From Reclinomonas americana ATCC 50394 (taxonomy: Eukaryota), in the NCBI GenBank assembly GCA_048213135.1, contig PS015010.1, positions 1,550,001 through 1,614,000 of the forward strand: a stretch of DNA of 64,000 nt, given 5' to 3'. Every line of letters starts with the position of its first letter. The first letter of the stretch is position 1. The notes under the pieces were generated by a model. It saw nothing but the letters and a program-made list of their open reading frames with translations, was not told the DNA's origin and did no database searches. Below are positions 1-64,000 of the stretch, piece after piece. Both the position numbers and the translations under genes were made by a program.

Positions 1-200
1 AGCAGGACAACAGATACGCCGCTTAACATCACAGCCACCAGGGCAAGTGGTGTAAAAAGACAGGCCTGCGTGGTGAGGCTGATGCCCGTCCACATGATCC
101 TGTTCTTTTCCTGGGCATCGCACCATTTAAAAAAACCAGCGAATAGGTTTACAGAAGGTTTATAACCTGTATGTGCTGAAATAACTGTTGAGGTTGCCAT
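1..200 (-). CDS. Hypothetical membrane protein, N-terminal part (runs off window)
   Basis: Not in the ORF track. Manual translation from ATG at 200: MATSTVISAHTGYKPSVNLFAGFFKWCDAQEKNRIMWTGISLTTQACLFTPLALVAVMLSGVSVVL..., open to the window edge with a hydrophobic segment. Confidence 0.65.
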   Translation of the reverse strand, partial: MATSTVISAHTGYKPSVNLFAGFFKWCDAQEKNRIMWTGISLTTQACLFTPLALVAVMLSGVSVVL

Positions 201-307
201 ATTGTTTGTTTTTAATACAGCAAAATTCGGCAGTCCGGCAGGTATTCGGAATGACCGGCAGCAGTCCGGACAATGATCCTGATCAGGCATCAGTCTTACC
301 AGCGGCA

Positions 308-1783
308 TTATATCAGCGCCAGTGACGAGGTGTATTCATTCCCAAACCTGTCGGTGGCCTTTATGGTTACTTCCTTTGCCCCGGCTGCAGGCACAGCAGC
401 AAACAGGTGTTCAGTAAGATTGGGTTCCACCCATTTATGCTTTAAAGGGATAGCCGGGCCTTTGTATAATTGTACGGCGGTAGTATCGTAATCGAGTATC
501 TGTTCCATTTTTCCTTTGGCTACGCCATCTTCCAGCCATTCGATCTTCCATTTACCATCCCAGTTCCATACGTTCGCAACAACCGCGTCGGGCCGGTTCT
601 CCAGGCTGCCTTTTTTGTAAACTACCAGTTGGTGATTTTTATCAAACCCGACAGATTTGTAATACCACTTGATGTTATCTCCATCTACCTCGTACACACC
701 ATACCCGTTGGGTGTGCCATCACCACAAACAGGTCCGCTCCACCAGGCGCCGCAAACCGTACCATGATTATGTTCCATGATATTGTCCTTTTCCCAGTTC
801 TCGTTAAAATGGGTATGTCCGCTCATGATGTGCACTTTGTAATTTTTCAGCAAAGCATATAAGGCACCCCTGTTGCTGGTTACCCCCCCCAGTTCCTCTT
901 CTTTCGCTTTCTTCCTGCGCTTTTCACCATTGTCGGTAGGAATATGCAGCGATACAACTACCGTACTTCCTGCCGGTACATACTGCAGGTCTTTTTCCAG
1001 CCAGCTCAGCTGGGTTTCGGTGAGGTAACCGATATAACGGTGGCCTGCACCGATGAAAAACACGTTATCCAGTACCACGTAATGGACTTTCCCCCTGTTA
1101 AAGGAATACCAGGTAGGACCGAAATGTGTTTTGTAGGTTGCCTGTGAACCTTCATCCGTTCTTGCCGTGTAATCCATATCGTGGTTACCGATCACCTGGA
1201 AGAAAGGAACGCCTGTTGTATTTACCGCTTCTTTGTAATCAGCGAATAATTCGAAATGATCGAATACCAGGTCACCGCAACCGATACCATGTACCGGCAC
1301 ATTACCCAGTGACGCAGCCAGGGCTTTTGTATCAGGCGCTGAGATAGTTTTGAGCAACTCAGCATCTTCCTTACTTTGTATCTGCGTATCGCCCCATACA
1401 ATGAAAGCATGTTTATCGTCTCCACCTTCCAGTTTGTTCAATGCAAAATCGATCTTCTGGCCTTTCGCATCTTTATCGATCTTTGTATAAAACCCGGCGA
1501 TGCCCTTATCATTGGGAATAGCGTATCCCGCAGGCAAAGAAACAAAGACGAATTCCGCATTGTAATGAGCGGCAAAACTATAGTTCCCTTTCCCGTCTGT
1601 TCTTACCACATTGTAACCGTCGCTTACCACAACGTTACTTAGTGCTTTACCATCACCTGTTACCTTGCCCTGTATAGCGACAGCATCAAAACCCCGGCTG
1701 TTACCCGCGAAAATATCAGAAGCGGGAACGGCTACAGCAGCGGAGAAAAGACCGATGCTTTTTAAAAAATTTCTTCTTTGCAT
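308..1783 (-). CDS. Calcineurin-like metallophosphoesterase, Tat-exported
   Basis: Tat motif QRRNFLK; metallophosphoesterase motifs GDTQ, GDLVFD, GNHD, SLH, GHTH; C-terminal CGAWW..DGTPNGY segment. Confidence 0.9.
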   Translation of the reverse strand: MQRRNFLKSIGLFSAAVAVPASDIFAGNSRGFDAVAIQGKVTGDGKALSNVVVSDGYNVVRTDGKGNYSFAAHYNAEFVFVSLPAGYAIPNDKGIAGFYTKIDKDAKGQKIDFALNKLEGGDDKHAFIVWGDTQIQSKEDAELLKTISAPDTKALAASLGNVPVHGIGCGDLVFDHFELFADYKEAVNTTGVPFFQVIGNHDMDYTARTDEGSQATYKTHFGPTWYSFNRGKVHYVVLDNVFFIGAGHRYIGYLTETQLSWLEKDLQYVPAGSTVVVSLHIPTDNGEKRRKKAKEEELGGVTSNRGALYALLKNYKVHIMSGHTHFNENWEKDNIMEHNHGTVCGAWWSGPVCGDGTPNGYGVYEVDGDNIKWYYKSVGFDKNHQLVVYKKGSLENRPDAVVANVWNWDGKWKIEWLEDGVAKGKMEQILDYDTTAVQLYKGPAIPLKHKWVEPNLTEHLFAAVPAAGAKEVTIKATDRFGNEYTSSLALI

Positions 1784-1802
1784 ATGATTGATGATTGGTT
1801 GA

Positions 1803-1851
1803 CCTGCCTGCCCGGCATTAAACGTGAAGCTAATACAGGCAGGGCTTTTTT
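1803..1851. terminator. Stem-loop between susD and the phosphoesterase gene
   Basis: cctgcctg ... caggcagg inverted repeat followed by a T run on + strand. Confidence 0.35.
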
Positions 1852-1895
1852 ATTATTTTCCGGTATTATTTTTTTGTGTCTTCATTGAAATGAGA

Positions 1896-3344
1896 TCAAC
1901 GCTCCCACCACACTTTGGCATTGATATCATCGTTTCCGCCCATCCAGCCCACCGCCTCCTGGTAATGCACCGGGTTATTGGTACGTACAGGTAAAGGATA
2001 TTCGAAACGAACCGGCATACGCTGGTTATTCATCATGCCAGCAGCCACGGGCAATACCGGCAATTGTGTACGACGGTATTCGAACCATTGCTGGAAGTCC
2101 ACAAAATACAACGCATAATATTTCTGCAGCATGATGCGATCGAATGTACCAATATAGGCCGACTTGGGATTGGTAAAGTAATCCGCAGGCACGGTCAGTC
2201 CCCATTGCTCTATCGCAGCTTTACATCCTTTTTCATATGCAGCTTTGGCCGCAGTGGCATTGCCGTCATGAAACTCCAGTTCCGCCTTAATAAATTCCAC
2301 TTCCGCATAAGGTAGAATAGGACAGATCATTGGTCCTGTAACCAATGCCTGCAGACCGTTGGAAGGAATATAATTAAATTGAGATTCACTTCCCGCATAG
2401 CCGCTGGGGATACCCATGTAGCCAATGTTGGTAGTACCTGCCGCGTTTTTGGCCTGCGATGCAAACTTGGGTCGGCGCGGGTCGTTGAGTGAATTCAAAC
2501 TGTCCAGGAAAAATTTCCCCATGGCACGGAAGGTGGTAAAATCAACCGGCCTGCCCCAGGGAGATACCAGCGGCGTAATACCTGAAAGATTCAGTACAGC
2601 GGCTTCCGTATTGGCCGTGAAGATCGGATAGGTCACGGGGTCGTCTACCATTGTCCGCAGTTTGGCATACACGTTCAGGCTTGTTTTCTTTGACAGGCGC
2701 AGCAATAAACGCAGGCGCAGTGAATTGCAGAACTTTTTCCACTTGGTTACATTGTTGGCAAATAAGATATCCGTTCCATAGATCATCGTCTTGGAGGTAT
2801 TGAACAGTTTATTCGCCGAATCAAGATCGTTCAGGAGTTTGGGATAGATGTATTCCTGTTTATCGAATTTGGGTTGAAATATCTTCTCATCACCTCTTCC
2901 GGCTTCATCCATCGGCACATCGCCGAAACAGTCGGTGAGGTTGGAGTAGATCCATGCGTTAAGGGTCATAGCAATGGCCTGGTAATTCACATCCTGCGCT
3001 TTTACAGAGGCCGCGTACATTTCTTTCACATTGGTGATCCAGCGGTAAGAAGTGTTCCAGGTACCGTTGCCGATGTTATCCGACATGTCGTAACGATGCA
3101 CGCCGCCCGACACACTGGGAAAAGGCAGCATCACCTGCATCAGGTTGAAGGTAATATCATCGGCACGTTTCATGTTATTGCTGGCCATTTCAAAGATGAT
3201 CGGGTTCAGCAGGGTACCCGGGCTGATCTGGTCTATCCTGTTGGGATCAACATTGGTTTCCTCAAAATCCTTGGTACACGACATCACGCAGCAACTGAGC
3301 AGTATGATGAAAGCATTTATCTTTTTTGACCTGTTCATGATCAT
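1896..3344 (-). CDS. SusD/RagB family nutrient-binding outer-membrane lipoprotein
   Basis: Lipobox VMSC followed by TKDFEETNVDPN; LTDCFGDVP, KWKKFCNSLRLR and WFEYRRT motifs; directly downstream of susC. Start placed at MIMNRSKK (track ORF starts at 3392). Confidence 0.92.
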   Translation of the reverse strand: MIMNRSKKINAFIILLSCCVMSCTKDFEETNVDPNRIDQISPGTLLNPIIFEMASNNMKRADDITFNLMQVMLPFPSVSGGVHRYDMSDNIGNGTWNTSYRWITNVKEMYAASVKAQDVNYQAIAMTLNAWIYSNLTDCFGDVPMDEAGRGDEKIFQPKFDKQEYIYPKLLNDLDSANKLFNTSKTMIYGTDILFANNVTKWKKFCNSLRLRLLLRLSKKTSLNVYAKLRTMVDDPVTYPIFTANTEAAVLNLSGITPLVSPWGRPVDFTTFRAMGKFFLDSLNSLNDPRRPKFASQAKNAAGTTNIGYMGIPSGYAGSESQFNYIPSNGLQALVTGPMICPILPYAEVEFIKAELEFHDGNATAAKAAYEKGCKAAIEQWGLTVPADYFTNPKSAYIGTFDRIMLQKYYALYFVDFQQWFEYRRTQLPVLPVAAGMMNNQRMPVRFEYPLPVRTNNPVHYQEAVGWMGGNDDINAKVWWER

Positions 3345-3391
3345 ATGATTGGTATTTGAATGAATAATGGTTGGTGTTCTTTTTAAGTGCA

Positions 3392-6300
3392 TCAGAATTT
3401 CAGTGTGATATTTACGCCCATGGTGCGGGTTGAAGGCAACTGCCCCATTTCCACGCCGGGTAAAAGTGTGTTGCCGTTCAGCGCTGCTGTTTCCGGGTCG
3501 AATATGGGGAAACTGGTCAGCATCAGCAGGTCACGGCCGTATACGGCAAACACTGCTTGTTTAATGAATGTGCGGGACAGCATTTTTTTAGACAGCGTAT
3601 ATTCCAGCCTGGCCTCTCTCAGTTTCAGGTAGGAAGCGTCGAAAGAATTGGCTTCCACATTGGCCCTGCGGTAATATTCGGTGTAATAGTCCACCGGCAG
3701 TACTTTTTTAGTGTTGGCGCTATAATGACCACTGGCATCCATAACTACACCATCGCCGATGATGTAATTCTCTTCACGACCACGGAGCGTATGTTCCAGC
3801 TTACCCTGCTCGGTCATTTTATGATGGGTTTGCGAATAAATGATGCCGCCATACTGCCCATCAACCAGGAAACTGAAGCGGAAATTTTTATAGGTGAATT
3901 CATTCTGGATACCACCTTTCCAATCAGCGAAAGCACAGCCGATATATTGAATATCCGCAGGGCGTTCAGGCAGTCCGTCAGCCGTGTAAACGATCTTTCC
4001 TTCCGGTGAACGGACAAATCCAAAACCATAGATATCGCCGGTGGTACCTCCTACCCTCGCCTGGATGGTAGCATTACCGCCATAACCGATATCCTGTTTG
4101 CCGATACCACCGAATTCCTCAGCCAGGTGCAATACTTTATTCTGATTTTTAGACCAGTTGATGGTCGTATTCCATTTGAAATTTTTACGGATGATGGGTT
4201 TCGCCGTGATCACCAGTTCAACACCGCGGTTTCTCACTTTGCCGGAGTTGATGATAGCACTGGTATAACCTGTGGTAGGGTCAAGCGGAACCGGTACGAT
4301 CTGGTTACGGGTCGTATTGTTGTAGAATGTAGCGTCGATGCCGATTCGGTTCTTCAGGAAACGGATATCAAGACCTGCTTCATAGTTGGTAGAGATCTCA
4401 GGTTTCAATGTAGCGTTATACAATACCTGGTTCACGGAACCCGAACTCGCAAACTCGCTGGTACCGTAATATTTTTGTGTTTGATAAGGATCTGTGTCAT
4501 TACCACCATCTGCAACCGACATCCTCAGCTTGGCATAAGAGATCAGTTTCGGCAATTTGAATATATCGCTCAAAATAAAACTGGTGTTCACCGAGGGATA
4601 AAAGAAAGACCAGCTGGCAGCGGGCAATGTGCTCGACCAGTCGTTCCTGGCTGTTACATCAATAAAGTACTTATTCTTATAACTCAGCGCAGCCATTCCG
4701 TATACGCTGTTTACTTTATAATTCTTATCATAAGTTTTTACCATAGCACTGGCCTGCCCGTTGGTAAGTTTGTACACACCCGGGATAACGAGTCCGTCTA
4801 CATAACTGTCTACACGGTTGTATTTATGCGTCATACTGTTGGCGCCCACTGATGCGTTAACAGCAAAATTTTTTCCGAGTTTATCATGATAGGTGAACAG
4901 GAAATCAGAGTTGACTTCATAGTCGGTAATCCCCTGTTCTTTATAATATCCTTTCAAAAAATTAGCAGTGCTAAAAGGCCTGCGCTGGCGGCGGTCTTCG
5001 TCCATCATATTAATACCAGAGCGGAACAGGATATCAAACTTTTTGGATATTTCATAAGTAGCCGACAAACTGCCTACTACCATATTACTGTTTACCGCGT
5101 TGGTCATTTCATAAGCGATGAGGTAAGGGTTGTCGATGAAAGAACTGAACGGATGCACCTGGTCTACCTGTTCGAATCCTTTCTTCCATTTGTCTTTGTA
5201 CCAGGCCAGGTCCACGTTCGGGTTCTGGAAGATCATGAAGTACGCGATGGACTGGTTGTTGTAACCCGTAGCGGGCAGGTTATCGCTTTGCTTATTGGTA
5301 TAATTGACCTTGGTGGAAATTTTTAACCGGTCCGATATTTTAAAACTGAGGCTGGTTTGTGCCGATATCCTTTCATAACCCGTGTTGGGCATGATCCACT
5401 CATTTTTGGAATGCGTAACAGAGAGACGGGCAGTTCCCCTGTCGTTACCGCCTTCCAGTGCTACGCTGTTGGTGATGGTGTAACCTGTTCTCCAGAAACC
5501 CTTGATGTTGTCTTTGTAAGGACGCCACAAAGTACGGTCGTCGCCACGCCCCTGTTTTTCAGGATCGTACTGGTAATACATTTGCCCGTTGAACCTCGGA
5601 CCATAGGCGCTGCTGGTGCCACTGGTGCTGGCACCGTCAACAGTTGCTCCATAGGAATAATATTTTTCTCCGGCTGTATTCACTGCTTTGCCGGTACCCT
5701 GGCCGTATTCATACTGGTAGTCGGGCCATTTAAGAACGGTGTTGAAACTGATATTAGAGTTGATCGTTACACCAATGCCTTTGTCTTTCCTGCTGCCTGA
5801 CTTGGTAGTGATGAGCACGGCTCCATTGCCCGCTCGACTGCCATACAGGGCGGTAGCACCGGGCCCTTTCAGCACTGTGATGCTTTCAATGTCATCGGGG
5901 TTGATGTCGGAGATACCGTTACCAAAATCAATCGGCACATCGTTACCGGAACCTGCGCCATAGGCATTATCCACCCCCGACGTGGTCATATTCCTGTTGC
6001 TCATGGGTACACCATCCACCACAATCAGTGCATTGTTATTATTGGGATTAAGAGAGATATCGCCGCGTAAGGTTATCCTGGTAGAGTTAACAGGTCCGGA
6101 ACCTGCCGACAATAATTGCAGACCGGCGATCTTGCCCGAGAGGGCGCTGGACCAGTTGTTGGACCTGGCATCATTCAGGTCATCCGCTTCTACTTTCTGT
6201 GCGGAATAGCCCAATGCTTTTTGCTGGCGGGTTATGCCCAGCGCTGTTGTAACAACGACTTCGCTTAACTGGGCAAAACTGTTCTTCATCTTGACAAGAA

Positions 6301-6679
6301 CGGAGTTGTTCTTACCGGCCACAACCGTCACATTTTTTACAATGTGATCCTGGTAGCCCGTGGAAGAAACAAAAAAATCATACGCAACGCCGGCAGTAAG
6401 GTTATCGAACGTAAAGATCCCTTTCGCGTTGGTCATTGTGGTAAACACTTCCGCGGAGTTGTTCTTTTTAGCCTGTACCGTTACACCGGCCAAGGGTTCT
6501 TCTTTTTCCGTAAGTACCGTACCGGTAACATGTACTGCATTTTGCTGTGCGTGCAACGTAATGCAAAAAAGAGAAAGTAATAAGAGCCATGCACAGAAGT
6601 ACAGGCCTGGTTTTGGTCTCAGAAGCAGTCTGGTAACATTCATATTGTTTGGTTTTGTGGCGCAATACATTGCCAGCAC
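3392..6679 (-). CDS. SusC/RagA TonB-dependent outer-membrane transporter
   Basis: EVVVTTALG TonB box/plug start, DINPDDIESITVLKGPGATALYGSRAGNGAVLITTK, LKPE motif, C-terminal Phe. Confidence 0.96.
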   Translation of the reverse strand: MLAMYCATKPNNMNVTRLLLRPKPGLYFCAWLLLLSLFCITLHAQQNAVHVTGTVLTEKEEPLAGVTVQAKKNNSAEVFTTMTNAKGIFTFDNLTAGVAYDFFVSSTGYQDHIVKNVTVVAGKNNSVLVKMKNSFAQLSEVVVTTALGITRQQKALGYSAQKVEADDLNDARSNNWSSALSGKIAGLQLLSAGSGPVNSTRITLRGDISLNPNNNNALIVVDGVPMSNRNMTTSGVDNAYGAGSGNDVPIDFGNGISDINPDDIESITVLKGPGATALYGSRAGNGAVLITTKSGSRKDKGIGVTINSNISFNTVLKWPDYQYEYGQGTGKAVNTAGEKYYSYGATVDGASTSGTSSAYGPRFNGQMYYQYDPEKQGRGDDRTLWRPYKDNIKGFWRTGYTITNSVALEGGNDRGTARLSVTHSKNEWIMPNTGYERISAQTSLSFKISDRLKISTKVNYTNKQSDNLPATGYNNQSIAYFMIFQNPNVDLAWYKDKWKKGFEQVDQVHPFSSFIDNPYLIAYEMTNAVNSNMVVGSLSATYEISKKFDILFRSGINMMDEDRRQRRPFSTANFLKGYYKEQGITDYEVNSDFLFTYHDKLGKNFAVNASVGANSMTHKYNRVDSYVDGLVIPGVYKLTNGQASAMVKTYDKNYKVNSVYGMAALSYKNKYFIDVTARNDWSSTLPAASWSFFYPSVNTSFILSDIFKLPKLISYAKLRMSVADGGNDTDPYQTQKYYGTSEFASSGSVNQVLYNATLKPEISTNYEAGLDIRFLKNRIGIDATFYNNTTRNQIVPVPLDPTTGYTSAIINSGKVRNRGVELVITAKPIIRKNFKWNTTINWSKNQNKVLHLAEEFGGIGKQDIGYGGNATIQARVGGTTGDIYGFGFVRSPEGKIVYTADGLPERPADIQYIGCAFADWKGGIQNEFTYKNFRFSFLVDGQYGGIIYSQTHHKMTEQGKLEHTLRGREENYIIGDGVVMDASGHYSANTKKVLPVDYYTEYYRRANVEANSFDASYLKLREARLEYTLSKKMLSRTFIKQAVFAVYGRDLLMLTSFPIFDPETAALNGNTLLPGVEMGQLPSTRTMGVNITLKF

Positions 6680-6726
6680 GGCGGTGAAGCCATGTCGGAC
6701 AGTGAGCCGCGTTTATTTATGGTTGC

Positions 6727-7773
6727 TTAGTTTTTCTGTATATAGTATTTTCCGTTCCGTTCGCTGATGTGAAGCCCATTCATCTGTGCAATGACTTCCA
6801 ATACTTTCTCCAGCGAACCCGATGAAGCAATGGACCCGGTAAAATACATACCTGTTATATCCTGTTGATTGTATATGATCTCTTTCCTGTATTTATGTTC
6901 CAGCACATCAAAAACCTTTTCCAGCTTTGTATTGGTAAAATTCACATCAGCATTACTGCTCAATATATTGCCGTGCTGCTCTGTTACTCTTTTGTATTGT
7001 TTTACTTCAACCGTTCTTTCCACAGCATCATAAGTAAATACATCGCCGGGCAATAGTATTTTCTCCTGCCATTGTGCTGCACCCTTCCCGGCAGAGTTGA
7101 TGGCTACTTTACCTTCGTACAGTTCAACAACAACGCTGCCTTTATCCTGCCCGTTGACCAGGAATTTTGTACCCAGTGCTGTTGTAGCGACATCCCTGTT
7201 ATAAACCGTGAAAGGGCGCTGCTTATCTTTTGCCACGCTGAACATGGCTTTCCCTTCCAGGAAGATATTCCTGCGGTCTTTTTCAAAGCGAGCTGGATAA
7301 CGCAAACCGGAGTTGGGATAAAGAACGACCTCAGTACTATCTTCCAGTAACACACTCTTTTGTTTGGCTTCATTATTCGTTACATACGACCAATAGGCTT
7401 CCTGATTGGGCCCAATTACTTCCTGTTTATTGGATTGTGCAACAATAGTATCCGTTTTCTTTTTTTGAAACACCCATACCGTAGTAAGAACCAGTACCAG
7501 CATAGCCGCGGCCACCGCCATCTTCCTGCTGATAAAACTACGCAGGCGATTATCCCTGCGTACCTGCCCACCTGTAGCGGATGATAGTCTTACCCAGAGT
7601 TCGCGGGTTTCTGCTTCGGGCATTACCGGGTTGCTCTTGTCATTCCATACCTGCAACAGCAATTCGTCCAGTTCTTCTTTAGAACAGGTCTGCAGCCATT
7701 TTTCCACTTCCAATTTTCCTTCGGGTGTACATTCCCTGTTGATATATTGCTGAAATAACGCTTGTGTCATCAT
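6727..7773 (-). CDS. FecR family anti-sigma factor
   Basis: Single TM helix; LEDSTEVVLYPNSGLRYP, LEGKAMFSV, PFTV, ALGTKF motifs; C-terminal F.N..L..V...LE..Y domain. Confidence 0.92.
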   Translation of the reverse strand: MMTQALFQQYINRECTPEGKLEVEKWLQTCSKEELDELLLQVWNDKSNPVMPEAETRELWVRLSSATGGQVRRDNRLRSFISRKMAVAAAMLVLVLTTVWVFQKKKTDTIVAQSNKQEVIGPNQEAYWSYVTNNEAKQKSVLLEDSTEVVLYPNSGLRYPARFEKDRRNIFLEGKAMFSVAKDKQRPFTVYNRDVATTALGTKFLVNGQDKGSVVVELYEGKVAINSAGKGAAQWQEKILLPGDVFTYDAVERTVEVKQYKRVTEQHGNILSSNADVNFTNTKLEKVFDVLEHKYRKEIIYNQQDITGMYFTGSIASSGSLEKVLEVIAQMNGLHISERNGKYYIQKN

Positions 7774-7985
7774 GCCTGGTTTAATATCCTTGCTATTACT
7801 TCACGTATGGCGGCAGTAAAAACTTCTACCCATAATCTTCAATTAATGATTTGGTAACAAAGAGTGTTTTCCTTTGCCGCACAGAATTAAAACAAAGCCG
7901 TAAGAAGAACCGACTGTGCTTTTCCCGCGACTGCTTGCCAGGAAAGAATTTCAATATATATCCAGGTAACAACCATTTCATTTTT

Positions 7986-8531
7986 ATGCCACACACCGAC
8001 ACCAAAGCACTCCTGTTTGAAAAGATATTTTTCAGCACGAAGGACAGGGTATTCGGTTTTATTAAAAAAATGTTGCGGGATGATGCCGCTGTGCAGGACT
8101 GCATGCAGCAGTCCTACCTGAAGCTGTGGGAAACGCTCGACATCATCGATACCACCCAGGATGTATTACCGCTTTTGTATACTTACTCCCGTAATATCAC
8201 TATCGACCACCTGCGAAAAAATACCCGTTTTGTGTGGATGGACGACCTCGCCCCTTTCTCCGAATTGCTCACCGAAGAATGCAGCGCCCAGGCCCACCTG
8301 CAGCAGAAAGACGCCATCGCCGAACTGGAAATCCTACTGAATGATATGCCCCCGCGCCGCAAGCAGGTATTCAAACTCATCAAACTGAATGGCTTTTCTT
8401 ACCGTGAAGCCGCCCAGCAACTCAACATCAGTGTAAGTACCGTTGAAAAGCATATGAATGAAGCCTATAAAATGTTCTCCCGGGAAAGCGTGCTGAAGTT
8501 GTGGATATGCTGGATGATGCTGAAGGGGTGA
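7986..8531 (+). CDS. ECF RNA polymerase sigma-70 factor
   Basis: Region 2 (AVQDCMQQSYLKLWE..RNITIDHLR) and region 4 (MPPRRKQVFKL..GFSYREAAQQLNISVSTVEKH); divergent from fecR. Start placed at ATG 7986 (track ORF starts at 7851). Confidence 0.9.
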   Translation: MPHTDTKALLFEKIFFSTKDRVFGFIKKMLRDDAAVQDCMQQSYLKLWETLDIIDTTQDVLPLLYTYSRNITIDHLRKNTRFVWMDDLAPFSELLTEECSAQAHLQQKDAIAELEILLNDMPPRRKQVFKLIKLNGFSYREAAQQLNISVSTVEKHMNEAYKMFSRESVLKLWICWMMLKG

Positions 8532-8704
8532 ACGAGCACCTTCACAAGCTTCTTTCTTTTGCATTATAAAAAACACTCCTATATGAGGCTTTACCCCGGG
8601 TATTTTCACCTCTCCTAATCCCATTTTATTGCAGATTATACCGTAATTTAGAAGAACCAAGTTCTTTGATAATTAGTGCTGCCGGGCATTCCATCCAATT
8701 GATC

Positions 8705-8768
8705 ATTATCCCTTCGGAATGATAATGCCGGGACGGAACTACAAAGCGGATAACAGCTACAGGTATGG
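8705..8768. repeat. Inverted repeat arm 1 (pairs with 11440-11503)
   Basis: 61/64 identity by manual alignment; 32 bp perfect match (8737-8768 vs 11440-11471). Confidence 0.9.
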
Positions 8769-9717
8769 GTTTAACGGGAAGGAGAATGACAATGAGGTAA
8801 AAGGAGAAGGCAATCAGCAGGATTATGGAATGAGGATTTATGATCCGAGGTTAGGGAAGTTTTTGAGTGTGGATCCAATCACAAATAAATATCCCGAGTT
8901 AACACCGTATCAGTTTGCTAGCAACACACCAATACAGGCTGTTGACATTGATGGAAAGGAAGCATTTTTTATTAATGTACAAGGAGAGTTTCAAGCAATA
9001 TTTGTAGGTGGAGAAGTAACCGCAGGCATTGCATTTGATAAAACAGGTTTCGCATTTTATGGAGGAATCGGTGGTAAAGTTGGTATTGGACTTTCCGCTA
9101 CTGCTACTATAAACGGTGGAGTGTTTCCTACAATGCCAGGGATTGAAAATATGAAAGGAGAAGGTGTTGCAACAAATTATTCAGGAGGCTTGATTTTGGA
9201 TGGTGGGGTTTCATATATAAAATCCGGAGATTATTCAGGAATATCATACGGCGCCGGAATTGGCGCTGGAGCACAGATAACTGAATCTGTCAATTATACT
9301 TGGATGTCAAGTAAATATGAGTGGGGCAACATATTAAAACTTCGTCCAGGAAAAGATGAAGTTAATCCTTTCCCAGTTCCAATAGTTGGGTTACTTACAA
9401 ATAGAACAGGTACTAAAACTGCAGAAGATGCTGCAAGAAGGCTTATTCTTTCTGCAAAACCACTTTTATTTAATTATATCAAAACCAGAAAAAATGAAAT
9501 AGATAATACTATTACGAATAATCTCAAAATTATATCATCTTTAAATCAGAAAATTGAAGAGTATGATAAGAAAAAAGAACCATCAACGATGGACAAAATA
9601 GCCCGGTATGCACTATTCATCGGAACTAAAGCGAAAGAAGCAGAAAATGAAGAATTAAAAAAGGAAAAAGATAATCTTGATATTTTGCAATCAAAAATTA
9701 AAGAAATACCCAAATAA
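8719..9717 (+). CDS. Orphan RHS core end plus Gly-rich C-terminal toxin domain (module D, inverted)
   Basis: Begins at (DHYPFG)MIMPGR; YRYGFNGKE..DYGMRIYDPRLGKFLSVDP..YPELTPYQFASNTPIQAVDIDG core and cleavage motif, followed by an AT-rich variable tip. Confidence 0.88.
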   Translation: MIMPGRNYKADNSYRYGFNGKENDNEVKGEGNQQDYGMRIYDPRLGKFLSVDPITNKYPELTPYQFASNTPIQAVDIDGKEAFFINVQGEFQAIFVGGEVTAGIAFDKTGFAFYGGIGGKVGIGLSATATINGGVFPTMPGIENMKGEGVATNYSGGLILDGGVSYIKSGDYSGISYGAGIGAGAQITESVNYTWMSSKYEWGNILKLRPGKDEVNPFPVPIVGLLTNRTGTKTAEDAARRLILSAKPLLFNYIKTRKNEIDNTITNNLKIISSLNQKIEEYDKKKEPSTMDKIARYALFIGTKAKEAENEELKKEKDNLDILQSKIKEIPK

Positions 9718-9726
9718 TTAGGAGCT

Positions 9727-9951
9727 ATGCTAATATTTATTTTTTTTTCACTAGGCATTATTTGTATTTTCTTTTGCAAGTACCAAATACACTTAATAAT
9801 GAAAAAATATGCAAATAAAAAAAATTACTTTTCTCTTAATTGGAGAGAGTTTGAGAAAGAAGACATTGATCAAATAAATACTTGGAGGATAATCGCAATT
9901 GTTGCCCCTATATTCTTTACAATAGTATGTTTTGTTCTTACCTTGCTATAA
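9727..9951 (+). CDS. Small two-TM protein, candidate immunity protein for module D
   Basis: 9 bp after the toxin stop; hydrophobic N- and C-terminal helices; AT-rich. Confidence 0.65.
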   Translation: MLIFIFFSLGIICIFFCKYQIHLIMKKYANKKNYFSLNWREFEKEDIDQINTWRIIAIVAPIFFTIVCFVLTLL

Positions 9952-9981
9952 CGTAGCCTTATTGACACTGATATTAACTAC

Positions 9982-10025
9982 GTCATTTTTCTTTGTTTGC
10001 ATAAATGCAAACAAAGAAAAATGAC
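9982..10025. terminator. Perfect 21-bp-arm inverted repeat between convergent immunity genes (probable bidirectional terminator)
   Basis: gtcatttttctttgtttgcat-aa-atgcaaacaaagaaaaatgac. Confidence 0.6.
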
Positions 10026-10042
10026 ACGCTTAAAGCAATGAC

Positions 10043-10432
10043 TTACTCATATTTTTCTAATTCATTGTCAAGAAGCTTGTTAAAATCCTTGCCTTCAATT
10101 ATAAATCCTTTACCTGTTTCAGTTGGGAAAACTAAAATTTCGATTTTATTTTGGATTAATTTTGGAATTATTTCGTCTTTAAAAATATATACGTCTATTT
10201 TCTTTGAATTGAAATTAGCAAAAGCGTCATTAATCCATTGGTCTGAAAATTCTTTAAAAGGCCAAACTGGAAAGTATTTACTTCCGTCATCTTCGACATT
10301 AAGCCCATAACCATCATTTTTGTTAAAGAGGACCCATACTTCTTCAAAATCTGCTGCTCGTTTTATAAAATAGTTTAATCTTTCTGTCGAGGTTAATTTT
10401 ACTACTTTTTCGACTTCTTCTTTTGTAATCAT
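10043..10432 (-). CDS. DUF2750-like protein, candidate immunity protein for module A
   Basis: ERLNYFIKRAADFEEVWVL..FPVWPFKEF..VFPT pattern; acidic; 4 bp after the toxin stop. Confidence 0.75.
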   Translation of the reverse strand: MITKEEVEKVVKLTSTERLNYFIKRAADFEEVWVLFNKNDGYGLNVEDDGSKYFPVWPFKEFSDQWINDAFANFNSKKIDVYIFKDEIIPKLIQNKIEILVFPTETGKGFIIEGKDFNKLLDNELEKYE

Positions 10433-10436
10433 TTCT

Positions 10437-13400
10437 TTACAGTTTTATTGCTCCGGCTTTATTTTTCTTGCCTTTGTTATCGAATTTATGTTGAAGTTTA
10501 TGTAATCTCCTCAATTGAGGATGACTTTTATCATAACCATTTCCTTTCTTAGCTTCATAACCTCTCTTATGAGCCATATCATACCCGGGAGGATTTCGTA
10601 TACTTTTTCGTCGACCTCTTTTTATAGAGTTTTGTTCTTGCTGAATCCATCCCCTAATATGATTTGGTTGTTTCTGATCTTCTGCAACCTCTTTAAGCTT
10701 AGCTTGTTTCCCAGCTCTCCCGGCTCCCTTAGATGATTGTTTAACTTGCTTGAGCTCTTGTTTTACTGCTTCTTCTCCAGCCTTTTCAGAAGCATCTTTA
10801 ACTATCTTCTTCTCTAATTTGTCAACAACTTGTTTATTCAGTTGTTTAACTTCTTTTATGGCAAGAGTATTTGCCGCGTCTACAGCCTCTTTTACCGCTA
10901 ACTTTACCGATTTCTTAAAGCTCCCTAAACCTATTAACATCGTTACCTTATCCATATAATCATCCGCGGCCTCCACCCCTAACAAAGCACCTAGTGATAT
11001 TATAGAAAGTGTAAAATCTTTAGCTTTTGCATTTTTAAAAGCCTCTTCAGAATCATATGTTGCAGTTACAAAATAAACCTCATCTCCACGTTCAATCGGA
11101 TAATGTGCAACAATACTAAAAGGCCTATCATATTCTAATGTCCCGTCTTGGTTAATTTCACCTGTTTGCTCGCCAACTTGCCAAGCTGCTAGCTTAATAA
11201 CTGGTTTCTCAGGGTTGTCGGTCCAAACAAAAATATAGTGTGTTTCTTCTAGCCCATCCATGTCAATATTTTGTACTGGATTGTTGCCAGAAAAATGATA
11301 TGGACTGTACCAAGGGAACTCATCCGATAATGGATCCACACTCAAAAACCTCCCCAGCCTCGGATTATATATCCGAAATCCATAATCATATTGATTCCCT
11401 TCGCCATCAACCTCATTATCACTTTCCTTCCCATTAAATCCATACCTGTAGCTGTTATCCGCTTTGTAGTTTCTTCCCGGCATCATCATTCCGAAGGGAT
11501 AATAGTCAGTTGCTGTTACGACGTCTGCACGATAGGCGACAAACGGGCCTTCCCAGTCACCGCCGCTACCGCCCGGAGGTGCGGTTTCCGTTTCTTCTCC
11601 TGTAGGTACACAAGGAGGTACCAACCCGCATACAACCTTACGCCATACCTGTTGCTGGAGTTTTTTGTCACTTACAGTGGCGAGTACATTGCCCAGGTGG
11701 TTACTTAATTCAAAGATCTTCTCTCCTCTTGTAAAGGTACTGGTAAATCCTTCGCCAAAGTCATCATCAAGCGTTTCCGGAACCCGGGCCGGCTCCGATT
11801 CCGTGCTGATCATACCCAGGCGGCTGCTGCCATACAAATGGCACTCTTTCTGCCACACTTTTTCTCCAACTTCGTACACACTCATCACATTCCCCGAGGC
11901 ATCACGCACATACACAGTCACCTTCTCTCCCACGGTCTTGCTTACGCGGTTGCCCGAAGCGTCGTACGTGTACTGGATATCGGGGTCACCGGATTTATCA
12001 ATGGCTTTTATTTTCCCGTATACATTCCAGGAAATGGCCGTACTGCCTTCCGTAACCAGGTTACCGATAGCGTCATAAGCATAATAGCCGGGTGACTGGT
12101 TGTCTATATCAATGGTGTAGTTACCTGACGATATATGATCGGTAACATCTTTCAGCCTGTTGGTGGTTGAATAGTAATTGTACTCGAGGCTGTCCATGGA
12201 CACAGGCATACCTGCGGTGGGCGATCCTTTACGATGGTAACGTTCAATATTACCATTGGGATCATAACTCACGTATTCTTTATAATCATCCAGCGCTACA
12301 GGTGTCCAGGTATTGGTAGCCGCGTCGAGTCCTTTATAGCTCTGCATACGGGTAATCCGGTTCAGCTGGTCGTACTGGTATTTATAGAACAGTGGTAAAG
12401 TATTGTTGGTTGGCGCGTTCAGTTTCAGCAAACCGGCATTGTTTACGGTCATGGCCGCGATATTGCCGTTGTACAACGATTTACTGTCGAAGCTGATACC
12501 CGTGCCCGGCCTTGCGAACAAGCTGCTGCCACCGATCTGTTTATAATCCAGGTAATCACTGCCACCCCCGAGCTGATCATAATAATGCAGCGCAAAACTC
12601 ATGATGTCTTTAGCCGTGGTGGACTGCGAAGTGCCATCCAGGTTAATATCCTGCGCCGCGTCGAGGGCAGTATTGTTCACCCCTTTCAGCCACCCCTGCA
12701 GCGTGTAGGCATAATCCATTCCCTGCACCCGCAGCTGGCCCAGTTCTGTACGGGCCAACGGACCATGCTGGTAACAACTGTAAGCACCATCGCGTTCCCA
12801 CAGCAATTTATCCCTGCTTGTTTCTACTGATGTAATGCGGTTCTCCGCGTCGTAGTTATACCGGTGATAGAAGGCATCTTTGGCCCCGGGTTGGTAATTC
12901 ACCTGGTTCACTTTATCACTGATCAGGTCATATTCATATACAATGCGTTTGAACTGCGCATCGGCACCCACCATACCGGCCAAGCCTTTATAATCCTGCA
13001 ACAGCGTATCTACATTACCATGTATATCGTAACTGTAATAAGTGGCCGCCCGGTGCGTGCCGGCATACTTCGTATCATCACTGCCGCTGGGTTCGGTATC
13101 AAATACCTGGGTATAACTTACCCGGTTGCGCAGGTTTTGTTGTACCAGCGGGGCGGGGCTCAGTGTGGCTTCGCCGTTAAAGTAACTGACATCATATACC
13201 GTGCGGGTGACCTCTTCCTTGTTCTGCACATTAGTACTGGCACCGTTATTGGCTAACCATGCACTCAATTGTGATGGATCACGACTAATAGTTTCTGTCA
13301 TGGGGGTAGTCTGCGGTTTTTGCCCCACTTGAGTTATTCGACCAAGTTCATCGTAAATTATGTAACCATATTTATCATTGGGCGTTTGTTTTGCATTCTG

Positions 13401-13901
13401 GCTCACCACGACCCTGCCGAGCCGGTCATGCCAGAATTTACTTTCACCGGCATCGGGTGTTTTTTGTGCGATCACCTGGTTCAATGTATTGTACCGGTAT
13501 TCGGTTTCCAGGGTATGCGTCGGCGTGAGTATGTTGCTGCTCTCTGCCCCTCCGTTCCTCACATTCTGTCTTTTGGTCTTCACATTGGCCAGGAAGGTCG
13601 CGTCGGCATGTTTGGCATCCACACCTGCAGGTGGTACAGTCTTCACCAGGTTGCCGGCCTGGTCATAGTAATACAGCGTATAGTGATACTCGCTTACATC
13701 GTAGTTCACTGTAAAGCTTTCCAGGTCTTTCGCTTTCATGCACTTGTTGTAATAAGCGGTGTCAAACACATTGCGCAAACTGTCGAGGTACAACTCGTAT
13801 TTTTCCATAGCCGCGTTAAAGGCGATCTTCGGCAGGTCTTTGCAGGGGTCTTCATCCTGGGGTACGGGGGTGAATACAGGTTCAGAGAGACCGCACAGCA
13901 T
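10437..13901 (-). CDS. Orphan RHS protein (module A) with Ntox8-like C-terminal nuclease toxin
   Basis: YD repeats; ELSNHLGNV, DYYPFG, GRFLSVDP, NIDMDG; basic tip GRAGKQAKL..RGWIQQE..PPGYDMAHKRGYEAKKG..LHKLQHKFD with HxR and HxxxH motifs; no signal peptide. Confidence 0.85.
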   Translation of the reverse strand: MLCGLSEPVFTPVPQDEDPCKDLPKIAFNAAMEKYELYLDSLRNVFDTAYYNKCMKAKDLESFTVNYDVSEYHYTLYYYDQAGNLVKTVPPAGVDAKHADATFLANVKTKRQNVRNGGAESSNILTPTHTLETEYRYNTLNQVIAQKTPDAGESKFWHDRLGRVVVSQNAKQTPNDKYGYIIYDELGRITQVGQKPQTTPMTETISRDPSQLSAWLANNGASTNVQNKEEVTRTVYDVSYFNGEATLSPAPLVQQNLRNRVSYTQVFDTEPSGSDDTKYAGTHRAATYYSYDIHGNVDTLLQDYKGLAGMVGADAQFKRIVYEYDLISDKVNQVNYQPGAKDAFYHRYNYDAENRITSVETSRDKLLWERDGAYSCYQHGPLARTELGQLRVQGMDYAYTLQGWLKGVNNTALDAAQDINLDGTSQSTTAKDIMSFALHYYDQLGGGSDYLDYKQIGGSSLFARPGTGISFDSKSLYNGNIAAMTVNNAGLLKLNAPTNNTLPLFYKYQYDQLNRITRMQSYKGLDAATNTWTPVALDDYKEYVSYDPNGNIERYHRKGSPTAGMPVSMDSLEYNYYSTTNRLKDVTDHISSGNYTIDIDNQSPGYYAYDAIGNLVTEGSTAISWNVYGKIKAIDKSGDPDIQYTYDASGNRVSKTVGEKVTVYVRDASGNVMSVYEVGEKVWQKECHLYGSSRLGMISTESEPARVPETLDDDFGEGFTSTFTRGEKIFELSNHLGNVLATVSDKKLQQQVWRKVVCGLVPPCVPTGEETETAPPGGSGGDWEGPFVAYRADVVTATDYYPFGMMMPGRNYKADNSYRYGFNGKESDNEVDGEGNQYDYGFRIYNPRLGRFLSVDPLSDEFPWYSPYHFSGNNPVQNIDMDGLEETHYIFVWTDNPEKPVIKLAAWQVGEQTGEINQDGTLEYDRPFSIVAHYPIERGDEVYFVTATYDSEEAFKNAKAKDFTLSIISLGALLGVEAADDYMDKVTMLIGLGSFKKSVKLAVKEAVDAANTLAIKEVKQLNKQVVDKLEKKIVKDASEKAGEEAVKQELKQVKQSSKGAGRAGKQAKLKEVAEDQKQPNHIRGWIQQEQNSIKRGRRKSIRNPPGYDMAHKRGYEAKKGNGYDKSHPQLRRLHKLQHKFDNKGKKNKAGAIKL
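11440..11503. repeat. Inverted repeat arm 2 (pairs with 8705-8768)
   Basis: Encodes YPFGMMMPGRNYKADNSYRYG in module A. Confidence 0.9.
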
Positions 13902-13977
13902 CGGCGGGTAAGCGTGATTTTAATAATTGAACTGATTTTTTGTACGAATGAATGTTCGCATCTTTTTGCATTCATCT

Positions 13978-14046
13978 CCCCGCTTTACGCTGCTAGTCCT
14001 CGCCCTCCTGCGTCGGGCTGTGGGCTATACGCTGCAATCGGGCGTA
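13978..14046. repeat. Conserved spacer element, copy A (69 bp)
   Basis: ccccgctttacgctgctagtcctcgc-[variable]-gggctatacgctgcaatcgggcgta; also at 18495 and 22317. Confidence 0.92.
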
Positions 14047-14303
14047 AAGGAGAAAGTATGTTGTCCTTTTACAGTCATCACAAATACCCATCCTTATAAA
14101 AAGAAAATATTGATATAATATTTACAATCCATTTTTACCAGCTAATTTGATACATGAATAACAAAAAAGCCCTGTTCCAGGGCTTCCAACTATCAAATTT
14201 GATCTTTTTTGATCTCAAAATAAAACAGGAGGCCCGAAAATGCCTCCTGTAAATGCTTTATTTATTTGCCTTTGGGGAAAACCAGCTAATCTGATACACT
14301 ACC
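14047..14303 (-). mobile_element. Internally deleted IS1-family remnant with duplicated IS-end-like sequence
   Basis: ATG at 14132 reads MDCKY like the transposase start at 23082, fused to sequence resembling that gene's 3' flank (GGGTATTTG). accagctaat(t/c)tgataca occurs at 14137-14154 and 14281-14298; the outer copy reads GGTAGTG.. on the minus strand. Confidence 0.65.
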
Positions 14304-14306
14304 ACT

Positions 14307-14951
14307 TTAATTTATTTTGCTCACACTTGCAATCCACTCATTTCGACCATCCTTAGAAAGAAGATAGAAGATGCTGGAGTCCTTAGTCCACCCCATTTTT
14401 CCAAGCGGGTCTACATCCCAAGGTTCTCTCTCATATAATTTCACTTGCTCTATTTCTTGTTTGTTATTATTTAAGAATATGGCAAAAACTTGAAACTTAT
14501 CAATGTCCCAGACACAATAAATTCCAGCATAATACTTTTTATCAGGCGAGATAAAGTATTTATTATCCCGAAGCCAGGAATGCAATAGTCTTTTTTTTAG
14601 ACAGCAATTGTAAGAATCAAGTAAAGGATTGATATCCCACTTATGTATATCTGCAAGTGTCATAATTCCATTATGTAGTACCTTTAGTAACATTTCTTTC
14701 TTTTCATACTTCCCAGTTAATTTATGGTATGTATCGAAATCAAAAATTTTATTAATTACAATAACATCAATCATATCATCAATTATATCATTTTTGTTAG
14801 TTGCTTTTACTAAATTGATCACAATCTTTTTATACCCATTAGAATTATACTTATTTAAGCAACTAAGATACAATTGGGATGTAGACCATGTCTCTCCTTT
14901 TAAATTATACTCAAGCCCCTTTTCTACAGTTACAGCTATGTCTTTTAGCAT
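14307..14951 (-). CDS. Hypothetical protein, candidate immunity protein for module B
   Basis: 6 bp after the toxin stop; AT-rich; no signal peptide. Confidence 0.7.
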   Translation of the reverse strand: MLKDIAVTVEKGLEYNLKGETWSTSQLYLSCLNKYNSNGYKKIVINLVKATNKNDIIDDMIDVIVINKIFDFDTYHKLTGKYEKKEMLLKVLHNGIMTLADIHKWDINPLLDSYNCCLKKRLLHSWLRDNKYFISPDKKYYAGIYCVWDIDKFQVFAIFLNNNKQEIEQVKLYEREPWDVDPLGKMGWTKDSSIFYLLSKDGRNEWIASVSKIN

Positions 14952-14957
14952 GAAAAA

Positions 14958-17900
14958 TTATTGAATTCTTGGTAATTTGTTGCCAACAGGTTGATTTCCT
15001 GAAGAATTAGATTTTTTATATGCTCTATTTTTACCTTGCTCCCATTTCAATATTCTGTCCCTTGCGGACGTAGTACCTTTTCCCTGTATATTTTTTTTCA
15101 TAACTTCTGGCTTATATCTTTGATACCCAGCTTTCTTGTTAAGCGCAGAAACCTGCCGATTTGCTCGTGGAGATGTCCCATTTTTATTAAGTTTTTCTCC
15201 ACTTACTCCATATTTATTTACATCTTTATTTTTAGTATCCTTTATTCTATACCCATGCTGCGTCTTGTTGCTTGTTCGTGAATTTCCATTTGTCGCGGTA
15301 TTCGATTGAGTTGCTTCAGGACTCTTATTTTGAGCAGCAGTAGCCTGTTGATTAGTATTATCCTCTACAGTCGGTTTAGAAGCAGCTGCGGAGGCGGCAT
15401 CGCTGGCAGCCACTGCAGTCGCTGCGGGTGCTAATTTTTTTATAGCCCAAACAATATCGCTAGTTGCAGTGGCTACTACTCCAGTTCCATGTAACCCAAC
15501 AGCAGCTCCTGCTACGGCTGTACCACCACCTACAACAGTCCCTACCCCAGTAAGCGCCATTCCGCCTCCGGCATTTACGGCCGCTGCTCCGGCATTCATT
15601 TCTATAAAGCCTTGAAGTGCAGCAATACAATCCCCTACAATTCTACCTTGCAAATATGCCTCTCTATCGTATTCGTCTTCGTAATCATCAAGATTATCAG
15701 TTCCACCAATTCCATCACTTATACCAATTGTATTAGCATTAATTAAAGCATTAGAAATTCCACGACTAACAATTCCAGCCCTCCCAGCACCTAAATTTTT
15801 AATCGCTGTTTCTGCTTTTGCTTTAATTGATTCGAAATCAGTTTCCGAATACTCAAGCCCATCCAAATCTATTCCATCAATCGGTCTGTTACTAGCAAAT
15901 TGATAAGGAGTTAATTCTGGATAATCATCTGTAATTGGATCCACACTCAAAAACCTTCCTAATCTTGGATCATAAATCCTCATTCCGTAATCCTGCTGAT
16001 TTCCTTCTCCTTTCACATCATTGTCATTCTCCTTCCCATTAAACCCATACCTGTAGCTGCTAGCAGCAGTAAATTTTCTGCCCGGCATCATCATCCCAAA
16101 TGGATAGTAGTCATTTGCACTGATCACATTTGCTGTATAATAATCTACCAACCCATCTGTATTGCTATCCGTTTCAGTTTTGGTATCTGTGACTGTCGCC
16201 AGCACATTGCCCAAATGGTTGCCTAACTCAAAGAACTTATTGCCTCTCGTAAAGGTAGCAATATTATCCAGATGATCCACTTGGACAATACTGTTCACAT
16301 CTCTTTTTACATTAAAAATTCCCAACCGGCTACTACCATACAAATGAGCCTCTTCCTGCACCAGATGAGCCGAAGACGTTGCCTGATCATACAAACTCAT
16401 TACATTTCCGCTGGCATCCCGTACATACACCGTGGTTTTTGTATTACCTCCTGAAGTCACAGCTTTCGTGATCCGGTTACCAGTTACATCATAAGTATAA
16501 GCAATGGAAGTACCCGTTTTCGTAATGCCGGCAATTTTCCCATATACATTCCAGGTAATACTGCTGATACCTTCCGCCGCGTCTGCCGTCAGGTTACCAA
16601 TCTGGTCATAAGTATAATTATCATCTCCTTGGTTGTCGATATCCTCTGAGTAATTACCCGATGATACCGCATCTTTCACATGTCTCAAACGATTATTTAC
16701 CAGTTTACCTCCTGAGAGATTATAACCATAGGTCATATTATCCATGGTCAGCGGATTGCCACCCGCTGTTGTAGCATTACGCAGGTAGGTAAGGATATTC
16801 CCATTGGGATCATAGCTAACTCTCTCTTTATAATTATCCGTAACAGAAGGTGTCCATACGTTCGTACTGCTGTTCAATCCTGTAAAGGCATCCATTGCCA
16901 CGATCCTGTTCAACTGATCGTAACGATAACGGTACAAATGAGCATCTCCAAGTTTGGGTATATTCACTGCCATGGCCCCGATATTGCCATTAAATAAATC
17001 CTGGCCCGAAGTAGTAATCGGCGAAGGAGCAGCTATAGCCGCAAAAGGATTTGTTCCTCCTATAGGTTTATAATCACTACCAAAGTAATTCAGGCTGAAA
17101 CCAAATACATCCCTCGCTACCAGGCTTAGTCCTCCTCCCGTTTTGCCATCCCCCCCTATATCGTAAGTGCCGTCACCCACAGCCGTACTATTGACCCCCT
17201 TCAACCAGCCTGATAATGTGTACGCATAGTCCAGTCCCTGCACCTGTTGCTGCCCCAGGATGAGTCTTGATAATGGTCCATGCTTGTAGTAACTGTACCT
17301 CGCATCCTTTTCCCATATCCAGCCATCATGGCTGGTCTCCACATCGGTAATACGGTTTTCCCCGTCATAAGTATACCGGTGATAGTAGGCATCCACCGCA
17401 CCCGGCTGGTAGGCCACCTGGTTCACTTTACCGCTGATGAGGTCATAATCGTACACCATCTTCTTATACCGGTTGCCGGTACTGGCCATAATACCACTGT
17501 TGTAATCCTGCAGCAGGGTATCCACGTTACCGTGTATGTCGTAACTGTAATAGGTGGCTGCCCGGTGTGTACCGGCATATTTGGTATCATCGCTACCTGT
17601 AGGCTCGGTGTCGAATACCTGCCTGTAACTTACACGGTTACGCAGGTGCTGCTGTACCAGCGGGGCCGGACTTAATGTAGCTTCACCGTTGAAATAGCTG
17701 ACATCATACACCGTACGGGTGATCTCTTCCTTGTTCTGCACATTGGTGCTGGCACCGTTGTTGGCCAGCCATGTGGCCAGCTGCGAAGGATCGCGGCTGA
17801 TCGTTTCCGTCATGGTGGTGCTCTGCGGCTTCTGCCCTACCTGGCTGATGCGGCCCAGTTCATCGTACAGCGTATAACTGTAACGGGCATTCGCATATTG

Positions 17901-18412
17901 TTTCGCATTCTGGCTTACCACCAGCCGTCCCAGCCGGTCGTACCAGAATTTGCTTTCCCCGGCGTCGGGTGTTTCTGTGCTATTACCTGGTTGAGTGTAT
18001 TGTACCGGTATTCCGTTTCCAGGGTATGCGTTGGCGTTAGTATATTGCTGCTTTCTGCCCCACCGGCTTTTACGTTCTGCCGTTTCGTTTTTACATTGGC
18101 CAGGAAGGTGGCATCAGCGTGTTTCGCGTCCACACCTGCAGGCGGTACGGTCTTCACCAGGTTGCCCGCCTGGTCGTAATAATATAAAGTATAGTGGTAC
18201 TCGCTCACTTTATAACTCACGGTAAAGCTTTCCAGGTCCTTCGCCTTCATACACTTGTTGTAGTAGGCGGTGTCGAATACATTGCGCAGACTGTCCAGGT
18301 ACAGTTCATACTTTTCCATGGCCGCGTTGTAGGCGATCTTCGGCAGGTCCTTGCACGGATCATCATCCTGCGGTACCGGCTCAAACATAGGCTGGCTGAG
18401 GCCGCAGAGCAT
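14958..18412 (-). pseudogene. Orphan RHS protein (module B) with Tox-URI2-like tip, frameshifted near 17972
   Basis: ORFs 17915-18412 and 14958-17921 both align to the main RHS; gtttctg here vs gttttctg at 27141. Tip GNSRTSNKTQHGYRI..KYGVSGEKLNKNGTSPRANRQV..LKWEQ. Confidence 0.82.
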
Positions 18413-18420
18413 GGGAGGGT
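17100..18420 (-). repeat. ~1.3 kb near-identical duplicate of main RHS 26270-27590
   Basis: Nearly identical translation; 18024-18142 identical to 27195-27313 by manual comparison. Confidence 0.9.
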
Positions 18421-18494
18421 TGGAGGAAGTATTACTGAATGAATAAGACTATTATTTTGTACAAATGAATGTTCGCATTTTTTTGCATTCATAC

Positions 18495-18553
18495 CCCCGC
18501 TTTACGCTGCTAGTCCTCGCTGCGCTCCGGGCTATACGCTGCAATCGGGCGTA
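18495..18553. repeat. Conserved spacer element, copy B (59 bp)
   Basis: Differs from copy C by one base. Confidence 0.92.
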
Positions 18554-18799
18554 GAAAAGAATGCTCTTTATACTTTTTGTGACTTCGTAAAAACTCATTT
18601 TTAATTTTACACAAGAACCTTTATAATATTTACACTCCATACTAACTGCTAATCTGATACATCAATAATAAAAAGACCGCCTTTCAGCGGTCTTTTCCCA
18701 TCGAATAAAGATAATTCTTATAATACTCCCTTCAAAAATCCTGTTTCAGCCAAAGATTTAAACGCATTTTAAGTAAACATGCTAATCTGATACATTACC
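18554..18799 (-). mobile_element. Internally deleted IS1-family remnant with duplicated IS-end-like sequence
   Basis: ATG at 18640 reads MECKYYKGSCVK; tgctaatctgatacat at 18647-18662 and 18780-18795; outer copy reads GGTAATGTATCAGATTAGC on the minus strand; hairpin aaaagaccgc..gcggtctttt lies between the copies. Confidence 0.65.
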
Positions 18800-19260
18800 C
18801 AGTAAGTGGCATCATGCACTCATAAAAATAAAAGACTGTCGCCATTTTTTATCTTGATTAAATTAAAAAAATGGCTTGGCTTTTATTTTTATGAGTGCAT
18901 AGCGTTGTTTGCTATGTACCTTGACAAAAATTACATAGCAAACAACGCCGCCGCCCTGCACAGAAAAAACCACACACAAAAGCCATTGTACCGAACGGCT
19001 GAAAACCTTATCCACATTGACTTGCAGCCAATTTGGCATGTGCATAAATTTTTATCCTTCAAAAATTTTGTGCATAAAAAAATATTTTCTTGCTGCAAAC
19101 CGCCGAGCCGACCGAAGGGAGGCGAAGGAATAAAAAAAGCCGCCTACATTTTTTGCAAGCGGCTGAATGATTTTTTGATTTGTATTTTTTTGCTTTCTTG
19201 TCTCAGCCCAAACGAAGGAACAAAACAGAAAACCAACGGCAGCAAAACAATGTTTTATTT

Positions 19261-19668
19261 TTAATGTCTTATTGGTATAATTTCAACAGGAACTTTACTT
19301 CTCGGTCTTAAAAGAGCACTTCGCTTTATAGAAAGTAATACTTCTTGACATAACTCATAATCAGAATTATTGGTACAACTTATTTCACTTAAACTTCCGT
19401 CTTTGGCTACGATAAATTTTGCCTCAACAATATATTTCCCTTTTTTAGTGCTACTACAAAGTTTGGTAGATTTATTTAGCTGGGCTTCAATATGTCGCAA
19501 AAATGTTGAGTCTAAATCAGTACAAGTATCTTTAAATGCTGCTTTAGTGTATATTTTACTGGGTCTTCGTTCTTTGGTAATTTCTACGATAACTTGATTA
19601 CAATTAGTCTGTCCAAAGCCCTTAGCAATAAATAATATATGTAAGAAAAGTAACCTAAAGCATTTCAT
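19261..19668 (-). CDS. Exported protein with a TonB C-terminal-like domain
   Basis: Signal-peptide-like N-terminus; GKYIVEAKFIVAKDGSLSEI..ELCQEVLLSIKRS resembles TonB_C. Confidence 0.55.
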   Translation of the reverse strand: MKCFRLLFLHILFIAKGFGQTNCNQVIVEITKERRPSKIYTKAAFKDTCTDLDSTFLRHIEAQLNKSTKLCSSTKKGKYIVEAKFIVAKDGSLSEISCTNNSDYELCQEVLLSIKRSALLRPRSKVPVEIIPIRH

Positions 19669-19841
19669 TTTTAAAATATTTCAGTGTTTGTATTTTATTG
19701 AACGAACAAAATATTTTGCTATTACTCATCATCTCAATACCAACCTAAATGATTTATCTACTATCTATTTCTTAGAAAACCAACAACAAAATATAGCTTT
19801 GAAATAAAAGAAAATTATACTCCCCCTGTATAAGCCATTTT

Positions 19842-22250
19842 TCACTCTTTCTTTTTTGCTTCCTCAAGAATTTTCTTAATTTCTTCTCCATCATCATTCC
19901 CTGCATTACCTTTAAAACCTTCTGTACTAACTTCTACATCAACTTTTTTATTGGCGTTTTTTCTATAGAATCCTGCAAAATTTTTATATGCTGGATTAGT
20001 CTTTTTTACATCATCAATAGTTTGATTTTTCTTAACTGGGTTTCTATCATCCTTACTTGTTAGTTTTACTTTGCCATTTTTCCCAACTTTAGTAACTGTA
20101 GCTGAATGCTGGATATTTCCTTTATCATCTTCAAAAATAGCAACGTCTCCAGGTTTTACATCCTCTGCTTTTACTGGTGTGAATTCTGCCTTATTTTTAA
20201 AAATTTTTGAAACGTTATCACAACCTTGTCCATCTAAACCAGCAATATACAAATCAATGCCTGGGCGCAAATTCAGGGTATTGCCGTGGCAACTAGATGA
20301 TTCAGGGTTTCCCATATCAGGAAACACATATACCTTATCTCTATCTTTAAAATCCAAAAATTTTGTTTTTCCTTCATCTGCCCATTCAACATTATCAACT
20401 GTACTTTTTAACATATATCTACCGACTTCTACTGCTTGGCCATCGTTTGTATAAAAATAATATGTAGCTGCTTGATAAACCTCATTCCCTCTTTGTTCAT
20501 AAGATGCTACACCCATTGTATAAATTATATTTCCGTTCTTATCTACAAGCCAGTTGCCATTAGCATCTTTAAATTGTAGTGGACTATTAACACAAAAAGC
20601 ATAAGGCGAAACATTAGGATATTTGTCAGCATATTTATCTACACCTAACCATCGTCCTAATCTGTTATCGTAAATCCTTGCCCCAAAATCTAAATTTCCT
20701 TCGCCTGTACTGTTATCCAACTCCTTACCGTTAAACCCATAACGGTAACTTTTACCTGGTGTTTGTTCATACTTCCTACCCGGCATAGTCATACCGAATG
20801 GGTAGTAATCATTCGCACTGATCACATTTGCTGTATAATAATCGACCAAGCCATCTGTATTGCCATCTGTTTCAGTTTTGGTATCCGCAACTGTAACCAG
20901 CACATTACCCAAATGATTACCCAACTCAAAGAACTTATTACCTCTTATAAAGGTAGCGATATTATCCAAATGGTCAATTTGGGCAATGCTGTTTACATCT
21001 CTTTTTACATTAAAAATTCCTAAGCGGCTACTACCATACAAGTGAGCTTCTTCTTGCATCAGGTGAGCCGAAGACGTTCCCTGCTCATACAGGCTCATCA
21101 CATTACCACTGGCATCACGTACATATACCGTAGTTTTTGTAATCCCGCCTGTCGCAACTTCTTTAGTAATCCTGTTCCCTGCCACATCATAGCTATAATT
21201 GATCGTACTTCCAGATTTTGTAATGCTGGCAATCTTTCCATACGTGTTCCAACTGATGCTACTGATACCTTCAGCAGCATCTGCCGTGAGATTTCCAATT
21301 GCATCATACGTATAATTGTCATCCGATTGATTATCAATATCCGCTGCATAATTACCTGAGGATACGGCATCCTTCACGTGGCGTAAACGATTGTTCACCA
21401 GCTTACCGCTACTCAGATTATACCCGTAAGTAAAATTATCCATGGTTTGCGGATTTCCTCCGGCAGTTGTACCATTACGCAGGTAAGTAAGGATATTCCC
21501 ATTGGGATCATAACTAACTCTCTCTTTATAATTATCCGTAGCTGAAGGTGTCCAGGCATTCGTACTGCTGTTCAACCCGGTAAAAGCATCCATGGCAACA
21601 ATACGGTTTAACTGGTCGTACCTGTAACGGTAAAGATGTGCATCACCTAATTTAGGTATGTTCACTGCCATGGCACCGATATTCCCATTGAACAATTCCT
21701 GCCCTGATACAGTTATGGGTGTGGGTGCTGTAATAGCAGCAAAAGCACTTGTTCCACCTATAGGTTTATAATCACCACCAAAGTAATTCAGGCTGAACCC
21801 AAAGACATCCCTTGCAACAGGATTCAGTCCTGCCCCTGTCTTACCATCACCACCCATATCATAAGTACCGTCATTCACAGTTGTTGAGTTCACTCCTTTC
21901 AGCCAGCCTTGTAAAGTATAGGCATAATCCACACCCTGCACCTGCTGCTGACCTAAAATGGTTCGTGCCAGCGGTCCATGTTTATAATAGCTATATCTCG
22001 CATCTTTTTCCCATAGCCACCCATCATGGCTTGTTTCCACATCCGTAATCCTGTTCTCTGCATCGTACGTGTACTTATGATAGAACTCATCGGTAAAGCC
22101 TGGCTGGTACGCCACTTTGTTCACCTTACCACTGATGAGATCATAATCGTATACCATCTTCTTATACCGGTTACCGGTGCTGGCCATAATACCGCTGTTA
22201 TAATCCTGCAGCAGGGTATCTACATTGCCGTATATGTCGTAGCTGTAATA
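19842..22250 (-). CDS. Orphan RHS protein (module C) with a Cys/His papain/NlpC-like tip
   Basis: Homology to the main RHS starts near 22250 (NYSYDIYGNVDTLLQDYNSGI; first ATG 22187); core GRWLGVD..FKDANG; tip SSCHG..VKPGDVAIF..IQHSATV. Confidence 0.8.
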   Translation of the reverse strand, partial: YYSYDIYGNVDTLLQDYNSGIMASTGNRYKKMVYDYDLISGKVNKVAYQPGFTDEFYHKYTYDAENRITDVETSHDGWLWEKDARYSYYKHGPLARTILGQQQVQGVDYAYTLQGWLKGVNSTTVNDGTYDMGGDGKTGAGLNPVARDVFGFSLNYFGGDYKPIGGTSAFAAITAPTPITVSGQELFNGNIGAMAVNIPKLGDAHLYRYRYDQLNRIVAMDAFTGLNSSTNAWTPSATDNYKERVSYDPNGNILTYLRNGTTAGGNPQTMDNFTYGYNLSSGKLVNNRLRHVKDAVSSGNYAADIDNQSDDNYTYDAIGNLTADAAEGISSISWNTYGKIASITKSGSTINYSYDVAGNRITKEVATGGITKTTVYVRDASGNVMSLYEQGTSSAHLMQEEAHLYGSSRLGIFNVKRDVNSIAQIDHLDNIATFIRGNKFFELGNHLGNVLVTVADTKTETDGNTDGLVDYYTANVISANDYYPFGMTMPGRKYEQTPGKSYRYGFNGKELDNSTGEGNLDFGARIYDNRLGRWLGVDKYADKYPNVSPYAFCVNSPLQFKDANGNWLVDKNGNIIYTMGVASYEQRGNEVYQAATYYFYTNDGQAVEVGRYMLKSTVDNVEWADEGKTKFLDFKDRDKVYVFPDMGNPESSSCHGNTLNLRPGIDLYIAGLDGQGCDNVSKIFKNKAEFTPVKAEDVKPGDVAIFEDDKGNIQHSATVTKVGKNGKVKLTSKDDRNPVKKNQTIDDVKKTNPAYKNFAGFYRKNANKKVDVEVSTEGFKGNAGNDDGEEIKKILEEAKKKE

Positions 22251-22316
22251 ATTGGTCGTTAAATTATAAAAGAGTTATTTAGTACGAATTAATCTTGCCT
22301 TTCTAATTTTACATCT

Positions 22317-22375
22317 CCCCGCTTTACGCTGCTAGTCCTCGCTACGCTCCGGGCTATACGCTGCAATCGGGCGTA
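22317..22375. repeat. Conserved spacer element, copy C (59 bp)
   Basis: ccccgctttacgctgctagtcctcgctacgctccgggctatacgctgcaatcgggcgta. Confidence 0.92.
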
Positions 22376-22419
22376 GAGGGAATACAACCTGTTCATCCGT
22401 AAAATTCATCAAATACCCT

Positions 22420-23082
22420 TCACTTATACCAGAAGTAAATCTTTAAACAGGCTTCCAGCATCCGGATACTCCGACTGAAACAGATCGCTTTTCTATTCAT
22501 CCTTTTCAATGAATTTCTAATCCCCAGATTCATTCGTTCAATAATATTAGTTCCAAAACAAAAGCAACGCTGAATTGAAGAAGGAATAAGGCTTGGGTAA
22601 ATGTTAAACCTGTCGGTGTATATACGCCTGGCACCATTTTGAATCAGGTTATCCGTTATCTTACTAATAACTAGTTTGCTTCTTGAACCAATGACAAAAT
22701 CAGCAACAATCCGGGTTTTGCGATCCAACGCATAAGTTACATACAAAGGATTTGTCTTACCATTACTGACGACATAGGTATAGAGTTCATCAATCTCAAA
22801 TGTCCTTTTACCAAAATCAGTTAAAGGGCAGCCTAATTGACAAGAGACTTTCAAAATCCTTCGCCTGACTGAAGTAGCAGCAAGATGCAGAAACCGGGAG
22901 ATTGAATTAATACTCATGCCCCCCTTTGTAAGCCGTGCTATATCACCATCAAAAGCAGCTGTTCTCTGACAATAGGTATAGCTTAAACGTTAGTATCTGT
23001 GTCATTGTTTACAATAAAATTTTTGAACCTGTTTGTAAAACCCTTTCCGGATACGGGTCTTTCCACAATATTTACAATCCAT
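22420..23082 (-). pseudogene. IS1-family DDE transposase pseudogene (221 codons, two in-frame stops)
   Basis: MDCKYC..FYCKQ* zinc ribbon (TGA at 23002-23004 in place of the 4th Cys; TAA at 22990-22992), HTH (MSINSISRFLHL), FEIDELYTYV, IYTD, TNIIERMN..RKAICFSRS. Confidence 0.88.
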
Positions 23083-23255
23083 AGGTAACAATTGGCGCAT
23101 CTGCATCGAGCCAACTCAATTGCAGTCGCATTTCCAGCAAAAACGCTTTAAAATGAATATAATAAACAGTATAATAATACATACAAAAAAAGTCGCTGAT
23201 CATTTATAATCAACGACTTCCGAATATTTATTTTCCGCAGGTGATAATTGGCGCA
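23083..23255. repeat. Direct-repeat pair upstream of the IS1-like transposase
   Basis: aggtaacaattggcgca (23083-23099) vs aggtgataattggcgca (23239-23255), 15/17; hairpin aagtcgctgat..atcaacgactt lies between them. Confidence 0.65.
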
Positions 23256-23347
23256 CGCCCCCTTCACCTGATTAGATACATTAACCAAAAACTCAAATAT
23301 GTTAATAGAATTTGTAAATTGCCGCTCAGATCTTTAATAAAAACAGC

Positions 23348-23877
23348 ATGAAGGATATCAATTCCACTAATACAAATACTGAAGAAACTATTAACCCACT
23401 TCCTAATGACGATCCTAAAATCACTGCAAGTGGAGATATTATTAAAATTAGTCCTTTATTTTTTGACTACAACTTACTTATGGCCTTCGTACTTTTTCTA
23501 ATTGGCCTTTTCATCATTTATGCCTATCCAAATGAAGACAACAAAACGAATGTAGTAATTTGCATAATACTAATGCTTAGTGCAATAGTCTCAATAATTA
23601 ACCAAGCAAAGAATAGTAATACTTTAATAATTAATACCTCCCAAAAAACAATTCAGATTATTCCTAACATCTTAATTTCTTTATTCTTAAAAGAAAAAAA
23701 ATACAATTTAATGAAATAAAAAAAGTAAGCTACATCACAAATGGCTTCTGGCTTGCATATAGAAAGAGCATTATTGTGTTTACTTTAAACGACGAAAGAA
23801 AAGTCAGTGTTCTTAGAATACAAAATGAAGACAATGCTGGCATATTCGCTCGATTCTTACTTTCTATAATTAAGTAA
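23348..23877 (+). pseudogene. Two-TM membrane protein, frameshifted at an A8 tract (23694-23701)
   Basis: Track ORF ends at 23719. Adding one A gives KEKKIQFNEIKKVSYITNGFWLAYRKSIIVFTLNDERKVSVLRIQNEDNAGIFARFLLSIIK*, ending at 23877. Confidence 0.65.
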
Positions 23878-24324
23878 TTGCAGAACTTGGTTCTTTTCCT
23901 CGAGTGCCTTTGTAAACCCAGGAAGTTTTATTAGCGATTGATCATAAAAATATAAGGCAGAGTCATAATTGCCATTTTTTCTATAAATGACCCCTATATT
24001 TAAGTACGCCGCATGGCTTTCAGAATAATTTCTCATGATTGCCTTTCGATAATCAGAAATAGCTCCTGTATCATTTAAAAGCATAGATTTACAATAGCCT
24101 CTTTTGAAATAATATCCTCCTTTTGTTGAGTCCATCACGATGAGATCATTATATAAAGAGATTGCATCTGAATATTTGTCATTTTGGTAATAGTTATTAG
24201 CTCTTTCAATAAGCTCTTTTTTAGAACTTCCAGTATCCAGATATCTATTGCCCCCTTTGTCATCAGTTGAATTATCACAACTGACAAAAAGAATTCCTAA
24301 CACATACATAAATTTAGCCTTCAT
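23857..24324 (-). CDS. TPR lipoprotein, candidate immunity protein for the main RHS toxin
   Basis: Lipobox FVSC; TPR patterns YYFKRGYCK..AISDYRKAI and AYLNIGVIYRKNGNYDSALYFYDQSL; 13 bp after the RHS stop. Confidence 0.8.
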   Translation of the reverse strand: MKAKFMYVLGILFVSCDNSTDDKGGNRYLDTGSSKKELIERANNYYQNDKYSDAISLYNDLIVMDSTKGGYYFKRGYCKSMLLNDTGAISDYRKAIMRNYSESHAAYLNIGVIYRKNGNYDSALYFYDQSLIKLPGFTKALEEKNQVLQLLNYRK

Positions 24325-24337
24325 TACTTGAATAATT

Positions 24338-27300
24338 TTAATTATCAGATTTTGCTTTTGTAGAGTGAGATTTTAACCAATTAGCTTCCATCTCTTTCAT
24401 CGCATTATATGCCCTATTTGCTCTACTAATATGAAAGTCTCGCATTTTTTGATCATATATCCCTGATCCACTGTAACTTTTTGAAGTTTGTCTGGCCTCA
24501 TCAAATTCAGCCTTCAATGCCTGATAACCTGCAGATTGCATATAATCACTATTAACAACCTGATTAAATGTCTTTACTCCGTAATAATATGGAGCCAATG
24601 GAGTTCTCGAAATCCCTAACTCTAAGCCATCCTTTAAAAGGCCATCTTGATCATTAGTCGATATATGGTGTATTATCGTAGCCCACCCCATTACTTTTCC
24701 TAAACTCTTGAATTTATCTGCAAGTTCTCTTCTTTCTAATTCTGTAGCTATTTTTTCTCCATGCTCTGCAAGATTACTCCCAAAATCAGTAGCATCTTCT
24801 ACAACCTTAGTATTTCTTTTTCCTCCACCAGGCCCAAGTGGCAAAGCCCCTTTTCCCATAAAGTCCAAGCCTGGCGTTCTCTCTTGCATTCGCTCACTCA
24901 CAATCCTTTTAGTATTTACAGGTTGGGAAGTAGGTGCTTTTGGAGGAATCACTATAATTTGCCCTGGCTTTATTAAACTTGGATTTTTTCTTAACTCCTC
25001 ATTCCCTTTTTGAGCTAAAATCATTTCCACTGTTACTCCCGCTCTTTTTGCGATTTTGCTCAAATTATCTCCTTTCTTTACTCTATATCCTGGTATACCT
25101 ATTCGTCCATCGTAATCTGCAAAATAAATTGGATTACTAAAATAACAAGTATAGGCCCCTTCACTAAATTTAATAACTGGGTCAATATTCCATCTTCTTC
25201 CAACGTCCCCATCATATTCCCAAAAATCTGCCGTTTGTGCATTTGCGCTAATCTCAGTACTCCGCCTCTGCCCATTATACGCTAAATCTATTTGACCATT
25301 ATTAAACGATTTGCTTATGGCTCCATAAGCACTGTAATAACTCGCCGTTCTCACATCCGCCAGGTAATAATCGATTGTAGCACCGCCTGTACTGTGCTGT
25401 AGCTTCTTATCCGTTACCATCGCCATATTATTGCCGCGATGGTCGTTCACCAGATAATCAGTTACACCTCTTACAAATACTGGCATTTCAGGTATTACTG
25501 CCGGAGTTTCCACATCTATTACGAGTTTTTCCGTGCCTAGCAGACCACTGCCATACTTATTAAACTCTTTTGTACTCAGATATCCGTCATTCACAGATGC
25601 ATCCTTAAGGTAGGTAGCTATGGTGTTACCTGATGCATCCTTCACATACCATTCTTCCGTGTTGTTTACTTTCTTACTGATCCTTTGACCACTAATATCA
25701 TAGCTGTACTCAATATCCGTTCCTGATTTGGTTAATGTTTTTAATTTACCATACACATTCCACTCTGCTGCATTCACCCCTTGTTTGGTATCCTGCGTTA
25801 CATTACCAATGGCATCGTAGCTGTAAGTATAACTGCCACTGTTCACACTGTTGACAATACCCGACAAACGATTAGTACCGCTCGTATAACTATAGGTATA
25901 ATTATTCAGGTTCAAAGAGCCGCCCGTGCCATTTCTAAGATACGTCAAAATATTGCCATTGGCATCGTAGGTCAGTCTTTCCTTATAATCACTCATAGTA
26001 ACAGCGGTGAAACTGTTGGTGCTGTTACTCAGACCTTCATAGGTATTCATCGCTCTCAGGCGGTTCAACTGATCGTACCGGAAACCGTACACTTTGGCAT
26101 CGCCCAACTTAGGCAGGTTCACTACCATACTGGCGATATTGCCGTTGAACAGATCTTTGCCGGTCTGCACACCATCTCCGTTATGTGTAATACCATTACC
26201 AATTGTTGCAAAAGGAGCTACACCGCTATTAATCGTTTTATAGTCTCCTGTAAAGTAATTCAAACTGAACCCAAAGGCATCTCTTGCCACGGGGTTCAAC
26301 CCTGCTCCAGTCTTACCATCGCCACCCATATCATAAGTACCATCGCCTACAGCTGTGCTGTTAATACCCTTCAGCCAGCCCTGCAATGTATAAGCATAGT
26401 CCAGCCCCTGTACCTGCTGCTGCCCCAGGATGAGCCTTGATAATGGCCCGTGTTTATAATAACTGTACCTCGCATCCTTCTCCCATACCCAGCCGTCGTG
26501 ACTTGTTTCCACATCAGTGATACGGTTCTCTGCATCATAGCTATACCGGTGATAATAAGCGTCCACCGCACCCGGCTGGTACGCGACCTGGTTAACCTTA
26601 CCACTGATGAGATCATAATCGTACACCATTTTCTTATACCGGTTGCCGGTGCTGGCCATTATGCCACTGTTGTAATCCTGCAGCAGGGTATCCACGTTAC
26701 CGTGTATGTCGTAGCTATAATACGTAGCCGCCCGGTGTGTTCCGGCATACTTCGTATCGTCACTGCCACTCGGCTCGGTATCAAATACCTGGGTATAGCT
26801 TACCCGATTACGCAGGTGCTGCTGTACCAGCGGCGCGGGGCTCAGCGTAGCCTCTCCGTTAAAGTAGCTGACATCATATACCGTGCGGGTGATCTCTTCC
26901 TTGTTCTGCACATTGGTGCTGGCTCCGTTGTTGGCCAGCCATGTGCTCAACTGTGAAGGATCGCGGCTGATCGTTTCCGTCATGCTCGTGCTCTGCGGCT
27001 TCTGCCCTACCTGGCTGATGCGGCCCAGTTCATCATACAAGGTATAACTGTAACGGGCATTCGCGTATTGTTTCGCATTCTGGCTTACCACCAGCCGTCC
27101 CAGCCGGTCGTACCAGAATTTACTTTCACCAGCGTCGGGTGTTTTCTGCGCTATCACCTGGTTGAGTGTATTGTAGCGGTATTCCGTTTCCAGTGTATGC
27201 GTTGGCGTTAGTATATTGCTGCTTTCTGCCCCACCGGCTTTTACGTTCTGCCGTTTCGTTTTTACATTGGCCAGGAAGGTGGCATCAGCGTGTTTCGCGT

Positions 27301-30300
27301 CCACACCTGCAGGTGGTACGGTCTTCACCAGGTTGCCCGCCTGGTCGTAATAATATAAAGTATAGTGATACTCGCTCGCTTTATAACTCACGGTAAAGCT
27401 TTCCAGGTCCTTCGCCTTCATACACTTGTTGTAGTAAGCGGTGTCGAATACATTGCGCAGACTGTCCAGGTACAGTTCATACTTTTCCATAGCCGCGTTG
27501 TAGGCTATCTTGGGCAGGTCCTTGCACGGATCATCATCCTGCGGTACCGGCTCAAACATAGGCTGGCTAAGGCCGCAGAGCATGGGTGGGTTGGTGGGCA
27601 GCATGATAAGGCTGTCTTCTATCACAATCTCTCTTTCCGTTCCTTCGGGGCAGATGATCCCGGCCCCGGGCCCGCAAATACTGTCGTACCAGGCAGACAG
27701 AACAGTATATTTAGGAAAGCTTGTACCCATATTCATGTTAAACCAGTTGAGGAAATCCGATCCGCAGTCTCCTTTACCGCCACCTCCGGCTTCCATTCCT
27801 CCACCCGTTTCTCCTCCGCCACTGCCAAAACCGGCAGGATGCATGATATAGAATGCCTGTTTCAGGCTGAAAAGCACCTCGCAGTCATCAACAGATTGTG
27901 TTGCCGGGCCGGTTACCAGGGAACCGGCGATGCAAGTATCCGTCAGTGATTCAATCTCACTGAAAGTAAGCCGGGCGCCCGTGGTCACAAACTGGTCGTT
28001 GAACAACTGAGCAAAGAGCTCCTTCTTCAGATCCAGCGGTAATTTCATCCACCCATAGCGGGTATTGAAATCGTTATAGAAGCTGATGTACCGCGGGCAA
28101 TTACCGGCGCATACGTTAAGCGTATCTCCACACACATTGTAATAGTATTGCACCAGTTCATCGTATTGATATGCCGTACCAAACCGCTGGTTGAAGAAGG
28201 CTGCAAATACGGCTTCACAGTTACCACCCAGTTGGGTCTGGGGGTTAGGGTACAACACGAGGAAATCGTTGAGCAGGGTCGTAATGGCATCGCAGTTCAC
28301 CGGCGGGCTTTGCGTAATGTAACAAAGACTTATGAGCGTACCACAGTTGACCGAGAACAGGCTGTCGATACCTTCAAAAGTATAGCTGGTACCGAAGTGG
28401 GCGTTGAAATAAGCGGTGAACAGGCTGCGGCAGTTGCTGCTGTCATAAGTTTCATTGGTAATGAAATCGTTGTATACCACCTGCATATCTGAACAGTCAA
28501 TGCCGGGTGTACAGGCAGGCAGGGTAACGCCGCATATCTTCATATATATGTCTGATATCTCCTGCCAGGTATAGTTGGTGGCCAGCTGGTCGTTGAAGAA
28601 AATAGCGAAGGTATCCTGGCAGTTGTAAGCGCTGTCGATGGAGTAGGTATATACATTATAGAACTTAATGAGCACATCATTCAGCGTTGTGCAAGAATAA
28701 GAGGGAAGACATAGTGCGTCTATATTTGGCACGCATCCCTGCTCATACCTCCGCTTATACTCATCATGGATATCATTGAAGCCCCAGGCCGGATCAGGAT
28801 TGAAATAAGTATTAAAGAAAGTGGTAAACCTGATCTGACAGCTGCCTGTACTCCAATCCATAGGATGCATATCCTCTGCCCTGAATTTTTCATAGGCGCG
28901 GGTAAGCAGGTAATTGTTGGGGAATGTGCATACTTCCAGCAGACAGCTGCTACCCCAAAGACTTTGGTACAGGCTGTCGATCCTGCCATAACTCAGGTTG
29001 GTACCCATTTTATTATTGATAAACGAAGTAAACAGGTTGCTGCAGTTGCCATTCTTATATACCTGCACCCCATAAGTATCATAGAAAGATTTGAGGTAAG
29101 ATTTAAGACCTGAGCAGGTCAGCGTAGGTTTGCACACATCAGGCCGGTGTCCGCAACTCTGCACGAATATATTCACCCACTGTTCGTAGGTATACGCGGT
29201 ATGGAAAAAGTTATTGAAGAAGATGACGAATTGCTGGCGGCATACTTCCACGCTCACGGCGGGGTTGGCCTGCGCTTTGTAAGCATTCAGCAGCGAGTCG
29301 AGTGTGGCGCAATTGTAGTCTCCTGCCGTATCGCAGGTATTGCCGAAAGCGACATATTCAACCCAGTTCTTCGCGAAGCCGGTCTCATTGTTGGCAAAAT
29401 TCTCAAACGCGATATTCCAGTTCACTTCGGCTTCGGTAGCAGGGTTAGCTACCGGTGCGTGATAACCGAATTTCACGTAGAAACTATCCTTAATGGCGTT
29501 ATAACGGCCACAGTCAATACAGGTTTCAACAGGTGGAAGGTCGCCACGGCACTGTAATACCGGCGGCAGCACAATGGGTTGCGGCAGGAATACGCAGGGA
29601 TAAGTACCGTTGCAAAGTGCTTTAATGGTGTCGATGGTACTCTGGCTGATGGTGGTGCCGTGTTTCCATTTTAACCAGGCGCTGAAGCTGCCACTGAAAC
29701 CGGAGCCGGAATAATCGGATTCCAGGCTGGACAGGCGGTTACACTCGCAGTCGGTTGGCTTGGTGACCACATAACCATTCGTCATCGCCTGTTGTTTATC
29801 GTAAGGCTTGGGCGACTTAATAAGGAAGGGGTGACAGGTGGATGACCAGGAAGTGATACCGATATTGGAAAGAAATTGCGCTATCACCTGCGGAAAATTG
29901 CTGAAATTATGCGTTCCGTCCGTAGCGGGCAGTTTACCCGGCGCCAGGCTGGATGAACCCAGCGGGTGATAAGGATCAGATCCTTTTTTACAGATATCCA
30001 CCAGCAGGGGAACCAGGTACAGTGAATCGGCGGTTTTGTAAGCCGGTGTTTCCCAGCGGGTCTCTATTCCGGCACATTCCTGCAGCTGGACAAGCCAACT
30101 GTCGGCATAGCCGCGGCAGGTGCTGTCGTAGTTCTGCAGTTCCATGGTATGCGCTGTATTTTGCGCATTGGGGTTACCTGCCTGTAATTCATTGATAAGT
30201 GTAGTGTAATCTCCCAGCCCCATGTTGCCCGGCGTCATGTGTTCATAATCAACAAAACGAAGCTTATAACCATGATTCGTTATTCTATCGTCGAGACCAT

Positions 30301-33300
30301 TTTCACAGCCGGATTTAACATACCTCGCTATGAGTAATTTACGGTAAGAAATATACAATGTCCTGAAATACCTCCAGGCCATATCCCAGTCAGTAGCGCA
30401 GCCGGTAGTGGGATTTACTGGAGGTGTGGTGGCTGTACCCAGCAGGCAAAGGTTCTGTGCGCTGGATGGGTTGCAGGGGTCCCCCGCTTCATTGATACAG
30501 AACACGGCAGACTGTGCCAGCTGCCACATACTGGGATGCAGGCTGGAAGAGGTACTGCAGGCAGGATTCGAAGGCATGCCAGCCACAGTGTTAGGATAAC
30601 TGAAATCTCCCATTTTATTGATCATCTCGGTTTTCAGGCCACTGCCGGGTCCGCTGAAGAACGGATCTTTGTTCACGATATTGATCACGCTGCTTACAAC
30701 GGTTGTATACTGCTCTACTTTAGATGCTGTCCATGTATTGGTACGCAGCAGTTTCGATTCAAAGGCATAAGTGGATGGCAACAGTTCCAGCGTGGTTTTC
30801 AGTTTGCAGAATTCAGGGTGGTAAGGCAATAATTGTTCAGCCCATGCGGGGTCAAAATCATTGGCGAATTGGGTTATGCCGAAGGTCCGCGGATCGGGAT
30901 TGAGTTGCTGCTGGCCAAACTCATTCCGGTAGGTTCCTGTAACCGGTGTGCCGGTGGTATAGATCAGCGGCTTTTTGTATTTCGGTCCGTCAATGGTCAC
31001 GTCCCTGAAAATATTGAATTCATTGTTCAGGTCATCAGGTTTGGCATACTGACCCATGGGCGGCGTCATATCCAGCAGCATGGTCTGCCTGATGGAGTTG
31101 ATGGCATCAAAGCCTGCTGTATCTACGGCATTACAGATGCGTTCGCAATTGGCCAGGGCGTCTTTATACGATGCCTGCAGGGTGGTTACAATATCATCTG
31201 AGAGCGGTTCGCTTAAACCCGATTGTGTTACAAAGCGCTGGCGGAACACCGTAAAGCTGCTGCCTACGGCTTCTTTACAACTTTCGCAGGTGATGTTGCA
31301 ATTGCTTTGTGCCAGCAGCACTTCATATTCATGCACATAAAAATCCTGGAAGCTGCGGCAGGTATCGTATTTCATGAAAACACTGTCGCGGTAAATGCGC
31401 TGGGCACTATCACTGAGCGATAATACTTTACTGATGGTGTAGGAACCTTCGGGCAGACTTTCAATGACAAAGGTTTTATCGAAGTGCCCGGTTGTTTTGC
31501 CGTCAACGGTACAAATCGGCGCGGTCAGGCTCTGCCCAATAGTGAAGTTGCTGTCCACTACTACATAAGGAAATCCATCGGTGGTATTGCAATCCGATGT
31601 AATGCTGATCTTCAGGTTATAAAGACAGTCGTAACATATGGTGGTGTCGCCGCAACTCAGCAGGCTTAACTGTTGCGGGTCCAATTCATAATGGAATTCG
31701 TACCGGCCAGCCATGGGCACCACCAGTGGTTTGGAGGAAATGATGGAGCGCCCCACTACCCTGTTGGTCTCTTTATCGATCAGCTGTTTGGTAAAGTCGC
31801 GTTTGTTCTTGCTGGCAAGTGTATCCAGTTGCAATGGCGAATCTGCCATCAGCGCGGTGGCTACCGTACGACCATGCATATCGCTGTAGCTTACGCTGTA
31901 CTGGCCGTTGGCGTCCTTTACAATATTTTTGAAATAATGCGAAGCTTCCCCGGCGTCGGTACCAAAGAGGGCGTCGAGTTCTTCCTGCGCAGGCACTTCA
32001 TAAAAATATTTGGTTTCATGTCCGCTGCCCAGCTGGTGGGTGGGTCCTACCCCGCCCTGCGAGGCGATCCTGCCATCGGCGGTAAAACGGGTTTCGGTGA
32101 AAGGATAAGCAATGGTATCGTTGCTGCCCGTTGAGGAAGGAATATATTTGGCAGGTGCGGAAGACACATCATCATTGTTGGGTGAATAATATTTTGCCGA
32201 ACCGCTGGAGGTACTGAAAGCCATAGCCGCGTTGCCGCATATACTGGCGCCGGGTTCCAGCTTATCATATACCCACTTGGGATACTGGTTGTGATTGATG
32301 GCCCTGTTGAAGTTGGCGGAATATTCAATAACATGACTGAGTGTTGGCGCCGGCAATATCTGTATCACCGGTCGTCCCTGGTAGTCGTAAAAAGATTCTG
32401 CCACCACCGTAGTATTGGTGGTATTGTCTTTAGTTACGGTCTGCCTGCTGCGCAGGGTACCATCGAAATACTGCACTACCGTTTTGCGTTTCCCTTCCTC
32501 GGCAAATGAAGTACTGGCCTGCCAGTTGAGGCTGTCTTCATGACCGCCATAACTGTAATATACCGGGGAGCCGCTGTTCTGCCAGGTCCAGGTACCTTCT
32601 ACACGCTGCCCGCTGTACCTGAGTTGTGCCGGGCGTACGCGTACGAATATCCTTCCATTGCCATCGTACATCAGCGGTATATTATAACTCTGTCCGCTGA
32701 TGGTGACACGAGTGGCATTGTTTATAAAAAGTTTATCCTGTACAAAATTGCCGCTGCCGTCTTTGTAGTCATCCAACGCGTCCGCGTCTATCCAGGCCCA
32801 TTCCAGGTCGTACTCTGTCTGGCCGGCATGCGGATCGCCCCAGGAAGCGGTCAATTCTTTATTGGTGTTGTCTTCGGTCAGGGCCAGTGAACCCGTGGTG
32901 GCCGAACAGGAGAATACATAATCCCGGGTAGCGGTGAGCTGGTTATCTACACGCAGCACCCGTGAAACCGGCCAGGTAACGGATCCGGAGTCGATGCTGA
33001 GGATTTTCACTTTTACTTCATAAGCGCCTTCAAAGGGAAGGTATTGTATGGCATTGTACCGGGCCGTATCTCCTTTTTTGTAATTGATGGTAAATTCCTT
33101 GTCGTCGTCGTCGATAAGGGTATGGGTGTGGTCATATTTTTTGATGTTGAGGGTAACGGTTACGGAGAAATCCGTTTGCACATAATACGGGCTTTCTTCC
33201 TCTATTCCCACAGACACCAGGTTGCGTATACGGTGTGTTTGTTCGATCGCCGCAAACGGGAGGGCATTCGAAAAATAGGCATTGTCCGATACAAATGATA

Positions 33301-33448
33301 TGGAGTCCTTTTTGAACTTCCCCTCGCTTCCCAGCAAGGGCCGGGTTATCGTTGGTTCTGTTTGTGCAACCGCGTGGCTGTACAGGACACATTGTAATGC
33401 CAGCAACAGGAAACGTAAGCATTTTCTTTTTGTGGAATGCATAGTCAA
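24338..33448 (-). CDS. Full-length RHS/YD-repeat polymorphic toxin (3036 aa) with signal peptide, Cys-rich repeats and a LysM-containing tip
   Basis: Sec signal (..LLLALQCVLYSHAVA/Q); VQYFDGTLRSRQ..YDYQGRP; YD repeats; DHRGN; FWEYDGDVGRRWNIDP..NPIYFADYDG; LysM YRVKKGDNLSKIAKRAGVTVEMI..LIKPGQIIVIP. Confidence 0.92.
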   Translation of the reverse strand: MTMHSTKRKCLRFLLLALQCVLYSHAVAQTEPTITRPLLGSEGKFKKDSISFVSDNAYFSNALPFAAIEQTHRIRNLVSVGIEEESPYYVQTDFSVTVTLNIKKYDHTHTLIDDDDKEFTINYKKGDTARYNAIQYLPFEGAYEVKVKILSIDSGSVTWPVSRVLRVDNQLTATRDYVFSCSATTGSLALTEDNTNKELTASWGDPHAGQTEYDLEWAWIDADALDDYKDGSGNFVQDKLFINNATRVTISGQSYNIPLMYDGNGRIFVRVRPAQLRYSGQRVEGTWTWQNSGSPVYYSYGGHEDSLNWQASTSFAEEGKRKTVVQYFDGTLRSRQTVTKDNTTNTTVVAESFYDYQGRPVIQILPAPTLSHVIEYSANFNRAINHNQYPKWVYDKLEPGASICGNAAMAFSTSSGSAKYYSPNNDDVSSAPAKYIPSSTGSNDTIAYPFTETRFTADGRIASQGGVGPTHQLGSGHETKYFYEVPAQEELDALFGTDAGEASHYFKNIVKDANGQYSVSYSDMHGRTVATALMADSPLQLDTLASKNKRDFTKQLIDKETNRVVGRSIISSKPLVVPMAGRYEFHYELDPQQLSLLSCGDTTICYDCLYNLKISITSDCNTTDGFPYVVVDSNFTIGQSLTAPICTVDGKTTGHFDKTFVIESLPEGSYTISKVLSLSDSAQRIYRDSVFMKYDTCRSFQDFYVHEYEVLLAQSNCNITCESCKEAVGSSFTVFRQRFVTQSGLSEPLSDDIVTTLQASYKDALANCERICNAVDTAGFDAINSIRQTMLLDMTPPMGQYAKPDDLNNEFNIFRDVTIDGPKYKKPLIYTTGTPVTGTYRNEFGQQQLNPDPRTFGITQFANDFDPAWAEQLLPYHPEFCKLKTTLELLPSTYAFESKLLRTNTWTASKVEQYTTVVSSVINIVNKDPFFSGPGSGLKTEMINKMGDFSYPNTVAGMPSNPACSTSSSLHPSMWQLAQSAVFCINEAGDPCNPSSAQNLCLLGTATTPPVNPTTGCATDWDMAWRYFRTLYISYRKLLIARYVKSGCENGLDDRITNHGYKLRFVDYEHMTPGNMGLGDYTTLINELQAGNPNAQNTAHTMELQNYDSTCRGYADSWLVQLQECAGIETRWETPAYKTADSLYLVPLLVDICKKGSDPYHPLGSSSLAPGKLPATDGTHNFSNFPQVIAQFLSNIGITSWSSTCHPFLIKSPKPYDKQQAMTNGYVVTKPTDCECNRLSSLESDYSGSGFSGSFSAWLKWKHGTTISQSTIDTIKALCNGTYPCVFLPQPIVLPPVLQCRGDLPPVETCIDCGRYNAIKDSFYVKFGYHAPVANPATEAEVNWNIAFENFANNETGFAKNWVEYVAFGNTCDTAGDYNCATLDSLLNAYKAQANPAVSVEVCRQQFVIFFNNFFHTAYTYEQWVNIFVQSCGHRPDVCKPTLTCSGLKSYLKSFYDTYGVQVYKNGNCSNLFTSFINNKMGTNLSYGRIDSLYQSLWGSSCLLEVCTFPNNYLLTRAYEKFRAEDMHPMDWSTGSCQIRFTTFFNTYFNPDPAWGFNDIHDEYKRRYEQGCVPNIDALCLPSYSCTTLNDVLIKFYNVYTYSIDSAYNCQDTFAIFFNDQLATNYTWQEISDIYMKICGVTLPACTPGIDCSDMQVVYNDFITNETYDSSNCRSLFTAYFNAHFGTSYTFEGIDSLFSVNCGTLISLCYITQSPPVNCDAITTLLNDFLVLYPNPQTQLGGNCEAVFAAFFNQRFGTAYQYDELVQYYYNVCGDTLNVCAGNCPRYISFYNDFNTRYGWMKLPLDLKKELFAQLFNDQFVTTGARLTFSEIESLTDTCIAGSLVTGPATQSVDDCEVLFSLKQAFYIMHPAGFGSGGGETGGGMEAGGGGKGDCGSDFLNWFNMNMGTSFPKYTVLSAWYDSICGPGAGIICPEGTEREIVIEDSLIMLPTNPPMLCGLSQPMFEPVPQDDDPCKDLPKIAYNAAMEKYELYLDSLRNVFDTAYYNKCMKAKDLESFTVSYKASEYHYTLYYYDQAGNLVKTVPPAGVDAKHADATFLANVKTKRQNVKAGGAESSNILTPTHTLETEYRYNTLNQVIAQKTPDAGESKFWYDRLGRLVVSQNAKQYANARYSYTLYDELGRISQVGQKPQSTSMTETISRDPSQLSTWLANNGASTNVQNKEEITRTVYDVSYFNGEATLSPAPLVQQHLRNRVSYTQVFDTEPSGSDDTKYAGTHRAATYYSYDIHGNVDTLLQDYNSGIMASTGNRYKKMVYDYDLISGKVNQVAYQPGAVDAYYHRYSYDAENRITDVETSHDGWVWEKDARYSYYKHGPLSRLILGQQQVQGLDYAYTLQGWLKGINSTAVGDGTYDMGGDGKTGAGLNPVARDAFGFSLNYFTGDYKTINSGVAPFATIGNGITHNGDGVQTGKDLFNGNIASMVVNLPKLGDAKVYGFRYDQLNRLRAMNTYEGLSNSTNSFTAVTMSDYKERLTYDANGNILTYLRNGTGGSLNLNNYTYSYTSGTNRLSGIVNSVNSGSYTYSYDAIGNVTQDTKQGVNAAEWNVYGKLKTLTKSGTDIEYSYDISGQRISKKVNNTEEWYVKDASGNTIATYLKDASVNDGYLSTKEFNKYGSGLLGTEKLVIDVETPAVIPEMPVFVRGVTDYLVNDHRGNNMAMVTDKKLQHSTGGATIDYYLADVRTASYYSAYGAISKSFNNGQIDLAYNGQRRSTEISANAQTADFWEYDGDVGRRWNIDPVIKFSEGAYTCYFSNPIYFADYDGRIGIPGYRVKKGDNLSKIAKRAGVTVEMILAQKGNEELRKNPSLIKPGQIIVIPPKAPTSQPVNTKRIVSERMQERTPGLDFMGKGALPLGPGGGKRNTKVVEDATDFGSNLAEHGEKIATELERRELADKFKSLGKVMGWATIIHHISTNDQDGLLKDGLELGISRTPLAPYYYGVKTFNQVVNSDYMQSAGYQALKAEFDEARQTSKSYSGSGIYDQKMRDFHISRANRAYNAMKEMEANWLKSHSTKAKSDN

Positions 33449-33490
33449 ATCATTTGTTCGTTCTGAATATTTTTCTTCCTCTTATTTAGA

Positions 33491-34279
33491 TCAGTACTGA
33501 CCCGTTCTTGAATTGAATACTTTATAATCCCGGTAACGGGCTACAGGTTTAAACAACCCGTCTTCAAAAAACACGTAAGCATTGGTATCATATGCGTCTT
33601 CTGTATGGTTATCGCCCCTGTAATTAGAGAATTCTATCTTCATGGTTTTCCGTCGTGCTGCCGGAGAGAAGATCACGGAATCTTCCTGCTGTACTTCATG
33701 GAAAGAGTAAATCACCGACCGTACCACGTACTGATCAAGATCATAGGAGATATTGAAATCCAGGAATGTTGCCAGGGTATCCGCCTTTTCAAATCTTACT
33801 CTGCCGGTATGGGTTTCGGGGGTATCAATCGTAATGGTATAATGCGGCGCATAGGTCAGTACCAGGCTATCCATCATGTTACGCATGGGCAACTGGCTTC
33901 CCGTATTGACCGTCCGGGGATCTGATATAACAATATATTTTTCGTTATTGTATACTGCAATAAAGAGAGAATCGTTTTGCATGAACTCTACATCGCCGAG
34001 TTTATATTTTGTTTTCTTGCCAGCCATGGTAAATGTACCCTGCATCACTTCATGGGTAAAATCGCCAAGAAGCGTATCCGAATCAAATGTATACTTCACA
34101 TCAAAGCTCAGGAACATAGTACTGTCGTACCGTTTGTATACATTCTCCATTATGCTGGCGGGTGTTTGGGCGAAAGCTCCCGTAGCAGCAAGCAGGCAGA
34201 ACAGGGTCAGCATTTGTATGCGGCCGCGGAGATAAGTTTTGATGCTGTAATACATATCTGTATGAATTTTCTTCTTCAT
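33491..34279 (-). CDS. Exported protein, possibly LolA-like fold
   Basis: Signal-like LFCLLAATGAFA/Q; short helix, then beta strands (LSFDVKYTF..GTFTMAG..FIAVYNNEKYIVI) reminiscent of LolA-type carriers; fold is an inference. Confidence 0.55.
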   Translation of the reverse strand: MKKKIHTDMYYSIKTYLRGRIQMLTLFCLLAATGAFAQTPASIMENVYKRYDSTMFLSFDVKYTFDSDTLLGDFTHEVMQGTFTMAGKKTKYKLGDVEFMQNDSLFIAVYNNEKYIVISDPRTVNTGSQLPMRNMMDSLVLTYAPHYTITIDTPETHTGRVRFEKADTLATFLDFNISYDLDQYVVRSVIYSFHEVQQEDSVIFSPAARRKTMKIEFSNYRGDNHTEDAYDTNAYVFFEDGLFKPVARYRDYKVFNSRTGQY

Positions 34280-34289
34280 GAATGGTTGA

Positions 34290-37200
34290 TTAGTCGGTTA
34301 TTTTTTTCTGCATGGCGCTGCGGGTTTCTGTAATGGTTTTTACGCCCCGCTGTGTTTCTTTTTTCACCCGTGTCAATGTTCCGTCGTCATCATACTCATA
34401 GAAACTGGCGTAGTTGTTCTCATCCAGTTCAGACATCAGCCTGAGGTTGGAGGAATGGTACACAAAGCTCTTCATGTTGGCATTGAAGGGATGAATACGA
34501 ACATCGTCGAAATAAGCGGGGATGGTACCACTGCTGTTGTTAAGCGATACACTGATGGCTGTTGCCGTTGCCGGGATGGTAAATACGGCTTCATAGCGCT
34601 GCCATCCCTCTATGATACTTCCCGCAGGATGGAATGTTTCCGTGGTGGCGCTGCCAGTATAGCTCAGCGTGATAGTGTTGTTCACATAAGTGGAGCATTT
34701 GCAGTCCGTGGAATTCTCTTTCACCCAGGCGCTCAGCACCATTTTGCGCCCCTGTATCAGTGACATGGTATCCGTTAAAGCGTTACCACGGACATTCGAG
34801 CTGTCGAGGCGGGTACACCAGCCCGTGGTTACGGTGGTAACCGGGTTATACGTTGAGGCCGATGGCAGGTACATGGCTGTCGTTGGGACGCTGGTGAGCG
34901 GGCCATTGTTGATCCTCCATTTCAGGTCGAAGCTATGATCGCCCCAGAGATCGTAGAACACGACTTCTATGGTGTATACCTGGCCAATCGTCATACTTAC
35001 ATTGCTGCTGTAACCAAAGTTGATGTTTGTTCCATTTGTCCACCAGTTGTTATCCGTAACCTGGGTACCATTGATCTTGATGCGGAACGCATTGTCAGAA
35101 GAACCATAGAACTGGTAGGTACCGGTTGCAGGTGCCTGTATCTTCCCTTCCCATTTTACGCTGAAATAATCGGCATTTACGCCCGCCGCTACCGGTGCAT
35201 TATTAGGTGCCGAAATTTTCACCTGCGGCTCAATACGGGTAAGTACCAGAGAGCTGCCCAGCCCTCCCGGTTCCAGCACGGCAGTTACCCCGGGATGATT
35301 ATAATATTTAGCCTGCAGGCCTGCCCCGTTATTGGTATTGCCAACGGTCGTACTGCTTGATATAGGTGTTGAATCTATTCTCACCCGCATAACGTAACCT
35401 TTATCCGCATCTGTTACATTCACCACAGGCGCTTTGAATTTAACATATGAAGAAGTATTCACTTTCAGGCTGTACCTACCGGTATGCCTTTGTGTTGAAT
35501 CGAGTTTGGCGGTAATGCTGCTGTCATAACTGAAATGCCGTGCCGGTTTACAGGTGATGCAGTCGGGTGCTGTCTGGTAGTCATAATCTTCGTAACCATC
35601 AAACATCACTTCTCTTACCCTGGCATTGTTGGCAACTGCTACAGGCAATTGCTGGTTATAACCGTACAGTCCTGAGTTGAACCTGCCCAGCGGGTCTTTG
35701 TTTTCAATTTCATACCCCTTCCTGTTGTACTGCGTGATCACGCTGTTCCATACCCATACATCAGATGCCGATGTATTGCGGTTAAGGTAGCCGCTGCCGT
35801 TAAAATTCCAGAAGGTTTTGAAATTATTAATGGTACCACCCGTCCGGGTATCGACAGGAGACGACGGGCTTGTCTCTTTTCTCGATCCGTAATAAGCATA
35901 AGTGCTGTCTACCCGCCAGTTGCCCCAAATACCTTCCGTGTAAGGGTTGATGGCTTTCCTTGAAAACCTGGAACGGCACCCTGAGAAAGATTCTTCATGC
36001 TGTCCGCAGTCTACCAGTGTATTGACCAGCGGGTCTGAATCGTTTTCCGAAGACATGGTAGTATCTCCGCAGTTGTAATAATAGATAGACAATGTCGTTT
36101 TTTTGCAGGTGATACCAACATCTCCGCCACCTTCACCACCTCCGAAAGATGAGGAACCACTACAGGAGATACCCGGGATAAAACATTGGCTGATGTCTTC
36201 TTTGCGTAACGCTTTTTCCTGCCCCGGCCAGTCGCGGGATTGCATGATCCTGAAACCGGTAGCCACACTGCTGCCCGAATTGCGTGCATAGCCAAGCATT
36301 TCATTGATGGCTGCCGTGGAAAGAAGTACCCGTTTATCCAAACCACCCGGTGTGAATATATAGTCTTCGGCAGTAAGTGTATTCCAGGCAGTAGGTGCAA
36401 TATTTCCTCCGGCCGACCAGTTGTGCAGGGTTCTGTTCTGGTCTACAAATAATTGCGACCAGGCCGTATTATTCGATGGCCATGGGGCACGCATAGTGAG
36501 AATATTGACCCCATTCAACGCTCTTCCCCTGTCGAGGTGACTGCCTGACGCCGTATGATTAGCGCCGTATGCATTATAGCCATGGTTATAATTCTGACTG
36601 CCTGTAGCATTACCTGCGGTATGTGAATACAGACTGAGAGCGGACTTGACAACAACAGCATTCGTATTGGCCAGTCCTGTCGGCAGGTAGCCCCTCATGT
36701 CAAACCTGATCCATGAATCATAATTGGTTCCTGAAGAACTGTTAAGCGAAACGCTCCTCGCGAGCAGGGATTGCGGGTTGCTTTCTACAAACTCAATATA
36801 CTCTACATAACCATCATTCACATGAGCAGATACCTGCCCGGCCTGCTTGGCTTCAAATTTTTTCAGTTTTATTCTTGCCTTTGTGGTTACAGTTCCGCTG
36901 GAGTCAAACCAATACAATGCATTGTCAACTCTCCAGTGATCTTTAAATGTCGCGGCACCTGTCTGAATGATATTCGTGTTGTCATTAAATACCAGCTGGT
37001 TGCTGCCGTTGATGGGGTTGGCCAGGCTGGTGATGCTGGCCACGCTCTGGTCGAGCAGGTTACGGTGCCCGCTGCGCATGATCTTTATGCTCACGTCAAC
37101 CGCGTTATAAGGATTGCCTTCCGCATCCATGAATACAAACTGCGGTGTTGACGAACCTGCTTTTCCTGTATATACCGCCCATATTTTCTTGGCGGGACTT

Positions 37201-40200
37201 TTAGCAAGGGTGGTCCAGGGATCTGTACCGGGTGTATCATCGCAGGGCGAAACACCTGAAGGTCCATTGTCTTTCATCGAAAGCACATACAGCTCATCAC
37301 CACTTTCCAGGATACCCGCCAATCCATCGGGATAACTCACCAGTTTGCCGTGACGGAAGGTAAGCCCGCTGTAAACGGCATCTATATTTTTATATGCCGG
37401 CCCCATGCCGCTGTAAGCCCAGTGCGCCGGGTAAGTGAAATTGTATACAGGTTTGTTGTGTTCATTCTGTGTACGGGTAAGCAGTACATTACCGGTCTCC
37501 GCGTCATACACCATGTTCTTGGTGCTTACCATACTGCCTTTATCGATCACCACTACACTGTCAAGCATTCCATAATGGTTTACCACTTTAAGTACGGAAG
37601 CAGAGCGGTACACCATGCTTTCCCTTACTACCGGTTGCAGCGGATTGAACAGGGGTATGGGGAACCAGCCGATGAGGAAAAGATCGAGGTTGATGTTGAG
37701 GTTGGTGGTGATGGTCTCTGTTTTATGCTGCCTGAAATCGGCCATCAGTTCTATATCCCTGCCTACCACGCTGCTTTGCACTACGCCGCCCGGCGAATTG
37801 ATGGTGGGCACGGTATGATTGAAGGTGTACGTTTTGTCTGTTGCCTGTTTCGTGTTATAAAAGTTCTGCGTATAGGAAACCGGGTTGATGGAATCCAGCG
37901 CGGAATAAGTAGCCTGGCTTTTTTCCCTGCCATTCATATCATTGATGTGTACGAGAAAACCCTGCGACAGTGTAATGGCTTTTTTATTATCCAGTTTCAG
38001 CAGTTGCATGATCTTTTTGGGTTCATACTTCACACTGGCTTCCGGATCATTCAACTGTGTAGCGCTTGATGAGAAAGGGAAATCCCTGGTGGTAAAAAAT
38101 TCACTCACCTGGCGTGTGGGCAGGTTCTTAACCGTATCCCTGTGCACCGACAGCACTTCCACCCTGCTATAACCCACCATGGGCGAAGGATAGAACATTT
38201 CACCAAAAGGCATTTCAATGGCGCCGAAGTCATACGGCCCGCCTTTGTTGTGATCCATATACCGCATGATCTCTTTGAACGGATTTTCATCGGCACCTAT
38301 GGAAGGTTCCCAGGCCGCTACCCCACTGCTGATGCTGGTCATTTTACCGTTAACCAGTTCCCGGGTGGTATACCTGTATTCCTGGCCGTAACTGGATGCG
38401 TACTGGCCTGTCATTTTATTCCAGTTGTCTTTTATGGTTACTTTTTTCACCCTCAGTCCGCCTCCATATTTATCGTAATAAGGATTATTCAGCCTGGCAA
38501 ATGATTTGGAGTTGGTGACTACGCGGCACTTCAGGTTTTTCTTCAGCGTTTCATCATCACCCCTGAACAAAGCGCCAATAGACGCGATCATACCAGCCAG
38601 CGAGGTTACGATGGCCTGTGCCCCGCCCTCTTCGCTTACATCATATCCTTTGTAGGCCTTACCCGGCAACTGCTGTTTCAGGAATTGCAGGGCCTGCTGT
38701 ACCATAGGGCTGGTGCTGCCTACCACGGGTAATACTTTAACATAGGCGATGGTGCCACTGGTGCCGGGGACAATACCATACCGTTCTATGTCCGCATAAA
38801 CGGGGATGGATTCACTACCGGGAATACCTGCTTTATCCGGCATGGTCACCCAGATTTTCATATACAGTTGTTTCAGTTTATCGAAATAACGTTCACCCAG
38901 TTCTCTTTGCGCTTCGGCTGGGTTGCTGCTGGTGATCGCGTAAGGCAGTTTGATATACACCCTGTCGCAGTCAACGGAACCGTTGTACAGGTAAGGACTT
39001 ACTCTTTGCGTGGCATCGGGAGCATCTGTATTTCCAAAACCGCTGATCTCGTACATGGAGGCAGATCTTTTGTTCTGCACATAAGCGTAACTGTCCGATT
39101 CATAATCAACAGTGATCTCGGCACCGGATGGCAGGAGTATCCTGTTCATTGTCCAGGCCGCGGCGTATTTATCGGCTTTTGTTTTATCCTGTACGGAATA
39201 AGGGAAGTCGGAATTAGGCAGGCTGCCGATGTTATTGGCGCCGCCATCTGTTTCAGGCTTGTAGTTGCCCCAGCGATCGTTCGCGTTGAAACTGTAATCG
39301 GGGTTATTGCCCGACGGATAAGAGAACACATACCTGCTTTTGGGCTTATTCTGTTTGGTGTTGTAACTGACCCAGATGCTGTCCAGTGTAAGCTTTCCCT
39401 GGTTAGCATTGCTGGTGCTGCCCAGTTCGCTGCCGCTGGCTGTATTTTTACACAGTTTGTAACTCTGGAAGAACCTGATGGTTTTGATGGGTTTGGCATT
39501 GGTACCATAACGCCTGAGATCACCTTTGGAATACAGGCAGATCTTATCCAGTCGCTGCATACCCCAGGCGCTGTTCAATGCGCCGGTCTGTCCAACAACT
39601 TCCCGGCAGTCCTGCCTGTCGTTTTTCACAAAGAACCGGGCCACCATATTTTTGGATTCAATGGAATACAACAGCCACATTTCCCTTTCGCCATATACAT
39701 AATGCGCTTTATCGTCTTTAGCGTCGGTCTTTAGTCCTTCGCTGTACGTGGCGCTCATGTTACCCACGGGGGTACGCCATTTGTAATTCTGGAATTTGCT
39801 GTAGTTGAATTTGATGGCGTCGCCCATATCGTCATCACTGATGCCATTGCCGGTAACGTCAACATAGTTGGGCGACAGCAGGGCGGTAAGCAGGTAAGAG
39901 TGGGTATAGGCGGGCGTTTCCTGCATTTCCAGGAACCAGTCCCTTCCCTTTTTGTTGGATTTAGTATCATCGTCGGCATCATACACCACCTTTGATGTGC
40001 CGGTATTGGCCTGGCTTTTATCAATGCTGAAACTTACATCCACCTGTTTGGTATTGTACACCGGCAGACCGTACACATATTTCCGCCCATCGGTACCCAG
40101 CACATTAAATTCAGAGATATGCCTTCCTTTCCTGAAGTCATCCCCTTCTCCCTGGTGAAGTAAAGGTTCCGGGTGTATACCCTGGGAATGCCGGTAGAAT

Positions 40201-49295: not shown

Positions 49296-50039
49296 ATGAA
49301 GATCCTGGTTTGTATCAGCAAAACGCCTGATACCACGGCAAAAATAGCCTTCACTGATAACAATACGAAATTTGCGGCAGACGGTGTGCAATGGATCATT
49401 AACCCATACGACGAATGGTATGCACTGGTAAGGGCCATTGAACTGAAAGAGGCTGATCCCGTTACTGTTATTCACCTGGTGACTGTGGGCGCTGCCGACA
49501 GCGAACCGGTTATCCGTAAAGCATTGGCGCTGGGCGGCGACGAAGCCATCCGCATCAATGCCGACAGCCACGACAGTTATTATATTGCTTCACAGATTGC
49601 GCAGGTAGCCAAAGAAGGCGGTTACGACCTGGTGTTCACCGGTAAAGAAACCATCGACTATAATGGTTCTTCCATAGGCGGCATGGTAGCTGAATTGCTT
49701 GACCTGCCTTATATATCACTTGCCACCAAATTTACCCTGGACGGCAGAACCGCGACAGTTGTACGTGAAATAGAAGGTGGTGAGGAAACCGATAAAGCAT
49801 CGCTTCCGCTGGTTGTAAGCTGCCAGAAAGGAATGGCCGAACAACGTATTCCCAACATGAAAGGCATTATGGGCGCCCGCAGCAAACCCCTGAAAGTGGT
49901 GGAGCCCGCTGCTGTCGATCCCCTCACCAGTGTGGTATCATTCGATCTGCCGCCTGCCAAAGCCGGTGTTAAACTGGTACCAGCCGATCAGCCGGAAGAA
50001 CTGGTAAGGTTATTACACGAAGAAGCAAAAGTATTTTAA
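49296..50039 (+). CDS. etfB: Electron transfer flavoprotein beta subunit
   Basis: MKILVCISKTPDT, INPYDE, GKETID, REIEGG; TAATTTTG promoter box at 49224. Confidence 0.95.
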   Translation: MKILVCISKTPDTTAKIAFTDNNTKFAADGVQWIINPYDEWYALVRAIELKEADPVTVIHLVTVGAADSEPVIRKALALGGDEAIRINADSHDSYYIASQIAQVAKEGGYDLVFTGKETIDYNGSSIGGMVAELLDLPYISLATKFTLDGRTATVVREIEGGEETDKASLPLVVSCQKGMAEQRIPNMKGIMGARSKPLKVVEPAAVDPLTSVVSFDLPPAKAGVKLVPADQPEELVRLLHEEAKVF

Positions 50040-50062
50040 TCACAACTCATCAAACTCATTAT

Positions 50063-51022
50063 ATGTCAGTATTAGTTTTCCTGGATCAATCCGAAGGACA
50101 GATCAAAAAATCATCGCTCGAAGCGGCTTCTTACGCGGCACAACTCGCTCAGCAACTGGGCACTTCCGCCGAAGCCCTTGTATTGGGAACGGTTAATAAC
50201 GCTGCCGCCATCGGCGACCAGGGTATTACCAAAGTACACCAGGTAAAAAATGATTCGCTGAATAACGTGGATGCCCAGGTATTCGCCAAAGTGATTGCGG
50301 AAGCAGCCACTGCTACAGGAGCGAAAGTGATCGTATTTTCCAACAACTTCACCGGCAAGGCCATCGCTCCCCGTTTGAGCGTGCGCCTGAAAGCTGGTCT
50401 TGTTTCCGGTGCAGTAGCCCTGCCCGATACCAGTAACGGGTTCGTGGTAAAAAAGAGTGTATTCAGTGGCAAGGCATTCGCCCATATAGCCATCACTACC
50501 GATATAAAGATTATTGCGCTGAACCCCAACTCCTACAGTACCAGTCATACCGGTGGCACCGCCGAAGTTTCGGAACTGAATGTAACAGCCGACACACCTA
50601 AAGTACAGGTGACCAGTGTTGATAAAGTAGTGGGAGAAGTGCCCCTTACGGAAGCCGAGATCGTGGTGAGCGGTGGCCGTGGTTTGAAAGGACCTGAAAA
50701 CTGGGGCCTGGTAACCGACCTGGCTAAATTGCTGGGCGCAGCTACCGCCTGCAGCCGTCCTGTTGCCGACATCCACTGGAGGCCTCACCATGAGCACGTT
50801 GGACAAACAGGCCTGGCCATTGCGCCCAACCTGTATTTTGCCATCGGTATTTCCGGCGCCATCCAGCACCTGGCAGGCGTTAACCGCAGCAAAGTGATCG
50901 TGGTGATCAATAAAGACCCGGAAGCGCCTTTCTTTAAAGTCGCCGACTACGGTATCGTAGGCGACGCGTTTGAAGTAATGCCAAAGATCATCGAAGCAGT
51001 AAAAAAGATCAAAGGAGCTTAA
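50063..51022 (+). CDS. etfA: Electron transfer flavoprotein alpha subunit
   Basis: [33 protein letters not shown]. Confidence 0.96.
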
Positions 51023-51048
51023 TCCTTTCTCACAATACTAATACTAAT

Positions 51049-51078
51049 AAAAAGCCTCCCGGTGCGGAAGGCTTTTTT
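51049..51078 (+). terminator. Rho-independent terminator after etfA
   Basis: aaaaagcct..aggctttttt hairpin. Confidence 0.75.
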
Positions 51079-51153
51079 AGTTAGACAACCCAACCGTCCT
51101 GCGCATACCTCATTCGTAATTCATAATTCGTAATTTTATAACAACTTGCAACT

Positions 51154-51618
51154 ATGAACACTCCTCTTCCCATCATCGACATCAAAGCCAAAATACAGGT
51201 CGCCAAACCCACACATGAGGTTTTTGAAGCGATCGTTGACCCTTCAAAAATGTCCAACTACTTTATAGCCAAAGGCAGTGCCAGGATGGAAACGGAAAAC
51301 AGCACGGTAAAATGGAGCTGGCCTGAGTTTGACGGTGAATACGCCGTTCGCGTGGGCAGGATTGAAGCCGACAAATACATTTCCTTTTACTGGGACAATG
51401 AAGGACATGAAACGTTGGTGGAAATGGTGCTTACACCGGCAGGCAATGAAGCTACCATAATTACCGTCACCGAAAAGAACAGGGAAAATAACGAAGCCGG
51501 TATCAAATGGCTGAAAAGCAATACCGAAGGCTGGGCCAATTTTCTCGCCTGCCTGAAAGCCTGGATGGAATACGGCATCAACCTGAGAAAAGGCGCATTT
51601 GAATTCATGAAACAATGA
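51154..51618 (+). CDS. SRPBCC/AHSA1-like domain protein
   Basis: EVFEAIVDP..NYF, GWANFLACLKAWMEYGINLR. Confidence 0.88.
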   Translation: MNTPLPIIDIKAKIQVAKPTHEVFEAIVDPSKMSNYFIAKGSARMETENSTVKWSWPEFDGEYAVRVGRIEADKYISFYWDNEGHETLVEMVLTPAGNEATIITVTEKNRENNEAGIKWLKSNTEGWANFLACLKAWMEYGINLRKGAFEFMKQ

Positions 51619-51735
51619 TGAAAAGCACAACCTAACAGAGTTCTTCTCTAAAAGGGGTAACAATTCTTTCGTATCATCAACCTGTTGCTAACAGCAGCCC
51701 ACGGCAGTGCAGCAGTTTCAAGTCCTCCGTTATGG

Positions 51736-51799
51736 GTCATGCTGAGGAAACGAAGCATCTATTCATTTTGAAAGGAGGTCTCTCCTTCGTCGGGATGAC
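51736..51799. repeat. REP/REPIN-like palindromic element (GTCAT..ATGAC)
   Basis: gtcatgctgaggaaacgaagcatct..cttcgtcgggatgac; related to 62766-62859 and a half copy at 48746-48768. Confidence 0.6.
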
Positions 51800-51902
51800 T
51801 CAAAAGGTCAAACTGGTGTACTCTCCGGCCCGCTGGCTATTGCAGGTGGAGAAAAAACGCAATATCTTACCCTACCGCATCATTGACTGAAAACATTACC
51901 GT

Positions 51903-52502
51903 ATGAACAACTTTAATATCGTGAGCATATTAGGTACCGGTCTCGCCGGCTTTGGTTTTTTACTCATGTACCTTGCCTATAAACTGATCAGGAGCATTGT
52001 TACCGCAGCTAATGTTAACCCGCTGGTGGTATCCACAATCAACAGGTATATGCTGGTCTGCTTTATTATGACCCTTGCCGTGGGCTTCTCCGCCTATATG
52101 ACGGCCTACTATAAAAAAGACACCATTGCGAAACAGGATGAAGTGATCAGTAAAAAAGACTCTGCCGTAAACCTGCTCACCACATCACAAAAAAACAACG
52201 CGATGGCTGAAGAGGTAGTACAACTTACCGACAGCACCTCCATCAATGCCGCGAAAAAAGAGCAATTGAAAACGCTGGATACTTTATCAGGTTATGTATC
52301 GGCACAGGACAATCCCCAGCTGCAAAAAGAATTCAATGATAATAAGAATAAACTGATCTCCGTTTACGACTCACTTAAAATGCCCGAGCTGAGCAAACTC
52401 AAACGGGATTCTCTCAAACTCCGGTACATCCGCATCAATAATTCTATCAGTAATATTTCCGTGAAAGTGGCGAAGCAGACCGCGGCGAGGGCAAACCAGT
52501 AA
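51903..52502 (+). CDS. Hypothetical two-TM protein with a helical C-terminus
   Basis: Two hydrophobic helices, then a charged helical region. Confidence 0.7.
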   Translation: MNNFNIVSILGTGLAGFGFLLMYLAYKLIRSIVTAANVNPLVVSTINRYMLVCFIMTLAVGFSAYMTAYYKKDTIAKQDEVISKKDSAVNLLTTSQKNNAMAEEVVQLTDSTSINAAKKEQLKTLDTLSGYVSAQDNPQLQKEFNDNKNKLISVYDSLKMPELSKLKRDSLKLRYIRINNSISNISVKVAKQTAARANQ

Positions 52503-52508
52503 TATCCC

Positions 52509-52934
52509 TCATACAAAAGAAAATAATACCGCGGGATGAGCAGTGCTGAGTGATTTATTATCGATGAAACTCCAGTGGATATTATTTTTCCCGGTTACCG
52601 CATCACCCGAACAGGTAAAATCGCAGAACAAAAGACGCCGCCGGTTACTTCCTTTCGGCAGATCATACCATTCCAGGTATACCCTTGCCGCCCGGGATAT
52701 TTTAAACGCAGCCCCTTCTTCTTCAACCAGGCCGGGCTGGTACACCTGCAGTGCACAGGAGCCGGTAAACCGCATGGTAAGGATATCCTTCCCTTCGTCG
52801 AATGCAGCGTGCGTCCATTGCAGTATATGTGTTGTTCCACCCGGTACAAATCCCCAGCAGCGCAGCACTCCGCTCTTGCCGGGAACTTTCCGGTTGCTGT
52901 ATTTTTCCGCGAACATAAAGGGCGACATTTCCAT
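52509..52934 (-). CDS. Hypothetical protein
   Basis: Fills the gap between flanking genes; most protein-like of the overlapping ORFs. Confidence 0.5.
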   Translation of the reverse strand: MEMSPFMFAEKYSNRKVPGKSGVLRCWGFVPGGTTHILQWTHAAFDEGKDILTMRFTGSCALQVYQPGLVEEEGAAFKISRAARVYLEWYDLPKGSNRRRLLFCDFTCSGDAVTGKNNIHWSFIDNKSLSTAHPAVLFSFV

Positions 52935-53102
52935 TTTACTTTATTGTGAAGTCCTCACAAATATCCGTAACCTAAAGACATCATACACATTTAACATTCC
53001 GTTCTGAAAGAAATACGAAAAGCTACGTACTTTAGCGGCGCCTTCAGCGTTATGGCTGGGGACCTGCCCTTAGCCTTTTCACCATCAACATAAAGTATAG
53101 CC

Positions 53103-54491
53103 ATGAAAAAAACAACCATCCTCATTTGCATCCTGTTCACTATCGGTAGCGCATATGCGCAGCGATTTAAAGTAACTTATGATGCCCGTGCTTTTAAAGG
53201 GCCTTTCACCGGTCATGTGATCCTGTTCCTTTCCAAAACCAATCCCGAACCGCGAACCACCAGCGACAGCAGTTGCTACGGTATGCAGGTGGAATTCGTC
53301 GCCCCGGGACAGATCATCGCCATTGGCAATGAAGCCAGTTATTTTCCCGTGCCCCTCACTTCGCTGGAAAGAGGTACTTATTATGCCCAGGCCGTGTGGG
53401 ACCGCGACCTCGGCGGGCGGGCCATCGGCACCAGCCCCGGTAACCCTTACAACAAAGCGGTTAAGGTGGAACTGACCGGCGACACCAACCAGGTCATTTC
53501 CCTGAACTGCAACGACATCATTCCTTCAATGGCATTCCGGGAAACCCGTTATGTAAAGGAGTTGATCGTACCATCAAAACTGCTGACAAGATTTTCAGGA
53601 AGGGAAGAAACCGTGAACGCGGCCATCATCCTGCCACAACAGTATTACACTGAACCGGAAAGGAAATTCCCCATTGTATTTATGTTCGGCGGCTATGGCG
53701 GTAACTATCATCATTACTCCGCGGAGAACGGCGACACCATGCCCAGCATTCCGCTGAACAGTACACCGTGTATAAAAGTATTTCTCGATGGCGATTGCCG
53801 CCTGGGACACAGCGTATATGCCAACAGCGACAACACCGGTCCGTGGGGTGATGCCTTTACCAAAGAATTCATTCCCGCCCTGCAGAAACAATACAGGAGC
53901 AATGGTGCCCTGCTCATGAAAGGCCACAGCAGTGGCGGCTGGACGGTATTGTGGTTGCAACTCCGTTATCCAAAATTGTTTGCAGGTTGTAATGCCAGCG
54001 CTCCCGACCCGGTTGATTTCCGTTCATTCGTAAATGTGAACCTGTACAATAAAGCGTCTAAAAAAGTAGCACCCCATGCTGAAGATGTATTGTACCGCGG
54101 AGAACAGGATCGTTCTTTTGACGCCGTATTCGGCCCCAGGAGCGACGATGGCAGGATACTGACCCTGTACGACGCGGCAACCGGTGCGATGAATACTGAT
54201 GTGCTGGAACACTGGAAGAAATACGACATCAATCTTTTCCTGCAGAAGAACTGGAAAAAACTGGAAGCAGATCTGAAAGGAAAGATCAGGATATCTGTTG
54301 GTAATGAAGACACTTATTTCCTCAATAAATCAGTTGAGAAGCTGGATGAAGAAATGAAGAAAATGAATACGGGTATCGTGTTCGCATATTACCCCGGCGA
54401 TCACTTCAGCGTAGCCACACCCGCTTACAAAAAAGATGAGACCAAATGGCTGGAAGAGAAATACCTGGAGTGGGAGACGAAGAAGAAGTAG
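53103..54491 (+). CDS. Exported alpha/beta-hydrolase (putative esterase)
   Basis: Signal peptide; GHSSGG nucleophile elbow; SAPDPVDF; VGNEDTYFL; PGDH. Confidence 0.85.
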   Translation: MKKTTILICILFTIGSAYAQRFKVTYDARAFKGPFTGHVILFLSKTNPEPRTTSDSSCYGMQVEFVAPGQIIAIGNEASYFPVPLTSLERGTYYAQAVWDRDLGGRAIGTSPGNPYNKAVKVELTGDTNQVISLNCNDIIPSMAFRETRYVKELIVPSKLLTRFSGREETVNAAIILPQQYYTEPERKFPIVFMFGGYGGNYHHYSAENGDTMPSIPLNSTPCIKVFLDGDCRLGHSVYANSDNTGPWGDAFTKEFIPALQKQYRSNGALLMKGHSSGGWTVLWLQLRYPKLFAGCNASAPDPVDFRSFVNVNLYNKASKKVAPHAEDVLYRGEQDRSFDAVFGPRSDDGRILTLYDAATGAMNTDVLEHWKKYDINLFLQKNWKKLEADLKGKIRISVGNEDTYFLNKSVEKLDEEMKKMNTGIVFAYYPGDHFSVATPAYKKDETKWLEEKYLEWETKKK

Positions 54492-54524
54492 TATTGAGTA
54501 GTGAGTAGTAAGTATTGAGTATTG

Positions 54525-54566
54525 AGTAAAAAGAGGAGCTCTAAATTTAGAGCTCCTCTTTTTACT
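54525..54566. terminator. Perfect 42-bp palindrome, terminator after the esterase gene
   Basis: agtaaaaagaggagctctaaa|tttagagctcctctttttact. Confidence 0.75.
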
Positions 54567-54706
54567 TTTGAATTTTGACTTTCAGACTTTTTAAAGTATA
54601 TTGTAGTAAACAGAATTCAATCCGGCCCGGACAAACCCCTTATTTCCACGTGTACCCGACCCCGCTGTATCCGTGCCTGGCAAAGGTGTAAACAAAACTA
54701 CAGCAT

Positions 54707-56800
54707 ATGAAAACGCTCTCCTCCTTACTGCGTGCAGTACTGGCATGTATTCTGCTTGCAGTTGGCTTTGTCAGCAAAGCCCAGTTTACCAACAGCATCA
54801 ACATCGGTTCGGCGCAGCAAACGGTGAACCCGACTACCACCTACAATCCCTGGCAAGTGACCAACTACTCTGGTGATATGGGCGGCGCTTACTCCAACAG
54901 CAACACCACCGCCACCGTACCACCGCCGCTTGGTCCGCCACCTGCCGCTCCTGTAGCATTCGGGCAGAACGCCCTGGTCGTAACCTCTTACCCCTCCTGG
55001 GTTGCGGGTACTTACCTGAGTTGCTTTCCGTTCAACACCATTTACACACCGCAGCCGGCTGTGAGTAATCTCACCAATTGTACGATGAGCATCCGCCGCT
55101 TTTTTAACATCTGCAGCAATGGCAATGAGCGGGTTAATTTCAATATGACGGTGAGGTGTGATGATGGCATCAACAGTATTGTGATCGATGCAGGCTCCGG
55201 CAGCCCCGTGGTATTGTTCACAGGACCGGCTTTTGCCATGGCGCCGCCAATTAACATCAGCTCTTCCGTTAACCTGGCACCGGGTGTGCACACCATCGAT
55301 ATTGTAGCTTCCGACTGGGAAGATGTGAATGGCACTTACTATGTAATCAATGGCGTTCGCCGCCAGTGGAACCCTTTTGGCGTTTCCATTACCGGCACCA
55401 TCAGCACCATTGGCCCTGTACTGCTTAACAGTGCAGCACCACCGATATCATCCATCACCGGTCCCCCGGAAGTATGTGCCGGCCAGACCATCCAGCTCAG
55501 CAATGCCACACCGGGTGGTACCTGGTCTTCTTCCAATACATCCATCGCCACTGTTGACGCCAGCGGTAATGTAACCGGTATTACGCCGGGGGCGGTTGCC
55601 ATTGGCTACACCATTTCACAGGGACAGTGTACCGCTTCCGAATCGTACCTGTTGTATGTTACCGATTGCCATTGTGAAGACTCCTGTAACTGGAGCCTCA
55701 CCGGCAATAGTTTTGTAAAACCCTGGAATTTTATAGGATCACTCAACAATGCCGATTTCAAGATCCGGACATTCAACACCGAACGTATGCGGGTAACCGC
55801 CGCAGGCAATGTAGGTATCGGTACTACCAGTCCGTCCAAGTTGCTTGATGTGAATGGAGAGGCACGCATCGCCGTATTGCCCGCCTCCGCTCCCAACGAC
55901 AGGGTGGTAATGGCCAATGCAGCCGGTGACCTCCGTGCCCTGTCGCCAACAGGAAATACCAGCCAGTACCTCAGCGGCAACGGAACCTGGCAGAACCTGA
56001 GCAATGGCGGTCTCATTGATGCGCAGTATGGCCTCACTACCGACGGCTCCACTGTTTACCTGGGTGATGTGTGCAGTGCCGGCGGTGGCAAATTCGGCAA
56101 CAACAGGGAGATCAATATGAACAATTATAACCTGTACTTTAATTCCGATAAGGAAGGTAAACTGTTCATGGGTCCCACAAGTTATACGTTTGAGGATTGC
56201 CAGCAGTTGTTCACCCGTTTGGAGATATCATCTTACGGACTACCCGCCAAAAACAATTATGATTCACCCGATCCTTCCACCAGCGGTCTCAGGTTCACTT
56301 ACCTTACCGCTAAGGACAGGCCTATCGACAATAAAACGAACGGTGTTCTTTCGCTCGATGATGACGGCGATGTAATATGGGTGAAAACCTGTTGTGATCA
56401 TACCACGCTTAAAGAAGGACAGATCAGTGACATCCTGGACCGGCTGACCAAACTGGAACAGGAATTAAAAGCCAGCCGCGAGGAAGCCGCCACACTCCGC
56501 GATCAGTTCAGTAAAATGGATGTGGTACTCAGCAACAGCAATGTGGTGGTACTGAATCAGAATGTGCCCAACCCTTTTAACGAGCACACCGTGATCACCT
56601 ATTCCATTCCTAAAAATTTCCGCCAGGCACAGGTATTCTTTACCGCCGCCAATGGCGAGATCGTAAAGACCATCGACATCAAACAACAGGGCAAAGGTTC
56701 CCTGAACGTGTTTGCCAAAGACCTCAGCAGCGGGTTATATACCTATACGCTGGTGATTGATGGCAAGACCGTGGCCACCAAAAAAATGGTCCGGCAATAA
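54707..56800 (+). CDS. T9SS type-A CTD cargo protein with Ig-like, tail-fibre-like and coiled-coil regions
   Basis: Signal peptide; WSSSNTSIATVDASGNVTG (Big_2-like); ERMRVTAAGNVGIGTTSP; coiled coil; LNQNVPNPF..LSSGLYTYTL..TKKMV CTD. Confidence 0.88.
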   Translation: MKTLSSLLRAVLACILLAVGFVSKAQFTNSINIGSAQQTVNPTTTYNPWQVTNYSGDMGGAYSNSNTTATVPPPLGPPPAAPVAFGQNALVVTSYPSWVAGTYLSCFPFNTIYTPQPAVSNLTNCTMSIRRFFNICSNGNERVNFNMTVRCDDGINSIVIDAGSGSPVVLFTGPAFAMAPPINISSSVNLAPGVHTIDIVASDWEDVNGTYYVINGVRRQWNPFGVSITGTISTIGPVLLNSAAPPISSITGPPEVCAGQTIQLSNATPGGTWSSSNTSIATVDASGNVTGITPGAVAIGYTISQGQCTASESYLLYVTDCHCEDSCNWSLTGNSFVKPWNFIGSLNNADFKIRTFNTERMRVTAAGNVGIGTTSPSKLLDVNGEARIAVLPASAPNDRVVMANAAGDLRALSPTGNTSQYLSGNGTWQNLSNGGLIDAQYGLTTDGSTVYLGDVCSAGGGKFGNNREINMNNYNLYFNSDKEGKLFMGPTSYTFEDCQQLFTRLEISSYGLPAKNNYDSPDPSTSGLRFTYLTAKDRPIDNKTNGVLSLDDDGDVIWVKTCCDHTTLKEGQISDILDRLTKLEQELKASREEAATLRDQFSKMDVVLSNSNVVVLNQNVPNPFNEHTVITYSIPKNFRQAQVFFTAANGEIVKTIDIKQQGKGSLNVFAKDLSSGLYTYTLVIDGKTVATKKMVRQ

Positions 56801-56811
56801 AGCTGTTCCCG

Positions 56812-56846
56812 ATAAAAAAGCCCCGTATTAACGGGGCTTTTTTATT
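56812..56846 (+). terminator. Rho-independent terminator
   Basis: aaaaaagccccgt..acggggctttttt. Confidence 0.8.
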
Positions 56847-56959
56847 GCGTCCACCCGTTCCCGCACCCGAAAACCTCCGTATGACATAGTGTTCAAAAAA
56901 CAGTTGTATTCTTTATATTTGTGTTTTGCTAAAATCAAAGCACAGCAGCGAACCGGAAT

Positions 56960-57547
56960 ATGAAAAAAATAGAACTGGAAATTGTGGCCCTTTCTCACAG
57001 TATCACGCAAACGCATTCCTATGCGGTGGTGCTGGGTGAAGTGAACGGATTGAGACGGCTACCCATTGTTATCGGCGGCTTTGAAGCACAGGCGATTGCG
57101 GTGGCACTGGAACGGATGAGTCCGAGCCGGCCGCTTACGCATGACCTGATGAAGAATTTTATGATGGCTTTTAATGTGGAACTGCACGAGGTGGTGATCA
57201 ATGATCTACAGGAAGGCATTTTTTACAGCAAGCTGGTGTGCAGTTCCGTAAATGATACGGTTGATATCGATTCCCGCACTTCCGATGCGCTGGCGCTTGC
57301 CGTTCGCTTCGGTTGCCCCATCTATACTTACGACAATATACTCGACCAGGCAGGCATACTGATGGAAGACGACGGCAAAAAGAAAAAAGCCTCCCCGGCA
57401 GCCGTTACTTCCGAAGCAGGCAGCCACGACGACCTGAAGACCATGTCGCTTGAAGAGCTGGATCACCTGCTTAACGAAGTACTGGAACAGGAAGATTACA
57501 TCAGGGCCATCGCCATCCGCGATGAGATCAAGAGCCGTAAAAAATAA
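56960..57547 (+). CDS. Bifunctional nuclease (DUF151) family protein with a UvrB/C motif
   Basis: LPIVIGGFEAQAI, RPLTHDL, DSRTSDALALAVR, EDYIRAIAIRDE; TATATTTG box at 56914. Confidence 0.92.
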   Translation: MKKIELEIVALSHSITQTHSYAVVLGEVNGLRRLPIVIGGFEAQAIAVALERMSPSRPLTHDLMKNFMMAFNVELHEVVINDLQEGIFYSKLVCSSVNDTVDIDSRTSDALALAVRFGCPIYTYDNILDQAGILMEDDGKKKKASPAAVTSEAGSHDDLKTMSLEELDHLLNEVLEQEDYIRAIAIRDEIKSRKK

Positions 57548-57576
57548 CGTCTTTCAATCATCAATACTGCCGGCTT

Positions 57577-58437
57577 ATGGTCGTTTTTCCCAATGGCAAG
57601 ATCAATCTCGGGCTGAACATTCTCCGCAAAAGAGCCGATGGCTTCCACGACCTGGAAACTGTTTTCTATCCCGTAATGGTGCAGGATGCCCTTGAACTGG
57701 TACGCGACCCGGGCGGAAGCCTTCTCCCCGTTTTCAGCCACAGTGGTCTCCCGGTAGACGGCCCCGAAGAGAACAACCTTTGTCTCAAAGCCTGGCAATT
57801 GATCAAACAGGACTTCCCTGACCTGCCCGGGGTGAAGATACATCTTCACAAAAACATCCCCATGGGTGCGGGATTGGGTGGCGGCTCTGCCGATGCCGCT
57901 TTTATGCTGCTGATGCTGAACGAACAATTCAGGCTGGAATTATCGCGTGAGCAACTGCTTAATTATGCCGCACAACTGGGCAGCGACTGCGCTTTCTTTA
58001 TTACCAACCAGCCCTGCTTTGCTTCGGGAAGAGGAGAACAACTGGAACCTGTTGATATTGACCTTTCCGCATATCATATCCTGCTCATCAACCCGGGTAT
58101 ACACATCAATACCGGTAAGGCTTTTTCACAACTTACCCCTGCTGTGCCGGAGTACCGCATCCGCGATATCATACAGCAACCTGTTCATACCTGGAAAGAA
58201 AAACTGGTGAATGATTTTGAAGGACCAGTATTTGAAGCATATCCATCTATCAGGGCGATTAAAGAAAATTTATATCAACAAGGTGCTTTGTACGCCGCCA
58301 TGAGCGGCAGCGGCAGTACGGTGTTCGGCATTTTTGAGCAAGAGATATCTACTGTTGGTATTGATCCCGCTTATTTTGTAAAACAGCTGCGGCTTACAAT
58401 TCCGCCAGCAGACCCCTTGCATCCAGCGGGTCGGTGA
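57577..58437 (+). CDS. ispE: 4-diphosphocytidyl-2-C-methyl-D-erythritol kinase
   Basis: KINLGL, KNIPMGAGLGGGSADAA, LGSD, MSGSGS. Confidence 0.95.
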   Translation: MVVFPNGKINLGLNILRKRADGFHDLETVFYPVMVQDALELVRDPGGSLLPVFSHSGLPVDGPEENNLCLKAWQLIKQDFPDLPGVKIHLHKNIPMGAGLGGGSADAAFMLLMLNEQFRLELSREQLLNYAAQLGSDCAFFITNQPCFASGRGEQLEPVDIDLSAYHILLINPGIHINTGKAFSQLTPAVPEYRIRDIIQQPVHTWKEKLVNDFEGPVFEAYPSIRAIKENLYQQGALYAAMSGSGSTVFGIFEQEISTVGIDPAYFVKQLRLTIPPADPLHPAGR

Positions 58438-58876
58438 CCATTTGCAGGTTACCCGATTCATCCACGGGCCACTCCTCCTTCGGCCTGTCCCAGTACAACT
58501 CTACCCCATTACCATCCTGGTCATTAAGATAGATCGCTTCCGATACGCCATGATCTGCCATACCTGTAATAGGATACTTCGCGTCGATCAGCCGTTTCAG
58601 TACCGCGGCCAGGTCCTTCCGTTCTGGATAAAGTATAGCAGTATGATACAGTCCTGCTGTATTCACCGGCGCAGGCCCCGCTCCTTTGCTGTGCCAGGTG
58701 TTCAGCCCAATATGGTGATGGTAGCCGCCGGCCGACAGGAACACGGCGCTGTTGCCATACTGCTGCGTCACTTCAAAACCCAGTAAATCACGGTAAAAAC
58801 CAAGCGCCCGCTCAATATCCGATACTTTCAGGTGTATATGACCAATGCGGGTTCCCGCCGGAATTGTGTAACTCAT
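58394..58876 (-). CDS. VOC/glyoxalase family protein (CatE-like)
   Basis: IGHIHLKVSD, GGYHHHIG, GLYHTAILYP, DHGVSEAIYL.D.DGNGVELY. Confidence 0.9.
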   Translation of the reverse strand: MSYTIPAGTRIGHIHLKVSDIERALGFYRDLLGFEVTQQYGNSAVFLSAGGYHHHIGLNTWHSKGAGPAPVNTAGLYHTAILYPERKDLAAVLKRLIDAKYPITGMADHGVSEAIYLNDQDGNGVELYWDRPKEEWPVDESGNLQMVTDPLDARGLLAEL

Positions 58877-59054
58877 AAAATGTTATTATCTTGCATTCAA
58901 ATATACAGTTATTCAATCGTTCGCTCCCATAGTATCCTTTCTTAACAGCAACCTCGACCTGCTCAATCACCGAGGATAAGTACTGTTGCGCCTCCTTCCG
59001 AAGGGGGCCGGTTCACCGTCTGTATTACTGATCTCACTTTTTAATTTTACTATT

Positions 59055-60299
59055 ATGCATACCGTTATTGCGCCCAGCGCCAGTACTCAATACTATCTCG
59101 ATCTTGAAGACAAATACGGCGCCCACAATTATCATCCCCTGCCCGTTGTACTGCAGCGCGGCGAAGGCGTTTTTTTATATGATGTCGATAATAAACGTTA
59201 TTACGATTTCCTCAGTGGTTATTCCGCCGTTAACCAGGGGCACTGCCATCCCCGTATCGTTGCCGCGCTGGTTAACCAGGCACAGCAGTTAACGCTTACG
59301 TCAAGGGCTTTTCACAGCAACCTGCTGGGGGAATATGAAAAATACATCACCTCCTATTTCGGGTACGAAAAAGTATTGCCCATGAATACGGGTGTGGAAG
59401 CGGTGGAAACTGCGATTAAGCTTTCCCGTAAGTGGGCCTATGAAGTAAAGGGTGTTCCCGACGGGCAGGCGAAGATCGTAACCTGTGAAGGTAATTTTCA
59501 TGGCAGAACAACCGGTGTGATCTCTTTCAGCAGTGACCCCAGCGCTACCGGTCATTTCGGTCCGTTCAACCCCGGCTATATTTCCATCCCCTATAATAAT
59601 CTTCCTGCCCTGGAGAAAGCATTCCAGGACAAGCATATAGCCGCTTTTCTTTTTGAACCCATACAGGGCGAAGCGGGTGTTGTGGTACCGGACGAAGGTT
59701 ACCTTGCAGGCGTGCGCCAGCTGTGCAATGAATACCATGTGTTGATGGTGGCCGACGAAATACAGACCGGTCTTGCCCGCACAGGACACATGCTTGCCTG
59801 TGATCACGAGCATGTGAGACCCGACATACTGATACTGGGCAAGGCATTGAGTGGTGGCATACTCCCCGTGAGCGCCGTACTCTGCGATGATGTGATCATG
59901 CTGCGCATACAACCCGGTGAACACGGCAGCACATATGGTGGTAACCCGCTGGCCTGCGCCGTAGCCATGGAAGCCCTGCAGGTACTGAAGGACGAAAACA
60001 TGACTGCACATGCAGAAGAAATGGGTGAACTGCTGAGAACCGGACTCCGCCAGCTGAACAGTCCCTTTATTGAGACAGTAAGAGGAAAAGGATTGCTTAA
60101 CGCCATCGTGATCAGGCACAGCAACCCCGACGCGGCCTGGGAACTCTGCCTGGCGCTGAAGGATAATGGCCTGCTTGCCAAACCAACACATGGCGATAAA
60201 ATACGATTCGCACCACCACTTACTATTACCAGAGAACAGGTACAGGAATGCGTGGCGATCATCGCAAAAAGTTTAGATGAGTTGGCAACGGATCATTGA
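59055..60299 (+). CDS. rocD: Ornithine--oxo-acid aminotransferase
   Basis: [58 protein letters not shown]; start placed at ATG 59055. Confidence 0.95.
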
Positions 60300-60372
60300 T
60301 AACTATTAATAACTATCCTTGTTTCGAAAGTCCGGTAAGCACTTTCTGATTCATAATTGATAATTTTGCCAC

Positions 60373-64000: not shown

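Follow-up and report, generated by a model that had tools for sequence, protein, structure and literature searches.

Decayed IS1-family elements joined to Flavo-1 hairpins precede the co-oriented orphan RHS toxin modules of a moss-associated Bacteroidota bacterium

In the 64-kb window analyzed here (the whole stretch of DNA under study), which belongs to a moss-associated Bacteroidota bacterium with RHS toxins of the DUF6443 type, three co-oriented spacers (A, B and C) on the minus strand are each followed by an RHS toxin/immunity module truncated at its 5' end (Table 1). The spacers share one set of parts in a fixed order, namely a decayed IS1-family element, a Flavo-1 hairpin and a short tail, and it is probable that this junction moves with each cassette of an array that was built by homologous recombination. 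The initial annotation had read the spacers as a repeating cassette junction, possibly created by an integron-like, IS1-derived mechanism that captures or adds toxin-immunity modules. What stands of that reading is that the copies are non-random and that a spacer marks the boundary before all three co-oriented orphan modules, whereas the capture mechanism was not borne out, given known parts and dead transposases. The parts are ordinary and were most likely carried along in cassette shuffling rather than forming a novel gene-capture machine.

Table 1. Coordinates of the RHS array and its spacers in the window
Feature	Coordinates	Strand	Remarks
Full-length RHS polymorphic toxin gene, 3036 aa	24338..33448	-	DUF6443 N-terminal domain, YD repeats, LysM in C-terminal tip
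TPR protein directly 3' of main toxin, candidate immunity gene	23857..24324	-	TPR_2 9.6e-13; putative role, from position after toxin
Spacer C	22256..23286	-	Near full-length IS1-family element, then Flavo-1 hairpin, then 55-nt tail
Spacer C parts	IRL-like 23286-23267; repeats 23254-23235, 23098-23079; terminator hairpin 23221-23188; transposase pseudogene 23082-22420	-	
IS1-family transposase pseudogene	22420..23082	-	Single frame of 220 codons; codons 27 and 31 are in-frame stops
Flavo-1-class hairpin, copy C	22309..22378	-	RF01705 29.1 bits, E 0.007; own model 71.3 bits
Orphan module 1	19842..22255	-	RHS core from main-gene coordinate ~26722, then divergent C-terminal tip
Orphan module 1 ORF, 781 aa	22187-19842	-	
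Small ORF 3' of orphan 1, 135 aa, candidate immunity gene	19261..19668	-	Candidate by position only
Spacer B	18427..18799	-	Internally deleted IS1 remnant, then Flavo-1, then 62-nt tail
Spacer B parts	IRL 18799-18777; terminator 18697-18670; inner repeat 18662-18648; ATG 18640	-	
Flavo-1-class hairpin, copy B	18556-18487	-	
Orphan module 2	14958..18426	-	RHS core from main-gene coordinate ~27597, Tox-URI2 tip
ORF 3' of orphan 2, 214 aa, candidate immunity gene	14307..14951	-	
Spacer A	13910..14303	-	Internally deleted IS1 remnant, then Flavo-1, then 62-nt tail
Spacer A parts	IRL 14303-14281; terminators 14250-14225, 14187-14165; inner repeat 14155-14141; ATG 14132	-	
Flavo-1-class hairpin, copy A	14049-13970	-	Loop 10 nt longer
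Orphan module 3	10437..13909	-	RHS core from main-gene coordinate ~27591, Ntox8 tip (ORF 13901-10437)
DUF2750 protein 3' of orphan 3, candidate immunity gene	10043..10432	-	

The overall arrangement is that of other Rhs/polymorphic-toxin orphan arrays, in which an rhs gene of full length and its immunity gene are followed by co-oriented 5'-truncated rhs fragments, each comprising core homology, a distinct toxin tip and a small downstream ORF. The core of orphan module 2 is split between two overlapping ORFs (18412-17915 and 17921-14958), the 214-aa ORF behind it stops 3 nt short of the left end of spacer A, and the 135-aa ORF behind orphan 1 had no Pfam match. Repeat and hairpin-model searches found no spacer after the DUF2750 gene, at the end of the array. 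A fourth orphan-like ORF, which is convergent (8719-9717, plus strand, Rhs_assc_core), is without such a spacer. Transposable-element fragments inside Rhs-type orphan arrays have been noted previously, in passages of PMC3150448. The array described here differs in that the same composite of IS1 remnant, Flavo-1 and tail precedes every co-oriented orphan, in that homology begins exactly at the IS terminus, and in its Bacteroidota host with DUF6443-type RHS; we found no description of such a stereotyped junction in titles, abstracts and a few passages of the literature.

All of the reported spacer parts were present on the minus strand, three times in the same order. Each conserved half of what the initial annotation called a 59-bp element occurs exactly three times in the window, versus 0.03 and 0.00 expected from shuffles, and the transposase start ATGGATTGTAAATATT also occurs three times, versus 0.07 expected. 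The 15-nt repeat ATGTATCAGATTAGC is found on the minus strand twice in A (14299 and 14155, 144 bp apart) and twice in B (18795 and 18662, 133 bp apart). The repeat pair of C is worded differently and is 156 bp apart, and a single A/B-like copy is located at the far left of that spacer. In all three spacers the repeat pair encloses terminator-like hairpins, and RHS homology begins ~60-70 bp past the 59-bp element.

The identification of an IS1-family element was based on the pseudogene in spacer C, which matched PF03400 (56.1 bits) and, over positions 1-199, NF033558 (98.9 bits, versus a cut-off of 100). Among its 74 homologues every named one is a Bacteroidota IS1 transposase, and the closest sequence other than itself is 53-57% identical. 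The repeat pair, terminator hairpin and M(D/E)CKY start correspond to the usual left end of IS1-family elements in Bacteroidota, as judged from related sequences. Plasmid IS1 elements of Riemerella (repeats 156 bp apart, hairpin 5894-5924) and Empedobacter (repeats 145 bp apart, hairpin 3155-3202) likewise have outer and inner left-end repeats around a hairpin, within the 133-156 bp spacing of the window copies, and the ORF comes next; the Emticicia IS1 has a 169-bp tandem duplication at the corresponding place. The outer repeats of the window align with those of these elements, as well as with the terminal repeat at the right end of an IS1-like element from E. coli. They begin GGTA(A/G)TG, a start that single-ORF Bacteroidota IS1 elements share (GGTA(A/G)TGT) along with the DDE_Tnp_IS1 domain and zinc-finger start, and the terminal GGTA is missing from all inner copies.

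Unlike those elements, the spacers have no intact ORF, detectable right repeat or target duplication. Copy C had been said to keep the whole transposase frame, but its 220 codons are interrupted by two in-frame stops. A and B are, as reported, internally deleted to less than 100 bp: what is left of the gene is ~16 nt at its 5' end and ~25 nt at its 3' end, the distance from the ATG to Flavo-1 is 83 and 84 nt, respectively, versus 704 nt in C, and the deletion in A maps to 23066..22444 of C. The transposase is dead in all three copies, and no intact one was found in the same context in the window. There was no inverted-orientation repeat match anywhere in the window, none of 21 local alignments for a right inverted repeat was better than 18 of 200 shuffles, no target duplication was found at the spacers, and no integrase, tyrosine recombinase or other transposase was found among the large window ORFs scanned. 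These results speak against an IS1-derived capture machine, as does the ordinary nature of the parts, including the 59-bp element.

By sequence and predicted pairing, this element belongs to the Flavo-1 class of hairpins (Rfam RF01705; Weinberg et al. 2010, PMC2864571), a dispersed generic repeat. All three copies match the full length of the model, at 28.7-29.1 bits (E 0.007-0.009), which is below its gathering threshold of 42 bits. They share with the motif a pseudo-symmetric hairpin with GCAGCGTA(A/T)AGC on both arms and covarying pairs, and differ in a G+C-rich inner stem that is common to a large metagenomic subclass. Pairing is preserved in 99.1% of cells, with compensatory changes at 6 of 12 pairs, and the covariation score was 0.362, whereas shuffles gave 0.106 (0 of 500) and sliding the pairing gave no more than 0.121. 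A relaxed two-motif pattern identified 53 metagenome loci, of which 29 (26 distinct) have the element in common, and a copy above the gathering score was held by 3 of 16 of these loci in an Rfam scan. No IS1 transposase or RHS protein is encoded at any of the 53 loci, no IS1 transposase lies within 2 kb of the 29 elements, and the ORFs flanking Flavo-1-class loci (n = 48) are housekeeping genes, such as those for RF-1, IMPDH, DnaN and sigma-70. All three Flavo-1 copies of the window are placed at cassette junctions, where they start ~40 nt past the transposase stop and IS body end. None of three intact plasmid IS1 elements has an adjoining Flavo-1, and the hairpin is probably just outside the IS. 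The likeness to an integron (IntI, attI, attC) is confined to the picture of co-oriented cassettes parted by a structured repeat: no tyrosine recombinase was seen in the window ORFs scanned, the hairpin is a repeat that elsewhere lies between housekeeping genes, and cassettes with 1.2-1.6 kb of homologous RHS core are, unlike those of an integron, suited to general recombination.

The claim that the spacers do not reflect random IS insertion was upheld, in that the copies are not independent. A and B were copied from one ancestral junction, based on transposase remnants of the same size, a common RHS breakpoint (main-gene coordinate ~27597; ~27591 for A) and a single continuous alignment of 75.8% over 1.5 kb (17182-18674 versus 12667-14167), which spans the RHS core, tail, hairpin and remnant up to the inner repeat. 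The start of RHS homology is stereotyped for A and B but not for C, which enters the gene ~870 bp further in. This duplicated junction, together with the Flavo-1 loci that lack IS1 and RHS genes, largely corresponds to the outcomes that the initial annotation had named as contrary to capture. All three copies are homologous from the transposase stop to the hairpin, and their homology starts no more than 1-2 nt from the left terminus of the IS, beside left flanks among which we found no likeness. Shared left flanks would be expected from pure passive duplication, and so at least some joins appear to have been made at or through the IS end; the pattern fits either such joining or recombination between IS copies. 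Given its other RHS entry position and differently worded repeats, a single ancestral junction may be insufficient to account for C along with A and B.

We propose that a junction of IS, Flavo-1, tail and RHS fragment formed once or twice in an ancestor and has since been the leading edge of every orphan toxin/immunity cassette. Homology for recombination would be supplied by the RHS core at one edge of the tip-plus-immunity unit and, at its opposite edge, by the IS remnant, and the array may have grown through C-terminal displacement, unequal crossing-over and uptake of foreign cassettes. General homologous recombination would suffice for this, without any enzyme for site-specific capture. 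That the left flanks are unrelated could be explained if related IS copies landed 3' of different immunity genes and then recombined with the IS remnant of the array. For polymorphic toxins, the route accepted in the literature is recombination with standalone cassettes, according to passages of PMC3482391 and PMC3150448.

Parts of the spacers are more alike than a neutral reference. Fourfold-degenerate sites in the RHS core adjoining A and B are alike at 32 of 60 positions, compared with 20/23 in the outer repeat, 36/45 from the inner repeat to the ATG, 62/78 in Flavo-1 and 52/62 in the tail (Fisher p 0.0002 to 0.004), while the between-repeat stretch and transposase remnant are not above that level. 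Such an excess is unexpected for a decaying passenger, unless there was gene conversion or the RHS core had a differing history. The conserved parts may have been retained for local functions, such as insulation from read-through and possibly driving the module, or alternatively for binding an IS1 protein encoded elsewhere in the genome. These four parts and the exact start of homology at the IS terminus leave room for a regulatory or IS-end-mediated role. Compatible with growth by homologous recombination would be a spacer domesticated as an insulator and retained for that predicted function whatever its origin, which we view as possible though doubtful: a terminator would block upstream read-through, the promoter region of the IS left end and the tail would drive or modulate the orphan along with its immunity gene, and the Flavo-1 hairpin would act in RNA stabilisation or processing. 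The strong terminator-like hairpins on the coding strand of all three spacers are consistent with such roles, as are the uneven conservation and the ATG with which orphans 2 and 3 each open 10-15 nt past the junction, and orphan immunity genes are reportedly expressed in another system (passages of PMC3150448). However, gene conversion among the copies could instead yield the conservation, the promoter scan used a sigma-70 consensus ill-suited to Bacteroidota, and the -7 motif of Bacteroidota was not clearly matched in the spacers. In addition, Flavo-1 matches in Flavobacterium psychrophilum lie in sense or in antisense orientation to transcripts, and many of them are not transcribed, as stated in PMC9723704.

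An active process, in which each unit of IS remnant, RHS fragment, toxin and immunity gene is inserted beside an existing copy to give a co-oriented array, would involve transposase that an intact IS1 relative supplies in trans to the intact left ends or IS26-like conservative recombination. In the translocatable units of IS26, and in amplifiable units flanked by IS1 of which the r-determinant of plasmid NR1 is an example, direct IS repeats alternate with cargo, the IS is intact at both ends, and active transposase or RecA acts on identical repeats. The units of the window could similarly loop out and re-enter via recombination between IS copies, one of which, co-oriented with the others, bounds each module; the terminal start of homology beside three unrelated flanks, the conservation of outer and inner terminal repeats beyond the neutral level, and an Emticicia plasmid IS1 directly 3' of a WHH-toxin/SUKH-immunity pair also favor this process. 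We nonetheless judge it unlikely, as all IS copies here are dead and have diverged (59-93% by segment), none of the three has a recognisable right end, and none lies past the last module, where it would close the array. Moreover, the common right-hand junction and deletion of A and B are explicable by recombination without transposase, a polymorphic toxin adjoins only one of four Bacteroidota plasmid IS1 copies, and IS1 elements are not known for conservative targeting of the IS26 type. It is very improbable that an IS or miniature derivative repeatedly targeted Flavo-1 hairpins already located before orphan modules. Some IS elements do target REP sequences or hairpins, and the IS body ends ~40 nt ahead of Flavo-1 in all three copies, but the homology between transposase stop and hairpin indicates descent rather than re-insertion, and neither the metagenome loci, the intact plasmid elements nor a search for target duplications gave any sign of such targeting. 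We give almost no credence to an artefact in which repeats of a metagenome-derived window were stitched in false order. The best matching sequence sets are moss-metagenome runs, whose unitigs break off at Flavo-1 repeats and at IS-end repeats; however, the short repeated stretches are not identical but 75-93% alike, and independent unitigs span 13556-14002, 13988-14307 and 18771-21641 with no or 6 differences. Furthermore, B-type and C-type junctions are both present in a second organism (runs coded X3/X4) at ~96% identity, with 15 differences over 381 nt and 21 over 523 nt.

The initial annotation had described a spacer repeated ahead of each of three truncated RHS modules, and this description was upheld: the parts of the spacer recur three times, on the same (minus) strand and at counts far above those in shuffled sequence. 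Each half of the 59-bp element occurs exactly three times in the 64 kb (0.03 and 0.00 occurrences expected from shuffles), and the transposase start has three occurrences in the window (0.07 expected). A 15-nt repeat is present in two copies in spacer A (144 bp apart) and in two copies in spacer B (133 bp apart), all on the minus strand, while spacer C has its own repeat pair, 156 bp apart, together with a single A/B-like copy at its left extreme. All three spacers have a terminator-like hairpin between their repeats, and RHS homology starts 60-70 nt past the 59-bp element. The spacer is composed of an IS1 remnant, a Flavo-1 repeat (the 59-bp element) and a tail, the 55-62 nt between the Flavo-1 hairpin and the RHS core, and nothing within the window is able to transpose it.

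Positions of the features of the RHS array within the window
Feature	Position	Strand	Remarks
Main RHS gene	33448->24338	minus	full length
Spacer C	23286->22256	minus	ahead of orphan 1
Spacer B	18799->18427	minus	ahead of orphan 2
Spacer A	14303->13910	minus	ahead of orphan 3
A/B-type left-end motif of C	23286-23267	minus	IS1-like
Own-type left-end motif of C	23254-23235	minus	IS1-like; recurs right before the ATG
Stretch of C deleted in A	23066..22444	minus	from local alignment
RHS breakpoint of A and B	~27597	minus	main-gene coordinate, same for both
A-B alignment, RHS core end	17182/12667	minus	B/A
A-B alignment, inner repeat end	18674/14167	minus	B/A
Palindrome directly left of the IS terminus of B	18814-18948		A+T-rich; 89 nt, 79% self-complementary, plus 47-nt extension
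Overlap of the two ORFs of orphan 2	17915-17921	minus	7 nt
Fourth orphan-like ORF	8719-9717	plus	convergent to the array
Small ORFs accompanying it	9727-9951 and 10005-10310	plus	
Palindrome at the end of the array	9982-10025		44 nt, 95% self-complementary
Orphan tip pieces found in run X5	16609-16764, 19732-19892, 20127-20391		0-1 differences
Departure point of an X5 contig	13943		inside the tail
Contig joints at repeats	14303->23216, 18799->25179		

The window is of Bacteroidota type, with a SusC/SusD pair, a Bacteroidota ECF sigma factor, a LolA3-family protein and a DUF6443 RHS protein of 3036 aa. The sequencing runs sharing most of its words are moss metagenomes, and no RNA runs were among the runs that matched it. 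Along the minus strand a 2618-aa PA14 protein and a LolA3-like gene are followed by the full-length RHS gene and a TPR gene, and then by three RHS modules truncated at the 5' end; every module has a tip of its own and, downstream of it, a small ORF. The tip of orphan 1 has a weak CHAP match, that of orphan 2 matches Tox-URI2 (1.1e-12) and that of orphan 3 Ntox8 (3e-17). The small ORFs behind every orphan tip, among them a DUF2750 ORF directly after the Ntox8 tip, are candidate immunity genes by position. Core homology between the orphans and the main gene (84% over 1652 nt, 77% over 1237 nt and 74% over 667 nt) stops ahead of the tips. By all features examined, the locus is an Rhs orphan toxin/immunity array.

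The 165-aa ORF of copy C matches DDE_Tnp_IS1 (PF03400) at 6.3e-15 and 56.1 bits (cut-off 24.1), and is related to IS1 transposases from Bacteroidota, with 53-57% identity at most. The NCBIfam IS1 model NF033558 aligns end to end with copy C at 98.9 bits (cut-off 100), a score taken on the frame with X in place of two stops. The claim that C keeps the whole transposase frame holds in so far as the gene runs from its ATG through 220 codons in one frame, but there are in-frame stops at codons 27 and 31; in A and B, 83-84 nt separate the ATG from the hairpin. Judged by its protein and its left end, the IS of the spacers is an IS1-family member that falls short in three respects: an intact frame, found in none of copies A, B and C; a right end, with no inverted copy of the terminal repeat within the window and, in 21 comparisons by local alignment, no right inverted repeat better than 18/200 shuffles; and a target-site duplication, with none seen in the flanks of A, B and C. 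When the genome contigs were scanned with a transposase pattern, 149 stretches matched and none was a relative by tblastn. Spacer C also has two differing IS1-like left-end motifs side by side, which may reflect a nested or recombined IS. A microRNA-like Rfam match of the palindrome left of B was spurious.

The left end was compared with four Bacteroidota IS1 copies on plasmids (Empedobacter, Riemerella, Emticicia and Bergeyella). In the Empedobacter element, a hairpin is enclosed by an outer repeat GGTAGTGTTCCAAATG... and its inner copy, spaced 145 bp, and the ORF comes next; the Riemerella element has the same layout with 156-bp spacing and a perfect hairpin of 13 bp; the Emticicia element has a tandem duplication (99% identical) of 169 bp at the left-end position; and the Bergeyella copy is truncated. 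The outer repeats of the window, GGTAGTGTATCAGATTAGC (A) and GGTAATG... (B), align with the outer repeats of the plasmid elements and also with the right terminal repeat of an E. coli IS1-like element, and the left terminal repeat of the window can be aligned with its counterparts in three other IS1 elements. The terminal GGTA is missing from every inner copy. Since the plasmid elements share this layout, the repeat pair, hairpin and M(D/E)CKY start, initially read as features of the RHS junction, are instead the ordinary left end of such IS1 elements. That a doubled left-end repeat around a hairpin is a common trait of Bacteroidota IS1 elements is an added observation. One of the four plasmid copies lies beside a toxin/immunity pair: between 30522 and 40268 of plasmid NC_018743.1 of Emticicia oligotrophica, the order runs from a SprB/fn3 protein of 2719 aa, whose tip is a WHH nuclease, to a SUKH immunity gene, the IS1 immediately after it and finally a 1846-aa Ig_7 protein.

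The 59-bp element was identified as a hairpin of the Flavo-1 class (Rfam RF01705). Its window copies score 28.7, 28.7 and 29.1 bits (E 0.007-0.009) over the full model (1-76), below the Rfam gathering threshold of 42 bits, and no RF01705 match at gathering level was found in the whole window. No exact match to a 22-mer or 20-mer of the hairpin was found in genome or metagenome contigs. A relaxed pattern, in which the two 12-nt arm motifs alone were required, retrieved 53 metagenome loci, of which 24 are simple tandem repeats and 29 (26 distinct) have the whole element, with near-identical inner loops. In three of the 16 scanned loci a copy exceeds the gathering score (48.1-51.4 bits): in two cases it is the pattern-matched element, and in the third a second copy within the same locus. 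A continuous series of homologues leads in this way from the window copies to accepted members of RF01705. On the 29 sequences the hairpin has 12 pairs, with 99.1% of 348 cells paired and compensatory changes in six pairs; because a motif required on both arms had served to select the sequences, the invariant pairs are favoured and without weight, and it is the outer and inner stems that carry it. The covariation score was 0.362 versus 0.106 in shuffles (0/500 reached it) and at most 0.121 when the pairing was slid. With a model built from this alignment, the window yielded the three known copies (71-73 bits) and no others, and the Emticicia plasmid yielded none. Folded singly, stretches of 124-131 nt showed no significant stability (z -1.2 to +1.0), so that the hairpin is detectable by comparison only. 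Other Rfam matches at the E-value level (potC, MIR7502, leader peptides) were far under their thresholds and were dismissed.

The proposed tie between this element and RHS genes stands within the window, where all copies are at junctions, but not beyond it, as neither an IS1 transposase nor an RHS protein is encoded in any of the 53 metagenome loci. The 48 ORFs nearest to the metagenome elements are housekeeping genes, and in the 26 distinct loci the hairpin lies between such genes. These neighbors, and the lack of IS1 and RHS in the 53 loci, show that the element is a dispersed intergenic repeat, a Flavo-1 relative under the Rfam threshold. It was also considered as a part of the IS and rejected as such: because none of the three intact plasmid IS1 elements has one adjoining, the hairpin is probably outside the IS. 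In an E. coli IS1 relative the right repeat ends 35 nt past the stop codon, and in copy C the hairpin begins 42 nt past the transposase stop. In the accessible text of a 2010 paper Flavo-1 is merely listed (PMC2864571), and in the part seen of a Flavobacterium psychrophilum transcriptome study its matches are sense or antisense to transcripts, with many untranscribed (PMC9723704). This motif, without a function since 2010, has a large G+C-rich subclass that escapes the Rfam threshold.

With regard to descent, A and B align continuously at 75.8% from the RHS core to the inner repeat, across the tail, the hairpin and the transposase remnant, and they break off from the main RHS gene at the same coordinate; on this alignment both copy a single junction. 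ATG and hairpin lie 83 and 84 nt apart in A and B, versus 704 nt in C. The deletion of A was placed on C by local alignment, the global alignment being ambiguous, and B was too diverged for direct mapping. What C has in common with A and B is limited to the outer repeat, the gene's first 16 nt and last ~25 nt, the hairpin (63/68) and ~45 nt of the tail; C joins RHS ~870 bp further in. Passive duplication of one insertion, which the initial annotation had set against its own reading, fits the shared junction of A and B; it may not be enough for C, which joins RHS elsewhere, and would not predict the unrelated left flanks. C could be a second insertion, or a deletion beside the same insertion. 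A second organism, seen in runs X3 and X4 (which look like a single data set filed twice), carries both a B-type junction (15 differences over 381 nt) and a C-type one (21 over 523 nt), and almost none of the orphan tips, so the junctions are older than the cassette set of the window. In run X5, a bioreactor metagenome, one contig departs from the window sequence inside the tail of spacer A, which hints, too weakly to build on, that the tail and RHS fragment exist elsewhere without the hairpin.

Two observations argue against a purely passive passenger. Homology among A, B and C begins within 1-2 nt of the IS terminus, which in A is 3 nt past the stop of the upstream ORF, and their left flanks have no similarity to each other or to the rest of the window; passive copying of one insertion would have brought the left flank along. 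Furthermore, relative to the fourfold-degenerate sites of the adjoining RHS core (32/60 identical between A and B; for comparison, 83% between orphan 2 and the main gene), A-B identity was raised in the outer repeat (20/23, Fisher p 0.004), from the inner repeat to the ATG (36/45, p 0.004), in the Flavo-1 hairpin (62/78, p 0.001) and in the tail (52/62, p 0.0002), and not in the stretch between the repeats (72/123, p 0.31) or the transposase remnant (39/64, p 0.25), values to be read in light of the short segments, the inflation of identity by gapped alignment and a recombination history that may differ in the RHS part.

We consider it probable that the junction is carried along with the cassettes and that the array grows by general recombination. 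Each cassette would have a travelling junction as its front edge, with homology supplied by the RHS core on one side of the tip-plus-immunity unit and by the IS remnant on the other. Recombination is the accepted route for polymorphic toxins in the portions of the literature consulted (PMC3482391; PMC3150448), and the IS would act within it as portable homology. Related IS copies would have landed downstream of different immunity genes in donor genomes, as exemplified by the WHH-SUKH-IS1 order of the Emticicia plasmid, and recombined with the remnant of the array inside the shared left 170 bp, which would account for the unrelated left flanks and allow the deletion to be inherited from the recipient. 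The conserved parts may supply each module with a terminator, a promoter region and an RNA hairpin; such a regulatory role, compatible with growth by recombination, is a tentative suggestion. A promoter scan with a sigma-70 model was set aside as unsuited to Bacteroidota. Alternatively, they may bind an IS1 protein encoded elsewhere. On that basis the defective left end and the Flavo-1 hairpin would bound mobile RHS units, and an IS1 protein supplied in trans, still binding the conserved outer and inner repeats, would join or excise at the terminus whole units of IS remnant, hairpin, RHS fragment, toxin and immunity gene, akin to an IS26 translocatable unit with toxin cassettes as cargo. We regard this as quite improbable; if true, it would give Flavo-1 its first functional context.

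An active mechanism of the IS26 type is unlikely: the copies are co-oriented as such a unit would have them, but all are defective and no IS copy lies past the last module. Composite transposons and IS26 units have functional direct IS copies on both sides of the cargo, whereas the copies here are defective. Targeted re-insertion of the IS is highly improbable. An assembly artefact is scarcely credible, the B-type and C-type junctions being present in a second organism. Many contig joints at the repeats, with sides of 22-40 nt and 80% likeness, were rejected as evidence of rearrangements, and joints with sides of 22-82 nt and equal likeness do not qualify as circles. The array is not an integron, and the integron-like reading of the initial annotation was abandoned: an integron has an IntI-type tyrosine recombinase by the array and attC sites at the cassette ends, whereas no integrase, recombinase or further transposase was found among the ~48 window ORFs scanned against Pfam or NCBIfam (with part of the small ORFs among them), and the hairpin is of the Flavo-1 class, found elsewhere between housekeeping genes.

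Cassette gain and reordering in polymorphic-toxin arrays are usually ascribed to recombination in the conserved gene body, and what provides homology or a joint beyond the immunity gene is seldom evident. In this array that side is taken in every case by the same dead IS1 and Flavo-1 hairpin. We found no published description of a stereotyped IS1-plus-Flavo-1 junction in RHS arrays in titles, abstracts and a few passages of the literature. If it is seen in more genomes, IS remnants would be portable cassette borders, perhaps insulators, in the toxin arsenals of Bacteroidota; if the plain reading holds, they are tidy, unsurprising IS debris moving along with recombining cassettes.

Several further features of the locus were noted. 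Orphan 2 is frameshifted within the RHS core into overlapping ORFs of 165 and 987 aa, and its first part is 96% identical to the main gene in protein and 83% at fourfold sites. The fourth orphan-like ORF starts with Rhs_assc_core (TIGR03696, 1.2e-12), has a tip without a Pfam match and is directly behind the ECF sigma factor gene, with no IS1 remnant or Flavo-1 hairpin ahead of it. The palindrome separating the last minus-strand immunity gene from the converging plus-strand ORFs is probably a two-way terminator. Run X5 contains pieces of the orphan tips, and 94% of its contigs aligned to the window continue into unlike sequence; apparently these toxin tips sit in other contexts elsewhere.

Among the metagenome loci, five (L017, L030, L044, L052 and L056) have a Flavo-1 copy of the 'CCCGAT' class after a metallophosphoesterase gene and 45-51 nt upstream of the gene for peptide chain release factor 1, in the same direction, a conserved position that could be that of a 5' leader. 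The RHS fragment had no blastn match on plasmids, and a protein-level search found RHS genes on 14 Bacteroidota plasmids. The one inspected, Fulvitalea axinellae NZ_AP025321.1, has two full-length RHS genes and no IS1 junction. Its order (giant PKD-domain protein, ~250-aa protein, ~3100-aa RHS, small ORF, second full-length RHS) resembles the overall layout of the window, which suggests a conserved delivery locus in Bacteroidota.
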